A stretch of DNA of 64,000 bases, from contig CAVVNJ010000008.1 of NCBI GenBank assembly GCA_963749595.1, positions 191,054 to 255,053 on the forward strand, given 5' to 3'. Source of the stretch: Candidatus Woesebacteria bacterium (lineage in GTDB: Bacteria; Patescibacteriota; Microgenomatia; UBA1400; UBA1396). This document shows positions 1 through 64,000 of this stretch, in pieces. A program made the position numbers and the translations under genes. The notes below the pieces were generated by a model. That model saw nothing but the letters and a program-made list of their open reading frames with translations, did no database searches and was not told the DNA's origin. The stretch's first letter is position 1, and every line of letters starts with the position of its first letter.

Positions 1-2
1 TG

Positions 3-1616
3 GCGCGACAACTGCAACCGAATAAATTCTCGGACATTACCGCTATGGTGGCCTTGTACCGGCCGGGGCCAATGGACCTGATTCCCGGCTTTATTGAAGC
101 CAAGCACCATCCGGAAAAAATCGAGTATCCCCACGCTGATCTTAAATCGGTTTTTGAGGAAACATACGGTTACATGGTTTACCAGGAGCAGGCTCTGGCC
201 GTGGCCAACATTTTAGCTGGCTATTCATTGGGTGAAGCGGATATTTTGCGCAAAGCGATTGGTAAGAAGAAGATCTCGATCATGCAGGAACAACACTCCG
301 AATTTGTCCGCCGGGCGGTGGAAAAAGGATATACCAAGAAGGTGGCCGAACAGGTTTGGAGCTATATTGAAAAATTTGCCGGCTATGGGTTTAACAAAGC
401 TCACGCTGCCAGTTACGCCATGGTGGCTTACCGTACGGCCTACATGAAGGTTAAGTACCCCGTCGAGTACATGTGTGCCTTGGCCTCGGTTGAGTCGTTG
501 TCCCACAGCCAGAAGCGGGAAGAAAAAGTGATGCAGGCGGTTGATGAATGCCGATCCATGAAGATTTTGATCTTGCCGCCGGATATTAATCAGTCCGATG
601 TTGGCTTTTCACTGGAGGAGAACAAGAGCTCGCTAAATAATTTAGCGATTCGTTTCGGACTCGGGGCGATTAAAAATGTCGGGACCGCCGCCATTGAGTC
701 CATTCTTTCGGTCCGGGTGGATGGTCCATTTGCTTCCTTTACCGATTTTCTACAACGCGTTGATGCTCGCAAAGTGAACAAAAAAGTGGTGGAAAGTTTG
801 GCTCGGGTCGGGGCGTTCGATCGCTTTAGCACTCGTTCCAGTATTTTGGAAAATCTTGAGCAAATTCGGGCCCAGGCTGCCCAGTTTCAGAGTGAAGTGG
901 AAGGGCAGGATTCCTTATTCGGTGGTGGTGGCTCGAAAACTGTGACCGAGGTTAAGGATACTTTTCCGCAGTTGGCAGAGTATCCCCAAGCCGAGTTGCT
1001 TTCTTACGAAAAAGAGCTGTTAGGTTTTTACTTGACTGACCACCCAATGTCGCGGGTTCTCAAGGAAATATCCAAACAAGCCGACCGGAAAATTTCCGAT
1101 CTGGATCCGGATATCCATAAAGATCAAACCTTTGTGTTGGGCGGGATACTAGCGGGTGTCAAACAGGTCCGGACCAAGCGAACCGGTGACAAAATGGCTT
1201 TTGGCACGCTGGAAGACCAGTCTGGCTCGATTCGGGTCGTTTGTTTCCCAAAAACTTACGTGTTGGGGGAAAAATATTTTCAGGACGACATGGCGGTTTT
1301 AGTCCGTGGCAAACTGGATACCCGTGACGATGAGCCGCAAATTGTCGCGGAAAAAGTTTGGTCTCCAGTGGTAAACGTTGATGGGGTGGAAGAAGAGATT
1401 AGCACCGTTGCCGCCGAAGAAATTACCATTCCGCGCGGCATTGATCCGGAGGTGTTAAAAAAACTCGGCGCTCTTCTGAAGCGCAGTCCAGGAAAAACAC
1501 CAATTCAATTACTGATTCCCTCGGCCAACAATGACCATGTGACGAAATTGAAACTGCCTTACACCGTCGAGTGGAGCAATCAACTAGCCAAATATGTCGA
1601 CGAACTCTTGGGTTAG
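3..1616 (+). CDS. dnaE: DNA polymerase III alpha subunit, C-terminal part (5' end lies outside the window)
   Basis: The frame is open from nt 3. It contains ALYRPGPMD, GYGFNKAHAASYA and a C-terminal OB-fold-like region, all typical of DnaE. Confidence 0.9.
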   Translation, partial: ARQLQPNKFSDITAMVALYRPGPMDLIPGFIEAKHHPEKIEYPHADLKSVFEETYGYMVYQEQALAVANILAGYSLGEADILRKAIGKKKISIMQEQHSEFVRRAVEKGYTKKVAEQVWSYIEKFAGYGFNKAHAASYAMVAYRTAYMKVKYPVEYMCALASVESLSHSQKREEKVMQAVDECRSMKILILPPDINQSDVGFSLEENKSSLNNLAIRFGLGAIKNVGTAAIESILSVRVDGPFASFTDFLQRVDARKVNKKVVESLARVGAFDRFSTRSSILENLEQIRAQAAQFQSEVEGQDSLFGGGGSKTVTEVKDTFPQLAEYPQAELLSYEKELLGFYLTDHPMSRVLKEISKQADRKISDLDPDIHKDQTFVLGGILAGVKQVRTKRTGDKMAFGTLEDQSGSIRVVCFPKTYVLGEKYFQDDMAVLVRGKLDTRDDEPQIVAEKVWSPVVNVDGVEEEISTVAAEEITIPRGIDPEVLKKLGALLKRSPGKTPIQLLIPSANNDHVTKLKLPYTVEWSNQLAKYVDELLG

Positions 1617-1696
1617 CTCTATTGTCAGGAGTGCGAAGTTGTGATAGAAACTAAGTACGCTTGTTATAATACCGAATAGATGACGAAGGAGGGAAA

Positions 1697-2047
1697 ATGG
1701 ATAGTTTAACGGCCGCGATTTCTGAATTTTTCCAATTTTGTATTTACGAATTATTCAAGCGTCCATACAACTGGCCATGCCCACAGAACATCAGATTTGA
1801 GGCGGATCTGGACAAGGATAGCAAGACCATAATTTATAGTGCTCCTGATTACCCAGGCCTATATACTGTTTTTGTCCAGGGAATAAGTAATGAGCAACTG
1901 ACCGAGATGGTAAATGACGCCATCTTTACATACTTTGGTGTTCCTCGTTACATCGCTAAAAGATCGCCTGACGTATTCCAGTCCATTGGTCGAGGTTCAG
2001 GAAAAACTTCCTCGCTCGTTTTGCCCCAAAGGTTTGCGAGGGTGTAG
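1697..2047 (+). CDS. HicB-like antitoxin candidate (small hypothetical protein)
   Basis: Strong GGAGG Shine-Dalgarno 8 nt upstream. The segment YSAPDYPGLYTVFVQGISNEQLTEMVNDAI resembles the HicB N-terminal fold. It sits directly upstream of a HicA-like ORF. Confidence 0.4.
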   Translation: MDSLTAAISEFFQFCIYELFKRPYNWPCPQNIRFEADLDKDSKTIIYSAPDYPGLYTVFVQGISNEQLTEMVNDAIFTYFGVPRYIAKRSPDVFQSIGRGSGKTSSLVLPQRFARV

Positions 2048-2052
2048 CCGAA

Positions 2053-2306
2053 GTGGGTAAGCTTCCCGCAAACGATCAGAGATTATTGATGTTCTTAGGT
2101 GTCTTGGCTTTGTTCTTGATGAAACATCAGGTCGGGGAGGTCATTACAAATTTGTTCATCCAGTTAGAAAACCGATCGTCTCAAACCAACGACCTTTTAT
2201 CATGGTCCCCCGGCACGATTTCGAGCACGGCAGATTGCACCAAATTATCGGGCAAGAGTTAACAGCATTTGGTTTCACAAAAGAAGAAGTAAATAACTGT
2301 TGTTAG
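2053..2306 (+). pseudogene. hicA: HicA-family mRNA interferase-like gene, frame interrupted (GTG 2053 frame joins the 2061-2306 frame only if one A is added to the A-run 2070-2072)
   Basis: My translation of 2061-2306 gives SEIIDVLRCLGFVLDETSGRGGHYKFVHP...MVPRHDFEHGRLHQIIGQ, which matches the HicA pattern (GSHH..hP, vP.H, G.l..I..q). That frame has no ATG/GTG/TTG start. The upstream GTG frame encodes MGKLPA. Confidence 0.55.
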
Positions 2307-2308
2307 GC

Positions 2309-3646
2309 TCATTGGTATAGTTCCCGGCACCCGCCCTCCAACCAAATGACATCGAGCGGCCATCGCTCCGAGCCGATGATCTCCAGCGCTTCACTCAAGG
2401 AATCAGCCTCGCCATAACGGAAAGTCGAATGGGTTTGGGCATAATGGGCTAACTCGTGGCGTAGTGGTTGGTTAAAACGGGACCGCAGGATAATTGTTCC
2501 TGAGGCGATTGTTTTGAGGTCCTCGGTCAATTTCCCATGTTCGATCTTGGTTGTTTCGGAATCGAGTTCAACAAAACCGGCGGTAATAATCACCACTTTT
2601 CCAAGGGAAAGTGAAGTTATTAGCTTCTTCATTTCCTGCCAGGACCCCGGATTGGTGTTGTAACTATTGTCGATGACAACTGTTCCATTTGGATTGCGAT
2701 GGACTTCTAACCGACGTGGCACCGGGGGACAGTAGTGGAAAGCAGCGGCAACTTTTTCGAGTGACTGGTCTAAATTCAAGATTGCTACTCCGGGCAAATG
2801 ATTAACCAACTGATGCTGGCCTAGTAACGGCGCCGTGACTTCGGCAGAAAATCCGGGAGCGATGAGGCGGCCTCTGGTTGTTAAATCATCGATTTCCGCT
2901 TGCTCGATGCGGAATGATGATTCGGTTTGGGTGCCGTACCAGATAATTTCAGCCTCGGCCGAAAATTTATCGCGGTTGCGGTCATCGACGATAAACAGAA
3001 CGGGACTGGTGGTAGTCGACAATTCTTTGAAAGCGGCCGTTAGTCTTTTTTCCGAGCCAAAGTGCTCACTATGGGCAAAACCGATCGGTGTCACGACCAC
3101 AATATCTGGCTGGACCAAACTCATCAGGTGTTGGAGATCGCCGGGCTTCTGTTCACCAAACTCGACCAGGAAAACGGAATGTTTATTGTTGAGCCGACTC
3201 ACGATTGCTGCGATGCCCAGCGGGGTATTCACACTCTCCGGCGTCATCAGAGTAAAGTGGCGAGAACTCAATACGTGATGAAGGGCATGTTTAACCGAGG
3301 TTTTACCGTAGCTGCCGGCAACGGCGATTACGGTTAAGCCCTCTGACTGCCGTTGTCGCAATCGGCGCGCCGCGCGGAAAAGCAACCAACCGGCGGCTAG
3401 TGTTTGGGGAAAAGAAACCAGGAGAGAGCTAATGCTGACCGCGCGCGGCGCGCCGAAAAATAATTGCAACCAGCTACCCAAAGACCGGATCAGGCGCAAT
3501 TTTGGCGTCCAACGTTCCGGTTGAACGGAGTTTAGCTGTTCAAGTCCGGTCTTCGGTCGATCAGCCTGAACCCAGCGCCAAAAAGTTGAGCGGTCATACT
3601 CGGCTTGTTGCAGGATAGCCAGCAAGGTGGTGAGGCGATAGTTCAT
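2309..3646 (-). CDS. murF: Mur ligase family protein, MurF-like (UDP-MurNAc-tripeptide--D-Ala-D-Ala ligase)
   Basis: P-loop VAGSYGKTSVK and the DNSYNTNP motif, in a three-domain Mur ligase layout. Confidence 0.7.
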   Translation of the reverse strand: MNYRLTTLLAILQQAEYDRSTFWRWVQADRPKTGLEQLNSVQPERWTPKLRLIRSLGSWLQLFFGAPRAVSISSLLVSFPQTLAAGWLLFRAARRLRQRQSEGLTVIAVAGSYGKTSVKHALHHVLSSRHFTLMTPESVNTPLGIAAIVSRLNNKHSVFLVEFGEQKPGDLQHLMSLVQPDIVVVTPIGFAHSEHFGSEKRLTAAFKELSTTTSPVLFIVDDRNRDKFSAEAEIIWYGTQTESSFRIEQAEIDDLTTRGRLIAPGFSAEVTAPLLGQHQLVNHLPGVAILNLDQSLEKVAAAFHYCPPVPRRLEVHRNPNGTVVIDNSYNTNPGSWQEMKKLITSLSLGKVVIITAGFVELDSETTKIEHGKLTEDLKTIASGTIILRSRFNQPLRHELAHYAQTHSTFRYGEADSLSEALEIIGSERWPLDVIWLEGGCRELYQ

Positions 3647-4410
3647 AGACCGTAGGCCTCCAGCCAGTGCAAAATCAACTCGGTTTTCTCCTGATGGGGG
3701 AAGTGACCGGTTTGCGGCACCACGAAAACCTCGGATTCAGCGGATATTTTGGCAAACTCATAAGCCATCCATAATGGGGTGGCCGGGTCATACTCGCCCC
3801 AGGCCAAGTGGAGTGGCCAATCTTTTTCAATGGCGTGGTCGCGGATATCCTCCCGCAAAATTAAATTCAGGGTCTCCTCCTGGAATTTGGTGGCCGAAAA
3901 ATAATCGGTTTCTTGCAATACTTTGGTATATACCCGACGTCGAAAGTTGGCGAGCGGTCCGCGCTTGAGCTTTCTGGGAATCGACTGGGCCAGTGAGCGG
4001 ATTAGTTGTCGGGGAATGGATAGTCCATTGGTAATTCCCGAAGGATCAATCAAGAAAAATCCCTTTTCGACCGGGGGGAGAGAGGAATTTTCTGCCCACC
4101 AACCAAAGGCGGCCAGTTTGCCGCCAAACGAATGCCCGAGCACTCCAGCTAATCGCTCAATTTTTTGAGTGCGAAGAAACTCGGCTAGCCATTCACTATA
4201 CTCGGCCATATTCCAGCCATGTTCCGGCGATTGGGATTGACCGAAGCCGGGAAGATCAGGGATCAATAAGCGGTGCCGGCGACTCAGTTCGGGAATTAAC
4301 GGCGCCCAAGCTTCCCAGGAGTTGCCCCAACCGGGCAACAACAATAAAGCACTCGGTTGACGCCCGATCGCTTGATAAAAAGTGTCCACCCCTTGTACGA
4401 TGACATGCAT
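3643..4410 (-). CDS. alpha/beta hydrolase
   Basis: Nucleophile elbow GHSFGG and a C-terminal GHFPH. I prefer the internal ATG at 4410 (MHVIVQG) because the longer ORF overlaps the divergent neighbour. There is a 4-nt overlap with murF. Confidence 0.7.
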   Translation of the reverse strand: MHVIVQGVDTFYQAIGRQPSALLLLPGWGNSWEAWAPLIPELSRRHRLLIPDLPGFGQSQSPEHGWNMAEYSEWLAEFLRTQKIERLAGVLGHSFGGKLAAFGWWAENSSLPPVEKGFFLIDPSGITNGLSIPRQLIRSLAQSIPRKLKRGPLANFRRRVYTKVLQETDYFSATKFQEETLNLILREDIRDHAIEKDWPLHLAWGEYDPATPLWMAYEFAKISAESEVFVVPQTGHFPHQEKTELILHWLEAYGL

Positions 4411-4455
4411 AAGCCTTAAGTCTATAGTATACGTTGAGTATTCAAATCGAGCACT

Positions 4456-5523
4456 ATGCCTACTGAGCCACAATCAGATCCTAATCTTTTTCGGCGTTTC
4501 CTATCCGGATTGACCCGTATTTTTCGGCGGCGTTGGAAGTTAATACTTTTTCTATTAGTCGTAATTAGTCTGATTGTTTTTTGGCGTTTTCGCCAACAAC
4601 AAAAAAACCGGCCCAAATTGGTGTTTGAGAAGCCAAAAATTGAGAATTTGACCAAAACCCTGGAAGTTTCCGGTGTGGTTGATGCCAAGGAAAAAGCCAG
4701 TTTGCGCTTTATTGCCGGTGGCAAAGTAGTTTATATCGGTGCCAAGGAGGGTGAGTTTGTTAAAAAATGGCAAACCATCGCCACGATTGATCGGGCAACG
4801 TTGCAGAAACAGTTGCAGCAAGATTTGAATGATTATTTAACCGAGCGTTGGGATTGGGAGCAACGCTTGGATGATTCCAAAGACCGCACTCTGCCCAAGA
4901 GCGAGTCGCGTGATAAAGATCAGGATCAATGGACCCTGAACAACTCGGTGCTTGATGTTGAAATCCGCGATATTGCCATCAAGAACACCGCCCTTTACGC
5001 GCCAATGGACGGACTACTGACCCATGCGCCGACGATGGTGCCCGGGGTGCAGCTGTTGGCGACCGATACTTTTGAGATTGTCGATCCGAAAACGTTGGTT
5101 TTCCGGGCAGCGGTGGATGAGGCGGATATCAGTTTGGTCAAAGCTAGCCAGTCGGCCACGATTTCCCTGGATTCATTTCCGGATCAGGATTTTGCCAGCC
5201 GGGTCAGCTATATTGCTTATACCAGCGCCCAAAGCACGACCGGCACCGTATTCGTGGTTGAGTTTCCGTTATCCGATCCTCAACTGCAGTCCTTCAAACT
5301 TGGTATGAACGGCGACGTTTCGATCACGATTGACACGCGGGAAAATGTCCTGACAATTCCTCAGATCGCCATCAAACAACGCAACAGCTCGACTTTCGTT
5401 GATGTTAAAACCGGGGAGAACGCTGCGGCCGAAAGGGAAATCGTCACCGGACTGGAATCGGAAGAAAAGATTGAGGTTATCTCTGGTTTGAGCGAAAACG
5501 ACGAAATCGTTGTCCCCGAGTAA
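4456..5523 (+). CDS. efflux periplasmic adaptor (HlyD/MacA-like membrane fusion protein)
   Basis: N-terminal TM segment plus coiled-coil and beta-barrel-like segments. It sits directly upstream of a MacB-type ATPase and permease. Confidence 0.7.
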   Translation: MPTEPQSDPNLFRRFLSGLTRIFRRRWKLILFLLVVISLIVFWRFRQQQKNRPKLVFEKPKIENLTKTLEVSGVVDAKEKASLRFIAGGKVVYIGAKEGEFVKKWQTIATIDRATLQKQLQQDLNDYLTERWDWEQRLDDSKDRTLPKSESRDKDQDQWTLNNSVLDVEIRDIAIKNTALYAPMDGLLTHAPTMVPGVQLLATDTFEIVDPKTLVFRAAVDEADISLVKASQSATISLDSFPDQDFASRVSYIAYTSAQSTTGTVFVVEFPLSDPQLQSFKLGMNGDVSITIDTRENVLTIPQIAIKQRNSSTFVDVKTGENAAAEREIVTGLESEEKIEVISGLSENDEIVVPE

Positions 5524-5525
5524 AC

Positions 5526-6257
5526 ATGTTGCTGCAACTCAACACGGTCTCTAAACACTACGAGTTGGGAGAAACGACGATCAGGGCGTTGGACCAGATC
5601 AGTTTGTCGGTTGACGCGGGCGAATATTTGGCTGTGATGGGTCCGTCCGGTTCAGGTAAATCAACTTTCCTGCAAGTGGCCAGCATGCTGGCCCAACCTA
5701 CCTCCGGCGCGATACTGCTCAAGGATAAAAATGTCACCGAATACAACGAAATCGAGCGTGCCAGGCTGAGAAACCGCGAGATCGGGTTTATCTTTCAGCA
5801 GTTCAATTTGCTGCCCCGCACCTCTGCCCTGGATAATGTTGCCTTACCCCTGGTTTACGCTGGCGTTCCAAGTAAGGAGCGGCAGCGACGAGCTTTGGCG
5901 ATATTAGAAAAGGTTGGTTTGAGTGACCGGATCCACAACCAACCCTCTCAACTTTCCGGCGGCCAGCAGCAGCGGGTAGCGATTGCCCGGGCGCTAATCA
6001 ACGACCCCTCGATAATTTTTGCCGACGAACCAACTGGTAACCTGGATTCCAAAAGCGGTGAGGAAATCGTCAAGCTGCTAAGTGATCTGCACCATGAGGG
6101 CAAGACCATTATTTTGGTGACTCATGAATTGGAAACGGCGGAGGAAGCGCACCGGTTGGTGTTGTTTAAAGATGGCCGCATCGTCAAAGATTTTAAACCG
6201 AAAAACGAGGCGGAGTTACGCCGCGCCGTGGCCAACCAAGGGAAAAGAAAACAATGA
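5526..6257 (+). CDS. ABC transporter ATP-binding protein (MacB/LolD type)
   Basis: Walker [10 protein letters not shown], signature [15 protein letters not shown], Walker B IIFADEPT. Confidence 0.9.
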
Positions 6258-7462
6258 AAGATACGATCTTAATTGCGCTGAAGGCGATCTTGGTCAACAA
6301 AACCCGGTCGTTTCTAACCATGCTGGGCGTGATCATTGGTGTTGGGTCGGTGGTGTTGTTAACCAGCATTGGTACCGGATTGCAGGCCTTTGTCACAGCG
6401 CAGTTTGCCAGCTTGGGAACCAATACTGTTTACATTGTGCCGGGAAACCCCTTTGGTGAGGGCGGGTCATCCTTTGGGGGTCCGGAAACGGTATTAGAGA
6501 GTCTTCGCCCAACACTAAAGACCAATTTTCTCAACTCCGTCCTGCGCGAAAATCGGGACGTAATTCGGGACGGCGCAATCGCGGCAACCAACTTTGCGGT
6601 CGGCAAATATCGCGACACGACTAAGAAAGTGACTCTGCTGGGGGTAACCAGTAATTATGGCAATATTCTTAACGCGGCAGTGGTGAAAGGAGAGTGGTTT
6701 TCGTCCTCGGACGACGATCGGAAAGAAAGAGTGGCCGTGCTAGGGCACAAAGTAGCGGAAGAATTATTCGGAGAGATAGATCCGGTCAACAAAAAATTCA
6801 AGCTGGACGCTCAGACTTACGTGGTAACCGGGGTACTGGAAGAAAAGGGCGGTCTTGGGGGTCAGGGCGCCGATAATTATGTATTTTTGCCGTTGCAGAC
6901 CATGTTTGATCACGTCAACTCTGAGCTAATTGATCATTTTTTATTGGAGGCCAGAAACAAAGATCTGGTGGATGAGGCAAAAGTGGGTGCGGAAAAAACC
7001 ATGCTCAAGCACCTCAAGGAGGACGAGTTCACCGTGGTTGACCAGGCGCAAGTGCTGAGTACAATCAATCAGATTTTGGGCGTTTTGACGCTGGGGCTAG
7101 GTGGCATAGCGGCCATTTCTCTGGTCGTGGGCGGTATCGGCATCATGAACATCATGCTGGTTTCGGTCACCGAACGGACGCGGGAGATCGGTCTGCGCAA
7201 GGCTTTGGGCGCCACGCCCAACCTAATCTTGCTGCAGTTTCTGATCGAGGCGGCCTTGCTGTCGGTCTTAGGCGGGCTGATTGGGCTAGCGATCGCTTTT
7301 GGTGGGTCATTAGTCATTCAGCAGTATTTTCCGGCGAAAGTTACGATCGAGGCCGTGATCCTCGCTTTTGGCGTTTCGACGGTGGTCGGTTTAGTCTTTG
7401 GTGCTGCCCCGGCAAAACGGGCGGCCGATCTTTCGCCGATCGAGGCGCTGCGCTACGAGTAG
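6254..7462 (+). CDS. ABC transporter permease (MacB/FtsX-like)
   Basis: N-terminal TM segment, a large periplasmic domain and a C-terminal FtsX-type 3-TM bundle (TERTREIGLRKALGA). There is a 4-nt overlap with the ATPase gene. Confidence 0.85.
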   Translation: MKDTILIALKAILVNKTRSFLTMLGVIIGVGSVVLLTSIGTGLQAFVTAQFASLGTNTVYIVPGNPFGEGGSSFGGPETVLESLRPTLKTNFLNSVLRENRDVIRDGAIAATNFAVGKYRDTTKKVTLLGVTSNYGNILNAAVVKGEWFSSSDDDRKERVAVLGHKVAEELFGEIDPVNKKFKLDAQTYVVTGVLEEKGGLGGQGADNYVFLPLQTMFDHVNSELIDHFLLEARNKDLVDEAKVGAEKTMLKHLKEDEFTVVDQAQVLSTINQILGVLTLGLGGIAAISLVVGGIGIMNIMLVSVTERTREIGLRKALGATPNLILLQFLIEAALLSVLGGLIGLAIAFGGSLVIQQYFPAKVTIEAVILAFGVSTVVGLVFGAAPAKRAADLSPIEALRYE

Positions 7463-7476
7463 GCTATACTGAATGG

Positions 7477-7920
7477 GTGTGGCGCGCTAAATTACTTCTC
7501 CTTCTGTTGATTGTGGGCGGCGGCGGTTTGCTGTGGTGGATAAAATTTTCCCCCTACCAGCCGACGATTTCTCTGGCTCAGTATCTGCCGTCATCGACCG
7601 AAAACCTTGCGCAAACCGCCGCTGACGCCGATCGGGTCGCTGCCCAGTACATTCGCCAACTGGCGGACGGACAAGTGTCATTACCAGATCTTTTTCCCTT
7701 GGATCTGGATTCAATCGGTCAAGCCACCCTATCAGCTGAGGTAGCGGTGACTCCTGAGGAGCTTTGGCGCCAGTTTCGCGAGCGCGGCAGCCGGGCGGTG
7801 CTGGACTCGGTAGCGGAGAATGTCGAGTGGAAAGTGAATGATGTTTCGGCTGCCACCGTCAACGAAGCCCGCTATCAATACTGCAAAGGGGTGGTTGAAA
7901 CCTTTGAAAAAAATCGATAA
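7477..7920 (+). CDS. hypothetical membrane-anchored protein
   Basis: Single N-terminal hydrophobic segment (LLLLLLIVGGGGLLWW). No recognisable domain. Confidence 0.4.
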   Translation: MWRAKLLLLLLIVGGGGLLWWIKFSPYQPTISLAQYLPSSTENLAQTAADADRVAAQYIRQLADGQVSLPDLFPLDLDSIGQATLSAEVAVTPEELWRQFRERGSRAVLDSVAENVEWKVNDVSAATVNEARYQYCKGVVETFEKNR

Positions 7921-7953
7921 ATCCAGTAAAGACCGAGTGCTATACTACCCGTT

Positions 7954-9054
7954 ATGATTCTGAACAAGGCCCTCAATGATCGTTGGGAACAGACTCGCGC
8001 CAAGGCCGATAGTCTCCGCGAATCAATTTCTCGTCAGGCGAAACAGCACGAGCTGGAAACCCTTCAGCAGCAGACTTTGGTGCCGGATTTTTGGCAGGAC
8101 CAATCCAAAGCGGCGGTCATTAACCAGCAAATTGCCGCCGCCCAAGCGGAGTTGGATCTGTTAGCTGAGCAGGAAAGTTTGTTGGCTGATATTGCGGCGA
8201 CGATCGAGCTGTTGGAAGAACAGCCGGATGAATCACTCTCGCACGATCTTGAAAGGCAGATTGGCCGGTTGGAAAAAGTAAATAAGTTGATCGAGTTGCG
8301 TACTTATCTGAGTGGCCCTTATGATGCCTCTGAAGCCCAGTTGGCTATTCACTCCGGTCAGGGTGGCACGGAAGCGATGGATTGGGCTAGCCTGGTTCAA
8401 CGCATGTACGAGCGTTTTTTTGAACGCAAGGGGTGGAAGTACGAGCTGATTGAAGAAAGCCGCGGCGAGGAGGCTGGTATCAAATCTGCCAGTTACCTGG
8501 TGCACGCGCCTTATGCTTATGGCTATCTGAAAGGTGAGCAGGGCACGCACCGTCTAGTTCGTCAGAGTCCGTTTAACGCCGACGCTTTGCGACAGACTTC
8601 TTTTGCCGGAGTGGAGGTGGCACCGCTTTTACCGGAGGAAGACGAGTCGGTGGCGCTTAATCCCAATGAACTCGATTGGCAATTTACCCGGGCCGGTGGC
8701 GCGGGTGGGCAAAACGTCAATAAAGTTAACACCGCTGTTCGTCTAACTCATCTTCCCACCGGAATCGTGATCGAAACCCGCCAGGAACGGAGTCAAGAGC
8801 AAAACAAGAAATTGGCCATGCAGTTACTAAAGGGCAAGCTAGCCGAACAGCATGAGTTGGCACGGAAGAATGAACTGGCGGCGGTCAAAGGCGAGCACCG
8901 CCAGGCATCGTGGGGCAATCAGATTCGCAACTACGTTCTACATCCTTATCATCTAGTCAAAGATACTCGGACCGAAGTGGAAACTTCGGACACGGCCGGC
9001 GTGCTGGATGGCGATTTGGACGAGTTTATCTTTGCCGAAGTTGCTCTTTTGTAA
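7954..9054 (+). CDS. prfB: peptide chain release factor 2
   Basis: RF2-specific SPF tripeptide (SPFNADALRQTSF) and the GGQ motif (GGAGGQNVNKV). The ORF is single and uninterrupted. Confidence 0.9.
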   Translation: MILNKALNDRWEQTRAKADSLRESISRQAKQHELETLQQQTLVPDFWQDQSKAAVINQQIAAAQAELDLLAEQESLLADIAATIELLEEQPDESLSHDLERQIGRLEKVNKLIELRTYLSGPYDASEAQLAIHSGQGGTEAMDWASLVQRMYERFFERKGWKYELIEESRGEEAGIKSASYLVHAPYAYGYLKGEQGTHRLVRQSPFNADALRQTSFAGVEVAPLLPEEDESVALNPNELDWQFTRAGGAGGQNVNKVNTAVRLTHLPTGIVIETRQERSQEQNKKLAMQLLKGKLAEQHELARKNELAAVKGEHRQASWGNQIRNYVLHPYHLVKDTRTEVETSDTAGVLDGDLDEFIFAEVALL

Positions 9055-9081
9055 GCGAATCAAGGCTGGTATAGTGGTGTA

Positions 9082-9666
9082 ATGTCATTCGATCGTGTCA
9101 AGCTATCTGACGTGCCTGATAAAGTGGCCGAGTCGACGGAAACATTCAAGACTCGGGCGATGGAAGCGGTTGAGAAATTACCCAATCCGCCCCTAGTTGA
9201 GGAGAAGGTTATGCTTGAGAAAGTGTCAAAAAAGGTCGTTGTTGGCGTAATGCTCGCGGTGATAGCGGCCGGTTTGGGGACTAGCCTGGTCTTGGCCCGT
9301 TTTATTGCCCCGCCTGCCGCGGCTCCGGTTGAACAAGCGGCCACACCGGAAGAAGTCGAAAACAAGATCGAGGTAGGCGTAGTGTTTGGCGTCCCGGATC
9401 AAGAAACTTTCCGCGATGACGTGGAAGGGGACTTGATTAAAGGCGGTCTGGACGGCGAGGGTTCGCATACCTTACTTCGCGCTGGCGGCAAATCTCAGAA
9501 TGTTTACCTAACTTCTACCGTGGTGGATCTGGACCAGTTTGAGGGGATGAAAGTCCACGTTTGGGGCGAAACGTTCAAAGCCCAGAAGGCCGGCTGGTTA
9601 ATGGATGTTGGCCGTTTGGAAGTTCTTGAGCTGAGCGCTGAAAAGCCATCCTGGTATAAGGAATAA
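9082..9666 (+). CDS. hypothetical single-pass membrane protein
   Basis: Central TM segment VVVGVMLAVIAAGLGTSLVLA. No known motif. Confidence 0.45.
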   Translation: MSFDRVKLSDVPDKVAESTETFKTRAMEAVEKLPNPPLVEEKVMLEKVSKKVVVGVMLAVIAAGLGTSLVLARFIAPPAAAPVEQAATPEEVENKIEVGVVFGVPDQETFRDDVEGDLIKGGLDGEGSHTLLRAGGKSQNVYLTSTVVDLDQFEGMKVHVWGETFKAQKAGWLMDVGRLEVLELSAEKPSWYKE

Positions 9667-9670
9667 CCCT

Positions 9671-10405
9671 ATGGCGGCGGTTGAATTCGTTGGGATAAGC
9701 AAAGTTTTTGCCAACGGGTTTATTGGTTTGAAAAATGTAAACTTGGCCATTGAGCCAAAAACTTTAACTTATCTGGTTGGCGAGTCGGGTGCCGGTAAAA
9801 CTACCCTCATGCGTTTACTAATCCGTGAAATGAAACCGAGCGAAGGTGACGTTTTGGTTAACGGTGAATCAATCCTAGCTTTGCCGGAGAAAGCGATTCC
9901 TCAGCTCCGGCGGCGGGTGGCGGTGGTTTTTCAGGACTACAAGCTGATTGCCGATCGGACAGTGGCCGAAAATGTGGCCTTAGCCTTGGAAATTACCGGG
10001 ACCAAATCTGCGACCATTAAAACCAAAGTGAAAGAGGTGTTGGAATTGGTTGGCCTGGCCGATCGGTCAGAAATGTTTCCCAATCAACTTTCCGGCGGCG
10101 AGCTGCAACGGGTCGCGATTGCTCGTTCGCTCGTGATGTCGCCAGAGGTACTTTTTGCCGATGAGCCAACCGGTAATCTGGATCCGCAAACCTCTTTGGT
10201 GATTGGTGGTATTCTTAAAAAAATTGCCGAATTAGGAACCACGGTGATCGTGGCCACCCATGATCAAACTCTCTTAGCCGCTTTTCCTAGCGAGGAGGTT
10301 CATCTCCATCGGGGTCAAATTCTTACTGAGCCTCATTCCGAACCGCCGGAATCAACCGCTAAAAAGGAGAAGAAATATTCCCTTCGTAAGAAGGAGGAAG
10401 AGTGA
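9671..10405 (+). CDS. ftsE: cell division ATP-binding protein FtsE
   Basis: Walker [10 protein letters not shown] and signature [15 protein letters not shown]. It is followed by ftsX with a 4-nt overlap. Confidence 0.85.
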
Positions 10406-11271
10406 ACACCTTCCGCCAGGCTTTAACCAGTATCCGCCGGTCGCCTTATCAGGCTGCCGCGGCCGTGCTGATTTTGTTTCTTACGTTTTTGATCGGATAC
10501 AGCCTGACGCTCTTCCTGGTCGGTTCGCATAAAGTTCTGCAGTATTTTGAGACTCGCCCTCAGGTGACCGCTTTCTTCAAGCAGGATACGCTGGCGGAAA
10601 CATTGAGTAATCATGTCGAATCCTTGCGGACAAAAAATTATACCAAGGAAATTAGGTTGATTACTCAAGAAGAAGCGTTGGAAATCTACCGTCGGCAATC
10701 AGGTAGTGACCCGGTATTGCTGGAGTTGGTGACGGCCGACATTCTCCCGCCTTCAATCGAGATTTCCACCCATCTGCTGGATCAGTTGGCGGTGGCGGCG
10801 GAAGATTTGAAATCTCTGGAGGGCATTGATGAGGTGGTCTACCAAAAAGATGTTGTCGATAGTCTTCGTTATTGGACCGACTTGCTCCGGCGGATTGGCT
10901 TCGGCATCATGGTGGTGTTCACGATCACTTCATTACTAGTGATTCTGGTCATTACCAGTTTGCGCATCACCACAAAAAAATACGAAATTCGGGTGCTGCG
11001 TTTGCTGGGGGCTTCAAAATGGTATATTCAGCGGCCTTTTCTTTTGGAAGGCATGATTTACGGGGCGATCGGCTCGCTTTTCGCTTGGTCGGCGGTCTAT
11101 ATTGCCCTGCTGTATGCTTCACCCAGCATTCAACAATTTTTCGGTGAAGTGAATTTGCTGCCGGTGCCGCCCCTGGTGATGTTGGGTCTGCTGGGGGTTG
11201 GAACCTTGGCTGGCTTGCTCTTGGGAATGCTGGCCAGCTTACTTAGTGCGCGCCGGTTGTACCGAGTCTAA
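10402..11271 (+). CDS. ftsX: cell division permease-like protein FtsX
   Basis: FtsX topology: an N-terminal TM segment, an extracytoplasmic domain and three C-terminal TM segments. Its position after ftsE supports the call. Confidence 0.8.
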   Translation: MNTFRQALTSIRRSPYQAAAAVLILFLTFLIGYSLTLFLVGSHKVLQYFETRPQVTAFFKQDTLAETLSNHVESLRTKNYTKEIRLITQEEALEIYRRQSGSDPVLLELVTADILPPSIEISTHLLDQLAVAAEDLKSLEGIDEVVYQKDVVDSLRYWTDLLRRIGFGIMVVFTITSLLVILVITSLRITTKKYEIRVLRLLGASKWYIQRPFLLEGMIYGAIGSLFAWSAVYIALLYASPSIQQFFGEVNLLPVPPLVMLGLLGVGTLAGLLLGMLASLLSARRLYRV

Positions 11272-11293
11272 AAATCTTTATACTGGGCATGAC

Positions 11294-12523
11294 ATGAGAG
11301 TGATCCGTACCTGGTTTTTGGTCATCTTCTCCCTGACTATAGTGGTCGGGTTAGCGGGTTTTGTTTCCGGATTACACCCAGTTTTGGCCAACCAAGGTGA
11401 GAGTCACGACTTTGAAGAAGCTTTTCCCAATGGCCTAGGTGGCACCACCGAAGATTTAGAAAAGAAAAAGCAGGAAATTGCTGAACTGGAAGCTAAAATT
11501 AAATCCTTGCAGGAGGAGAGAAACACCCTATCTTCCGCGATTCGATTTTTGGATAGCAAGATTCTACTCACCCAAAAGGAGATTGAAAAATCGGCGCTGG
11601 AAATCCAGTTGTTAGAAACTCAGATTGAGGATCTAACCCAGCGCATCAAGGGATTGGAAATCAATCTGCATGAACTTTCCCGGGAATTGATTCAACGCGT
11701 CCAAGATCAGTACAAACGAAGCTCGACCGACTCAGTCTCGTTTGTTTTTGCCGCGACGGGATTAACCAATTTCTTCAAGGAACAAAAATACCTGGTCCAG
11801 GTTCGGGCCCACACGCAGGAGTTGCTGCTTAATACCGAAGCCAAAAAACAACAGTATGACGAGGAAAAGAAAAATAAGGAACAAAAACAAGCCGAGGTTG
11901 AGGCCCTGAGAAACAAGCTGCAAGCTCAGCAGCAGGATCTGGAGCGTCAAAAGCGGGACAAAAATAAACTTCTGACTGAAACTCAAAATAATGAACAGGT
12001 CTACCAAAACCGATTAGCCCTCGCCCTGGCGGAGTTTAACGCTATTCAGTCGATCGTTGCTGGACGCGGGTCGGAAAGTCCTTCCGGACCCGTCAAAACC
12101 GGGGATACCATTGCTTCGGTAATTTCCGGTCGCTCGGTATGTTCGACTGGAACGCATCTGCACTTCGAGGTGGTTAAGAATGGTGCCCACGTCAATCCCG
12201 CTGGTTACTTAAAACCGGAATCGATAGTCTGGTATGACGATAGTTTTGGTTTTTCCGGTGACTGGGAATGGCCGCTGGAAAATCCGGCGGTGATTAGTCA
12301 GGGTTACGGTATGACCAGTTTTGCCCGACAGGGTTTTTATGGCGGTCGGCCGCATACTGGTATCGACATGCTCAGCAAGTCCTACGGGAATTTGAAAGTT
12401 CGGGCGGTCCGGGACGGCGAGCTTTTCCGCGGTTCGGTGAAGTGTGGTTCCGGAAATTTACGTTATGTCCGGGTAAAACATACGGACGAGCTCTCGAGTT
12501 ATTATTTGCATGTTAACTATTAA
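11294..12523 (+). CDS. M23 family metallopeptidase with long coiled-coil (EnvC/PcsB-like FtsEX partner)
   Basis: Signal/TM start MRVIRTWFLV, a long heptad-rich region, and the M23 motifs PHTGIDM and HLHFEV. I prefer ATG 11294 over the track start at 11198, which overlaps ftsX. Confidence 0.8.
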   Translation: MRVIRTWFLVIFSLTIVVGLAGFVSGLHPVLANQGESHDFEEAFPNGLGGTTEDLEKKKQEIAELEAKIKSLQEERNTLSSAIRFLDSKILLTQKEIEKSALEIQLLETQIEDLTQRIKGLEINLHELSRELIQRVQDQYKRSSTDSVSFVFAATGLTNFFKEQKYLVQVRAHTQELLLNTEAKKQQYDEEKKNKEQKQAEVEALRNKLQAQQQDLERQKRDKNKLLTETQNNEQVYQNRLALALAEFNAIQSIVAGRGSESPSGPVKTGDTIASVISGRSVCSTGTHLHFEVVKNGAHVNPAGYLKPESIVWYDDSFGFSGDWEWPLENPAVISQGYGMTSFARQGFYGGRPHTGIDMLSKSYGNLKVRAVRDGELFRGSVKCGSGNLRYVRVKHTDELSSYYLHVNY

Positions 12524-12563
12524 CCGTAAGCTTTTGGATAGAATCTTTTGCTAAGTTAAGCGG

Positions 12564-13376
12564 GTGCGCGGATATTTATTTTTGGCGTTACTGTTGGGTT
12601 TGGTTTTACCGGCACCAGTGATCGCCACGGTCAAGCTGCGGGCCATCTACCCTAATCCTCCAGGTAGCGACGACGGGGAGTGGGTGGCCGTGGAAAATGT
12701 CGGCGCCTCGGTTTCCGGTGAACTGTACTCTATTCGAGACGCCGTCGGAACGGTGAAAAATTTCTCGATCGAGTCGTTGGCGGTCAATGAATTACGGTTG
12801 ATTTATGCTTCCCAGTCCGGAATTACTTTAAATAACGCGGGAGAGTCGGTCGAGTTGTTGTCTCAGGGAATTCTACTGGAGAGTTCCCCATCCTATATGG
12901 CGAGCGAAGAGGGGAAAGTCTGGTTGCAGCTGGACAGTGGTTGGCGCGAAGTTTCGTTAGCCGATTTCTTTGAGCGGCTGATCCACCGAAATTGGTCGGT
13001 GGTGGAAGATCCTCAGGCTATCGATACTGACGAATTAGAACCAAGCTTGCCAACCCTGCTGCCGCAATCATTGCCTTTCGATCAAGGTCAGCGATTGCCC
13101 ACCGCTGCGCCGGCAGGAAGCCCGCCCTTAAAGCCGCCCGATCGCCGCCTACCTCAGTTGAAACGATTGCCAATTGCCTCAGCTGCCGCCAGCTGGGATT
13201 GGCCGACGGCGCCCGAACCGGATTACCAGGCGGAAATTGCAACCTATGCCCGCTGGAAAAGGGAGGCGCTGTTTGGCTCGTTATCCCTGATGTTTGCCGG
13301 TGGTTGTTGGCTAATCCTAATTTCTCCATCCCTAATGGCGGTCTGGCAGTGGTTTCGTGACGAGCTGATGCTGTAG
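12564..13376 (+). CDS. lamin-tail-domain (LTD)-like secreted protein with C-terminal TM anchor
   Basis: Signal peptide, then IYPNPPGSDDGEWVAVENVG...LNNAGESVELL, which is typical of LTD. The C-terminus is hydrophobic. Confidence 0.55.
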   Translation: MRGYLFLALLLGLVLPAPVIATVKLRAIYPNPPGSDDGEWVAVENVGASVSGELYSIRDAVGTVKNFSIESLAVNELRLIYASQSGITLNNAGESVELLSQGILLESSPSYMASEEGKVWLQLDSGWREVSLADFFERLIHRNWSVVEDPQAIDTDELEPSLPTLLPQSLPFDQGQRLPTAAPAGSPPLKPPDRRLPQLKRLPIASAAASWDWPTAPEPDYQAEIATYARWKREALFGSLSLMFAGGCWLILISPSLMAVWQWFRDELML

Positions 13377-13382
13377 GATTAA

Positions 13383-13799
13383 GTGATGTTCAGATGGCAG
13401 CGCTGGTTAGCCTACTTACCCGCTCTAAGTTGGTACGCTTTTATTTATTGGCTTTCCAGTCACCCCAAGTTGCCGGGTCCGGAAGATAAGTTATTAGAAT
13501 TCGTCTGGTTTAAAACCGCCCACGCTATTTTTTACGCGATTTTAGCGGTTTTAACTCTGTTTGGGACCCTCATGGTCTTCGGCCAACCGAAAAATAAGTC
13601 AGAAAAGATCCTATTCTTGGGTGTTTTTCTGGTGGTGGCGGCGCTGGCGGTTTTTGATGAGCTGCACCAAGCCTTTGTTCCGGGTCGGCATCCGATGGCC
13701 CGCGACGTGGTGATCGACTCGCTGGCGGCCGCAGCTGTACTCTTGGGATTCTCAAGGTATAATTGGGGTCGGAGGAAATTTCTCCTACCCGGGATGTAG
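13383..13799 (+). CDS. VanZ-like membrane protein
   Basis: Four TM segments and the DELHQAFVPGR motif characteristic of the VanZ family. The stop codon lies inside the first bases of the tRNA. Confidence 0.6.
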   Translation: MMFRWQRWLAYLPALSWYAFIYWLSSHPKLPGPEDKLLEFVWFKTAHAIFYAILAVLTLFGTLMVFGQPKNKSEKILFLGVFLVVAALAVFDELHQAFVPGRHPMARDVVIDSLAAAAVLLGFSRYNWGRRKFLLPGM

Positions 13800-13864
13800 C
13801 TCAGATGGCTTAGAGCGCACGCATGGGGTGCGTGAGGTCGCTGGTTCGAGTCCAGTCATCCCGA
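13790..13864 (+). tRNA. tRNA-Pro (anticodon GGG)
   Basis: Hand-folded cloverleaf: acceptor CGGGATG/CATCCCG, D arm GCTC..GAGC, anticodon stem CACGC/GCGTG with loop ATGGGGT, T arm GCTGG-TTCGAGT-CCAGT. No CCA is encoded. Confidence 0.85.
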
Positions 13865-13909
13865 CTCGATGAGGTTTGCATCTACGCTTGTGGTTGCTAC
13901 AATGACCTA

Positions 13910-14674
13910 ATGAAGAGAATCAGCTACGAAACCCCAAAAACCTCCGAAATAACCGAGCATAAAGTACTAGGCACCATTGATGCCAGTCAAATCCCAGCTA
14001 GTTATGGCCTGGTGACCGTTGATGCTCTTCATCACGAGTGGGTGGCAACCGACGATACGGCTGACGTGCGTCTTTGGCTGGATCCCAAAACCAAGGATCG
14101 GTCCAGTATTTCTACCAAGACTGTCAATCTGGATCAAAATACAGCGTTGTCTGCCGCTCATCTATCCGAAGCCGATGCCGCGAGTTTCGCCAATTCACTG
14201 CCCAAGCAATTTCAGGTCGCCAAATCAGCGGAAAAAACTCATTTCGAGTACGCGGTTGGTAGTGGTGCTTCTGCTCGTCACCCGATAGAAATCGTTCCCC
14301 AGTCTAATTCCACCGGGGCGGATATCGCGACGCTGCATCTAGCTTTTGCCAGGACGGTTTTTGCGACTAAGCGCCCGCTTTTTGCGGAAATGAACATGGC
14401 GTATGCTTACGAGCCTGAGGGAAATAAGGTTAAAATTACGGTTTCAGTGACTTATTCTCCGCCGCGCTCTTTCGACGAGATTGATCGGGATCGTAAAGCT
14501 AAGCGGGATGTTTCTCCTAAGGAAATTCGTTATCATGACTATCTAATTGATAATCCAGATATTTTTCTGGATCCGGAGGAATGGTCCCGACAGCAGTCAG
14601 GGCTTCCAAATCTTCGCTTGGCCGAGGAAATATTTCAGGACGTTCAAGCTAGAATCCAACAGAAAAAGTTTTGA
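13910..14674 (+). CDS. hypothetical protein
   Basis: ORF with the internal ATG 13910 chosen, because the track start at 13823 lies inside the tRNA. No recognisable motif. Confidence 0.4.
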   Translation: MKRISYETPKTSEITEHKVLGTIDASQIPASYGLVTVDALHHEWVATDDTADVRLWLDPKTKDRSSISTKTVNLDQNTALSAAHLSEADAASFANSLPKQFQVAKSAEKTHFEYAVGSGASARHPIEIVPQSNSTGADIATLHLAFARTVFATKRPLFAEMNMAYAYEPEGNKVKITVSVTYSPPRSFDEIDRDRKAKRDVSPKEIRYHDYLIDNPDIFLDPEEWSRQQSGLPNLRLAEEIFQDVQARIQQKKF

Positions 14675-14712
14675 GTTCGGGGCTAGCCAATTGCCCTCAC
14701 GGCCATTAATGG

Positions 14713-15009
14713 TTAATTAATAACTAGGTCTTTTTTGGTACAGAAATCTTTAATTTTTTGAAGTTCGGCGGAATCAAAACATTCTGACCAAGTGCAAACT
14801 GTTGCATCCAGTTGCTCATTCTCATAGGTAGATTTATTAGTAAAAGCTCTTTTTGTTCCACTTGAAAAAAAATCCTCACTATTTTCATCAGCGTATTTCT
14901 GAAGCATGGTGCAGATAGCTCCATCTAATGGCGCCCTTCGGTCTGCAACCAAGATTCCCTGACCATCGACATGAAGACCGGAAAGTAAATAACAAAGATC
15001 CGCGTTCAT
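14713..15009 (-). CDS. hypothetical small protein (AT-rich)
   Basis: 98-aa ORF 24 nt downstream of the 486-aa gene on the same strand. No motif recognised. Confidence 0.35.
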   Translation of the reverse strand: MNADLCYLLSGLHVDGQGILVADRRAPLDGAICTMLQKYADENSEDFFSSGTKRAFTNKSTYENEQLDATVCTWSECFDSAELQKIKDFCTKKDLVIN

Positions 15010-15032
15010 AATCTGGTTGATTATACTATTAA

Positions 15033-16493
15033 CTAACCAATTGCCGTCACAAAACCCCGATTGATAGCAATTGTACCAGAACCAAAAACCCTAGTTATCT
15101 CTTTGCCATTCTCAAAAGCTACCGGTATTCCAAACTCGCATTGTTCGCTCGCATCAAAGCTCCAGTATTTCGCATTCTTAGATTTAAAAATTGGCTCACA
15201 AACTGCTCGGAAAAAATTCCAGGCAAGTTGAGAATCGGATTGGGAAATTATCGGATCTTTTCCGGCCAGTAAATCTTGATCAAGTTTCTCCATCGCCCTG
15301 GTTAAAGTTAAAAAGACACTATCCGATTCCGGCGCTTGCCGGCGTTGCCGTTGGAGGTTATAAAGTGACTTAGCATCTTTTTTCATTGCGTCATTCTGAT
15401 TTGCCCCTGGTTGATTGAACCGAATTTCAACATTACCGAACAGGCCGGCAATATCGATCGCTGTGAAAGCGATAATTCTTTGGCGCTCATCATCGTTTTT
15501 TGCATCCCGGTAAAGAGCGAACAACTGGTAGAGTACGCCCTGATCTTTTCCCTCGCCTCGCCCTAGTAAGAAGTTGTACAAATCTTTCGCCAACTCGTTA
15601 GGACTGCGCAAAATTTCCCGAGCCATCTGCACGTGACCACCACCAGCAAAAGCCGAGACCTCAGGGGCAAAGTCGGCCAGGGGAACTGACGATAGAGAAT
15701 TCATATTGGCAGTCATGATCAAATTGCGCAACTCGACGTAACGGTCGAAGGGCAATATTCGGAGAAATTTTTGCGTTAAAGAATCAAAGGCATCCAGGTT
15801 GGGTCCTTCTGCTTGGGCACCAATCTTTTTGGTTGCTTGGGTGCCAACGATCCCGGCTCCAGCAACGAGGCCTAATTTAAGAAACAGTCTTCGGGCCAAA
15901 TTTAAGCTATATGGGATTCTTGGACGATTGAATTCCGGCACTGCAGCTGCCGCTCCAGCTAAAGCGGTCAGCAAAACAGCCAGATCGCCGGTACCTAACC
16001 GGTACCATTCACGAAGTGCGCTCGCCTCAGCATTGGCTTTTAGATATTCAACAGAATAATCCAGATGGGCGTCGGTAGCGATGGCCATGACCGAGGTGCG
16101 GACCGAGTCATAATTCTGCTGCTCTCGTTTTCGCGATGCTGTCTCAGAACCCCCGATCCAGGTAGATTCCTCCGGTTTGACATCAACTATTGCTTGGCTC
16201 AAATGCAAATCATAGGGCCGGACCTCCCCGGTCAAAACTCGATTAGTCTGGTCTGGGGAGGCAATATGGTCGTCAAATTCAAGTTTTCCCTGTGCAAAGC
16301 CTAGTCGGTCTAATAATATTTTCTCGGCTTTTTTTATCTCGTCCTTAAATATTTCTTTCCCCTCCTGTATAGCCAACAGGGTATCGACCGCGTGGGTAGT
16401 TCCCCCAGCCACAACCGCGCCATAACCTGCCGCACCGAGGACGCCAATGGATTTTTTTAGAAAGTTGCGACGAGTATCTTTGCCCATGATCAT
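15033..16493 (-). CDS. hypothetical membrane/secreted protein with Tat-like N-terminal motif
   Basis: The N-terminus DTRRNFLKKSIGVLGAAGYGAVVAGG fits the twin-arginine consensus (S/T-R-R-x-F-L-K). A second ARRLFLKLGLVAGAGIVG segment occurs at aa 200-218. Confidence 0.5.
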   Translation of the reverse strand: MIMGKDTRRNFLKKSIGVLGAAGYGAVVAGGTTHAVDTLLAIQEGKEIFKDEIKKAEKILLDRLGFAQGKLEFDDHIASPDQTNRVLTGEVRPYDLHLSQAIVDVKPEESTWIGGSETASRKREQQNYDSVRTSVMAIATDAHLDYSVEYLKANAEASALREWYRLGTGDLAVLLTALAGAAAAVPEFNRPRIPYSLNLARRLFLKLGLVAGAGIVGTQATKKIGAQAEGPNLDAFDSLTQKFLRILPFDRYVELRNLIMTANMNSLSSVPLADFAPEVSAFAGGGHVQMAREILRSPNELAKDLYNFLLGRGEGKDQGVLYQLFALYRDAKNDDERQRIIAFTAIDIAGLFGNVEIRFNQPGANQNDAMKKDAKSLYNLQRQRRQAPESDSVFLTLTRAMEKLDQDLLAGKDPIISQSDSQLAWNFFRAVCEPIFKSKNAKYWSFDASEQCEFGIPVAFENGKEITRVFGSGTIAINRGFVTAIG

Positions 16494-16567
16494 AGATTAG
16501 CAGATCCTCAGATTAACCAAAATGACATATTGGGATCCAAGTAAAAGGGAGCCGCTAAAACTTTTCT

Positions 16568-16846
16568 ATGCTACACTTCCTCCAAATAGGGAGGATGTCT
16601 ATGTCAGAGTACATTCGCGTTGCTATTGATTCTACCCAGGATCCTATTTGGAAGGCCGTGCGGGCCATTTTCGATCTATTTATTGCTGAGCGACTTTCAA
16701 TGATTAATGAACTCATGCCAATTCGAGATGTTGTTCCGGTCGAAGGAACGACCAACGAGTTTGATTTAGAAATATTAGATGGCTCTCAGGAAGACGTTGC
16801 TTCCAGATTGCAAATGCTTCCGCAAGTCAAAGTAATTACTCGATAA
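16568..16846 (+). CDS. hypothetical small protein
   Basis: ORF only. The likely start is further in, at MSMSEYIR (about 16595). Confidence 0.3.
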   Translation: MLHFLQIGRMSMSEYIRVAIDSTQDPIWKAVRAIFDLFIAERLSMINELMPIRDVVPVEGTTNEFDLEILDGSQEDVASRLQMLPQVKVITR

Positions 16847-16875
16847 GAAATAATTAAAGCATAAGGAAGGAATTC

Positions 16876-17175
16876 ATGGTCGAAAAAACTCACGCTGATG
16901 TGGTGCGCGAATATCAACAGCAAATGGAGAGACGGGGAATTTTGATGGCCCGCCTTTGGGATCGGGTGGCGGAAGTGGTGAGAAACTCTCCTGACCAAAA
17001 AATCGAATGGAGGGAATTGATCTCACTCGTGCGGAAAGAATTGGACGCCGTAGTTTTGCACAACTTTAATGAAAATTCATTACTCGCCTGTTTAGTGTTC
17101 GGTGACAACCCGCGCGATTTACGAACCCGTGATGAAGCGGGTGGCAAGCTCGTGGTTTACCGCCGTACGCGTTAG
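16876..17175 (+). CDS. hypothetical small protein
   Basis: ORF with an AGGAAGG Shine-Dalgarno-like sequence upstream. No motif recognised. Confidence 0.35.
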   Translation: MVEKTHADVVREYQQQMERRGILMARLWDRVAEVVRNSPDQKIEWRELISLVRKELDAVVLHNFNENSLLACLVFGDNPRDLRTRDEAGGKLVVYRRTR

Positions 17176-17203
17176 TTGACTTTTGTGCTGACGGACCCGA
17201 TCA

Positions 17204-18046
17204 TTGAAGGATATGAAACAAAAAATCCTTTTTTCCGTGGCCGCAATTTCGATCGTTGCTTTGTCTGGCTGTAAACCGACCTTGCCCGGTAAGGCGGGGG
17301 AGGCGGTTTCTCAGGCCGCAGCGGATGCCGCCATTGCGGAAATGCTGAAGGACATTGAGGACCCACTAGTACGCCAACACCTGACCAAGCAGTTCCAAGT
17401 AAAAGCCTACCGCACCGTCACCGACGCTTCCGGTCGCGGCCAAGTGACGACGACCGAGATGGTGATCGAAGGGGAATCGGCCAAGTTTCGGACTGCGGTT
17501 TCTGAGAATAACAAACCAGTGAGCGACTTAATCGTGATTGGCGATGCGACCTATGTAAAAGATATGAAGGATGGCTCCTGGTGGAAGCAAGTTAGCAAGC
17601 CGGAAGAGCCTAAAGACTTGCCGGCTGGAATTCAGGCCCCTTCAACCGAAGAATTCCAAGAAAAGTTTGCGGAATCAAAGACCAAGACATCGTACAAATC
17701 GCTGGGAACCGAGGCCTGCGGCGCTCTAACTTGTTATAAATATGAGGAAATAACCGAGGGCCAAGAGGGCAAGCGAACTTTCTGGTTTGATAATAAAGAT
17801 CTATTATTGCGGCGCGATGAGTTCGCTTTCGGTGAGTTCACCACCCGTAACGAATATCAGTATGACGGGGTCAAGGTGAACGAACCCAGTCCGACTAAGC
17901 CTGTGCCGGAAGGACGAAGCGTCTATGAATATCTTGGTTTCGGCGGCGGTGCCACTCTGCCTGCTGACATTGATCCTGGTTCCTACCAGTTGCCGGAAGG
18001 TTTTGACCCCAGCACCTTTGCGATTCCGAGTGAGTCGGAAGAATAG
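17204..18046 (+). CDS. putative lipoprotein
   Basis: Signal peptide ending in the lipobox LSGC (SIVALSGCKP). Confidence 0.6.
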   Translation: MKDMKQKILFSVAAISIVALSGCKPTLPGKAGEAVSQAAADAAIAEMLKDIEDPLVRQHLTKQFQVKAYRTVTDASGRGQVTTTEMVIEGESAKFRTAVSENNKPVSDLIVIGDATYVKDMKDGSWWKQVSKPEEPKDLPAGIQAPSTEEFQEKFAESKTKTSYKSLGTEACGALTCYKYEEITEGQEGKRTFWFDNKDLLLRRDEFAFGEFTTRNEYQYDGVKVNEPSPTKPVPEGRSVYEYLGFGGGATLPADIDPGSYQLPEGFDPSTFAIPSESEE

Positions 18047-18052
18047 AGCGCG

Positions 18053-19321
18053 CTAAACCCGGCCGCGGAGGAGCACCGCGGTCACAACTCGTTTGACGGC
18101 CAAGACATAGGCGGCCTGACGGTAGGCGAGTGATCGCTTCGTAACCATATCCTGGATAGCAGAGAAAGCTTCAAGTTGGTGAGCCCGCAATTCCTCGTTG
18201 ACCCGTTCTTTGGTCCAGCGGTAGCCGTGTAGATTTTGTACCCACTCGAAATAGCTGACGGTCACGCCACCGGCGTTGCAAAGAACGTCGGGCAGAACAT
18301 CAATTTTACGCGCGAGTAGGGCTTTTTCCGCCTCCGGCGTGACCGGGCCGTTGGCCATTTCCAACACGGTTTTCGCCTGAACCAAGTTGACATTATCCAC
18401 GTCGATGGCATTTTCCAGTGCTGCCGGAACCAAGATGTCAACGGGCAGAGAGAGCAATTCTTGGTTGCTGCGGTACTGCCAATCGGACTTGGCGGCGGCT
18501 TTTTCCAATGACCCAAGTTGCTGTTTAGCCTTGGCCACCTCAGTCGGGTTAAGACCAGTGGGAAGATAAACCGCCCCGCGGGAGTCGGAGACGGCAACCA
18601 CTTGATAGCCGGAATCGAAAGCGATTTGGGCAAACCAGAAACCAACGTTACCAAAACCCTGAATGGCGACGGTAGTTTTTTTGGGGTCTAGTTTCTTGGC
18701 CTTAGCGTAGGCGTTCAAGATATAAACCCCACCCTGACCAGTGGCTTCGTTGCGACCCAGCGAGCCACCTAATTCGAGCGGCTTGCCCGTGAAAGTGGCC
18801 GGTGCTTGCTGGTTTATTTTTTGCTCGTACGTATCTAACATCCAGGCCATAATTTGACCGTCGGTATTAACGTCCGGTGCCGGAACGTCTTTCCAAGGAC
18901 CGATGTGCGGTGTGATCCAGGCGGCATAGGCTTGAGAAAGGCGTTGTTTTTCAGCGAGGGATAATTTTTTTGGATCCACCACGATCCCACCCTTGGCCCC
19001 TCCAAAGGGAATATCCGCGACCGCGCATTTCCAAGTCATCCAGGTGGAAAGCGCTTTTACTTCGTCTTCAGTGACGCCGGAATGAAAACGGATTCCCCCT
19101 TTGTAGGGTCCCCGGGCATCATTATGCTGACTGCGAAAAGCGAGAAACTTAGTTTCTTGCCCGTTATCCAGAGTAATGTTAAGTTTGGTTTTTAAAACTC
19201 GATCGGGTTGTTTTAAAAGCGCCACAGCCTTACGGAATCGTTGCTGGTCCTCGAATTCACCCTCGAGGAGAGGAACGATAGCGTCAAGCTGCTGCTGAGC
19301 AATGACGAATGGAGAAATCAT
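18053..19321 (-). CDS. gdhA: NAD(P)-specific glutamate dehydrogenase
   Basis: KGGIRFH, PFGGAKGG and GFGNVG (Rossmann fold). I chose the internal ATG 19321 (MISPFVIAQQ). The 92-aa N-terminal extension in the track overlaps the divergent gene. Confidence 0.9.
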   Translation of the reverse strand: MISPFVIAQQQLDAIVPLLEGEFEDQQRFRKAVALLKQPDRVLKTKLNITLDNGQETKFLAFRSQHNDARGPYKGGIRFHSGVTEDEVKALSTWMTWKCAVADIPFGGAKGGIVVDPKKLSLAEKQRLSQAYAAWITPHIGPWKDVPAPDVNTDGQIMAWMLDTYEQKINQQAPATFTGKPLELGGSLGRNEATGQGGVYILNAYAKAKKLDPKKTTVAIQGFGNVGFWFAQIAFDSGYQVVAVSDSRGAVYLPTGLNPTEVAKAKQQLGSLEKAAAKSDWQYRSNQELLSLPVDILVPAALENAIDVDNVNLVQAKTVLEMANGPVTPEAEKALLARKIDVLPDVLCNAGGVTVSYFEWVQNLHGYRWTKERVNEELRAHQLEAFSAIQDMVTKRSLAYRQAAYVLAVKRVVTAVLLRGRV

Positions 19322-19394
19322 ACAGACCGGTTTCCTTTCCGATAGATTTTTGCGGAAGATCATCATAGCATGGAGGTATGGTTTGGAAAGCGGA

Positions 19395-20426
19395 ATGAAA
19401 ACCAAGGGACCGATTTTAATTGATGCCAGTTGGTGGGCGGGCGGGAACCGGCGGCGGGGCATCGGCAAATATCTGGAATATTTTTTTGAGTATGTTTTTG
19501 AGGCTGGATCGCCGGAGCGAGTCTGGCTTTTCCCCGCCGCGGTTCCCGCCCGCGAAATTGCCGATTTTCTTGCCCGATTCGGTGGACAAAGCGTCACAAT
19601 CGATACTCAGGCCGATCACGATGACCAAGTTGTTGAGTTGACCAAGTTATTGAAAGAGAAAGCCATCGGCCGTGCCCTGATCAGCTCGCCGTTTGAACGA
19701 CCCTGGTCATTGTTGGCCTTAATGTCTGTACTCAAAAAGTCGGTTGCTGTCCGAGCGATCGTTTTCGATTTGTTGCCGCTGCAATATGAACGGGAAATAC
19801 TTGCCACTTGGCCGGCGACCGATCGCCGTCATTATGCTGCCAGTATCGAGGTTATAAAACAGGTGGACCATTTCTGGGCCATTTCGCCGCAGACCGCCGG
19901 CCAACTGGAGACACTACTCCGGGTTCCGGCGGATAAAATTGGTGTCCTGAAGTTTGGTTTGACCACGGCTTGGTTGCGTCCCCCCGCTAGGGGTGAGTCA
20001 ATCACCCAACCCAATCCCGATCGGCGGCTAGCCATTACCATTTCCGGAGGGGAATGGCGTAAAAATTTGGCCGGGACGATCGCCTATTTTGCCCAGCAAC
20101 TGGCCAAAACCCATGATCTGTCAATTATCTGCCAACTCAGTCTTCGGGAGCATTGGCGCTTCCGCACCGTGGCTCTCCAGCTTGACGTCTATCCCGCGAT
20201 TCGATTTTTAGGGGAAGTGAGTGAGCGGGACAAGTGGCGCCTACTGTACAATGCCGACGCTTTTCTTTTTCTTTCTTTGGCTGAAGGTTTGGGGATACCG
20301 CTGCTTGAGGCGCGGGCCGCCGGTATTCAACGCATCATTATCAGTCCGGAATTAAAAGCGGCGGGTTTTGACAAACTAGTGCCCGGTTGCGAGATTGCCA
20401 AATATCAAGTGACTACCCGCGCATAA
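19395..20426 (+). CDS. glycosyltransferase family 1 (GT4-like)
   Basis: Start MKTKGPILIDASW..GIGKY. The C-terminal segment LSLAEGLGIPLLEA contains the E-x7-E type motif. Confidence 0.7.
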   Translation: MKTKGPILIDASWWAGGNRRRGIGKYLEYFFEYVFEAGSPERVWLFPAAVPAREIADFLARFGGQSVTIDTQADHDDQVVELTKLLKEKAIGRALISSPFERPWSLLALMSVLKKSVAVRAIVFDLLPLQYEREILATWPATDRRHYAASIEVIKQVDHFWAISPQTAGQLETLLRVPADKIGVLKFGLTTAWLRPPARGESITQPNPDRRLAITISGGEWRKNLAGTIAYFAQQLAKTHDLSIICQLSLREHWRFRTVALQLDVYPAIRFLGEVSERDKWRLLYNADAFLFLSLAEGLGIPLLEARAAGIQRIIISPELKAAGFDKLVPGCEIAKYQVTTRA

Positions 20427-20844
20427 GCTGCTGAACGCGTGTCCCGTCAGCGCGTCCGGCGGCCAATTTAAGTACTTTGCCGGTTAGCGGGCCGGGCTCG
20501 ATACCGGGATTTTCACCCCGAACTTGATCGATTAGGGCCATTAATTCTTCGTCGCTCAGTTGCTGGGGGAGGTATTTTTTCATCAGCGCCATCTTTTCCG
20601 TCTCTTCATCGACCAGATCCTGACGACCGCCTCCCGCGTACTGAGTAATCGCTTCCTCGGTATTTTTCATCACCCGCTTCACGATCTGCAGGAATTCGGA
20701 CTCGGTGAGCGGGGCGTGATCAGGTTTGTCAATTTGCGAGTTTTTCACCTGGGCCATCAGGTAGCGGACCGTTTCCAGGCCGCGTTTGTTGCCGGCGCGA
20801 AGGGCCTCTTTCATGTCTTGGGTTAAGGTGCCGAGAACGTCCAT
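20413..20844 (-). CDS. GatB/YqeY domain protein
   Basis: Full-length similarity to the YqeY pattern (LKDAMKA.., YLPQQLSDEEL, GKVMG-like). Confidence 0.8.
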   Translation of the reverse strand: MDVLGTLTQDMKEALRAGNKRGLETVRYLMAQVKNSQIDKPDHAPLTESEFLQIVKRVMKNTEEAITQYAGGGRQDLVDEETEKMALMKKYLPQQLSDEELMALIDQVRGENPGIEPGPLTGKVLKLAAGRADGTRVQQLMRG

Positions 20845-20846
20845 CT

Positions 20847-21152
20847 TTACCTCCGATTTGGTTGTGAGTTCATTAATATCTGGAAAAAATAAATCAAGTC
20901 ACGGCCGTAATCGGTCAAAGCATAGCGAAGATTTTCCTGAGCCGCCAAACCCTTGTCGATGAGTTCAGCCATTCCCTCAGGAACGATTGGACCAACGATC
21001 AGGTTTTCCCGACAGATCGCGACCAGTTCCTCCTGTGTTGAGTGGTGGTGATTATTGAGGATCAAGAGCATCGTTACGGCGCCCCAAGTATTGCACCCGA
21101 CAGCCTCGATGATGTTCCGGGGGATTTCTCGCGGCAACTGGTCACTGGTCAT
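20847..21152 (-). CDS. hypothetical protein, possible winged-helix regulator
   Basis: The segment STQEELVAI...MAELIDKGL...RYALTDYGRDL looks wHTH-like. This is weak evidence. Confidence 0.35.
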   Translation of the reverse strand: MTSDQLPREIPRNIIEAVGCNTWGAVTMLLILNNHHHSTQEELVAICRENLIVGPIVPEGMAELIDKGLAAQENLRYALTDYGRDLIYFFQILMNSQPNRR

Positions 21153-21184
21153 GCCTTTAGTATATCAGGTGCTATGATGTTCTG

Positions 21185-22168
21185 ATGAGTGAGGGAGTTT
21201 TTTCGCGGGTCCTGATCACTGGCGGCGGCGGCTTTATTGGCTCCAATCTTTTGGCCGAATTACTTCGCCGTCATCCTGGGGCTAAAGTAACGATTGTCGA
21301 TAATTTTCTCACCGGCCGGCGGGAAAATCTTGAACCTTGGCAGGGTGATTCTCAAGTCGAGTTAGTGGAGCAGGATCTGACTGATCATCATTGGCTCGAG
21401 CCATGGTTGAAAGACCGCGAAGCAGAGCCGTTTAGTTTAATCATCCATTTGGCGTCTCCAGCCAGTCCCCCGCGCTATCAAGCCGAGCCAGTGCGCACCT
21501 ATCTCGTCAATAGCCACGTGACCCATCAGCTTTGCCAACACGCCCTCCAAACCCAAGCCCGGATGTTATTCGCCTCCACGTCCGAAGTATATGGCGATCC
21601 GCTGGAACATCCCCAACGGGAAACTTACTGGGGTAACGTCAATCCGAATGGCCAACGATCCTGCTATGACGAAGCCAAGCGTCTGGGCGAGACGGTCTGC
21701 GGAGTACACCACCGTGATTTTGGCGCCGATATCCGCATCATGCGAATTTTCAACACGTATGGTCCCAAGATGGATCCCTATGACGGACGGGTAATCCCTA
21801 GTTTTTGCCTGAGCGCACTACAGGGGCAGCCAATCGCCCTCTTTGGTAGCGGAGACCAGACCCGCTCTTTTTGTTATGTCGATGACCTGGTGGCGGGGAT
21901 TCTGGCTTATGTGGAAAAGGATGGTTTGGCCGGAGAGACCATCAACTTGGGCAATCCAGGCGAATTTTCGCTGAAAGAATTGGTGCAGGAACTGGAGAAA
22001 ATTGTTGGACGCGAACTTGAGTTTGAGCATGGGCCTTTGCCGTCCGATGACCCGCAGCGTCGCCGTCCAGATGTTAGCAAGGCCGAGCGATTGTTGGGCT
22101 GGTCCCCGAAGATCCCTTTAGCTACCGGTTTGCGCTATACCTATGATTACTTTGCATCGTTGATATGA
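21185..22168 (+). CDS. UDP-glucuronate decarboxylase / NAD-dependent sugar epimerase-dehydratase
   Basis: GGGGFIGSNL Rossmann motif and the catalytic YDEAKRLGE (YxxxK), in UXS-like overall order. Confidence 0.8.
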   Translation: MSEGVFSRVLITGGGGFIGSNLLAELLRRHPGAKVTIVDNFLTGRRENLEPWQGDSQVELVEQDLTDHHWLEPWLKDREAEPFSLIIHLASPASPPRYQAEPVRTYLVNSHVTHQLCQHALQTQARMLFASTSEVYGDPLEHPQRETYWGNVNPNGQRSCYDEAKRLGETVCGVHHRDFGADIRIMRIFNTYGPKMDPYDGRVIPSFCLSALQGQPIALFGSGDQTRSFCYVDDLVAGILAYVEKDGLAGETINLGNPGEFSLKELVQELEKIVGRELEFEHGPLPSDDPQRRRPDVSKAERLLGWSPKIPLATGLRYTYDYFASLI

Positions 22169-23421
22169 CGGAGCGGCAGTATCGGTTTTGGCAGTGGGGA
22201 GTCGTGGCGGCCGCGCTACTGGTGCGTTTGCCGCTGCTGACCGGTTCTTTCTGGTTAGATGAGGCCGCTCAAGCCCTCGAAAGCGCGCGGCCGCTGACTC
22301 AACAATTTTCATTAGCCGGAGATTTTCAACCGCCATTATTTCATCTCTTGGTCGCTCTCTTGGTTCGTATCTCCAGGGAAGAGTGGTGGTTGCGGCTAAG
22401 CTCACTCTTGCCGGCGGTGGGCACGGTCTGGCTAGTCATGGGTTTCTGCCGGCGCTGGCTGGATCGGAAGGGAAGTTTGCTAGTTGGCCTGGCGGTCGCC
22501 TTTTCCAGCTTATTCGTCTTTTATTCGCAAGAACTTCGGCCATATTCCCTTGCCGTTTTTTGGGCGATTCTGGCCTGGAAATATTTTGAGGAGCAGCGCT
22601 GGCGAAAACTCTGCCTGGTGGCTACTTTGGGCATCTTTACCTCATATGTCTATCTTTTTTGGCTGGCCGCTCTATTAGCAGTCTCAATCGTGAAGCGCCA
22701 ATTAAAACCGACTTTCAAAGCGCTGTCGGTCGCTAGTTTGTTCTTCCTGTCCTGGTGGCCCCATTTTCTGGAGCAACTACGGGTTGGGCAACAACTAAGG
22801 ATGATTCTTCCTGGTTGGGAGGCGGTGGTGAGCCTACCCCAGCTAAAAGCCGGGCTACTGGTCCCCACCAAGTTTCTGACTGGTCTTTTGCCGCTCGATT
22901 GGCTGAGTTGGCAGATCGTTCTGATCGGCGGTTCTTTAGCCCTAATTTTGAGCGTAGTACTATGGGATGCATGGTCGGCTAGCCGGACAGATCAAGGCCG
23001 GGTAATCCAGTGGTCAATTTTACTGGCGTTACCCTTTGTGGCGGCTTGGCTTACTTCTTTCTTTACTCCGGTTCTGCAGCCCAAACGAGTTCTGTGGTTA
23101 GTTTTGCCCACGGCAGTTTTTCTGGGTTGGCTTGGCCGGAGGCGGTCCCAACTGGGCAAGTTAGTCATCGGGTTGTATTTTCTCTGGCAAACGGTCGGCT
23201 TGATCGGTTATTGGACTCAACCTTCCTGGCAACGCGAGAATTGGCGAACGGCCATCACCCAAATCGATAGTCAATTTTCAGCGACCAATACCGCCATCGT
23301 CTTTGGCTTCAGCAACCCTTTCTCCCCCTGGGAATGGTATCCCCATCAGGCTTACCAAACTTACTCGACTGGACTTAGTCCGCTCCGAGATTTGGAACAG
23401 GTTAGAGCCGCGTTGACCTGA
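22165..23421 (+). CDS. polytopic membrane glycosyltransferase, GT39/ArnT-PMT-like (C-terminus may continue in another frame)
   Basis: About 11 TM segments, the early motif FWLDEA, and paralogy to 44871-46517. See the finding on the downstream +1 frame. Confidence 0.6.
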   Translation: MTERQYRFWQWGVVAAALLVRLPLLTGSFWLDEAAQALESARPLTQQFSLAGDFQPPLFHLLVALLVRISREEWWLRLSSLLPAVGTVWLVMGFCRRWLDRKGSLLVGLAVAFSSLFVFYSQELRPYSLAVFWAILAWKYFEEQRWRKLCLVATLGIFTSYVYLFWLAALLAVSIVKRQLKPTFKALSVASLFFLSWWPHFLEQLRVGQQLRMILPGWEAVVSLPQLKAGLLVPTKFLTGLLPLDWLSWQIVLIGGSLALILSVVLWDAWSASRTDQGRVIQWSILLALPFVAAWLTSFFTPVLQPKRVLWLVLPTAVFLGWLGRRRSQLGKLVIGLYFLWQTVGLIGYWTQPSWQRENWRTAITQIDSQFSATNTAIVFGFSNPFSPWEWYPHQAYQTYSTGLSPLRDLEQVRAALT

Positions 23422-23630
23422 TCTGGAGCATTATCGCTACGTCATTGTCTTCGATTATCTGCGGGACCTCACCGATCCTTACCGACTCATCGAAGCCCGG
23501 CTGGCGGAAATGAAGTATCGCCGTCTGGGGGAGTATACCTATCCGAATCTGGGAATTATCCGTGTTTTCGAACAGAATCAGTTGTATGCTGAAGGCGCAG
23601 TATGGCCCATCCAACGAACTGTCGGTCCTG

Positions 23631-24726
23631 ATGGATGTTTCCTCGATTCCGTACGGACGGGGGGTATCGCGTTATACCAGTAATTTAGTACCGCGCTTGG
23701 CTTCCCGGCCCGAGATCAAACTCAGCCTGTTCGGCGTGTTCGCGCGGCCATTACGCGGAGCTTTATGATTGGGCCGCGCAGTATGGCTCGCGGGGTCAAT
23801 AAACATATCTGGAAGTTTCCGCCGCGTTGGCTGCAAATATTGTGGCGGACCGCCGGGGTGCCGCGGGTTGAATGGATCGAGCCCTCGGCAAAAGTGTTTC
23901 ACGCCTGGGATTGGCAGTTGGCGCCGATCGGCCGGGTGCCGCAAGTGGTGACGATTCATGACTTGGCGTACCGACTTTTTCCCGAAACCGCTCATCCGGA
24001 TGTGCGTGACCCAATATGATCGCCTGATCGCCACGCTGGAGAAGCAGCCGCAGATGCAGGTTATTGCCGTGTCCGAAGCCACCAAAACCGATATTGTCAA
24101 TTTGACCGCCATTGCGTCCGATCGAGTGCACGTGGTTTACGAAGCCTTGCCGGAGGAAGCCAGAGTGGTGCCGTCTGAAGACCGAGCGGAGCGGGGTTTT
24201 GGCGCGCTTGGGATTGCACCGACCGTTTCTACTGGCGGTGGGTACGACCGAACCGCGCAAAAACTTAGGCCGAATCATTGACGCCTGGAAGAAAATTAAC
24301 GATCGGTTTGATTTGGTTATTGCGGGTGCCGCGGGTTGGGACAAGTTGGAGCAGGTTGCGGGCATTCATTATCTGGGTTATGTTACGTCGACCGACCTGG
24401 CTGCTCTTTACCGTAGCGCTCACGCTCTAGTCTTTGCTTCCCTGTACGAAGGTTTTGGCTTGCCGATACTGGAGGCCTACTTCCATCGGTGTCCAGTGGT
24501 GACGTCCAACGTCTCCAGTATGGCCGAGATTGCCGGGCCGCCTGCGATTCTGGTTGACCCGTATAATGTTGAGATGATCGCCGAGGCCTGTTTGGCCATT
24601 GAGTCTCCGGAAACCGCGGCGCGCAAACGACGGATCAAGGATATGCAGGCGGTATTAGAAAAATTTTCCTGGCAGCGGGCAGCGGAGGAAACCGCTCGCG
24701 TATACCGCCTGGCCGCTCGGGAGTGA
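23631..24726 (+). pseudogene. glycosyltransferase family 1, reading frame broken at least three times
   Basis: GT1 sequence is spread over frames 0, 2, 0 and 1. The pieces are VLMDVSSIPYGRGVSRY, then VVTIHDLAYRLFPE, then VIAVSEATKTDIV..RVHVVYEAL, then FLLAVGTTEPRKNL..SLYEGFGLPILEA. Confidence 0.65.
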
Positions 24727-24733
24727 AAAGACG

Positions 24734-25873
24734 ATGAAACAGTATCACCTGGGAATTGATGGTAATGAAGCGAACGTGGCCAATCGGGTTGGCAGCAACG
24801 TTTACGCTTGGGAATTACTTCTGGCCATGGAGCAGTATCTCCGTCAGGAGCCGCTGTTTGTCGTGACCATTTATCTCAGTGGCCCGAAGTTGGCGGGTTG
24901 GCCGGAAGAAAGACCTGGTTGGAAATATCGGATTATCCCCCCGGCCAAACTCTGGACCCAGTGGCGTTTGCCGTTGGAGTTGTATCGCGGGCGCGACCAG
25001 GACTTGTTTTTTTCTCCCGGGCATTACAGTCCGCGCTGGTCTCCGGCGCCAACCGTTCCAACAATCATGGATTTGGCTTTCGAATATTATCCTGATTTTT
25101 TCCGGCGCAAAGATGTTTTGCAGTTGCAGGCTTGGACCAAGTACTCCGTTGCCCAAGCCAGGCACATCTTTGCGATCTCGGAATTTACCAAACAGGATAT
25201 TGCCCGGCATTACGGTCGGCGAGAAAGTGATATCACCGTGATTTTTCCGGCGGTTAATAAAATAAAACGTGTGCCGGCAGCGGAGGTCAAGCGACATCTG
25301 GAAAAATTGGGAATTCTGCCGCCATATTTGGTGTATTTAGGCACGATCCAGCCACGGAAAAATCTGGAACGTTTGGTCGGCGCCTTTGAGCGGTTGGCCG
25401 AGCAAGGTTGGCCGGGACAACTGGTGTTGGCAGGAAAAGTTGGCTGGCTGGGGGAGCCGATTATGGCCAGGATACAAGCCTCTCCCTGGCGGGAAAGAGT
25501 AATCCAAACCGGTTATGTGAGCAGTGAAGTGAAAGCCGCCTTAATTCAGGAGGCGGAATGTACGGCGTTGGTGGGCCTCTATGAGGGTTTCGGTATTCCG
25601 CCATTGGAATCGATTCAGTTGGGTACCATTCCGGTTGTATCGCAAACTGCGTCCTTGCCCGAGGTGGTGGGCAAGGGTGGAATTTTAGTCGATCCGCTCA
25701 ACGAAACCGACATCGCTCGCGGATTAAACGAAGTCGTTCGTTTAACACCGGCAGAAAGAAGCAAACGCCTGGGTCAGATGGTGGCCAATGCCTCGCAATT
25801 TTCTTGGGAGAATAGTGCGGAGAAAGCCAGCCGGACGTTATGGGAGTTGATGACCCGGACTCGCGTTTTATGA
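24734..25873 (+). CDS. glycosyltransferase family 1 (intact)
   Basis: LVYLGTIQPRKNL and GLYEGFGIPPLES motifs. Confidence 0.8.
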   Translation: MKQYHLGIDGNEANVANRVGSNVYAWELLLAMEQYLRQEPLFVVTIYLSGPKLAGWPEERPGWKYRIIPPAKLWTQWRLPLELYRGRDQDLFFSPGHYSPRWSPAPTVPTIMDLAFEYYPDFFRRKDVLQLQAWTKYSVAQARHIFAISEFTKQDIARHYGRRESDITVIFPAVNKIKRVPAAEVKRHLEKLGILPPYLVYLGTIQPRKNLERLVGAFERLAEQGWPGQLVLAGKVGWLGEPIMARIQASPWRERVIQTGYVSSEVKAALIQEAECTALVGLYEGFGIPPLESIQLGTIPVVSQTASLPEVVGKGGILVDPLNETDIARGLNEVVRLTPAERSKRLGQMVANASQFSWENSAEKASRTLWELMTRTRVL

Positions 25874-26358
25874 TCATTCTCGGGGTTGATCCCGGATATG
25901 ATCGTTGTGGTTGGGCCGTGATCGAGTCGATTGGCAATCGCTTTCAACCGCTAGCGTTTGATTGTCTTCAGACCACAAAACAGGACGGCAAATGGTTGCG
26001 ATTAGACCGGATTAGGCAACATTTTGTCACTTTACTGGAACAGTATCCGGTGGCCGCTGTGGCGGTGGAATCGCTTTTTTTTTCTCGCAATGTTTCCACG
26101 GCTTTACCAGTCAGCGAGGTGCGAGGTCTGATTTTTGGGGTCGCGTTGGCGAAACAAATACCGATTTTTGAGTATCCCCCGGCGAGCGTCAAGTTGGCCG
26201 TTACCGGCTACGGACGGGCCGAAAAAGATCAGGTGACCAAAATGGCGGTCCGGTTGCTCGGACTTGAAAAAATCCCGAAGATTGACGATACTGGTGATGC
26301 TTTGGCGGTGGCCCTGACCCATGGGTTGCAAGCTGGTTCCCGTCTGGCAAACTTATGA
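25870..26358 (+). CDS. ruvC: crossover junction endodeoxyribonuclease RuvC
   Basis: MIILGVDPGYDRCGWAVIE and the C-terminal DDTGDALAVAL. ATGA overlap with the upstream gene. Confidence 0.85.
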   Translation: MIILGVDPGYDRCGWAVIESIGNRFQPLAFDCLQTTKQDGKWLRLDRIRQHFVTLLEQYPVAAVAVESLFFSRNVSTALPVSEVRGLIFGVALAKQIPIFEYPPASVKLAVTGYGRAEKDQVTKMAVRLLGLEKIPKIDDTGDALAVALTHGLQAGSRLANL

Positions 26359-26927
26359 TTCGCACTTTGACCGGCCGACCGCAAGCTTTTTTTGAAGAGG
26401 GCGTGGTTTTGGAGGTGGGCGGGGTTGGTTATGAGATTTTTTTGGATCAACCAACTCAGCGCCAACTGGAGACGGTTGAGCAGACTACTCTGCAGATTTA
26501 TACCTTGGTGAGGGAAGAGGCTTTACAGTTATTTGGTTTTCGTTCCGCGGACGAAAGACAGCTGTTCGTTCAACTCTTGTCAGTAAGCGGGGTGGGGCCA
26601 AAATCGGCGCTGCATGTTTTAGCCAATGGTGCGGCGGCGGTGCGCCAGGCAATTCGCCATTCCGACGTGGCCTTTTTCCAAGCCGTACCGCGGCTGGGCA
26701 AGAAAACCGCGCAAAAAATCATTGTTGATCTGCAGTCCAAGTTGGGGGCCGAGGCCGAGTTGGATTTGGCTCCTCCAGGGTCGCTCAAACATGATTTGCG
26801 TGAGGCTTTGCTCGGCTTGGGCTACGACGAGCGTTCCATTCAGAGCTTGATGCGTTCCGTTGATGATTCCTGGTCGATTGAGGTCGCGCTTAAATGGGCG
26901 CTGCGGGAATTGGGGGCCAAACGATGA
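26355..26927 (+). CDS. ruvA: Holliday junction DNA helicase RuvA
   Basis: OB-fold N-terminus, HhH motif SVSGVGPKSAL, and its position between ruvC and ruvB. Confidence 0.85.
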   Translation: MIRTLTGRPQAFFEEGVVLEVGGVGYEIFLDQPTQRQLETVEQTTLQIYTLVREEALQLFGFRSADERQLFVQLLSVSGVGPKSALHVLANGAAAVRQAIRHSDVAFFQAVPRLGKKTAQKIIVDLQSKLGAEAELDLAPPGSLKHDLREALLGLGYDERSIQSLMRSVDDSWSIEVALKWALRELGAKR

Positions 26928-27877
26928 GTCCAGTGGAGTCAGTGATCACGCCGGAAGAAGAACAGCTTTTTACGTCGCTGCGGGCGGCGGCGTGGCCGGA
27001 GTTTCAGGGTCAGGACCAGGTCAAGGAAGCCTTGCAGGTGGCCATCGCCGCCGCCCGTCAACGCCAGGAAGCCCTTGAACACACTTTGCTGTACGGCCCG
27101 CCGGGATTGGGTAAAACGACACTCTCCCATCTGATCGCCCAAGAAATGGGGGGACAACTGCGGACGGCCAGCGGTACAGGCCTTTCAAAAATTGGTGATC
27201 TAGCGGCTATCTTGACCAATCTAAATCCCTACGACGTCCTATTTATTGACGAAATTCACCGTTTGCCCAAAGCGGTTGAGGAAACGCTCTATCCCGCCAT
27301 GGAAGACTTTGTTTTGGATATCGTTCTTGGCAAAGGGCCATCGGCTCGGGTCGTACGTTTGGATCTGCCGCCGTTCACGCTGATCGGGGCCACCACGCGT
27401 TTTGGTTCGCTGTCCGGTCCATTCCGGGATCGCTTTGGCATGGTTCACCGCGTCAAATATTATGATCCGGAAAATCTAGGTCGCATTATTGGTCAGGCGG
27501 CAGGAAAACTTGGCGTCACCATTGGCGAGGTAGAGAGCGGACATTTAGCCCGGCGATCACGAGGGACACCCCGGATTGCGCTACGCCTGTTAAAACGTGT
27601 GCGGGATGTGGCTCAGTTGGCCGGTTCAGCGGCGATTGAGGCGCAGCATGTCGGTGAGGCCTTAAGATTGCAGCAAGTTGACGAAGAAGGTTTGGATGAA
27701 CATGATCGTCGTTATCTTCAAATTTTGCGGGACCAGTTCGCTGGCGGTCCGGTGGGAGTGCAGACCATGGCGGCCGCGCTTTCCGAAGACCCGGGGACGC
27801 TGGAAGAAGTGATCGAGCCTTACTTAATGCAGATCGGCAAGCTCAAACGAACGGCGCGCGGCCGCATGTTAGTATAG
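26924..27877 (+). CDS. ruvB: Holliday junction DNA helicase RuvB
   Basis: Walker [10 protein letters not shown], Walker B FIDEIHRL and sensor GTPRIA. ATG 26924 overlaps the ruvA stop. Confidence 0.9.
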
Positions 27878-27881
27878 GTCT

Positions 27882-28487
27882 ATGTCATCTCCTTTCCACG
27901 ATCGCATGGGACAGCCACTTGCCTGGTCGGCGGCATTTAAGAAAATCTTTCGCCGCTTCATCGCTTATGGCGAAGATTTCGAGCTGCTCTGGCTGGCTTG
28001 GGTAGCGGAAGTTCCGCTACATTGGTTCCGGCGGTTTTTTTTCCGTCTGGCTGGGGTGAAAATTGGACCAAAATCAACTGTGCACATTGGGGCAAAGTTT
28101 TACGCTCCGCGGGGCGTTTCAATCGGCGAGGGAACTCTGGTGGGGGATCATTCCGTATTGGATGGGCGAGCTAAGTTGATGATCGGTAGTCACGTGGATA
28201 TTGCCTCCCAAGTGATGATCTACAACAGTGAACATGATCTTCAGGCTGACGATTTCCGACCGGTTGATGCTCCGGTTAAGATTGGTGATTACGTCTTTAT
28301 TGGTCCGCGGGCGATTATTTTGCCTGGCGTTTCGATTGGGCGGGGAGCGGTGGTGGCGGCCGGGGCGGTGGTGACCAAAGACGTTCCGGAAAGAACAATC
28401 GTTGGTGGTGTTCCGGCGAAGTTGATTGGCGAGCGTCCACTGACGGATTTTCAATATCGACTAGGTCGACCGCGGTTGTTTCAGTGA
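27882..28487 (+). CDS. hexapeptide-repeat (LbH) acetyltransferase
   Basis: Repeated [LIV]G-x4 hexapeptides ([31 protein letters not shown]). Confidence 0.75.
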
Positions 28488-28530
28488 GTTCGGACGTATT
28501 TTTCACAATCCTCTTCACGGGTTCGGACAT

Positions 28531-29075
28531 CTATATCCTCCCAGCAATTTACGCCCAAAATGGTCCGTAAATGATCCTGAGATGTTCCCTTAATGTTCCA
28601 CTATTGGTCCCGATTTAGTCCTGGTTGGTCGAATAAGGACCGTTTAGGTGCCTTTAGAGTGCCGACTTTAAATTGGGGACTTTTTGAGTGCCTTTTGCGG
28701 ACCATTAATTTTAGAGAACTAGATCGGTTGCAGAGGGTGGTAGATATTGGGACCTAAGGTCGATCGAACGTGATAATTATGAACCTAACCCTACCCGACT
28801 TCATTCCCTGGACTCAAATAGTCCCAAAAGAGTCCCTAGTTTTAAATTGGCACCCAGATGGCTCACTAATGATCCCCAAATTACCACTATGGACGTAAAT
28901 GGCACCCAAATGTTCCTCCCAGCGGATCTTTTCAATGCCATTACCTACCCATTTGAGGCGCAAATTGGTGGGGAGATATGTATTCCCAGCCATATAAACT
29001 CGACCATCCGGTTTCATGGGAACTTCAGGACTAATTTCTATGTACTAGTGTACTAGTACATGAAAATGGGGGAGA
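28531..29075 (-). repeat. left arm of a diverged inverted repeat of about 0.5 kb (pairs with 34294-34773)
   Basis: My hand alignment of the reverse complement of this segment to 34294-34773. A 36-nt block including the palindrome is identical. A 180-nt block differs at 31 positions. The central part aligns poorly and has a length difference of about 65 nt. Confidence 0.8.
29040..29061. promoter_or_regulatory. near-perfect 22-nt palindrome ATGTACTAGT-GT-ACTAGTACAT (tandem TGTACTAG octamers); candidate operator
   Basis: Read directly from the sequence. It is identical, as the reverse complement, at 34306-34327, and forms the best conserved part of both repeat arms. Confidence 0.4.
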
Positions 29076-29143
29076 TATTTTTTCCGGCTGTTAGTTAATT
29101 GTCACGCAAACATTTTTCGAAGCCAAAACAATTTTTTTGCCCC

Positions 29144-29172
29144 TTGTGTCGGGCTGATTTCCGGGTTATAAA
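29144..29172 (+). promoter_or_regulatory. possible sigma70-type promoter upstream of mraZ
   Basis: TTGTGT (29144-29149), a 17-nt spacer, then TATAAA (29167-29172), about 40 nt before the mraZ ATG. This is a pattern match only. Confidence 0.3.
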
Positions 29173-29213
29173 AGTGAATAGGGAGAAAAAGGAAAAGTAT
29201 CCTAGAAAAAAAC

Positions 29214-29655
29214 ATGTTACTTGGGAAATCCTATCACCTGCTCGATTCACAACGACGGGTGACTGTCCCGAAAAAGCATGAGGGGCGAACTTGGCAGCGC
29301 ACCGATTTTGACCCGCGGCCTGGATGGCGGACTTTTCCTTTTACCGGAGCCATTCTGGTCCTCGCTCGTGAACAATCTGGAGAATCAACCTTTTACCAAA
29401 AAACGGGCCCGCGATTTTTTGCGTTTGATGAGCAACGATGCTTATCCAGTGGAACCGGATCGCTTGGGTCGGATCACAATCCCCGAGGCACTGGCCAAAC
29501 TGGCCGGCTTGGGGAAAGACATCGTGGTAGTCGGTTCTCTCCAGTATGCCGAAGTTTGGGATCGTGACCGCTACCATCAGTATCTGGAATCAATCGCCGA
29601 TCAGGCGGAAGAAATTGCCGAATCATTGGAATGGGGAGAAGACCATGCACATTAG
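29214..29655 (+). pseudogene. mraZ: transcriptional regulator MraZ, split by a 1-nt frameshift next to the A5 run 29271-29275
   Basis: Frame 0 gives MLLGKSYHLLDSQRRVTVPKK, carrying the first DxxxR motif. Frame +1 from 29278 gives RGELGSAPILTRGLDGGLFLLP...PDRLGRITIP, carrying the second DxxxR motif. Together they make a full-length MraZ. Confidence 0.75.
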
Positions 29656-30526
29656 CGTTTTGAAAACCGAAAGCATCGCCGGACTCAATATCAAGGCTGG
29701 CCGTTGGTATCTGGATGGAACCTTTGGCCGGGGCGGTCATACCCGGTCAATTTTGGATGCGGGTGGCAAAGTGATCGCTTTTGATCTGGATGAGCAAGCC
29801 ATCGAATTTGGCCAAAAAGAATTCGCCAAGGAGCTGGAAACGGGCCAGCTGCGCCTGGTCCATAGCAACTTTGCTAACTTGAGTCGGGAGTTGTTTGGTA
29901 TGGGTTTAGAACAACCCAGTTTGCACGGCGCTCTTTTTGATTTAGGAATGAGCTCCAATCAATTGGAAGAATCCGGTCGTGGCTTTTCATTTCAAAAGGA
30001 TGAACCGTTAGATATGCGTATGAGCCGCGAGCTCGGCGTGACTGCTGCTGATTTGGTTAATGCCTTACCGGAGAAACATCTAAAAAATCTCTTTTGGGAG
30101 AACGCTCAGGAGACATTTGCTAGCCCGATTGCCCAAGCGATCGCGGAACGCCGCCAAACCCAGCCTTTCCGGACCACTAAGGATTTGGCCGAGCTGGTGA
30201 CGCGGATTAAACGGGGTCGCGGCCATACGCATCTGCACCCGGCGACCAAAATTTTCCAAGCTCTCCGGATTGCCGTCAACATGGAGCTCGATAACCTGAC
30301 GGTCATGTTGGACCAAGTTCTTAATTGGCTAACTCCGGGTTCTCGCTTGGTGGTGATCAGTTTCCATGAAGGAGAGGATCGGTTGGTCAAACACCGATTC
30401 AAGATATGGGAAGACCTGGGAAGGGGCGGGCAAACCACTAAAAAGCCGGTCGAACCAGAGGAAGAGGAAGTGACGGCTAATCCGCGCAGTCGAAGTGCCA
30501 AGCTAAGGATTTTTGAGGTCGTATGA
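29645..30526 (+). CDS. rsmH: 16S rRNA (cytosine1402-N4)-methyltransferase RsmH
   Basis: DGTFGRGGHT SAM motif, FDLGMSS and SFHEGEDR. I chose ATG 29645 (MHISVL). Confidence 0.9.
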   Translation: MHISVLKTESIAGLNIKAGRWYLDGTFGRGGHTRSILDAGGKVIAFDLDEQAIEFGQKEFAKELETGQLRLVHSNFANLSRELFGMGLEQPSLHGALFDLGMSSNQLEESGRGFSFQKDEPLDMRMSRELGVTAADLVNALPEKHLKNLFWENAQETFASPIAQAIAERRQTQPFRTTKDLAELVTRIKRGRGHTHLHPATKIFQALRIAVNMELDNLTVMLDQVLNWLTPGSRLVVISFHEGEDRLVKHRFKIWEDLGRGGQTTKKPVEPEEEEVTANPRSRSAKLRIFEVV

Positions 30527-30792
30527 TGGGAAGAATTGGTAGTTTAATCTTGATTATTGCCCTTTTTGTGGGTGCGGTACTGGCGGCCGGAGCAACCGTC
30601 ACGACTTCTTATCAGTTAGCCAAACTCGATCAGCGGGAGAAAGCCGCGTTGGCCAAGCAGCGAATCTTGAAGGAAGAGTATGCTCAAGCCAGCTCTCTTC
30701 AAACCGTGTTACGCTATGCCCGAACGGAGGGATTTATCCAGGTTGGCGAGGCAAGCACGCTAAGTCTGAGTCCCTCTCTGGCTCAGCGCTAA
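30523..30792 (+). CDS. FtsL-like small bitopic membrane protein
   Basis: 89 aa with an N-terminal TM segment and a short coiled segment. The position between rsmH and ftsI supports the call. Confidence 0.5.
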   Translation: MMGRIGSLILIIALFVGAVLAAGATVTTSYQLAKLDQREKAALAKQRILKEEYAQASSLQTVLRYARTEGFIQVGEASTLSLSPSLAQR

Positions 30793-30796
30793 CGAT

Positions 30797-32545
30797 ATGA
30801 TTGATTCCATTGCGACTTTAAGTCTTTGCCAGCGTCGTTTGCGGGTTTGGCGCTGGAGTATCGCGCTAGTGGGCATCGTTTTGCTTTCTCGTTTGGCCTA
30901 CTGGCAGTTGTGGGAGCACACCACTTTGTCCCAAGCGGCCGAGATGCAATATGCCGTTAGCCGACCAATTCAGACCAGTCGAGGCACGATTTATGATCGG
31001 ACGGGGAAAATTTTAGCCACGAATCAGGAACGCTTCACCTTATTCGCCGAGCCCTTTCGTTTGTCCAGCACCACTGACTCCCTGGTCGAGCAGTTGGTTC
31101 CGATTTTGGAAAGTTCGCTTTGGGAAAATTTGTCACTGGCAACTGATGCCGCCACACTGGCAGACAACCGCAAATCACTGAGTCAGAGTTTGGCCGAGAC
31201 CTTGCAACAACGAGAGCGGCGCTGGCTGCCGTTATTTCACCGCTTGACCAGAGAGCAAAAAGACCAGATTGCTGCCTTGAATATTTCCGGACTCGGGTTT
31301 GACCCGCGGGGCTACCGGTTGTATCCCGACGCCTCAGTGGCGGCCCAATTACTCGGGTTTGTGGGTAAAAATGATCGTGGTGAGGATCAGGGGTATTTCG
31401 GGGTGGAGGGGTTTTACGATTTGGAGCTCCGCGGCCGGGCTGGGCGCGAGCAGCGGCAAACCACGGCGCTGGGTATGCCGATCGCGCTGGGTGAGTCTAC
31501 CCAGACCCGCGCCCAGCCCGGCCGTGATCTGATCCTTACCATCGATAAAGCCCTGCAGTACCGGGTCGAGCAAGCTCTGCTATCCGGAATTTCCCGTTAT
31601 CAGGCCAGTAGCGGCGAGGTAGTGATTATGGATCCCAAAACCGGAGAAATCTTAGCCCAGGCTTCTTTCCCCAACTACGACCCTAGTCATTTTCAAGACT
31701 TTGATCCTAAGCTCTACAGTAATCCGGTCGTTGCCGAGCTATATGAGCCTGGCTCGACGCTCAAAATATTGACCATTGCAGCTGGCATTGAAGAAAAAGT
31801 CATTACTCCGGATACGCCCTGTCCTCGCTGTAGTGGTCCACGGGTAATTTCCGGTTTCTCAATCCGAACTTGGAACGAAGAGTATCACCCGGATATCACG
31901 GTGCGGGATGCCCTGGCCAAGTCCGATAACACGGCGATGGTTTTCATTCAGGAGGAATTGGGGAAGGAGCGATTTCTGAGCTGGCTGAGAAAATTCGGAC
32001 TGGATCAGAAGTCCGGGGTTGATCTGCAAGGCGAAGAACAATTTGTGTTTCATCCCGATCGGGAATGGCCCACGATCGATACTGCCACTGCCGCTTTTGG
32101 CCAGGGCATTGCGGTCACCAGTCTGAATTTGGTGCGGGCGGCGGCGGCAATTGCTAACGGCGGCGTTTTGGTTACCCCGCACGTGGTGCGGACCGTAATC
32201 GAAAACGGACAGGAACTTCCGGTTAAATTTGAGGACAGTCCTCGGGTAATATCGGTTGAGACCAGTAAAATAGTGACCGAGATGATGGTGAATGCGGTCG
32301 AACAGGGCGATGCCAAATGGGCCGCGCCCAAAGACCTCCGCATTGCCGGCAAAACCGGGACGGCTCAGATTGCCGAAGGGGGAGAATATCAGGAGGACAA
32401 AACGATCGCTAGCTTCATTGGTTTTGCTCCGGCCGACGATCCGAAGTTTATTATGCTGGTTAAACTGCGCGAGCCAAAGTCTTCTCCTTGGGGTTCGGAG
32501 ACCGCCGCCCCGTTGTGGTTTGATATTGCCCGGTTTCTTTACTAA
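30797..32545 (+). CDS. ftsI: penicillin-binding protein 2 / FtsI-type transpeptidase
   Basis: N-terminal TM segment, dimerisation domain, and the transpeptidase motifs STLK (EPGSTLK), SDN (AKSDNTA) and KTGT (AGKTGTA). Confidence 0.85.
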   Translation: MIDSIATLSLCQRRLRVWRWSIALVGIVLLSRLAYWQLWEHTTLSQAAEMQYAVSRPIQTSRGTIYDRTGKILATNQERFTLFAEPFRLSSTTDSLVEQLVPILESSLWENLSLATDAATLADNRKSLSQSLAETLQQRERRWLPLFHRLTREQKDQIAALNISGLGFDPRGYRLYPDASVAAQLLGFVGKNDRGEDQGYFGVEGFYDLELRGRAGREQRQTTALGMPIALGESTQTRAQPGRDLILTIDKALQYRVEQALLSGISRYQASSGEVVIMDPKTGEILAQASFPNYDPSHFQDFDPKLYSNPVVAELYEPGSTLKILTIAAGIEEKVITPDTPCPRCSGPRVISGFSIRTWNEEYHPDITVRDALAKSDNTAMVFIQEELGKERFLSWLRKFGLDQKSGVDLQGEEQFVFHPDREWPTIDTATAAFGQGIAVTSLNLVRAAAAIANGGVLVTPHVVRTVIENGQELPVKFEDSPRVISVETSKIVTEMMVNAVEQGDAKWAAPKDLRIAGKTGTAQIAEGGEYQEDKTIASFIGFAPADDPKFIMLVKLREPKSSPWGSETAAPLWFDIARFLY

Positions 32546-32557
32546 AATAACCTCGAG

Positions 32558-33754
32558 ATGATATTCCTCACTGTCCGGAAAATTAACCATTTTTTTCGCT
32601 CCCTCTGGTTCAAGGCGATTCCGGCCGCGATTTATTATGGTTTTCCTGGCAAAAAGTTGTTAGTTTATGGCATAACCGGGACAGATGGAAAAACTACTTC
32701 CTCAACCTTGCTCTATCACGTTCTCAAGACAGCCGGATATAAGGTGGCACTTATTTCGACCGTGGCCGCTTTCATTGGTGATGAGGAAATAGACACTGGT
32801 TTTCATGTGACCTCGCCGGAGCCGTGGGCCGTTCAAAAACTGTTGCGAACTTGTTTACAAAAAGGGGTCGAGCACGTGGTGCTGGAAGTAACTTCGCACG
32901 GCATCTTCCAATTTCGGGTGTGGGGCATTGATTTCGCTTTGGCCGGTTTGACCAATATTACCCCCGAACATCTGGATTATTTCGAAACCTACGACGATTA
33001 TGCCAAAACTAAAGGCGAATGGTTGCTGGGTGCCAAACAAGCCGTTCTGAATGAATCCGACCGCTCCTTTCCCCTCTTACGATCGATGTTTCAGCAGCGA
33101 CGGAAAGCTTTTCTGACTTACTCCCAAGAACTCGATCAGAGTGCGATCGATCGAATCATCACGGCAAAGTTTGATCAACCTTACAACCATTGGAATGCCA
33201 AATTGGTGCTGACTATGGCTCGTAAACTGGGTATCGCCGATGAAGTTTTTATCGAATCAATTAAGACTTTCCCAGGAGTGCGGGGGCGGATGCAGTCGAT
33301 TCCCAATACCCGTGGGCTGGAAATAGTGGTCGATTTTGCCCATACGCCGAATGGTTTAACCCAAGCCCTAACCGCCCTGCGGCCAAAAGCACAGAAAAAT
33401 TTAATCGCGGTTTTTGGGTGCGCGGGTCTTCGGGATCGGACTAAACGGGCGCCGATGGGGAAAATTGCCGCTGAGATTGCTGATCTCTGTATTTTTACCG
33501 CCGAAGACCCGCGCACCGAAGATCTTCAGGTCATCTTACGCCAGATGAAGGAGGGGGTTGCCGAGCCCAATCACCGTAAAATTGTGACCATTCCCGACCG
33601 AAAAGCAGCGATTGCCTTTGCGTTATCGCAAGCCAAAAGGGGCGACGTGATCGGTATCTTTGGCAAGGGTCACGAAAAATCGTTTAGCGTGGGCAAGAAA
33701 GAATATCCTTGGTCGGACCAGGAAGTGGTGGCGCAGCTACTAGAGTCGGCATGA
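32558..33754 (+). CDS. murE: Mur ligase, MurE-like (short N-terminus)
   Basis: P-loop GITGTDGKTTSS and a central Mur ligase domain (NITPEHLDY). The position after ftsI supports the call. Confidence 0.7.
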   Translation: MIFLTVRKINHFFRSLWFKAIPAAIYYGFPGKKLLVYGITGTDGKTTSSTLLYHVLKTAGYKVALISTVAAFIGDEEIDTGFHVTSPEPWAVQKLLRTCLQKGVEHVVLEVTSHGIFQFRVWGIDFALAGLTNITPEHLDYFETYDDYAKTKGEWLLGAKQAVLNESDRSFPLLRSMFQQRRKAFLTYSQELDQSAIDRIITAKFDQPYNHWNAKLVLTMARKLGIADEVFIESIKTFPGVRGRMQSIPNTRGLEIVVDFAHTPNGLTQALTALRPKAQKNLIAVFGCAGLRDRTKRAPMGKIAAEIADLCIFTAEDPRTEDLQVILRQMKEGVAEPNHRKIVTIPDRKAAIAFALSQAKRGDVIGIFGKGHEKSFSVGKKEYPWSDQEVVAQLLESA

Positions 33755-34221
33755 AAAAAATCATTCAATCAGGGGAGCGGCAATTTGTCGTTTCTCTGCT
33801 ATTGGTAACTGAGAACAATCCAAAAAAAATATTATTAGTGCATCATAAAAAATTAGACTCATGGCTACAGCCGGGCGGGCATATCGAGCCCTTTGAAACG
33901 CCGGTCGAGGCGGGGATCAGGGAATGTTGCGAGGAAACTGGTCTGGATATTAGTGAATTGCTGCGACCTGGCAAACACATTGATGCTTACGCTTATCCCC
34001 TACCATTACCGCGTTTTATTCTGGAAGAAAAAATACCGGCTTATGGTGATCAACCGGAACATTTTCACATTGATTTACTTTATCTGATTCCGATTGCCGA
34101 ACAGGCTGTCACACATCGGGAATCCGAAGCTCACAATATTGGCTGGTACACCTGGGAAGAAGCCGCTCATTTAAAGCTGTTAACCAATGTTCGTTGGGTT
34201 CTGCAGCAGGTGCTGGGATAA
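33751..34221 (+). CDS. NUDIX hydrolase
   Basis: Nudix box GGHIEPFETPVEAGIRECCEETGL. ATGA overlap with murE. Confidence 0.8.
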   Translation: MKKIIQSGERQFVVSLLLVTENNPKKILLVHHKKLDSWLQPGGHIEPFETPVEAGIRECCEETGLDISELLRPGKHIDAYAYPLPLPRFILEEKIPAYGDQPEHFHIDLLYLIPIAEQAVTHRESEAHNIGWYTWEEAAHLKLLTNVRWVLQQVLG

Positions 34222-34293
34222 GATCTCGGCAACCTAAATGTTTCCCCCGACAGTCCCCGGAACAGATAAGATCGTTTATCATGCACCAACACC

Positions 34294-34773
34294 CCTCCCA
34301 TTTTCATGTACTAGTACACTAGTACATAGAAAACAGCCCTGAAACTCCTATGAAGCTAGGTAGTCGAGTTTGTGGCCAGGAATATATATCTCCCCAGCAA
34401 CTTGCGCCTCAAATGGGTTGTTAATGGCATCGAAAAGATCCGTTGGGAGGAACATTTAAGTACTGTTTACGTCCAGTTCGGCAATTTAGGGACTTTTTCT
34501 GAGTCATCTTGGTGCCAATTTAAAACTAGGGACTCTTTGGGGAACGTTTGAGTCCAAGGTGTCAAGTTTAGTAAGGTTGTATCCCTGATTGTTGCGTTTG
34601 GTCCACAAAAGGCACGAGGAAAGTCCCCGATTTATAGTCGGCACCCTAAAGGCACCCAGGAGGTCCTTATTCGACCAATCGGGACTGAATCGGGATAAAT
34701 CATGGACCTTTAGGGGAACAACTCCGGATCCTTTGTGGACCATTTCGGGCGCAAAAACCCGGAGGGATATCGA
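34294..34773 (+). repeat. right arm of the diverged inverted repeat (pairs with 28531-29075)
   Basis: See the left arm. It begins with CCCATTTTCATGTACTAGTACACTAGTACATAGAAA, identical to the reverse complement of 29037-29072. Confidence 0.8.
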
Positions 34774-34875
34774 TATCCAAACTCGTGAAGAGAATTGTGA
34801 AAAGTCCCATGCTTGATGTTCAAAGAATTCAGCCAGGATTTGACTTCCCTCGCCAGGTTAGGTAGCCTAGCACTC

Positions 34876-35883
34876 ATGACAGAACAGCGACCTTCCGTGG
34901 TGGTGTTGGGCGGCGGCACCGGCACGTTCATGATGCTTACCGCTCTCAAGCGACTTCCGGTGGATTTGACTGCGATTCTGACAATGGTCGATGATGGCGG
35001 CTCCAATAAAATTTTGCGCGACCAGTTTGGCTTGCTGCCGACCTCTGGTATTCGCCAGGCGGTGGTAGCACTTTCCGATGACGAGTCGCTACTCCGTGAA
35101 CTATTTAACTATCGTTTTCATCAAGGCGAAGGTATTCGCGGCATGACCTTTGGCAATCTTTTTTTGGCGGCGTTGACCGATATTGTTGGTTCACAAAAAG
35201 AAGCCATTGAAGAGACCCAAAAATTACTACGCGTTCGGGGCAAAATTATGCCAATTTCCTACGATGACGTCCGATTAGTGGCGACCTATGCGGATGGCAC
35301 CGAAATTATCGGCGAGCACCTCATCGATGAACCCACTCACACCGAGCCAAAACGAATAATTGCACTCCGTACCGAGCCACTTGCTCATCTCTCGTCTGAA
35401 GCCGAACAAGCCATTTCACGAGCCGACTACGTAATCCTAGGTCCGGGCGACTTTTTTACCAATACGGTAGCTAATTTCGTCGTTGAAGGACTCGCTGAAG
35501 CGCTCAAAAAAAGCCCGGCTAAGAAAATTTTTGTCGGCAATCTGATGACCAAATTTGGCGAGACTCCCGATTACACCTTGCGTAATTTCTTAGACGATAT
35601 CAATCAGTATTACGGTTTAGACGGACTCGATTATGCCGTCGTCAACGATAACCTTGATATTCCTGCCGAGGCTTTGGCACTGTACGCCGAGCAAAAAGCC
35701 GAACCAGTTCGGGACGATGTGGAAGGGGAAGATTACCGGGGGGTGAAAATTATCCGGTGTGACCTGATCGCGGATCAAGTATTCACTGCCCCTAAAGGTG
35801 ACCAGCTTTCCCGTAGTATCCTGCGCCACGACGCCGAGAAATTCGCACGATTATTCGCGGAGAAATTTTTAGCCCAGTTATGA
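34876..35883 (+). CDS. YvcK/CofD-family (UPF0052) protein
   Basis: VVVLGGGTGTF N-terminal motif and CofD-like length. I prefer ATG 34876 because the track start at 34813 lies in the repeat arm. Confidence 0.8.
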   Translation: MTEQRPSVVVLGGGTGTFMMLTALKRLPVDLTAILTMVDDGGSNKILRDQFGLLPTSGIRQAVVALSDDESLLRELFNYRFHQGEGIRGMTFGNLFLAALTDIVGSQKEAIEETQKLLRVRGKIMPISYDDVRLVATYADGTEIIGEHLIDEPTHTEPKRIIALRTEPLAHLSSEAEQAISRADYVILGPGDFFTNTVANFVVEGLAEALKKSPAKKIFVGNLMTKFGETPDYTLRNFLDDINQYYGLDGLDYAVVNDNLDIPAEALALYAEQKAEPVRDDVEGEDYRGVKIIRCDLIADQVFTAPKGDQLSRSILRHDAEKFARLFAEKFLAQL

Positions 35884-37346
35884 AATTTACCGCGCAGTTG
35901 CCAACGGTCCGCCTCCTTTCTTCTGGACGGGCTTATTTTGTCGGTATCAAGGGAGTGGGCATGGCCTCCCTGGCGATTTTGCTCCAGCAAGCTGGCTTGC
36001 GGGTTGGGGGAGCGGACAGCGAAGAGAGCTTTGTTACCGATGCCATTTTAGCGTTGCACCACATTTCTTCTGATACCTTTGCCAGCGCGGTGATTCCGGA
36101 TGGAACGGAAGTCGTGATTTATTCCGGGGCTAATCAAGGGCGAAATAATCCCTTGGTGCAAGAAGCGCTGCGGAAACAAATTCCGATTCTTTCTCAAGCC
36201 GAAGCGCTGGGACTCCTAACCAAGCAAAAAGAAACCTTGGCGGTGGCGGGAGTCGGTGGCAAATCTACGACCTCGGCCCTATTGGCATGGATGCTGGAGC
36301 TTGGCGACCAGTCGGCTTCGTTTTCAATCGGGGTCGGCGACGTACCCAACTTGGGCACTTCCGGTCGGTGGCATCCCGGCAGTCGGTATTTTGTGGTGGA
36401 GGCCGATGAGTACGTCGCCGACCCAACTCAGGATCTGACTCCGCGTTTCCTCTATCTTCAGCCCGGGCACGCGATCTGCACTTCACTCAGCTTTGATCAC
36501 CCCGACGTCTACGCCGGCTTCGATGACACGCGAAAAGCCTTCGCCGCCTTTTTGACCAAACTGCCTGATACCGGTACGCTGGTTTATAACGGCGACCAGC
36601 CAGCTTTAGCTGAGCTGGCGGAGTCGTTGCCGGGGAAATTCCAGCGAATTACCGTGGGTGAACACAAACATAACCAAGTTCGATTGGCAAACTTTGAGGT
36701 GGTTGACGGTCAGGGAAAAATTCAGTTGCAAGCTCCGGGCTGGCCGATCGATCGGTTGGAGCTAGAAAGCCGCATTCCCGGCAAACACAATCTGCTTAAT
36801 GCCGCCTACGCCGCCGCGCTGGCGTCGGTCTTAGGGTTGCCGTCAGAGAAAATTGCCGCGGCCGTGGCCAGTTTCCGCTCCACTAAACGGCGATTCGAAT
36901 ACGTCGGCGAAACCAACACTGGTTGCCGATGCTATGACGACTACGCTCATCATCCGCGGGAAATCAAGGCCATCGGTGCGGCGCTGCGCGACTGGTTTCC
37001 GGACAAGCAATGGGTAATCGCTTTCGAACCGCACACCTTTTCGCGCACCAAAGCGCTGTATCAGGAGTTTTTGAGCGCCTTGTCTGGCCTGTCGGCTCAG
37101 GTTTTATTATTGCCGATTTTTGCCTCTGCCCGTGAACAATTTGATCCGACCATCACTTCTGAGATGTTGATCAACGACCTTCAGAAACGGGGTGTGGCGG
37201 CGGAGTTCTGTCCGGACCAGGGATCTTTGCTAGAATACATTCAAGGCTTTGGGGCAGACACCATCTTTTTGACTCTGGGAGCCGGAACAATTTATAAGGT
37301 ATTTGAACATGTCGCTTGGCGCTCAACTCCAGAACCACTTTCCTAA
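35880..37346 (+). CDS. murC: UDP-N-acetylmuramate--L-alanine ligase
   Basis: YFVGIKGVGMASLA, P-loop VAGVGGKSTTSA and DDYAHHPREI. Confidence 0.85.
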   Translation: MKFTAQLPTVRLLSSGRAYFVGIKGVGMASLAILLQQAGLRVGGADSEESFVTDAILALHHISSDTFASAVIPDGTEVVIYSGANQGRNNPLVQEALRKQIPILSQAEALGLLTKQKETLAVAGVGGKSTTSALLAWMLELGDQSASFSIGVGDVPNLGTSGRWHPGSRYFVVEADEYVADPTQDLTPRFLYLQPGHAICTSLSFDHPDVYAGFDDTRKAFAAFLTKLPDTGTLVYNGDQPALAELAESLPGKFQRITVGEHKHNQVRLANFEVVDGQGKIQLQAPGWPIDRLELESRIPGKHNLLNAAYAAALASVLGLPSEKIAAAVASFRSTKRRFEYVGETNTGCRCYDDYAHHPREIKAIGAALRDWFPDKQWVIAFEPHTFSRTKALYQEFLSALSGLSAQVLLLPIFASAREQFDPTITSEMLINDLQKRGVAAEFCPDQGSLLEYIQGFGADTIFLTLGAGTIYKVFEHVAWRSTPEPLS

Positions 37347-38328
37347 CCTCGATTGGCAGAGCGAAACACCGCTAGGGCCGCTCACCTATATGAAAATCGG
37401 TGGACCGGCAGAAGTGTTGTGGCGGGCCAAGCGGTCGGAGGATCTCAAAGCGGTAGTCGCTTTTGCCAAACAGAATGATCTTCCGCTGACTATCTTGGGC
37501 GGGGCGAGCAACGTGGTAATCCGCGACGGTGGTATCCGCGGTTTAGTCATCTTTAACGAATGTAATCAGGTTCAAGTTTTTGCTTCAATCGACGAATTAT
37601 TGCGGAGTGAGCCGCAACTGACTTTACCCCAAGAGACCAAGAACATTGTTACGGATCAAAAACTATTATTAGCCGAGTCCGGGCTAAGGACGGCCTTTTT
37701 GGTGCGGGCATCAATCGAAGCCGGATTGACCGGATTAGAACCGTTTCTGGGTGTGCCCGGGACTCTGGGCGGGGCGGTTTACAACAACTCCCACTACACT
37801 CAAGAGCTGATCGGAAATTATGTGGCCGGAGTAGAGATTGTGGACGAAGCTGGACTAGTGCGCTGGCTGACTAACTCCGAGTGTGAATTTAGCTATGATC
37901 ATTCGCGTTTCCACCATCGGAGTGAGGTGATTGTGCGAGTTCTTTTTGGCTTAAAATCCGGCAATCAAGCTTCCTCCCTGGAAAAAGTGTCCGCCGCAAC
38001 CAAAAAAAGAGCCGAGACTCAGCCATTGGGATCCGCCAACTCCGGCTGTATGTTCCAAAACGTCGTCTTAACGCCGGCTCAACAGGAGCGTTTTGGCAAA
38101 CCGGTTTTGTCCGCCGGCTGGTTGATTGATCAAGCAGGTTTGAAAGGCAAACGCGTTGGTCGCGCGGTGGTCTCGGAGAAACACGCGAATTTTGTGATTA
38201 ATGAGGGTGGGGCAACTTTCGCTAACGTTGAGGAATTAGTGCGGCAAATTCAGCGAGAGGTAGAAAAAAAGTTTGGTCTCCGGTTAGAACCGGAAGTCTT
38301 TTTTATCGGTGAACAGAAAGGAAAATGA
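37303..38328 (+). CDS. murB: UDP-N-acetylenolpyruvoylglucosamine reductase
   Basis: FAD-binding N-terminal domain (MKIGGPAEVL, LGGASNV), and the C-terminal SAGWLIDQAGLKG and VSEKHANF. The start is uncertain (37303 or 37309). Confidence 0.85.
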   Translation: MNMSLGAQLQNHFPNLDWQSETPLGPLTYMKIGGPAEVLWRAKRSEDLKAVVAFAKQNDLPLTILGGASNVVIRDGGIRGLVIFNECNQVQVFASIDELLRSEPQLTLPQETKNIVTDQKLLLAESGLRTAFLVRASIEAGLTGLEPFLGVPGTLGGAVYNNSHYTQELIGNYVAGVEIVDEAGLVRWLTNSECEFSYDHSRFHHRSEVIVRVLFGLKSGNQASSLEKVSAATKKRAETQPLGSANSGCMFQNVVLTPAQQERFGKPVLSAGWLIDQAGLKGKRVGRAVVSEKHANFVINEGGATFANVEELVRQIQREVEKKFGLRLEPEVFFIGEQKGK

Positions 38329-39662
38329 TGCCAGTTTACGTCGTTGAGGGAGGCGCGCCGTTGCATGGATCGGTGCGTTTAGGCGGAGCCAAAAACGTGA
38401 GTTACAAACTCATGATCGCGGCGCTGCTCGGATCTTTGGAATCCCGCATTTTGAATTTTTCTCAGATTAGCGACGTCGATTTAGTGAAAAGCGCCATCAA
38501 CGATTTGGGGGCTAAGTGTTATGACGCCGGTGAACGGACCATGTTTATTGATCCCGAGGGATTAAAAGAATCAACGGTTCCGGCCAAGTACGGTCATGGT
38601 TCGCGCGCCTCGACAATGTTTATACCACCGCTACTAAAAAGGTTTGGTCGGGCAGTGGTGCCAATGCCAGGCGGGGACAAGATCGGGCGGCGGCCAATCG
38701 ATCGTCATTTAATGGCTTTGGAGGCGATGGGGGTGCGTTTCAACCAGACCGCTACTACCCTGGAAGCCTTTGCTGAGGGTGGCTTAAAGGGCGCGCGGAT
38801 TAAGTTTGCTAAAAATACTCACACCGGTACCGAAACGGTTTTGTTGGCGGCGGCGGTTGCGCGCGGTCAGAGCATCTTGGAAAATGCCGCCGAAGAACCG
38901 GAAGTTGACGACCTGATTGCGTTTCTTAACGCTATGGGCGCGCGCATCCGCCGCCGCGCTCACCGGGTGATTGAAGTGGAAGGCGTCGACCAATTGGGGG
39001 GCGCGATTCATAAAATTATGCCCGACCAAAATGAGGCAGTTTCCTATGCTGTCGCGGCGGTTGTGACTAAGGGGGACATCATTGTCGAAAACGCCAATCA
39101 TCGCCACATGCAAGCCTTTTTGGAGAAATTGGAAGAAATCGGTGGCGGGTTTGAGGTGGGCGACTATGGCATTCGCTTTTTCTACCAAGGACCCTTGCGC
39201 GCGACGGACGTGGAGACCGACGTTCATCCCGGTTTCAAGACGGACTGGCAACCGCTGTGGGCCGTGCTCTTAACCCAAGCAGACGGGGAAAGTGTAATTC
39301 ACGAGACCGTTTCCACCAACCGTTTCCAGTACGCCGAGGCGCTGCGGAAAATGGGCGTGACGGTTGAGTTGTACAACCCGGAGGTCAAGAACTTTGATAA
39401 GGTGTATAACTTTAACGCCCAAGACGATCGCGCTGACTACCGCCACGCTATTAAGATCACCGGCCCTTGCCGTCTGCGGCCGATCGAGTACACCGTACCG
39501 GATCTGCGCGCCGGGGCGACGATAATGTTGGCCGCTTTGATTGCTGACGGTACCTCGCGCATTAACGACTTAGAGCGACACGTTGAGCGCGGATATGAAG
39601 CGATCACTGACCGTCTCAATGGAATGGGCGCGAAAATTACCCGTCTGGATCAAGCAGAATAA
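38325..39662 (+). CDS. murA: UDP-N-acetylglucosamine 1-carboxyvinyltransferase
   Basis: GAKN motif, PGGDKIGRRPIDRHL and DLRAGATIMLAAL. Confidence 0.9.
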   Translation: MMPVYVVEGGAPLHGSVRLGGAKNVSYKLMIAALLGSLESRILNFSQISDVDLVKSAINDLGAKCYDAGERTMFIDPEGLKESTVPAKYGHGSRASTMFIPPLLKRFGRAVVPMPGGDKIGRRPIDRHLMALEAMGVRFNQTATTLEAFAEGGLKGARIKFAKNTHTGTETVLLAAAVARGQSILENAAEEPEVDDLIAFLNAMGARIRRRAHRVIEVEGVDQLGGAIHKIMPDQNEAVSYAVAAVVTKGDIIVENANHRHMQAFLEKLEEIGGGFEVGDYGIRFFYQGPLRATDVETDVHPGFKTDWQPLWAVLLTQADGESVIHETVSTNRFQYAEALRKMGVTVELYNPEVKNFDKVYNFNAQDDRADYRHAIKITGPCRLRPIEYTVPDLRAGATIMLAALIADGTSRINDLERHVERGYEAITDRLNGMGAKITRLDQAE

Positions 39663-39682
39663 GATCGGAGTATAATAACCCG

Positions 39683-40453
39683 GTGTCTAAAATAAAATCA
39701 AATTATGACCTTGAGCAAATGCGGATCGCCGGTCGGGCGGCGGCAGAAATTGTCGAAACGTTGAGTCGCTCGGTTCAACCGGGTGTTTCCGCCGCCCAAA
39801 TCGATCAGCAAGCCGCCCAACTTTGCGCGGAACATGGCGTAGAGCCGGCCTTTTTGGGTTACCAGGGTTTTCCCAATTCGATCTGCATCAGCGTGAATGA
39901 CGAGGTGGTGCATGGGATTCCCTACGCCAGCAAAGTTTTTGGCGAGGGTGACTTGGTTAAATTGGATTTTGGCGTGAAATACCGTGGTTACTATTCCGAT
40001 CACTGCCGAACTATTGGGGTCGGAAAATTAACTCCGATCCATCAAAAATTAATCCATGCCGGGGAGCAGGCAACGTTAAACGCGGTGAAGTTGGTAAAGA
40101 CTGGCAACCGGATTGGGGATATTTCTCACGCGATGCAGTCGACCGCGGAGGAGGCCGGATTTTCCGTAGTGCGGACTTATATTGGTCATGGCATTGGTAA
40201 AAAATTGCATGAAGAACCAGAAGTGCCGGCGTTTGGTGAACCAGGTACGGGGCCGCATTTACAAACTAATATGGTGATCTGCGTGGAGTGTCAGGTTTGT
40301 GAAAAGGGTTACGAAATCATCCATGAACGAGATGGCTGGACGAGCCGGACTAAAGACGGTGGGTACGTGGTGATGTTTGAGCATATGGTGCGGGTGACGG
40401 ACGAGGGGCCAGAGGTGATGACTTTAATCGATAGGCAGTTTTGGGTTAGTTGA
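39683..40453 (+). CDS. map: type I methionine aminopeptidase
   Basis: VVHGIP, the LVKLDFG..YYSD metal ligands, GHGIG and the FEHMV pattern. Confidence 0.9.
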   Translation: MSKIKSNYDLEQMRIAGRAAAEIVETLSRSVQPGVSAAQIDQQAAQLCAEHGVEPAFLGYQGFPNSICISVNDEVVHGIPYASKVFGEGDLVKLDFGVKYRGYYSDHCRTIGVGKLTPIHQKLIHAGEQATLNAVKLVKTGNRIGDISHAMQSTAEEAGFSVVRTYIGHGIGKKLHEEPEVPAFGEPGTGPHLQTNMVICVECQVCEKGYEIIHERDGWTSRTKDGGYVVMFEHMVRVTDEGPEVMTLIDRQFWVS

Positions 40454-40542
40454 TGTTTCCAGAAAGTGTCATTGCCATAGGGACCCTCAATCACAGAGAA
40501 GGTTATTCCCGAAGACAATGTACACAGTAGTTCCGAGCCATT

Positions 40543-40628
40543 CCCGAGTTAACTTGACCCTAATCCCCACTTGTAGCGGGGAGAGAGTCGGGCCGGTGCA
40601 ACTACCGGAACCAGTTTCACCCGTTGGA
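40543..40628. repeat. direct repeat copy 1 (orphan copy of the 3' module of the 41545-43122 gene)
   Basis: Aligns to 41585-41671 with 5 substitutions and one 1-nt indel, by my count. On the minus strand it encodes PTGETGSGSCTGPTLSPLQVG. Confidence 0.8.
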
Positions 40629-40660
40629 ACAGTCATTAAAAAAAATGTTAAAGTACCCAT

Positions 40661-41110
40661 ATGGAATTCAAAAAACACACAACAATTATCTTAATGCTAA
40701 TCTTGGCAATATTCTTTCCAATAATTGTTCTGAGTTTTCTAAATCGATTTAGTCTAGGATCCTATGTTTTTCTTCGTGTCGATAATAGATCAATGGAACC
40801 TTTTCTTCCACTGCATTCGGTGCAAATTGTTAAAAGAATAGAACAAGGAAAAATGGATCAAATCGAGTCAGGTTCATTTATTTGGCATACCTATGAACCG
40901 AGGGAATCGACAACAGGATTAGTTAAAGATATGAATTTCTTCTCGTTGGTGAATAGGGTTGATCAGGATATAATTTATGTCGAAAAAACTGGAAATATTC
41001 CTGCTTTCCCTGCTGCGCCAATAGAACCAGAATTGGTGTTAGGGAAAATTGTGTTTTGCTTGGTAGGTTGTAGCGGGGAGGGCAAAGCCCCCCCCGCTCT
41101 TTTCAAGTGA
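40661..41110 (+). CDS. S26-family signal-peptidase-like membrane protein (SipW/archaeal type), AT-rich
   Basis: N-terminal TM segment, then NRSMEPFLP (serine box SMEP), and a C-terminal LVLGKIV as in type I signal peptidases. The expected His/Lys box reads LVNRV. Confidence 0.5.
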   Translation: MEFKKHTTIILMLILAIFFPIIVLSFLNRFSLGSYVFLRVDNRSMEPFLPLHSVQIVKRIEQGKMDQIESGSFIWHTYEPRESTTGLVKDMNFFSLVNRVDQDIIYVEKTGNIPAFPAAPIEPELVLGKIVFCLVGCSGEGKAPPALFK

Positions 41111-41116
41111 AGAGAA

Positions 41117-41557
41117 TTACCAAGAACCACCGCCGCCTGTTACGCGTTGATTGGGGTCAAAGAGGGAAAACAAACCGGCGCAGTTTTCGGGGTAGGTGTA
41201 GCATTCAATCAACTGTGAGTAGGGAAAGATATCGAATGCTCCCAGCCAGAAATAACCAAAACTGGAAGATGGTCGCTCATCCCTAAGAAATAGATCGATT
41301 TGCCTGCAGTCACCTGATTGATTTTCCAGCTTGTTACCTTGGCTGACCAGCTCATTCCTCCAAGCTCGGATATTTCCCAGATTTTTTAACAAATCTGCAT
41401 TACTTCCGAACAGGAAATTTTTAGAGCTTGAGATAAAACTGCCCAGTCTCTCTCCATCAAGCCCTAGATTTAAGCCGATGCGGGCGATTAGTCTTTCCAC
41501 TACTGGCTCAGCAATATGTTCTTGGGCAACCCAAGTCCAAATGCCTAGCTCTGCCAA
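41117..41557 (-). CDS. hypothetical protein (AT-rich), start overlaps the stop of the upstream SH3b gene
   Basis: 146-aa ORF with no signal peptide and no motif recognised. Confidence 0.4.
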   Translation of the reverse strand: MAELGIWTWVAQEHIAEPVVERLIARIGLNLGLDGERLGSFISSSKNFLFGSNADLLKNLGNIRAWRNELVSQGNKLENQSGDCRQIDLFLRDERPSSSFGYFWLGAFDIFPYSQLIECYTYPENCAGLFSLFDPNQRVTGGGGSW

Positions 41558-43122
41558 AGCCTGTGTTTCCAGTTGGGGCGAATTCCAGAGTTAACTTGAC
41601 CCTCATCTCCCACTTGTAACGGGGAGAGAGTTGGGCCGGTGCAACTACCGGAACCGGTTTCACCCGTTGGACCCTTGATTCCTTCTTTGGGAAAAGTCGA
41701 GATTTCTCCATCACTGGGAGAAAAATCTCCGCCTCCCGAGATCCCACCAGTGGGTTGAGACGGAGCCGGAGTACTACCGCCGGTGCCCAGGGCAGTGCCA
41801 TTGGGCACCAGGAAATAATTTCCGTAGCGGTCATTTTCCGCAACATAGCCGCGTTGTCCGTTATACTCAGTTTCCCACCACTGGTAACCCTCTTTACAGT
41901 CAGGTCCACCAATTAAGGAGATAACCGTACCACGAGGAAGCCTGGCGAGAATTGAGCTGGAAACGCTCATGCTGGAGCGCAAATTCAGCGGGTCATTGCT
42001 AGGTACATCTACCGCCGCCAAATTGCCGGTTCGTAGTTGGCTGGCTGAACAATTTGACGCGGAGTCTCCGCCCGAGGATGTCGAGCCGGTTGAGCTGGTT
42101 GACAATCCCGTGGACGAAGTTGCATCACTACTTCCCCCAACACAGGTAAACGAACCATGATTGCCCGGTTGGCCTTGGGCGTGGCTACCGGAACCATACT
42201 GGAAACGGCAGACATATTCCAAGGAGACGATCATGGTACTACCGTTACAGTAGTAGCTATAACCATCGGTATGAAAACCAGAGAATCCTTTACTGGCACA
42301 GTAGCCGTCAACATCCAGTGAGCCGGAGGAGATACTACCGGTTTCATTACCATCACTGGTTGCGCCACCGGAAATGGTTTGTCCAGTAGGGGCCGGAATC
42401 GGATTATCGATCATCGGTTGTACTTCGATCACCACCGGTACGGTTGGCGGCTCGGCTTGCACGTTTAAATCGGTGCAGGCAGTGGCCGCGCCAGCCCAGT
42501 CGCCACCAGTCACCTGATAACAAGCTTGGTACGTTCCCGGGGCAGCGCCGCTGCTATCCCAGGACGCGTTGTAGACCGGGGTTGAGTGTTCGCCCCAAGG
42601 TTGTCCGGCGAGCAGATAGCGTCCGGCGCGGAGATTGCTGGTACATTGTCCCTGCGAGGCAAAGTTGAAAACTTGCCCCTGTTGGGTAACATTGAAGGAC
42701 AGTACCTGACAAGTGTTTTCGGAACCGGAAGGCAATGGCGCCTGACCTCCTTCCACGTAGACGGTACGACAATTACGGTTGGCATTTTCCCAACCATCCT
42801 CGCCTCGGGCCACGAAGCAGACATCAAAAGTGCCGCTACCGGTTTCCTCGGTTTTCCAGGTTTCGTACTGTTCTCCGGCACCGATTTCGGCTTTGTAAAT
42901 GGTTTCATAGGTAGTGAGGTTGGTAATTTCAAACCGCACTGTGCCGCAATTACTCCACCCATGCAACACCACGTGGGTGCCCAGGGTATAGGGATCGACC
43001 GGGCTTAGAGTGAAACCTTGGATGTCGCAGCCGCCGTTAGCGGAGGCGTCATCTTGAAAGCTCACTCCAATGATAACGAGCGCCAATAAAACAATCAGCA
43101 GACCAACGAATTTGGTACACAT
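41545..43122 (-). CDS. secreted Cys-rich protein with bacterial SH3 (SH3b) domain
   Basis: Signal peptide MCTKFVGLLIVLLALVIIG, and two similar Cys-bounded modules (C..G.F..C / TYQACYQV). SH3b-like stretch LNLRSSMSVSSSILARLPRGTVISLIGG...GYQWWETEYNGQRGYV. Confidence 0.6.
   Translation of the reverse strand: MCTKFVGLLIVLLALVIIGVSFQDDASANGGCDIQGFTLSPVDPYTLGTHVVLHGWSNCGTVRFEITNLTTYETIYKAEIGAGEQYETWKTEETGSGTFDVCFVARGEDGWENANRNCRTVYVEGGQAPLPSGSENTCQVLSFNVTQQGQVFNFASQGQCTSNLRAGRYLLAGQPWGEHSTPVYNASWDSSGAAPGTYQACYQVTGGDWAGAATACTDLNVQAEPPTVPVVIEVQPMIDNPIPAPTGQTISGGATSDGNETGSISSGSLDVDGYCASKGFSGFHTDGYSYYCNGSTMIVSLEYVCRFQYGSGSHAQGQPGNHGSFTCVGGSSDATSSTGLSTSSTGSTSSGGDSASNCSASQLRTGNLAAVDVPSNDPLNLRSSMSVSSSILARLPRGTVISLIGGPDCKEGYQWWETEYNGQRGYVAENDRYGNYFLVPNGTALGTGGSTPAPSQPTGGISGGGDFSPSDGEISTFPKEGIKGPTGETGSGSCTGPTLSPLQVGDEGQVNSGIRPNWKHRLWQS
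41585..41671. repeat. direct repeat copy 2 (inside the 3' end of the 41545-43122 gene)
   Basis: See copy 1. Confidence 0.8.
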
Positions 43123-43244
43123 CGATTTGCTCCTTTGAGCACTAATTGGACGATGGGTATTACCAAAAATATTGGGTAGACCAAATACTAAATTAAGTAA
43201 GTAAAAACTCTCTTCACTTTTTCACGAGCGTATGCCAAGGCCAC

Positions 43245-43267
43245 AAAAACCCACCGCTAGTGGTGGG
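43245..43267 (-). terminator. possible intrinsic terminator downstream of recQ
   Basis: On the minus strand, CCCACC-actagc-GGTGGG is followed by TTTTT. Confidence 0.4.
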
Positions 43268-43343
43268 TAGTAACGTTTAGCAAACACCATTTCTGGGTTA
43301 ATAAACCCAGAGGCGAAAATTATAGGTTAATATTGAGAAATAA

Positions 43344-44831
43344 TCAAGTTTCCAAACCATAATTTTTGGTCAACTGCAGAATATCTTTTCCCCAGTAGAA
43401 GAGCCGAGCGTGTCCGATCCCACCAATATGTTTGAGCTCGGTCCAGGTTTTGGGCTTGGCCTCTGCTAAACGCTGCAACGTCTGGTTGGTTCCTAAAAAG
43501 TACGGTGGGATTGAGAGCAATTTAGCTTTTTCTTTTCTCAGACGCGTTAAGAGACCAAGTAGTTCGCTGGCAGTTTCCGGTACGACTGGATCGGCTGGCT
43601 GCCAGGGAAATTCTGGCCGGCAGCGCGAGCAACCGCAACTGAGTAGGCGATCCGCTTTTCCATCCAGGGTGAAGGAGCGGACGATTAAGCGGGCGGCACA
43701 CTCCCGGCTATGAACGAAACGGTACATTTTGCGGGCTAACTTTTGTAGATGGGCGCGCCGGTTGGGAATGGCTTTTTCAGTGGTGAATTGGTAGTTGCGG
43801 ACCAGATCTTCGTCCCGGTGCAGTAGGACGCACCACGCTTCCAGACCGTCCCGACCGGCGCGCCCGGCTTCCTGGGTGTAGGCCTCGAGCGAGGTGGGAG
43901 TAGTGTGGTGGATAACTAGCCGGACATTGGGTTTATCAATGCCCATTCCTAATGCACTGGTAGCAACCAAGAGCGAGCGAGGGCTGGTTAGAAAACGGCG
44001 CAGCGATCGCGTGCGGGTTCGTTGATCCAAACCGGCGTGATAAGGCAGCGCTTGTTTGAAGCCAAAGCGACGGATTAGCCCAGCCAGTAATTCGGCTTCT
44101 TGTCTGGTGGCCGCGTAAACGATGGCGCTGCCCCACAATTCTTCCTGCCAATAGTTCAGCAGTTGCAACAAGGTGTTTCTTTTTTGCGCCTCGCTCGGCG
44201 GGTGAAGAATCACTAACCGCAGATTAGGGCGGTAGGGGGTTTGGGTATGGGTCCGGGGGTTCACCAGACCGAGCGAGGCGACAATTTCTTGGGCCACCAC
44301 GGGAGTCGCGGTAGCAGTAAAAGCGGCCACGGTGGGCCGAACAGGAAAAAGGCGGACAATTTCACCTAAACGAGTATATTCCGGCCGGAAGTCATGACCC
44401 CACTGACTGATGCAGTGGGCCTCGTCGACCACCAGTAAATTGACGTTGAGGGTGGGTAACAGGGGGCGGAGTTCCGGAGAAGACAATTTTTCCGGGCTTA
44501 GATAAAGCAGTTTAATCTCTCCTTTTTGTAATTTCTGCTTCAATTGTTTGATCCGCGTCGCCGACAAGGTGCTGTTCCAGGTTCCGGCTGGAATATTGTG
44601 TTCCGAAAGCTGGCGAAATTGATCCTGCATTAACGAGATCAGCGGCGAAACCACGATCGTCAGGCCAGGCAGCAGCGTTGCCGGAAACTGGTAACAAAGC
44701 GACTTGCCATTGCCGGTTGGTAGAATTGCCAAGGTATCATTTTTATCCATAATCGAGCGAATAATTTCTTCCTGCCCGGGGCGGAAAGAATTCAAGTGGA
44801 AAGTGTTCTGTAGGTGTTGTTTCCAGGTCAT
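43344..44831 (-). CDS. recQ: ATP-dependent DNA helicase RecQ
   Basis: Walker A PTGNGKS, VVDEAHCISQWGHDFRPEY, a RecQ-Ct zinc-binding Cys cluster and a C-terminal HRDC-like region. Confidence 0.9.
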   Translation of the reverse strand: MTWKQHLQNTFHLNSFRPGQEEIIRSIMDKNDTLAILPTGNGKSLCYQFPATLLPGLTIVVSPLISLMQDQFRQLSEHNIPAGTWNSTLSATRIKQLKQKLQKGEIKLLYLSPEKLSSPELRPLLPTLNVNLLVVDEAHCISQWGHDFRPEYTRLGEIVRLFPVRPTVAAFTATATPVVAQEIVASLGLVNPRTHTQTPYRPNLRLVILHPPSEAQKRNTLLQLLNYWQEELWGSAIVYAATRQEAELLAGLIRRFGFKQALPYHAGLDQRTRTRSLRRFLTSPRSLLVATSALGMGIDKPNVRLVIHHTTPTSLEAYTQEAGRAGRDGLEAWCVLLHRDEDLVRNYQFTTEKAIPNRRAHLQKLARKMYRFVHSRECAARLIVRSFTLDGKADRLLSCGCSRCRPEFPWQPADPVVPETASELLGLLTRLRKEKAKLLSIPPYFLGTNQTLQRLAEAKPKTWTELKHIGGIGHARLFYWGKDILQLTKNYGLET

Positions 44832-44870
44832 GTATCTACCCTACCCCCCAATTCTTACCAAACCTGTACA

Positions 44871-46517
44871 ATGATTGGTATGTTTCGCGGATGGCGCTGG
44901 CTAATCGGGCTGATAATTCTCGGACTTTTTCTGCGACTGCTCGCTTTCGGCCGGGTGCCGGTTTCGCCGTACTGGGACGAAATGGCCATCTGGGCCGATG
45001 CGCGTTCGATCATCGAAACCGGCAAGGATATGCATAATCGAACCTGGTTGCAGCCGATTTTCATTTCCTACGGGGACTTCAAACTTCCGGTATATATCTG
45101 GCTGACGGCGCTGTCTACTTTGCTGTTCAAGGACATACTGCCGGCGGTGCGTTTTCCCAGTTTAATCGCTGGACTAAGCATGATTCCTGGGGTCTATTTT
45201 TTGTTTCGGTTGATCCAACCAAAAGAAAAGACGCTGTCGTTTTTTGCCGCGGGTGTGGTCGCGATCCTGCCCTGGTCGCTGCATTTTTCCCAAGTCGGCT
45301 TTGAGGGCCACTTGGGGGCGGCATTCCTGCTTTGGTCGAGCGTGGCGTTGTGGTCCGGATTGAGGTCAGACCTTCCACGTCGGCAATTAATCGGTCTGAT
45401 CATCGCAGCGATTTTAGGCACGCTGGCGGTTTATTCCTACTTTAGCGTCCGCTTCGTTTGGCCGATTGTTTGGCTGGCACCCCTGATTTTGTGGTGGCCG
45501 CAGTTTCGCCGCCGCTGGTGGCAGTTCGCGCTGGGTATCGGTTTGTGGGCACTGCTATTAATCCCGATGTACCGGGCAGATTTTTACCAGGCCAGCAACC
45601 AGTTCCGCTTGAGCGCGGCCAACATTTTGAATCAACCGGATCAGCCCAACGAGATTAATCTCTGGCGTGAGCGATCAGGTAATTCAATCGTTAGCCGATT
45701 AGTTTTCAACCACTACACCTTTGTCACCCGCGATCTGGCGCGCAACTACTGGGCCTATCTCGATCCGGGTTATTTGTTCCTGACCGGCGATCCCAATCTG
45801 CGCCATAGTTCCCAATCGACCGGCTTACTATATTTGTCCCTGGCTCCGTTCTTCTTACTGGGAATTACCACTCTGATCCGAAGGCAGCCGGTCTTGGCCG
45901 CCTACCTAGGCTTATGGTGGGCGGCGGGCATCCTGCCCGCCGCCGTCCCGACCGATGTCCCGCACGCTCTGCGTTCGTTGAACACGCTGCCAGTGTTTGC
46001 CATGCTGATCGGTTTCGGTCTGCTGCGCGCCTGGCAAGCGTTGCCGCGGCGGAAGATTTTCGGCTTGCTGCCGGCCTTTTGGGGAGCGGGACTTCTAATT
46101 GCCGTGCTGTCGATCGAGGTTTTACGCTGGGAATATAGTTGGCTGATGGTTTATCCCAAAATTTCGGATCGGCAGTGGCAGGACGGCTATTTGCAGACGG
46201 CGCAGTACGTCGAGTCGGTTCGCGATAAGTATACTTTTGTCTATGTCGACCAGTTCGACGAGCGGTTTTTCCTCTATTACCTGCCATATTCCGGATTGAC
46301 CTGGAAAGAGATTCAGCAGTCGCCCAGCGCCGGTTTCCGCCGGACAATTTTCCGCAACGTGATCATCAACAATATTAACGATTGGGAAACTTTGGAGCAC
46401 AACTCGTTGGTGGTGACGACGCCGGCCCGCCTGCCGGAGCGTTGGCCGGTCAAGGACACAATTATCGGCGCGGCCGGAAAGGAGACTTATGTGGCGGTTG
46501 AAACTGTACGCGACTAA
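44871..46517 (+). CDS. polytopic membrane glycosyltransferase, GT39/ArnT-PMT-like (intact)
   Basis: Many TM segments, SPYWDEMA...YGDFKLPVYIW and the RFPS loop. I chose ATG 44871. Confidence 0.7.
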   Translation: MIGMFRGWRWLIGLIILGLFLRLLAFGRVPVSPYWDEMAIWADARSIIETGKDMHNRTWLQPIFISYGDFKLPVYIWLTALSTLLFKDILPAVRFPSLIAGLSMIPGVYFLFRLIQPKEKTLSFFAAGVVAILPWSLHFSQVGFEGHLGAAFLLWSSVALWSGLRSDLPRRQLIGLIIAAILGTLAVYSYFSVRFVWPIVWLAPLILWWPQFRRRWWQFALGIGLWALLLIPMYRADFYQASNQFRLSAANILNQPDQPNEINLWRERSGNSIVSRLVFNHYTFVTRDLARNYWAYLDPGYLFLTGDPNLRHSSQSTGLLYLSLAPFFLLGITTLIRRQPVLAAYLGLWWAAGILPAAVPTDVPHALRSLNTLPVFAMLIGFGLLRAWQALPRRKIFGLLPAFWGAGLLIAVLSIEVLRWEYSWLMVYPKISDRQWQDGYLQTAQYVESVRDKYTFVYVDQFDERFFLYYLPYSGLTWKEIQQSPSAGFRRTIFRNVIINNINDWETLEHNSLVVTTPARLPERWPVKDTIIGAAGKETYVAVETVRD

Positions 46518-47913
46518 GTCCACCTGGCTGCTGGGAGCCCTTTTTTTGTTGGTCATCATTGGTCGGATCTGGTTTTTCACCGTCACTGGCCCCCAATCGC
46601 TTAATCAGGACGAGGCGGCCATCTTATTTAACGCCCGGTTGTTGGCCGAAACCGGTCGCGACGAATGGGGCAGTCAGCTGGCCGATTGCTTTCCGCTCCT
46701 TTGGCGACGCAAAGTTGCCCGGTTATATCTACACCGTCTTGCTGCTGGGAAAATTGATCGGTTTTTCCGAACTGACGGTGCGGTTGCCTTCATTCCTGGC
46801 GGGTTTGGTAATTTTGTGGCTGGTTTTTCAACTCGCAGCTAAGATCGGCCATTCGCGATCGGTTGGTTTGGCCGCGAGCTTATTGGTCGCGTTGTCCCCT
46901 TGGAGTTGGCATTACGGCACCCTGGGGTTCGAGGCTAATTTTGGCCTTGCTCTGTGGTTGTTAGGTTTGTGGTTAGTGCTTTTTGGCTCGTGGCGGCGTT
47001 CGACTATCGGATCAATCGTGATCGGCCTAGCCATATTAACTTACAATTCGCCCTTATTATTGTTACCTTCGGCCGTCGCGGCGATATTATTAATCGACTG
47101 GCACCAACGCCGTCTGGCCTTGGGCAAAATCGGTCTGCTGGTGGCGGCTGGGCTGATGGCGGGAGGTCTGACCTTGTCCGCTACGCTGCAAAAACAAGGC
47201 ATCTCAATTTTTCAGGATCCCACCTACCTTGACGCCTATCCGGCTTACCGGGCAATGTTTGGCGGCGAATTGTGGCGGACCTTGCTGGGTAACAAACTGG
47301 TTTATTTCGGCTCGATTGCCTGGAGTAACTGGTGGACGCACCTATCCTGGCGCTTTTTGGTTACCCACGGCGGCGCCAATCCTTGGCACACTATTCCACT
47401 AACCGGACACCTGCATTTTTTCCTGCCGATTTTGTTGGCCGGCGGGCTGGCCCTAAACTTGCGGCGGCTGCTCCGGGACTGGCGGAACTCAACCGGGAGG
47501 CACGCCCTGGCGATCCTAATCCTGTTTGTCTGGAGCCTGGTTCCGGCCGCGATCACGGCCGACGCACCGCATGCCACTCGTAGTCTGTTCTTTTTCGTGA
47601 TGAGCGCGATTATCGGCGGGCAGGCGTTAGTTTATCTGGATCGGTCGGTTTGCGATTCCCGCTTGCCGAATCGCTGGAAAGATTTCGTGACGCTTTCTTT
47701 GGCCGGCTTATTAATCGCCGGTTTCGCCCTGTGGTGGTGGCCGGCCCGGCAAAATTGGCGCAGCGGCGTTCATCCCCGCTGGAACCGCGGGTTGGCCGAG
47801 CCCTGCGTGATCCGCGGGTTGACCGGGCGGAAAAAGTTTATGTCGTTGATCCGGACGGGACGCTTTACACGGTAGTCGCCGCGGCAAAAATATCACCGGT
47901 CCGGTCTTTTTAG
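46489..47913 (+). pseudogene. GT39/ArnT-PMT-like paralogue, frame broken twice (about 46680 and about 47805)
   Basis: The pieces align colinearly with the intact paralogue at 44871-46517. They are SLNQDEAAILFNARLLAETGRDEWGSQ, then WPIAFRSFGDAKLPGYIY..., then ALRDPRVDRAEKVYVVDPDGTLY. Confidence 0.65.
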
Positions 47914-48066
47914 CGACGGCACGACGCTCGCTACCGGATACCGCCGGCATTGTGAGGGTGGAACAATTCGATAAATACGAGTTCGTGTTCCAGGAGCACG
48001 ATGCCCACGGCCCGGGAGTATTACTGACGGCCGACTCTCGAGCCAGGCATGGGATATCATAGAGTT

Positions 48067-48865
48067 ATGAAATCGCACCGCCAGCATTCCCTGTCCGTGG
48101 TTTACGCCACCTTTAATGAGGAAGCCAATTTGGCTCAAGTCGCTCGGACAGTATTAAAGATCTGGCCGATGAATTGATCGTGGTCGATGGCTAATCGACG
48201 GATCGAACGCCGGAAATCGCCAGGGAGTACGGCGCCAGAGTCATCAAGACGACCAACAAGCCGATCTTTCACATCAACAAGCAGATGGCCATGGACGAGG
48301 CCAAGGGCGACTGGACGCTGCAAATGGACGCCGACGAGGTGGTGGACCAACCGATGCGTGTCGACATTGAACGGATTCTGGCTGCCGATCCGGCCTCACA
48401 GCCGGCCGGGTTCTGGTTGCGCCGAAAGAATTGGTTTCTGGGTAAATTCCTGACCAAAGGCGGCCAGTATCCGGACCCGGTGATTCGGTTTTATCAGACC
48501 GGCACAGGCCAAGTTGCCGATGAAGTCGGTACACGAACAGATGGCGGTCGAGGGGGAAGTCGGTACGCTTGCCAGGCCACCTCTTGCATTACAACTCGCC
48601 CAGTTTTTCCGATTACCTGCGCAAGGCTAACACCTACACTACTTTGACCGCGCTGGAGATGGAAAAGGCCAAGGTGCCGCTCAACGCCCTGAGTTTTATC
48701 AAGTATTGTCTTTGGCTGCCGAAGAAAACTTTCTTTTTACTTTATTTCCGGCATAAAGGCTTCATGGACGGTTTTCCCGGCTTCATTTTTGCTTTGTTTT
48801 CCGGTTTGCACCATTTTTTGGCGTACATCAAGTACACGGAGCTGCGCCGGCAGACTAAGCCGTGA
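48067..48865 (+). pseudogene. glycosyltransferase family 2, three frameshifts plus an in-frame TAA (48192-48194)
   Basis: The GT2 pieces lie in different frames. They are LSVVYATFNEEANLAQ, then KDLADELIVVDG*STDRTPEIAREYGARVI...QMDADEVV, then VHEQMAVEGEVGTL, then GHLLHYNSPSFSDYLRKANTYT. Confidence 0.65.
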
Positions 48866-49945
48866 GAGTTTTGCTGGATACTTCGCCGCTTTTAAACGCG
48901 AACGAAACCCGCGGGGTTGGGACTTATACGCGCGAATTATTGCGCGCCCTCCGTTCATTATCCGGCCTAGCCGAACCGTTGGTGGTGCAGGCGACCCACG
49001 AAGTCGGTGTAATTCAGGAGCCGGAAAAACATTTCGATTTGATTCATTATCCCTATTTTGATTTATTTTTTTCCACCTTACCCCCCAAAGCCAAACTGCC
49101 GGCGGTGGTGACGGTTCATGACGTGATCCCGCTGGTTTTTCCGCAGCAGTATCGACCTGGAATCAAGGGCCGAGTACGTTTTCAACGGCAGAAGCGGCGT
49201 TTGCGCCAGGCGGAGGCGGTACTGACTGACTCGGAAGCCTCCAAACGGGATATCCGCCAGCACCTGGGTATTGCCGAGAATCGACTGTTCGTCGTTCCAT
49301 TGGCGGCCAATCCCGATCTCGCTGAACCGACCGAATATTTGCAGCAGAAAGTCAAACAGGATTTGTCGTTGCCGGGAAAATACGCGCTTTATATCGGCGA
49401 CATTAACTACAACAAGAATTTGCCGACTTTGCTGCTGGCTCTGACCCAAGTCGATCCGAGCATTCATTTGGTGGTGGTGAGCCAGACTTTCAACAATGTG
49501 GCTATTCCGGAGGGCCGGATAATTTCGGAAGTGATCGCGCGCAACGATTTGGACGGATCGAATCCACGTGCTGTCGATTCCCAAGGATCAGCCCGGATAT
49601 CTGTCGGCGGTGATTGCTGGCTCGCGTTGTCTGGTCCAGCCCTCGCTTTATGAGGGTTTTGGTTTGCCGGTCGTGGAGGCGCTGCGGGTCGGGACGATGG
49701 TGGTCTGCGCCAATACTTCTTCTTTGCCGGAAGTGGCGGGGGAGGCGACGATTATGGTCGACCCGACGATTGCCGGCTTGGGTGACGGGATCATACGCGC
49801 CATGGGATTGCGCGGCGAGGAGCGCCAAGAATGGATTCGGCGGGGACAAAAACAGGCCAGAGAGTTTTCCTGGGAGCAGACGGCGCAGCAAACTTACCAA
49901 GTGTACGAAGCCGCGCGGCGGTTTTATGCCGGGGAAAAACCATGA
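48862..49945 (+). pseudogene. glycosyltransferase family 1, one frameshift (about 49555)
   Basis: The N-terminal frame gives MRVLLDTSPL..GVGTYTREL..VVTVHDVIPLVFP. The C-terminal frame gives RIHVLSIPKDQ..QPSLYEGFGLPVVEA. Confidence 0.65.
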
Positions 49946-51617
49946 AGCGTTGGTTTTCCCGGCCGCGGTGGTCGAGCGGGCTCGCGGGTTTATTGGCTAT
50001 ATTGTTGGCGGCGGCGGTGACGCGGGTTTACTGGGGCGCGACTTTTCCCTATACGCATGACGGTTCTAACCACCTGGCCCGGTTTGCCAACTACGCCGCC
50101 GCCTTACGCGAGGGGCAGTTTCCGCCCCGTTTCGCGCCTTACCTGAACTCCGGTTTCGGTTTTCCGGTTTTTAATTACAACTATCCCTTGGCCAATATCC
50201 TGGCGGTCCCGTTCATCGCTTTCGATCTGAATCCGGAAAAAGTTTTCGCCTTGATCGCTCTCGGCGGGATGTCGGTGGGCGTCGCCAGCGCGTACTTGGG
50301 GTTGCGGCGGTATTTCTCTCGTTCGGCGACGATTTTTGGGACGCTGCTGTACGTGTTTTCGGCCTACAACGTCACGAATATTGTTTTTCGCGGCGGCATC
50401 GGCGAATTAATGGCCTATTCCTTGACGCCGCTAGCCTTTCTGGCGCTCGATTCCTGGCAAAGAACCCATCAACGGTCGGCTTGGTTCGGCGGCGTCGTTG
50501 CCCTGACCGCTCTGCTTTTAGCGCACAACGTCTTGGCGCTGATGAGTCTCGTCTTGCTCGGTCTGTGGAGTCTGAGTTGGGTGATCGACGTCGAAAATGG
50601 TTACCTTGGTTCTGATCTGGCTGACTCCGGTCGGTCTCACCTTCTGGTTCTGGTTGCCCGCGCTGGCGGAAATCAAGTTAGTTGCCTCTGTCGAGCAACA
50701 CGCTGATCCAAGAGGCGGCGGAGCATACCCTGACTTGGTCGCAATTATTGTTTTCACCCTGGCGAGTTCGGCTTTTCCCGCTCGGTCCGCTCGATACTTT
50801 CGGTTTCGGATTGGGGCCGGCCTGGTTAACCACTGGTTTTGCGGCAACCGCACTGGCTCTGCGCCGGGTATTCGATCGTCCGTCGGTAAGGTTACATCAG
50901 CACCAGTCGAGAGTGGTAATCATTCTGGCAATTCTAATGACGCTGAGTTTATTTCTAACCCTCGATGTGTCAAAAATCGTTTGGCAAAACTTTGCCCTAC
51001 TGTCGATGTTCCAGTTTCCTTGGCGTTGGCTATTCCTCTTCACCCTGATCAGCGTGCCAATCGGTGCTTGGGTTTATGATCGACTGCCCGGAAAGGGAAA
51101 ACTGGTTTTACTAATCGCTTTGGGGTTCCAGATAGTCGCGTTTTTGTCGCTCAAGCCAGCGGATCGATTCCACTACGAACGCGATTACTACCGTTCTTTT
51201 CCAGGTACGACCACCACCCGCAACGAAAATCGTCCGCTGACATTTACGCTTGACACGCTGCCGCCGCAGGAGCCGCGGCCGCGGATTGCGACCGGGGAAG
51301 CGGAAATTCGGGTGGACTCCTGGTTGGGTTCCCGTCGGCAGTACGAGGTGAGTGTGACTGCCGATGTCTTGCTGGTCGAGCCGACGGTCTATTTCCCCGG
51401 TTGGGAAGTTCGCGACGAAACGGGAAAACTTTATCCGATGGTGTTAACCGACGAAACCAAAGGGTTGGTGGCCTATGAATTGCCGGCGCGGCCAGGCCCC
51501 TATCAGATTGAGTCTGGTTTTACCGGACGGACCTGGCCGCGCCGGATTGGTGAAGTGGTTTCCCTGCTGACTCTGTTAACCTTAATCGTGGTGGTCGTGA
51601 GGTTCAGAAATGATTAA
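49942..51617 (+). pseudogene. large polytopic membrane protein (GT-C-like, function unknown), two frameshifts (about 50595 and about 50680)
   Basis: Hydrophobic protein sequence continues through three frames: 49942-50590, 50597-50680 (LIWLTPVGLTFWFWLPALAEIKLV) and 50682-51617. Confidence 0.5.
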
Positions 51618-53001
51618 CTGGTGGCGCGCTAAAAAATGGTTAGCCCTCTTTCTTGGTCTGGTGCTGTTGGGTAGTTTTTTGCGCGGCTGGCAGTACTGGG
51701 AATTTCCGATCGCCGGCGAAACCCAGGACGAAGCGGCCTGGACGATGCTTGGTTCCAGCCTACTTCAAACCGGTAGTCCGGCCAGCTGGTCCTATTTTAG
51801 CGGCTACGAAACTTTGGCGGTAATCGAGCGCGGGCAAGATAAATTTCGTTTGGTCCAACCGGATTTAGATCATCCACCCTTATTCAGTTTATTACCGGGA
51901 CTGGCGCAGACCTTAACCGGCCAGTACTGGCAGGAGTTGCCTTCCATAAAGCTCGTCCGTTTCCCGGTCGTATTATTAGCGATTTTCAATTTAAGTTTAC
52001 TTGCTTTCTGGATCTATCGCGTACCCTCCGAGCGACTATCGATAGTCGGTAAATTGGCCGCTCTAGGTATTTTTGCCACTGCGCCGAGTTTTGTTTGGCT
52101 GTCGCGGTTAATTGTCAGTGAAAACTTGATTGTCACGGCAATTTTGTTACTGCTGATCGCGGCCGAAAAGTGGGGGAAAATCGACCATTGGTTGGCGGCA
52201 CTCGCCTTACTTATTCTTCCCTTGACCAAAATCTCCGGTTTAGCCGTATCGGCCGCGGCCGTGTGGTCAGAGGCGCTGCTGGAGCGGAACCGTTGGCGCT
52301 GGACGCTTTTTTTCGCCTTGGTAGGCCTGGGATTTCTGGCGCTTTATGTAACGGTGATCGATCTGCCGCTGTTTTTGACCATTCAGGCTCAGCAAGCGGC
52401 GCGGGAAACCGGTTGGCTGACGTTGTTTTCTGCCCAACTGTGGGCACCGACCATGATCGATAAAATAACCGGAGACGTTTGGGAAACCCTGGGCTTTATC
52501 GCCGCTTTCGCCTGGTTATTGGTGCCGACCAAAGATAAGAACGACCGACGCTTGGCTTTCTTGTTTTTGGCACAGCTGGTGTTTATTCTTCTAAGCGTTG
52601 GTGAACACACCTTCCATGGATGGTACCGGATCGTGCTACTACCGATTTTTGCTTATTGTCTCGGATACTGGATTGATCGGGTTTGGCAAAATCGATCAAG
52701 CGTCGGCTTGGCCTTGGGGTGGATCCTGGCCCTCCCGGTTTTCCGCATGGGATTATTGTCCTGGCTGGGACCGGCGATGTACTCTTGGCAGGGGATTGGC
52801 AGCAAAATCGGCTTGGTTCTGGCAGGGTTAAACTTGGTTGCCGAGCCATTACCGGCGCCTAAGCGGGACCGAATCTGGCGCGGATTAAGTCTTCTCTTGG
52901 TCTTACTGGTACTTTCCAGTAATATACTGGCAGTGGTCTTTTGGCGGGACCAAACCTACTGGCAAGATGAGTTATACCTGGAACAAGGGATTCGACCTTA
53001 A
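51610..53001 (+). CDS. polytopic membrane glycosyltransferase-like protein (GT-C/PMT_2-like)
   Basis: 12 or more TM segments and an early ETQDEAAW loop, comparable to the DE motifs of GT-C enzymes. Confidence 0.55.
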   Translation: MINWWRAKKWLALFLGLVLLGSFLRGWQYWEFPIAGETQDEAAWTMLGSSLLQTGSPASWSYFSGYETLAVIERGQDKFRLVQPDLDHPPLFSLLPGLAQTLTGQYWQELPSIKLVRFPVVLLAIFNLSLLAFWIYRVPSERLSIVGKLAALGIFATAPSFVWLSRLIVSENLIVTAILLLLIAAEKWGKIDHWLAALALLILPLTKISGLAVSAAAVWSEALLERNRWRWTLFFALVGLGFLALYVTVIDLPLFLTIQAQQAARETGWLTLFSAQLWAPTMIDKITGDVWETLGFIAAFAWLLVPTKDKNDRRLAFLFLAQLVFILLSVGEHTFHGWYRIVLLPIFAYCLGYWIDRVWQNRSSVGLALGWILALPVFRMGLLSWLGPAMYSWQGIGSKIGLVLAGLNLVAEPLPAPKRDRIWRGLSLLLVLLVLSSNILAVVFWRDQTYWQDELYLEQGIRP

Positions 53002-53009
53002 GGAGGCGC

Positions 53010-53930
53010 ATGGCAAAAATTTTGGTGACTGGCGGAGCAGGATTTATCGGGTCGCATGTGGCTGATGCTTACGTTGCCGCGGGCCATGAAGTGGTGATTC
53101 TGGACAATCTCTCTACCGGAAAGAGCGATTATGTTAATCCTAAAGCCCGATTTATCGAGGCCGATATCACCGACCGAGAAAAAATAAAGTTGATTCTAGA
53201 AGAAGTTCGGCCGGAAATCATCAACCATCATGCCGCTCACATTCAGGTTGGTTACTCGGTGGAAAATCCGCATTTTGACGCTCAGGCAAACATTTTCGGC
53301 GTACTAAATATCATGGAAGCGGCACGGAATTTGGGAACAGTCCGTCAAGTGGTCATGGCTTCTACTGGCGGGGCAATGTACGGGCATAAGGAAGTGCCTT
53401 TTGTCGAAACCATGTTGCCGCAGCCTCTGGCGCCCTATGGCATTTCCAAGCGGTCCGGTGAGATGTATTTGTATTTTTATCACGAGCAATATGGTATTCC
53501 TTACACGGTTTTGCGCTACTCCAACGTTTACGGCCCGCGCCAAAACCCGCACGGCGAGTCCGGTGTGATTGCGATTTTCATGGACAAAATTCTGAAAGGT
53601 GAAACGCCGGAGATCAACGGGGATGGCACTCACACCCGCGACTATGTCTTTATCCGTGATGTCGTACAAGCGAATTTATTGGCTTTAACCGCCGGAAAAG
53701 TTGGCGAGTTTAATATCGGCACGAATACCGAGACCAGTACTAACGATGTTTTCCGCAAAGTCGTGACCGCCATGGAGGTCGATATTCCTGAGCAGCACGG
53801 CCCGGCCCGCCCAGGCGAGCAGGTGCGCAGCGTGCTGGATTATTCCCTGGCGCAGAAAGAATTGGGTTGGTCACCAACGGTTTTGTTCGATGAGGGAGTC
53901 AAATTGACGGCCAAATATTTTTCTACTTAG
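53010..53930 (+). CDS. galE: UDP-glucose 4-epimerase-like NAD-dependent epimerase
   Basis: VTGGAGFIGSH and the catalytic YGISKRSGE (YxxxK). Confidence 0.8.
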   Translation: MAKILVTGGAGFIGSHVADAYVAAGHEVVILDNLSTGKSDYVNPKARFIEADITDREKIKLILEEVRPEIINHHAAHIQVGYSVENPHFDAQANIFGVLNIMEAARNLGTVRQVVMASTGGAMYGHKEVPFVETMLPQPLAPYGISKRSGEMYLYFYHEQYGIPYTVLRYSNVYGPRQNPHGESGVIAIFMDKILKGETPEINGDGTHTRDYVFIRDVVQANLLALTAGKVGEFNIGTNTETSTNDVFRKVVTAMEVDIPEQHGPARPGEQVRSVLDYSLAQKELGWSPTVLFDEGVKLTAKYFST

Positions 53931-53963
53931 TGATCTATCTTTCCGCCCATGGCCCTACGACAA

Positions 53964-53979
53964 TATGTACATATGTACA
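53964..53979. promoter_or_regulatory. tandem octamer/palindrome TATGTACA-TATGTACA in the galE-GT2 intergenic region
   Basis: TGTACATATGTACA is a perfect 14-nt palindrome read from the sequence. It shares the TGTAC core with the repeat-arm palindrome. Confidence 0.3.
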
Positions 53980-54062
53980 ACAAACCCTATTACTCATTAA
54001 TAGTGCCATTCTTTAATTGACATCTATAATTGCTTAAACGTACTGGGAACGTCGCACAAAAA

Positions 54063-54734
54063 ATGAAGCCAACCATCGGGATTATCATCCCTGCCTATAA
54101 CGAAGCCGAAACCCTGTCGGTCGTCTTAAAGGTTGCCGCCAGTTTTGGTTATCCATTAATAGTCGTCGATGACGGCTCTCTTGATCGGTCAGCCGACATT
54201 GCCTCTGGTCATACTACGCACGTCTTGCGCCACCAGGTAAATCTCGGCAAGGGGGCGGCCATGACTAGCGGAGCGGAATATGCTTTCGATCGGCTCGGCC
54301 TGGATTCGATTATCTATCTCGATGCCGATGGCCAACATGATCCGTCAGAGATTGAGCGCTTGGCCGCTGAGCTGGAAAAAGGAGCAGAGATTGTTTTAGG
54401 GGTCCGCGATTTTGACGCCAATATGCCTCTGGGACGCGTGATTGGCAATCGGTTATTTTCGGTGGTCACCCAATGGCTATTTGGCAGCTACGTTCCAGAT
54501 ATTCCCTGTGGTTTCAAAGCCTTTTCCCGTCAGGTTTATCAACAACTGAAGTGGGAGGCATCCGGATATGAGGTCGAGTTGGAAATTGCCACCAAAGTTG
54601 CGGCCCGCCGCTTGCCGTTTGTCACCGTTCCCGTTTCAACCCTGTACTTTAATTTTAATCGCGGCATGAATTTTTTGGATACCTTTAAAGTGATTAGTCA
54701 TCTTATTTCTTTGCGCTTGCGTCAGGTATACTAA
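54063..54734 (+). CDS. glycosyltransferase family 2 (polyprenol-phosphate sugar transferase-like)
   Basis: IIIPAYNE, VVDDGSLDRS and DADGQHD motifs. Confidence 0.8.
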   Translation: MKPTIGIIIPAYNEAETLSVVLKVAASFGYPLIVVDDGSLDRSADIASGHTTHVLRHQVNLGKGAAMTSGAEYAFDRLGLDSIIYLDADGQHDPSEIERLAAELEKGAEIVLGVRDFDANMPLGRVIGNRLFSVVTQWLFGSYVPDIPCGFKAFSRQVYQQLKWEASGYEVELEIATKVAARRLPFVTVPVSTLYFNFNRGMNFLDTFKVISHLISLRLRQVY

Positions 54735-54738
54735 CCTA

Positions 54739-55920
54739 GTGAAGCGCTGGGAAAAAGTTCTTGGGTGGATCATTGTTTGGCGACTGGGCATACTAGCGAT
54801 TGCCTGGTTGGCCACCTTTTATTTGCCGCTCAAGCCAGCCTTTACACCACAAACGAGTATTTTTGGCCAAGCGGTGACCTATTTTTCCTGGATTTGGGGC
54901 AATTTTGACGGCATGATCTTCATGCTGATCGGCCGTTACGGTTACAGTGCCGAGCAATTGCCGTTTTTTCCGCTATTGCCGATTTTAATCCGACTGTTCT
55001 CGCGAATCTTTTCCCTGCCTGAAGTGCACGCCGGCCTCGTGGTCTCGGCCGGCGCTTTTCTTTTGGCCCAGTGGGTAATCTTCAAACTACTCCAGCTTGA
55101 CCACCAAGAGAAGCTATATTGGCTGTTTTTGGCGGTGATGTTGCTTTTCCCGACGTCGGCCTTCTATACGGCCATCTATGCCGATTCCTCGTTCCTCCTG
55201 TTGGCGAGCTTGACCCTCTTAATGTCGCGGCAAAGACGTTTCCTTTTAGCGAGTGTCTTTGGCGCCTTAGCGACGTTAGCCCGTCTGAACGGACTGGCTT
55301 TATTGTTCGTCATTGGGGCGGAGTACTTACACTCGATCGACACCCGGTTAGAGCAGAAATGGAATATACCGGTATTTTTCCGGGCTCTCTGGGAGGGTTT
55401 GTCACCGAAATTAATCCTGAAACGGAGGGTATTTTGGGCGTTGTTGATTCCGTTGGCTTTTCTGGGCTATCTGTTTTACATCCAGTCGATGTTCGGCGAT
55501 TGGCACCTATTCTTCTCCGGAGTCGAGGTATGGCACCGTAATAAGCTAACTTTTCCGCTCCAGACGTTTTGGCGTTATTTTAAGATCTTGTTTATCCATC
55601 CGCGGTTTACGATTACCTACGTGGTGGCTTTACTTGAGGCTTTCATGACGGGAATTTATCTTCTGGCTTTGGTCTGGTCCTGGGGCAAGATTCGCCTTTC
55701 CTACTGGCTGATGATTTTTCTCCATTTGCTGATTCCGACGCTAACGGGGACGCTCCAGGGGATGCCCCGTTATGGATTGCACCTGTATCCCTTGTTCTTG
55801 ATCTTCACGCTTTTCATCGCCAAGCAACCGCGTTGGGTGAGGGTGCTGTGGCTTGGGGTTTCGGCTGCCCTTCTGGTCTTTTTCGTGACGTTTTATACCC
55901 GGGGTTACTTTGTCTCCTGA
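54739..55920 (+). CDS. polytopic membrane protein, mannosyltransferase (PIG-V/GT-C)-like
   Basis: About 10 TM segments. It sits directly after a GT2 polyprenol-phosphate transferase-like gene. Confidence 0.5.
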   Translation: MKRWEKVLGWIIVWRLGILAIAWLATFYLPLKPAFTPQTSIFGQAVTYFSWIWGNFDGMIFMLIGRYGYSAEQLPFFPLLPILIRLFSRIFSLPEVHAGLVVSAGAFLLAQWVIFKLLQLDHQEKLYWLFLAVMLLFPTSAFYTAIYADSSFLLLASLTLLMSRQRRFLLASVFGALATLARLNGLALLFVIGAEYLHSIDTRLEQKWNIPVFFRALWEGLSPKLILKRRVFWALLIPLAFLGYLFYIQSMFGDWHLFFSGVEVWHRNKLTFPLQTFWRYFKILFIHPRFTITYVVALLEAFMTGIYLLALVWSWGKIRLSYWLMIFLHLLIPTLTGTLQGMPRYGLHLYPLFLIFTLFIAKQPRWVRVLWLGVSAALLVFFVTFYTRGYFVS

Positions 55921-55921
55921 G

Positions 55922-55965
55922 GGTCTGACCCTCCAGGCGTGAGGTACTACCAGGGTCAGACCTTT
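55922..55965 (+). terminator. possible intrinsic terminator
   Basis: 11-bp stem GGTCTGACCCT / AGGGTCAGACC with a 19-nt loop, followed by TTT. Confidence 0.45.
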
Positions 55966-55967
55966 GG

Positions 55968-55973
55968 TATAAT
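55968..55973 (+). promoter_or_regulatory. TATAAT -10 box 9 nt upstream of tRNA-Gly
   Basis: Exact TATAAT. No convincing -35 element. Confidence 0.3.
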
Positions 55974-55982
55974 GAATTCATT

Positions 55983-56056
55983 GCGGGTGTAGCTCAATGG
56001 CAGAGCGTCAGTTTTCCAAACTGATGACGAGGGTTCGATTCCCTTCACCCGCTCCA
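55983..56056 (+). tRNA. tRNA-Gly (anticodon UCC), CCA encoded
   Basis: Acceptor GCGGGTG/CACCCGC, anticodon stem TCAGT/ACTGA with loop TTTCCAA, T arm GAGGG-TTCGATT-CCCTT, and a 3' TCCA. Confidence 0.85.
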
Positions 56057-56081
56057 TGATTACTGGGACGAACACAGAATC

Positions 56082-56558
56082 TTGCAATTCAACATGAATA
56101 CACTATTGAAGAAGCTTTACGAAGCAGATATCTCTGATCGGCATAATAAGATTTCCAATCAACGATTAAATATAAATGATCAACAAAGAATAGCTCAGGT
56201 TCAAACGATTCTTGATCGCGAACAATCTCTTGACAGTCAGGATTACCACTTCGCCGCGCTAATCTTCCAACATGGTGAATCACTTGGTCAATTCCAGAAA
56301 GCTCATAAATTGGCAATAATGGCTGTTGAGTTGGGAGATAACTCCGCACGTTGGTTAGCGGCGGCCTCACTCGACCGATCTCTTCTAATGGAGGGTAAGC
56401 CTCAAAAATATGGCACCCAATTTAAGCTTAATGAAAATAATGCTTGGGAATTAATCTTGCCGGTGGATCCGTATATTACCGATGATGAGAGGGCAATATG
56501 GAATGTTCCTCCGTTGAAAGATGCATTAAAAGGATATAAACAAAAATATAATTTATGA
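56082..56558 (+). CDS. hypothetical protein (DUF6624-like pattern)
   Basis: AT-rich ORF. QKYGTQF and a C-terminal ERAIWNVPPL recall DUF6624. This assignment rests on memory only. Confidence 0.35.
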   Translation: MQFNMNTLLKKLYEADISDRHNKISNQRLNINDQQRIAQVQTILDREQSLDSQDYHFAALIFQHGESLGQFQKAHKLAIMAVELGDNSARWLAAASLDRSLLMEGKPQKYGTQFKLNENNAWELILPVDPYITDDERAIWNVPPLKDALKGYKQKYNL

Positions 56559-57265
56559 CTCCAACTTTTCGCTTTCACAAAAAATACCAAGGTCACAGTA
56601 AAACCAAGGCCGTCATTTTATTATCCGGTTGGCGGACCAATCAGGCTCAGTACTGGCTCTTTTCACGGCTAATCGCCAACCAGGGTTACCGTTGCTTGAC
56701 CTATACCTATGACGCGGCGATTCTCCAACCCAATGTTAAAACCACGGCCGCCAACATCTCTCTAGTGGTGGCCGATATAGTCCAAGAAATCGCTGCCTTC
56801 AAAAAACAGGGCGCCACGGAAATTATTCTCTTTGGCACCAGTTTGGGTTCACTTTTGGCGATTCTCTCGGCCAATCAATCGGACGACGTCGATAAGCTGA
56901 TTTTGAATACCAGCGGACTCGACATGGCCAAAACCGTTTGGTCTTGGGATGACATCTTTTCTGGTTTTAAGGACACCTTAGTCAATCAAGGCATAACTCT
57001 TGAACAATTGTGTCTGGATTGGCAGAGCATTAATCCTCGGGATAATCTTGATCGAATCGCAAATAAAGAGATTGTCTTATTAGCCTCGCGTAAAGATAAA
57101 ATCATTCCCTTTACCCAAGCCGACGAGCTGCGAGTAGCCTTGCAAAAAAACAATCCCAGACTTATATTTCAAACAACTGACCATTTTGGTCACTTATTAT
57201 TTGGAGCCATTAATTTGTGTCAGGCTCCAAGATATCTGAAAGGAATAAATGCTCAAAGAACTTGA
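56555..57265 (+). CDS. alpha/beta hydrolase
   Basis: Nucleophile elbow GTSLGS and a C-terminal DHFGH. Confidence 0.6.
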   Translation: MTPTFRFHKKYQGHSKTKAVILLSGWRTNQAQYWLFSRLIANQGYRCLTYTYDAAILQPNVKTTAANISLVVADIVQEIAAFKKQGATEIILFGTSLGSLLAILSANQSDDVDKLILNTSGLDMAKTVWSWDDIFSGFKDTLVNQGITLEQLCLDWQSINPRDNLDRIANKEIVLLASRKDKIIPFTQADELRVALQKNNPRLIFQTTDHFGHLLFGAINLCQAPRYLKGINAQRT

Positions 57266-57572
57266 GGATCAAATTAATGATATCCACGCCGGATCGACCG
57301 CAAAACTCGATCCAAATAAGGAGGTGTCCCGTGATTATGGCCACGCCATCGGCATGATTGCCCAAGCGGGTCAGCTTGAATCACTCAAAGGCGGCGATGA
57401 GGCGCGGCAAATTGAAATCATGCGTCAAAGAGCTGAGGAACAGGTAATTATTTTCGGGAAAAAGATTCTGGAATTTTTACGTCCGGAGTTGAGAGCCTTA
57501 ATCGAGCCCGAGCGACTAGATCAGTTGGAAGAGGATCACCAGATATATTTACAACTCAAAAGTACTAGGTAA
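57249..57572 (+). CDS. hypothetical protein
   Basis: ORF only. Confidence 0.35.
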   Translation: MLKELEDQINDIHAGSTAKLDPNKEVSRDYGHAIGMIAQAGQLESLKGGDEARQIEIMRQRAEEQVIIFGKKILEFLRPELRALIEPERLDQLEEDHQIYLQLKSTR

Positions 57573-57583
57573 TTTCAGTCTTT

Positions 57584-58042
57584 ATGCCCGATTTTAAGAT
57601 TACTTTTACGGAACTCGATCAACCCATGGTCGATCTGGTTGAACGCACACATCAGAAAATCTTGGCTCGCTGGGCAATCGAATGTGCGGAAAGGGTAATG
57701 CCTTATTTTGAAGATAATTTTCCTAATGATCACCGACCGCGGAGAGCGATCGAGACTCTGCAAGAATGGCTAAAGACCGGGGTGTTTTCGATGTCCATAA
57801 TTCGAAAAGCTTCGCTGGATTCTCACGCCGCCGCCCGCGAGGTTGGCGAGGATAGTCCAGCTCGTTCGGCTGCCAGAGCTGCTGGTCAGGCGGTTGCGAC
57901 CGCTCATGTGCCCCGCCACGCTTTGGGTCCAGCGAAGTATGCGCAGCAGGCGATTTTTCGTGCTACGATTGGTTCGATTGAGGCCGTAAATATGGAACGC
58001 GAGTGGCAGTACCAGCGCCTAATGGAGTTGAGATCCTATTAA
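57584..58042 (+). CDS. Imm-5-like putative immunity protein
   Basis: The pattern LARWAIECAERVMPYFE...DHRPRRAIETLQEWLKTG...AAREVG...ARAAGQAVATAHVPRHA matches my recollection of the Imm5-like family. Confidence 0.45.
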   Translation: MPDFKITFTELDQPMVDLVERTHQKILARWAIECAERVMPYFEDNFPNDHRPRRAIETLQEWLKTGVFSMSIIRKASLDSHAAAREVGEDSPARSAARAAGQAVATAHVPRHALGPAKYAQQAIFRATIGSIEAVNMEREWQYQRLMELRSY

Positions 58043-58061
58043 AGTGGTACCATTTGGTGGT

Positions 58062-58722
58062 ATGAAGAAAGGCTCAGTGAACCAAAAAAATTAAAGTCGC
58101 GTTGCTGGATTTCGATGGAACATTGGTAACCCGGGACATTCTCGATTTTCTCGCTCAATCGGTTGGTAAAGAGAAAGAAAGTGTTGCGCTCAATGAAGCC
58201 TTTCATCGGGGCGAGCTTCCCGGGTTGCAAGCTTTAATCCAAAGAATAAATTTTTTGAAGGGAATGACCAAGACCCAAATGTTTGCCGCTTTGAAACCAG
58301 AGAGTTTTCTGATGCCGGGAGCCGAGGAGCTAATGAGTTTCTTTAAAAAACACGGCATTGTTACAATTTTAGCCTCGGGAAATATCGTGCCAGTTTTGGA
58401 GTATTACCAGCGTTTGTTGGGCATCGATTATGTGGTGGGGCCTCAGCCGCAGATGCAGAGCGAGACCATTTTGGGGATCGATGAATCAGTTTTTTCCAGC
58501 AAAACCTTCAAGTTAGACGGCATTCGGAAGATTCTCAATCAATTGTCGATCGAGCCGGAAAACGTCATCGCGCTTGGCGATTCTCCGAGTGACAAAGGAA
58601 TGTTCGAGTTGAGTAATTTTGCGATTGCGGTCAATCCTAAAGGAGATATTGCCGAATCCGCGAATGCGGTGGTGGAACACGATCTAAATCAGGTAGTTCA
58701 AATTTTAGAAGATTTGGTTTAA
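58062..58722 (+). pseudogene. HAD-superfamily phosphatase (SerB-like), start separated from body by a frameshift in the A7 run 58084-58090
   Basis: The body begins (K)IKVALLDFDGTL (HAD motif I) and later has GDSPSDKGM (motif IV). ATG 58062 (MKKGSVNQK) joins in frame if the run is A6. Confidence 0.7.
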
Positions 58723-58826
58723 AGAATATCGCTGACCAGAAAATGGCCACTTAGTGAGACATGTTTCCTTTGGCTCAGTAATTAGGTAAAATCACAGGAG
58801 TATAGATTATCTTCTTGAGGAGCAAT

Positions 58827-59216
58827 GTGCCCAGAATACAGCCTTACGAAGGATACAATCGGCAAAAGTACGATTTTGGTTTTGACGAAGTGAGCGACCA
58901 GGCGATCAAACAAGAGATCGACCATCTCATGAAAGAAGAGGAGATGAGCTACGAGCAGGCTGCTTTTGTTGCCGCCGCGACAATGGATGGAGCGGGCGAG
59001 CTGGCCACCGTACATTCGATTCAAACTTGTACCGACATTGGTGGGAATCCGATCCCCAGTCTTTCTGGTCCTGATGCTGTGGTCTGCCGCCTGGACGAGC
59101 ACTCGGCTACCGCGCAGAAGCGGCGGCGAGCAGCGGAGGAAGGGATTGATGACGCTGCCCATTGGATTAAAGAACATAGCCCGCAGGTCTACGCCGAGTT
59201 ATACGCCGAAGAGTAG
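58827..59216 (+). CDS. hypothetical acidic protein
   Basis: ORF with GGAG 4 nt upstream of GTG 58827. The opposite-strand ORF 58782-59177 is judged spurious. Confidence 0.35.
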   Translation: MPRIQPYEGYNRQKYDFGFDEVSDQAIKQEIDHLMKEEEMSYEQAAFVAAATMDGAGELATVHSIQTCTDIGGNPIPSLSGPDAVVCRLDEHSATAQKRRRAAEEGIDDAAHWIKEHSPQVYAELYAEE

Positions 59217-59252
59217 GTGAACTAATTTATTTTGTTGGAGAGATAGAACTAT

Positions 59253-60894
59253 TTAGCCACGGTCAAAAAATTCGTTTCGGGAGAAAGGATCAGGACGTTT
59301 TTCTTTGGGGAGCCGAAGAGCGGCTAAGAGCGGATCGATTTGCGCAGCCTGTCGGGCCATTTCATAGGCCAGCATTCGGTAATTGATATGACCTCCGGGG
59401 CGGAGACGGAGTTGCGTCAAATAGGAAATTTCTTTGGGTCCGCCGGTAAGGTAATAGCGAATCAGGTGGGCGTTTGGCAGCAGTCCGAGCAGCAGGCGGG
59501 GAGAGATCTCCGGCGGTAGAGTCGAGCCAAATTTAAGGAGCGTCTCATAGTGGCGGTCTAATCGATCCACGAACTGTTGACGAAGTTTTTTCAGTTTCGG
59601 ATGCTCCAGATAGAGTGGCAAGGTGTAGCCGTCGTGAATCAGGGTCAGAACATCGTTTGTCTCCAAAAATGGAGTAAAACGGCCCCAAGCGCGATGACGG
59701 TTAAAGTCGATCATTTCGGACAGAGACGCCTTGATCTCAAAGGTATAGCCACTGGTATCGGCGTAAAGGGGAAGATGCGAATGGTGATCATAGGAATTAA
59801 AAAGCAGGCGGGAGAGGTGCCGCTTGGTATAACCACTCAAATTTCGATACCACTCGGCAAATTTTCCGACAGTTAACATCGGATGAAGTCGGAGCGAGGC
59901 AGAAATAGAGGTAGGCGACGCCGGGTCGAGCTGCGTTAAAATGCCGAAGTTTTTGGGGCGGAATTGAGGCTTTTTTCCCGGACCGGCGACCAAGGTAGCC
60001 AGATCCATGGTGAAAGGTGCGGGTTCGGCTAACATTTTTTCGGTGCGACCATCGGCCTCGGTGTGACGAATTAAGTCCGGTGCTTCCGGAGTATAGGCGA
60101 TTTTTTTAGCCACATTTCTTCCGGCGGGGCAAAGAGAACTTCTAGTTGTTCCCCTAGAGCTTGAACGTCAAAATGAGGGCTGGATTTAAACTGCGGTAAT
60201 CAGACGGGCCCATTCGCGCGCGGAGGCAATATAGGAACCGGAGGTGCTGGCTCCGGCGGGAAGAAACGCCCGAGCGGTATCAAAAGAGCGGGCTTGGAGT
60301 GCGCTGGCCTGCGGTTTTTTCTCGGAATCAGGCTGAAAGAGCTTGGAAAATTGCTCCTGACGATCGGTAAAAGCTGATCGTAGGACTGTAGTAGGAGCGA
60401 GCGTAGATTTCCTGGTATTGCGTTTCAATTGAGGCCAACGCGGGTGTCTCGTGCTGGATGAAGAGTGAGAATCGGGGCGGCTGCGAACTGGAAAAGCTTT
60501 GGAAACGCGAAGATCGTTCTTGACCGCCACCCAAAGCCGACGAGTAAAAGAATTTAAACATCAAGTGGCGCGGGATATTTTCGATATAAGCGAAGAGCAT
60601 GGCCATGTCGCCAACCGAGGCGTGACCATAGTTATTGAAAATATTGGCCAATTTCTTTTGGGCGGAAACGGCGGAGGTGTTAATTTCGGCGAATAGTTCT
60701 TCGGCGGTCAGCGCGGACCGGGAGAAGCGGGCGCCGGCAAAGGCCATGATCGCCGGTACCTGGAGGCCGTTGTTGGCTAAAGCGGTGCGGACGGTGAACC
60801 CGGTCCGCGCGTCACTGAGGGAAATGATGCGGAGAGCGGTTTTTTGTGGATCAGAAGAGGAAAATCTAAAATGGGACGGAAGATGGTCAGCCAT
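59253..60894 (-). pseudogene. tandem ThyX (Thy1, flavin-dependent thymidylate synthase)-like two-domain protein, at least three frameshifts
   Basis: First domain: QERSSRF ... ARAFLPAG ... SAREWARLI. Second domain: FNRHRAWGRF ... LLPNAHLIRYY ... LTQLRLRPGGHINYRMLAYEM. Frame breaks lie at a T4 run (about 60385), at about 60190 and at the T7 run 60101-60107. Confidence 0.5.
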
Positions 60895-60951
60895 ACTTGT
60901 TGACTACCATATCACCTTTGGGATCACTTCGACAAGAAATTGAGTAATTTG

Positions 60952-61034
60952 TGCCGAGGAAGGGGATCGAACCCTTACTCCCTTGCGAGAACGGGATTTT
61001 AAGTCCCGCGCGTCTACCATTCCGCCACCCCGGC
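60952..61034 (-). tRNA. tRNA-Leu (anticodon UAA), long variable arm
   Basis: The reverse complement reads GCCGGGGTGGCGGAATGGTAGACGCGCGGGACTTAAAATCCCG...GGGTTCGATCCCCTTCCTCGGCA. No CCA is encoded. Confidence 0.85.
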
Positions 61035-61069
61035 AACCGGTCAATTATATAACCAAGTCAGGTTATTCG

Positions 61070-61729
61070 CTATACTTCGATCCATTTCTCAAAAGTTCGC
61101 TCTTTGGTTTGCGTAAATCCGGGCAACGTACTGGCAACCTTCACTCCAAAGCCGTCGAGCTGTAACCCGCCTTTGCCAACCGATCGATCAGCGATAATAA
61201 TTTGGGTTTTACCACTCGCTAGACGGGGACGATATTTTTTTACCAAAAAATGGGCCGCCGCCTCGGTGGCGTGTTGAGCCAGGGCTTTAACGAGGCCTTC
61301 CTGTTGGTGGTTCTCGGCGGAAGTTCCGTATTCAGTCATCTTATTGTACTTGTAGTATCCCTGGTGCGGAACGAAATGAAGTTGCCGGGCTGCCCACTCG
61401 TCAGGTCGAAGAATGCGAGGGTCGTTAGGGACCTCTTTAGGGATTGTCATGTCCGGGTCGGTAACTGAAACTCGAGCTAAAATTTCAAAGGTCACGTCAT
61501 CAGAATCACTTTCTGAGGCCACGAAACTGGTGGCGAGCCATAATTTAGCTTTAGTTTTTCCACCACCTCTAGTTTCCAGCTCCAAAGGCAGGGAGGCTAG
61601 TACACCACTATCGGCTGAAGTTGTTAGCGCTTTTTCCCAGAGTTGTTCTAAGGCAGACTGGATAGCCTCATTGTTGCGCTTCCTAGCTTCCGAATTTACC
61701 CCATAGATTTCTTCAGGGCGCATGATCAC
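61070..61729 (-). CDS. hypothetical protein
   Basis: 219-aa ORF with a 4-nt overlap with the upstream gene. No motif recognised. Confidence 0.4.
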   Translation of the reverse strand: MIMRPEEIYGVNSEARKRNNEAIQSALEQLWEKALTTSADSGVLASLPLELETRGGGKTKAKLWLATSFVASESDSDDVTFEILARVSVTDPDMTIPKEVPNDPRILRPDEWAARQLHFVPHQGYYKYNKMTEYGTSAENHQQEGLVKALAQHATEAAAHFLVKKYRPRLASGKTQIIIADRSVGKGGLQLDGFGVKVASTLPGFTQTKERTFEKWIEV

Positions 61730-63012
61730 TCCTTTGCGCTAATGGTTTGATTGCGTAGCTCTTTAACATTTGAGCGGTCTGGAACGGGTGCAAAGACCAG
61801 ACAACCAGGGTAAACGAATGATTCCGTGCCAATGCAAATTCCTGGCAGAATCGAACTGTTGACCCCGATTTCTGAACCGCTGGCAATGAGAGCGCCAAGC
61901 TTGTCTTTATCGGTTTCGATTTTACCGGTTGTCCATTTCATGGCTACGGATTGCTGATCAAAGCGGTAATTGGCGGTGTGGGCGTTGTAACCAAAGTGAA
62001 CTTTTCCCTCCAAAACGGAGTCGCCAATATAAGCGTGATGAAGATCGCAGTTGGCACCAACGTAACTACGGACCACCTCGCTGGAAAACCCAATGACCGC
62101 CCCTTGTTCGACGATGCTTTGACGAACCAGCGCTTGATTGCCGATGACCACGTTTGGTCCGATATAGCAGGGTCCCTGAATGACTGCGCCGTCCAAGATT
62201 TTGACGCCTGACTCAATCACGACTTCGCCGTTGATCACCGCGGTCGGAGCGACTGTCGCCTCAGGCGAAATCGACCGGGATAATGGTTGGAGGAAGTAGG
62301 CCACCATATCCAAAACATGATGCCCATACTTTAATTTTTGCCAGGATCCTTCGTAGCGGTAGGCCGATATCCGCTGCCTTTGCATTAGTTGATTGAGGGC
62401 TTGTTCATAGACGTCATCGCTTCCCTCTGGCGAGTTGGTTTGAGCCGATTCGACTAAGCCAACGAATTCGGCGGCGTTGGAAAAGTAATGGAAAACCAAA
62501 TTAGCCAGATCGCTCGGCATTTTATCGGCTCCTGGTTTTTCCATGATGCCGGTGATGTTTTGTTCGCCATCGAGTATAAAGTAACCAAGCGGTTGGTAGG
62601 AGGTAGTGCGCATGCCGGTTAAGACAGCGTATTTTCCAGCCGAGAAAGCCAATAGTTCGCTGAGCAGGCGGCGTTCGACCATGTCCCCGGCATTCATGAC
62701 AATAATATCTTTTTCCGGTAGCAAAGCCTTAACGCTGAGCAGAGCGTCGCCCATGCCTCTTGGTTGTGCCTGCAGTGCGCTCTGAAGATTGAGGTGGGGG
62801 AACTTCTTTTTTGCCTCCTCTACCCAACTTTGGTTATAAGGATTAACGGCCAATACTACCTTAGTGATACCGGCCTCGTTGACCATTTCCAGGGTTCGCT
62901 CGAGCAAGGATTTGCCCAGAAAGGAAAAGAGGGTTTTATCGGTTACAAACGGCACAAAGCGTTTGCCGATTCCTCCGGCTAGAATAACGGCGGTAACATC
63001 CGACATAATCAC
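61726..63012 (-). CDS. sugar-phosphate nucleotidyltransferase with C-terminal LbH domain (GlmU-like architecture)
   Basis: AVILAGGIGKRF N-terminal motif and C-terminal hexapeptide repeats. Confidence 0.8.
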   Translation of the reverse strand: MIMSDVTAVILAGGIGKRFVPFVTDKTLFSFLGKSLLERTLEMVNEAGITKVVLAVNPYNQSWVEEAKKKFPHLNLQSALQAQPRGMGDALLSVKALLPEKDIIVMNAGDMVERRLLSELLAFSAGKYAVLTGMRTTSYQPLGYFILDGEQNITGIMEKPGADKMPSDLANLVFHYFSNAAEFVGLVESAQTNSPEGSDDVYEQALNQLMQRQRISAYRYEGSWQKLKYGHHVLDMVAYFLQPLSRSISPEATVAPTAVINGEVVIESGVKILDGAVIQGPCYIGPNVVIGNQALVRQSIVEQGAVIGFSSEVVRSYVGANCDLHHAYIGDSVLEGKVHFGYNAHTANYRFDQQSVAMKWTTGKIETDKDKLGALIASGSEIGVNSSILPGICIGTESFVYPGCLVFAPVPDRSNVKELRNQTISAKE

Positions 63013-63764
63013 TCCTCGTGGCCGTCGGCAGGAGAGATGGGATTGAAAACAATCTCCGATTCATCGATCCGACGGACTGGTTTTTCTTGATACTCTTCAA
63101 TAATATGGGCAATCATACCGCCACAGCGGGCCAAGGCAAAGAGACCGTTACCGGCCGCCACCGGGAAACCAAGATCCAGCAGAATGGCCGCAATCGCTCC
63201 GTCGATGTTGATCACTAAATGTTTTCCCAATCGATCATGAATGGCTTGCTGCACGGAAAAGGCCACTTCTTGATATTGGGTGCCGATCGTTTCTGACTTG
63301 GCGATGGAAAATAATTGATCGGCTCGCGGGTCGCTATGTTTGTAGTGCGGGTGGCCAAAGCCAGCCAAGCGCTTTTGCGGAGAAAAGTGTGTCTGCTCAA
63401 GTGAATCTACGCCTTTTTCCCGCACCTGCTGAAAAATTTGCGCGGCCGGTTCAATGGCCCCGCCGTGATATGGTCCCAAAGCTAGCAAACCAGCGGCCAT
63501 GGAATGAATAATATTGTTGCCGGTGCTGGCCACCACCCGCGGTACGAAGCCGGAAGCCGGACTGAGGCCATGATCTAAACTGGCCACGAGAATGGCGTTT
63601 AAGACGCGTTCTTGATGCGGATCAGGCATGATGCCGGTAATCATATAGAATACTGCGGCGGAAAAAGAGCTTTTGGCGACCAGATCAGCCAGAGGTTGAT
63701 TACGAATGAAATGGATGCCGTCCTTTTCTCCACTGACCCGGGTAACAAATTTTAAGTCGGCCAT
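63009..63764 (-). CDS. citrate-synthase-family small protein (citryl-CoA lyase-like)
   Basis: GPYHGGA and GFGHPHYKHSDPR motifs of the citrate synthase family, in a 251-aa protein. Confidence 0.7.
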   Translation of the reverse strand: MADLKFVTRVSGEKDGIHFIRNQPLADLVAKSSFSAAVFYMITGIMPDPHQERVLNAILVASLDHGLSPASGFVPRVVASTGNNIIHSMAAGLLALGPYHGGAIEPAAQIFQQVREKGVDSLEQTHFSPQKRLAGFGHPHYKHSDPRADQLFSIAKSETIGTQYQEVAFSVQQAIHDRLGKHLVINIDGAIAAILLDLGFPVAAGNGLFALARCGGMIAHIIEEYQEKPVRRIDESEIVFNPISPADGHEE

Positions 63765-63767
63765 GTT

Positions 63768-64000
63768 TTACTCCTCGCTCTGAAGCTTAAGTTTAGTTAG
63801 TTGGTCAATGAACTGTGATGGATTGTCCGCAATCTGGACTCCGGCCGATTGCAGCGCCGTAACTTTTCCAATCCTGGTACCGATTTTGGCATCAACGATC
63901 GCGCCGGCATGGCCAAAGCTCATGCCTTGAGGCAGGGTTTCCGCGAATTGCCCGCTGATAAAGGCTAAGTAGGGTTTGTGAATTGGTAACGACGATAATT
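63768..64000 (-). CDS. succinyl-CoA synthetase alpha-subunit-like protein, C-terminal part (5' end outside the window)
   Basis: My translation gives KPYLAFISGQFAETLPQGMSFGHAGAIV...ALQSAGVQIADNPSQ, with the phosphohistidine motif GHAGA. Confidence 0.75.
   Translation of the reverse strand, partial: LSSLPIHKPYLAFISGQFAETLPQGMSFGHAGAIVDAKIGTRIGKVTALQSAGVQIADNPSQFIDQLTKLKLQSEE

Follow-up and report, generated by a model that had tools for sequence, protein, structure and literature searches.

Why should core cell-division and peptidoglycan genes (mraZ-rsmH-ftsL-ftsI-murE-nudix) stand between two half-kilobase inverted repeats? Such a pair of arms brackets this dcw block in the window, the whole 64-kb stretch of Patescibacteria DNA that we analysed. 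A sequence-only reading had offered three explanations: (a) each arm is a copy of a small outward-facing gene or ncRNA cassette with its own operator, (b) the arms pair into a processing stem in a read-through transcript, or (c) they are substrates for inversion of the enclosed segment.

The inverted arms and their surroundings

The arms proved to be genuine inverted repeats. In a MAFFT alignment the left arm (28500-29079) and the reverse complement of 34288-34803 were ~80% identical over ~520 nt, and blastn of the arms against the 64-kb window gave E values of 6e-75 and 1.6e-50, with no third copy in the window. A repeat search resolved the homology into three collinear inverted pieces: 28500-28704 with 34599-34803 (80%), 28759-28992 with 34373-34606 (78%) and 28996-29079 with 34288-34371 (82%). 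The outer ends, at 28500 and 34803, reach ~30 nt further than had been proposed, and the arms measure 516-580 nt. They differ by a 62-nt indel, corresponding to a block at ~28705-28766 present in the left arm only. The alignment also recovered the 36-nt identical block noted before (29035-29070, the reverse complement of 34297-34332), a run with P ~0.025 under random placement of the 102 differences, and a second identical block of 28 nt. Both arms are intergenic, and their G+C content is 44-45.5%, versus 51% for the window. The features concerned are as follows.

28500..29079, plus strand: left arm, the left repeat copy, between the stop codon of a hexapeptide acetyltransferase gene (28487) and the mraZ promoter; missing in the relative L003
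29144..29172, plus strand: promoter-like TTGTGT-17-TATAAA 5' of mraZ, on the inside of the left arm and close to it; kept in relatives; hexamers read by eye
34288..34803, minus strand: right arm, the right repeat copy, inverted, between the nudix stop codon (34221) and the promoter of a cofD/yvcK-like gene; missing in the relatives L002 and L001
34840..34868, plus strand: promoter-like TTGACT-17-TAGCCT, 7 nt 5' of the cofD-like ATG (34876); also in L002; read from sequence

The right arm sits just upstream of the cofD-like promoter. A Pfam scan of ~57 window ORFs, which lie outside 9671-14674, 49831-53930 and 61726-63764, detected neither a transposase or integrase nor a site-specific recombinase. 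This agrees with the earlier view that the arms are not recognisable IS ends. That the dcw block is a composite transposon or lies between IS ends was rejected: the scan found no transposase, and the block is collinear with that of L001-L003. A partner transposase was likewise not seen in the scanned part of the 64 kb, a counterpoint to a MITE-like origin of the arms.

Related genomes and further copies

The closest relatives, in which RsmH is 74-84% identical, have the same gene order and neither arm. At the left site, the hexapeptide gene and mraZ of L003 (RsmH 84% identical) are 175 nt apart, with no left arm, and L002 and L001 carry an unrelated minus-strand ORF. At the right site, the nudix-cofD gap is 32 nt in L002 and 16 nt in L001, with no right arm. 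Both arms thus have empty sites in related genomes, as is expected of MITEs. The mraZ-nudix block is collinear with that of L001-L003, and its gene order and strand are those of the ancestral orientation.

Additional copies of the repeat were detected by profiles of the arm ORFs and are known from ORF translations only; two copies were seen as DNA. The profiles matched P0125, on a contig of 176,697 bp, and P0126, on two contigs, the longest of 188,675 bp. P0127, a cluster-mate of P0126 at ≥90% identity, lies on a contig of 40,345 bp. All three are NCBI/ENA records, and no other match was found among 5.8 billion and 1.84 billion proteins. Judged from these translations, the repeat has at least five copies, the two arms included and the others on at least three further contigs, probably all of one genome or assembly, and the near-identical ones (≥90%) point to recent spread. 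The sequence-only reading had implied a special link between the arms and the dcw genes; this gained no support, as relatives keep the block without arms and further copies lie on other contigs.

The arms had been said to contain no long ORF. No coding signal was indeed found, but short ORFs of 54-79 aa exist, two of them in the deposited annotation. Codon-position bias was seen in no frame of either arm, and third-position changes were not in excess. ORF lengths differ among copies (54, 67 and 118 aa), and the frame that stays open in P0127 is interrupted by three stops in the right arm. No Pfam match was obtained, and the AlphaFold model of P0127 has a pLDDT of 33. No known RNA family was found in the arms at the Rfam 15 gathering threshold, with chance-level hits only at E up to 10. 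The element is therefore small and non-coding, with several dispersed copies (at least five, as inferred above), again as in MITEs. It is a ~0.5-0.6-kb non-coding interspersed repeat, apparently peculiar to this Patescibacteria lineage.

Foldback halves, phased hexamers and the palindrome

Each arm is a foldback, in which two opposed 165-nt half-elements flank a centre whose length varies between copies (~55 nt for the right arm, ~21 nt for the P0127-encoding copy). The foldback is old, its opposed halves being now 49-58% identical.

28533..28697, plus strand: left arm outer half-element, with 11-bp phased hexamers, including five consecutive TGNTCC-N5 units at 28561-28610
28698..28814, no strand: left arm variable centre, holding the 62 nt missing in the right arm
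28815..28979, minus strand: left arm inner half-element, the inverted partner of 28533-28697, 58% identical, ungapped
29035..29070, no strand: 36-nt identical block of the left arm, with core 29040-29061 = ATGTACTAGT-GT-ACTAGTACAT, ~55 nt outside the foldback
34297..34332, no strand: 36-nt identical block of the right arm, with core 34306-34327
34386..34550, plus strand: right arm inner half-element, from the half-element alignment
34606..34770, minus strand: right arm outer half-element, with phased GGNNC units at 34704-34752

The whole-element profile (nhmmer) matches the opposite strand of the left arm at 28988-28525, and the reverse-strand self-profile matches of the two arms have E values of 7.7e-23 (this left-arm match) and 8.8e-10. 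An ungapped alignment of the four half-elements has 168 columns, 66 of them invariant. Two halves of the same element resemble each other no more than halves of different elements do, which argues that motifs were kept rather than pairing. The motifs are the hexamers TGNTCC / GGANCA, phased every 11 bp and strictest in the outer half; in the left outer half, the 11-bp G/C-versus-A/T spectral power ranks within the top 0.4% for the window. GGNNC runs phased at 11 bp are confined to the arms (four matches versus 0.02 expected). Among 14 units from the outer arrays of the two arms, the hexamer is almost constant at its G, T, C and C positions, and the spacer varies within A/T. Direct repeats at 10-11 bp centre-to-centre spacing are thus present in the arms.

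The unit common to both arms overshoots the inverted halves by ~33 nt at one end and ~100 nt at the other; that the halves do not lie at its extreme ends is a further counterpoint to a MITE-like origin. As a candidate target-site duplication, the left copy is flanked by a perfect TATTTTT (28497-28503 and 29076-29082). The right copy has an imperfect 9-mer, GGATAAGAT / GGATTTGAC (7/9), at 34216-34224 and 34836-34844, which implies different boundaries and is likewise a counterpoint.

The palindrome of the 36-nt block, described before as 22 nt long, is present but really consists of 10+2+10 nt, the central GT not being self-complementary. Its operator-like character was borne out, since trp-operator-type half-sites, GTACTAGT-NN-ACTAGTAC, are matched exactly at 29042-29059 and 34308-34325; the natural E. 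coli trp operator bound by TrpR is GAACTAGTTAACTAGTAC (PMC11748629). The 20 specified bases of the 22-mer recur at 66 loci in other phyla, at 54 of which the 22-mer abuts a -35-like hexamer beside GntR or TrpR genes. In a Halomonas locus (L013), the identical 22-mer adjoins a Trp_repressor-family gene and an ORF that is TrpE-like as judged from its sequence; in Acidobacteriaceae it precedes a GntR-family gene instead. No TrpR or GntR homologue was found in the 64-kb window by tblastn, and no -35 or -10 element was found around the palindrome in the arms.

Origin of the arms and comparison with known systems

We consider it somewhat better than an even bet (probability about 0.55) that the arms are two copies of a MITE-like non-autonomous mobile repeat that landed independently, the bracketing of the dcw genes being incidental. 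A putative transposase acting in trans would bind the phased subterminal repeats. Insertion would have taken place twice, separately and in opposite orientations, on either side of the mraZ-rsmH-ftsL-ftsI-murE-nudix block, into gaps that may both have been permissive, each with a stop codon directly before it and a conserved promoter shortly after. With two independent insertions into intergenic gaps, the bracketing would need no further cause. The arms turn different ends toward their downstream promoters, as expected of insertions in random orientation. Mobility, the transposase and the absence of a dcw function are what we infer from this pattern. The oddity of the locus would then disappear: the core division genes would be neither the cargo of a mobile element nor framed by a conserved processing stem or an inversion switch. 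Explanation (a) came closest to this, as a single repeat unit with an operator-like palindrome is copied in both arms, but no outward-facing gene or known ncRNA was found in them. As counterpoints, two of ~5 copies within 6 kb have a chance of ~0.1-0.2, assuming a genome of 0.7-1 Mb, and the 36-nt identical block (P ~0.025) and the 66 invariant columns suggest that some sequence is under selection, which is not required of a purely selfish element.

Alternatively, the arms could be cis-acting candidate protein-binding modules, a reading that we regard as rather unlikely. The phased hexamers would lie on one helix face for a cooperative binder, e.g. an OmpR/PhoB-type winged-helix response regulator or another oligomeriser, the palindrome would be a TrpR- or GntR-like operator, and the pair could regulate or insulate the dcw genes or titrate a factor. 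OmpR/PhoB-family regulators bind two to five direct repeats spaced 11 bp centre to centre (PMC3798270). The TGNTCC-N5 units (hexamer plus 5 nt), five in a row and in the arms only, are consistent with such a role, as are the nearly fixed outer-array positions over 14 units, the 66 invariant columns despite the ~50-58% identity of the halves, and a palindrome that is identical in both arms and elsewhere abuts a -35-like hexamer beside GntR/TrpR genes (54 of 66 loci). Yet the scanned parts of the window encode no such regulator, no -35 or -10 accompanies the palindrome in the arms, the arms face neighbouring promoters with opposite ends, relatives run the operon without them, and at least 15 sites per half is far above any known regulator site. 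It is unlikely, too, that the repeat is a multi-copy chromosomal platform rather than a selfish element, on which opposed 11-bp arrays would nucleate a protein filament or DNA wrap (by a winged-helix regulator or other oligomeriser), the palindrome would be an anchor or control site, and the pair would delimit or co-regulate the mraZ-nudix segment in a reduced genome with few regulators. Binding by a host protein, if demonstrated, would make the arrays a way into the study of gene regulation or chromosome organisation for organisms not yet grown alone. That the arrays are extended MraZ-binding repeats or oriC-like DnaA-type arrays has very little probability. The 9-mer clusters of oriC were reportedly described by Rozgaja et al. 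in 2011 as two oppositely oriented arrays, a geometry that the arms match. In E. coli oriC these 9-mers are 2 bp apart (PMC6070618), and the sites that MraZ binds 5' of dcw clusters are direct repeats in series (PMC8475190). However, copies lie away from mraZ, relatives are without them, the arm motif is unlike published MraZ boxes, the arms hold no DnaA box with ≤1 mismatch, and no GC-skew sign change was found across the window.

Could the repeat act as RNA or protein? Each copy might be the gene for a long rod-like structured RNA, with one half paired to the other and the palindrome as a hairpin of its own. Folding is better than in shuffled controls for each strand of each arm (z -3.2 to -4.0), and RNAalifold predicts a 143-pair rod with its tip in the variable centre and seven double changes. 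In one of four retention tests broken pairs were fewer than under random substitution (24 versus a mean of 33.7), but the other three were not significant. Moreover, the halves are 49-58% complementary with ~25% non-wobble mismatches, wobble pairs show no strand asymmetry, halves of an element do not co-evolve, Rfam gave nothing beyond chance-level hits up to E 10, and a conserved promoter or terminator was not found; these points make an RNA gene quite improbable. It is very doubtful that an orphan gene for a small protein, like that of P0127 (118 aa, inward reading), has decayed in the arms and that the palindrome is a hairpin directly 3' of its stop. One copy does have an open 118-aa frame across nearly the whole element, and the inward-frame P0127 match ends ≤~30 nt from the palindrome in both arms. 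Against this, the protein has no homologue beyond the element family, no Pfam match and a pLDDT of 33, third codon positions show no excess of changes, stops fall at different places in each copy, and a period of 11 nt in DNA is no mark of coding. Explanations (b) and (c) are highly unlikely. The arms are ~80% complementary over ~0.5 kb, and the 36- and 28-nt identical blocks could support rare RecA-mediated exchange. A processing stem is nevertheless improbable because the conserved mraZ promoter lies 3' of the left arm, within the bracket, and because relatives with the same operon have neither arm; inversion is opposed by the ancestral order and strand of the 5.2-kb segment, and both are opposed by the copies on other contigs.

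Among known systems, the DnaA-oligomerisation region of E. coli oriC likewise arranges its sites at an 11-bp period in two opposed arrays about a centre, whereas the arms have no DnaA boxes and no skew switch and are multi-copy. The OmpR/PhoB multi-repeat sites (for ArcA, two to five direct repeats at 11 bp; PMC3798270) share the hexamer, 5-nt spacer and 11-bp period, but the arms have many more units, in two opposed arrays, within a multi-copy element. The palindrome core GTACTAGT-NN-ACTAGTAC equals the classical trp operator in half-sites and spacing; in contrast to it, the palindrome is not embedded in a promoter, and the window has no TrpR homologue. The ends of Tn7, Mu and Tn402-type elements carry several subterminal transposase-binding sites with a period of ~20-22 bp. 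The arms resemble them in having two opposed arrays of repeated short sites and differ in their 11-bp period and in lacking both a 5'-TG...CA-3' terminus and a transposase. The Correia elements of Neisseria, ERIC and RUP are examples of bacterial MITEs and intergenic interspersed repeats. Such repeats are little documented in Patescibacteria (candidate phyla radiation), and a literature search for MITEs in this group found nothing relevant. Where bacterial MITEs would have short terminal repeats, the arms have long (165 nt) and old (~50-58% identical) inverted halves; their termini and target-site duplication are candidates, a partner transposase is not known, and the strict 11-bp hexamer array and separate operator-type palindrome outside the foldback are additional. 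Like MITEs, the arms are small (<0.8 kb), non-coding, multi-copy and intergenic, have a lower G+C content than the genome, are internally inverted, are missing at the sites in relatives and may carry protein-binding sites. They represent a family of interspersed repeats not described before, in a Patescibacteria genome and of unusually regular anatomy.

An inverted repeat around the mraZ-to-nudix block

A repeat search of the window joined a left and a right arm through three collinear inverted-repeat pieces, which lie among the following genes.

Genes (assigned with Pfam), arms and repeat pieces of the region
26894-27877, ruvB
27882-28487, hexapeptide acetyltransferase gene, followed by the left arm
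28500-29079, + strand, left arm
between the left arm and the Mur ligase gene, mraZ, rsmH, ftsL and ftsI, in that order
32558-33754, Mur ligase gene
ending at 34221, nudix gene, followed by the right arm
34288-34803, - strand, right arm
ATG at 34876, CofD/YvcK-like gene, followed by murC and murB
28500-28704 and 34599-34803, inverted, repeat piece 1, 80% identity
28759-28992 and 34373-34606, inverted, repeat piece 2, 78% identity
28996-29079 and 34288-34371, inverted, repeat piece 3, 82% identity

When each arm was compared with the window by blastn, it matched the other (E 6e-75 and 1.6e-50), and no third copy was found within the 64 kb. Alignment of the arms gave an identity of about 80% and a 62-nt block, at about 28705-28766, present in the left arm alone. 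The diverged inverted repeat that the sequence-only reading had placed around the dcw genes is thus real, the pairwise similarity of its arms being significant. The 36-nt identical block reported there was also recovered in the alignment (29035-29070, the reverse complement of 34297-34332), with the palindrome ATGTACTAGT-GT-ACTAGTACAT as its core. Given 102 differences in 509 compressed columns, an identical run of 36 nt had a P of about 0.025 and one of 28 nt a P of about 0.16. A Pfam scan of about 57 window ORFs detected no transposase, integrase or transcription factor, in keeping with the earlier statement that neither of the first two adjoins the arms.

The RsmH homologues identified the organism as a member of the Patescibacteria (CPR), the named matches being Woesebacteria, Saccharimonadia and 'Patescibacteria group'. 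Two further features of the window were observed. murF, mraY, murD, ftsW and murG are missing between murE and murC in the dcw region (32558-34221), and a 710-nt stretch (16494-17203) between two divergent ORFs lacking a Pfam match contains no ORF of at least 100 aa, no Rfam match and no similarity to the arms.

Indel errors are suspected in the assembly, at least four conserved genes carrying frameshifts, and small indels in the arms are therefore not trustworthy; the 62-nt block, like the substitutions, should be reliable. mraZ (29214-29655) is frameshifted compared with its relatives (CCCGAAAAAGCATG versus CCCCAAAAGCATG) by an extra base within 29267-29276, where an A5 run occupies 29271-29275, and the annotation retains only the 125-aa C-terminal part (P0123), the first half of the protein being missing. 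Since the frame is open in a short-read Logan contig with an identical RsmH, the shift probably reflects a strain variant or an error of assembly. Three more conserved genes, a homologue of a 482-aa protein and two GT4 glycosyltransferases, are split over two frames (22201-23599, 23613-24714 and 48859-49918), which suggests residual assembly indel errors or several pseudogenes.

Relatives without the arms and further copies of the element

The gene order of the arm region is the same in three relatives (L001, L002 and L003). In L003, whose RsmH is 84% identical, the hexapeptide gene is separated from mraZ by 175 nt without a left arm. At the left site, L002 and L001 (RsmH 74-75% identical) carry an unrelated ORF on the minus strand (202 or 265 aa), and their nudix-cofD gap measures only 32 or 16 nt. 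The possibility that the left arm is a remnant of this ORF was rejected, as the two share no similarity. Just upstream of mraZ and inside the bracket, TTGTGT-17-TATAAA (29144-29172) and its leader are conserved in the relatives. Just beyond the right arm, within 34840-34878, a promoter-like TTGACT-17-TAGCCT stands only 7 nt before the cofD/yvcK-like ATG; it is also found in L002 (about 14573-14613), where the nudix stop overlaps the -35. Because of this proximity and its presence in L002, cofD-murC-murB may be transcribed from a promoter of their own, with almost no leader. The absence of the arms from the relatives and the conservation of the promoters beside them indicate that both arms were inserted specifically in this lineage, each between a stop codon and the promoter that follows, and the block that they enclose stands in its ancestral orientation.

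The dcw block tolerates insertions in this clade, since L001 (12932-18438, compared with 32558-34221 of the window) carries a 414-aa ORF, a 695-aa ORF and an SNase gene inside it. Adjoining these lineage-specific genes, just upstream of nudix, L001 also has a degenerate counterpart of the arm palindrome, including its TTTTC...GAAAA flanks (18475-18511; 27/33 positions). In L003, the closest relative, the hexapeptide-mraZ spacer, where the left arm is absent, contains a perfect 16-nt palindrome, CTGTACATATGTACAG (1937-1952), of the CTGT-N8-ACAG form known for E. coli-type LexA boxes.

Further copies were found through ORFs called inside the element. The deposited annotation has two such short ORFs in the left arm (P0121 and P0122). 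A profile of the ORF common to both arms retrieved from a 176,697-bp contig a single additional protein, P0125, which has 59 aa and shares 66-68% identity with the translated arms. A profile of the opposite-strand ORF retrieved P0126 (67 aa), present on two contigs, the longest of 188,675 bp, with its cluster-mate P0127 (118 aa, at least 90% identical) on a 40,345-bp contig. The HMMER scan of 1.84 billion representative proteins gave no other match. The alignments of P0125-P0127 with the arms cover almost the entire element, which thus has at least five copies, the additional ones being known from ORF translations. These proteins all come from NCBI/ENA records, and the copies probably lie in the same assembly as the window; the identity of at least 90% between some of them points to recent spread.

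A phage or plasmid origin was rejected, blastn giving no match among 50,697 phage and 72,556 plasmid records. Searches of IMG/VR and JGI metagenomes with arm-specific 17-21-mers returned chance matches only, and the generic phased pattern matched viral contigs more than 120 times, none of these matches being homologous by nhmmer.

Phased arrays, foldback and coding potential

The outer half of each arm, read outward, is a run of 11-nt units, e.g. GGACCAATAGT GGAACATTAAG GGAACATCTCA GGATCATTTAC GGACCATTTTG. Runs of four phased GGNNC units occur four times in the window, always in the arms, versus 0.02 expected. In the inward direction the unit reads TGNTCC-N5, and five units follow one another at 28561-28610; over 14 units, the hexamer is nearly fixed at its G, T, C and C, and the spacers are A/T-rich. 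The 11-bp spectral power of the outer halves was in the top 0.4% of the window, that of the inner halves only in the 82nd-90th percentile. The G+C content of the arms is 44-45.5%, versus 51% for the window.

Each arm also folds back on itself. Simple self-alignment at the DNA level showed the palindrome only, and more permissive scoring and profiles were needed to detect the foldback. In the left arm, 28533-28685 pairs with 28827-28979 (59%, E 3.5e-8), and a whole-element profile matched each arm on its other strand too (E 7.7e-23 and 8.8e-10). No gaps are needed to align the four opposed half-elements over 165 nt, and 66 of the 168 columns are invariant.

Half-elements
28533-28697, outer half, left arm
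28815-28979, inner half, left arm
34386-34550, inner half, right arm
34606-34770, outer half, right arm

The foldback has a centre of variable length, longest in the left arm (about 117 nt), shorter in the right (about 55 nt) and shortest in the copy that encodes P0127 (about 21 nt). About 55 nt separate the foldback from the palindrome, which lies outside it, and the motif GGGGAGATAT occurs both at the foldback end (28970-28979) and at the inner terminus of the left arm (29069-29078).

Both strands gave better folds than shuffled sequences did (z -3.2 to -4.0), and RNAalifold drew a long rod. Yet several observations argue against selection for pairing: the complementarity of the half-elements is only 49-58%; about 25% of columns are non-wobble mismatches, and wobble pairs show no strand bias; the halves are no more alike within one element (0.58 and 0.49) than between elements (0.58 and 0.52); and broken pairs were fewer than random substitution would give in only one of four tests. 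The conserved part looks like DNA sequence motifs rather than a helix. The proposals that the arms form a processing stem or invert the dcw segment find little support, the latter in view of the orientation of the enclosed block. Rfam contained no known RNA matching the arms, either at the gathering threshold or at E values up to 10, and no convincing promoters or terminators were found in them.

A coding gene was likewise unsupported. In none of the six frames do the differences between the arms favour a codon position, and stops occur in each of them. The sole ORF open in both arms gave a dN/dS of about 0.38, as did its antisense frame, and ORF lengths are unequal between copies. The frame that is open in P0127 is broken by three stops in the right arm and requires a frame change in the left. 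The element ORFs had no Pfam match, the structure model of P0127 reached a pLDDT of 33, and the protein scan added nothing beyond the copies already described.

A dispersed repeat compared with arrays of possible protein-binding sites

We conclude most firmly that the arms represent one dispersed non-coding repeat, two copies of which were inserted independently, one on each side of a conserved gene block. That relatives lack the arms and that further copies lie on other contigs mostly explains away an interpretation specific to the dcw genes. We consider it somewhat more probable than the contrary (about 0.55) that the repeat is a MITE-like mobile element, because it is multi-copy, with old and young copies, has empty sites in relatives, is intergenic and low in G+C, and consists of inverted halves with arrays. 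This reading is weakened by the lack of a transposase, by its undefined termini, and by target-site duplications that are inconsistent between copies (TATTTTT for the left one, an imperfect 9-mer for the right one). The main rival reading, which treats the phased arrays and the palindrome as functional sites for protein binding, seems to us unlikely. It is favoured by the geometry of the arrays, a hexamer-N5 direct repeat with an 11-bp period, as used by OmpR/PhoB-type regulators (PMC3798270). The arm palindrome lies outside any promoter context, and the window encodes no cognate regulator.

A scan for the 22-mer ATGTACTAGT-NN-ACTAGTACAT in one genome per species identified 66 loci, none in Patescibacteria and most in Acidobacteriaceae; a -35-like TTGNN hexamer directly abuts the palindrome in 54 of them. 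The gene downstream is a GntR-family regulator in L069 (site 4458-4479). In the Halomonas locus L013 (site 2959-2980), a Trp_repressor-family gene is found next to the site, together with an ORF that, from its sequence, we take to be TrpE-like. Two different regulator families therefore appear to be associated with this trp-operator-type site.

The outcome is a new family of interspersed repeats, unusually regular, that recalls several known systems. Its palindrome has the same half-sites and the same spacing as the classical trp operator, GAACTAGTTAACTAGTAC (PMC11748629), and for this reason the arms carry a bona fide operator-type sequence. MraZ boxes are, like the arrays, direct repeats (PMC8475190), but copies away from mraZ and the absence of the arms from relatives disfavour reading the arrays as such boxes. 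The arrangement of two opposed arrays of 11-bp phased sites is likewise reminiscent of the region of E. coli oriC that binds DnaA (PMC6070618); an oriC-like DnaA array was rejected, the arms having no DnaA boxes and the window no GC-skew switch. Inverted halves with arrays of repeated sites are likewise found at some transposon ends.
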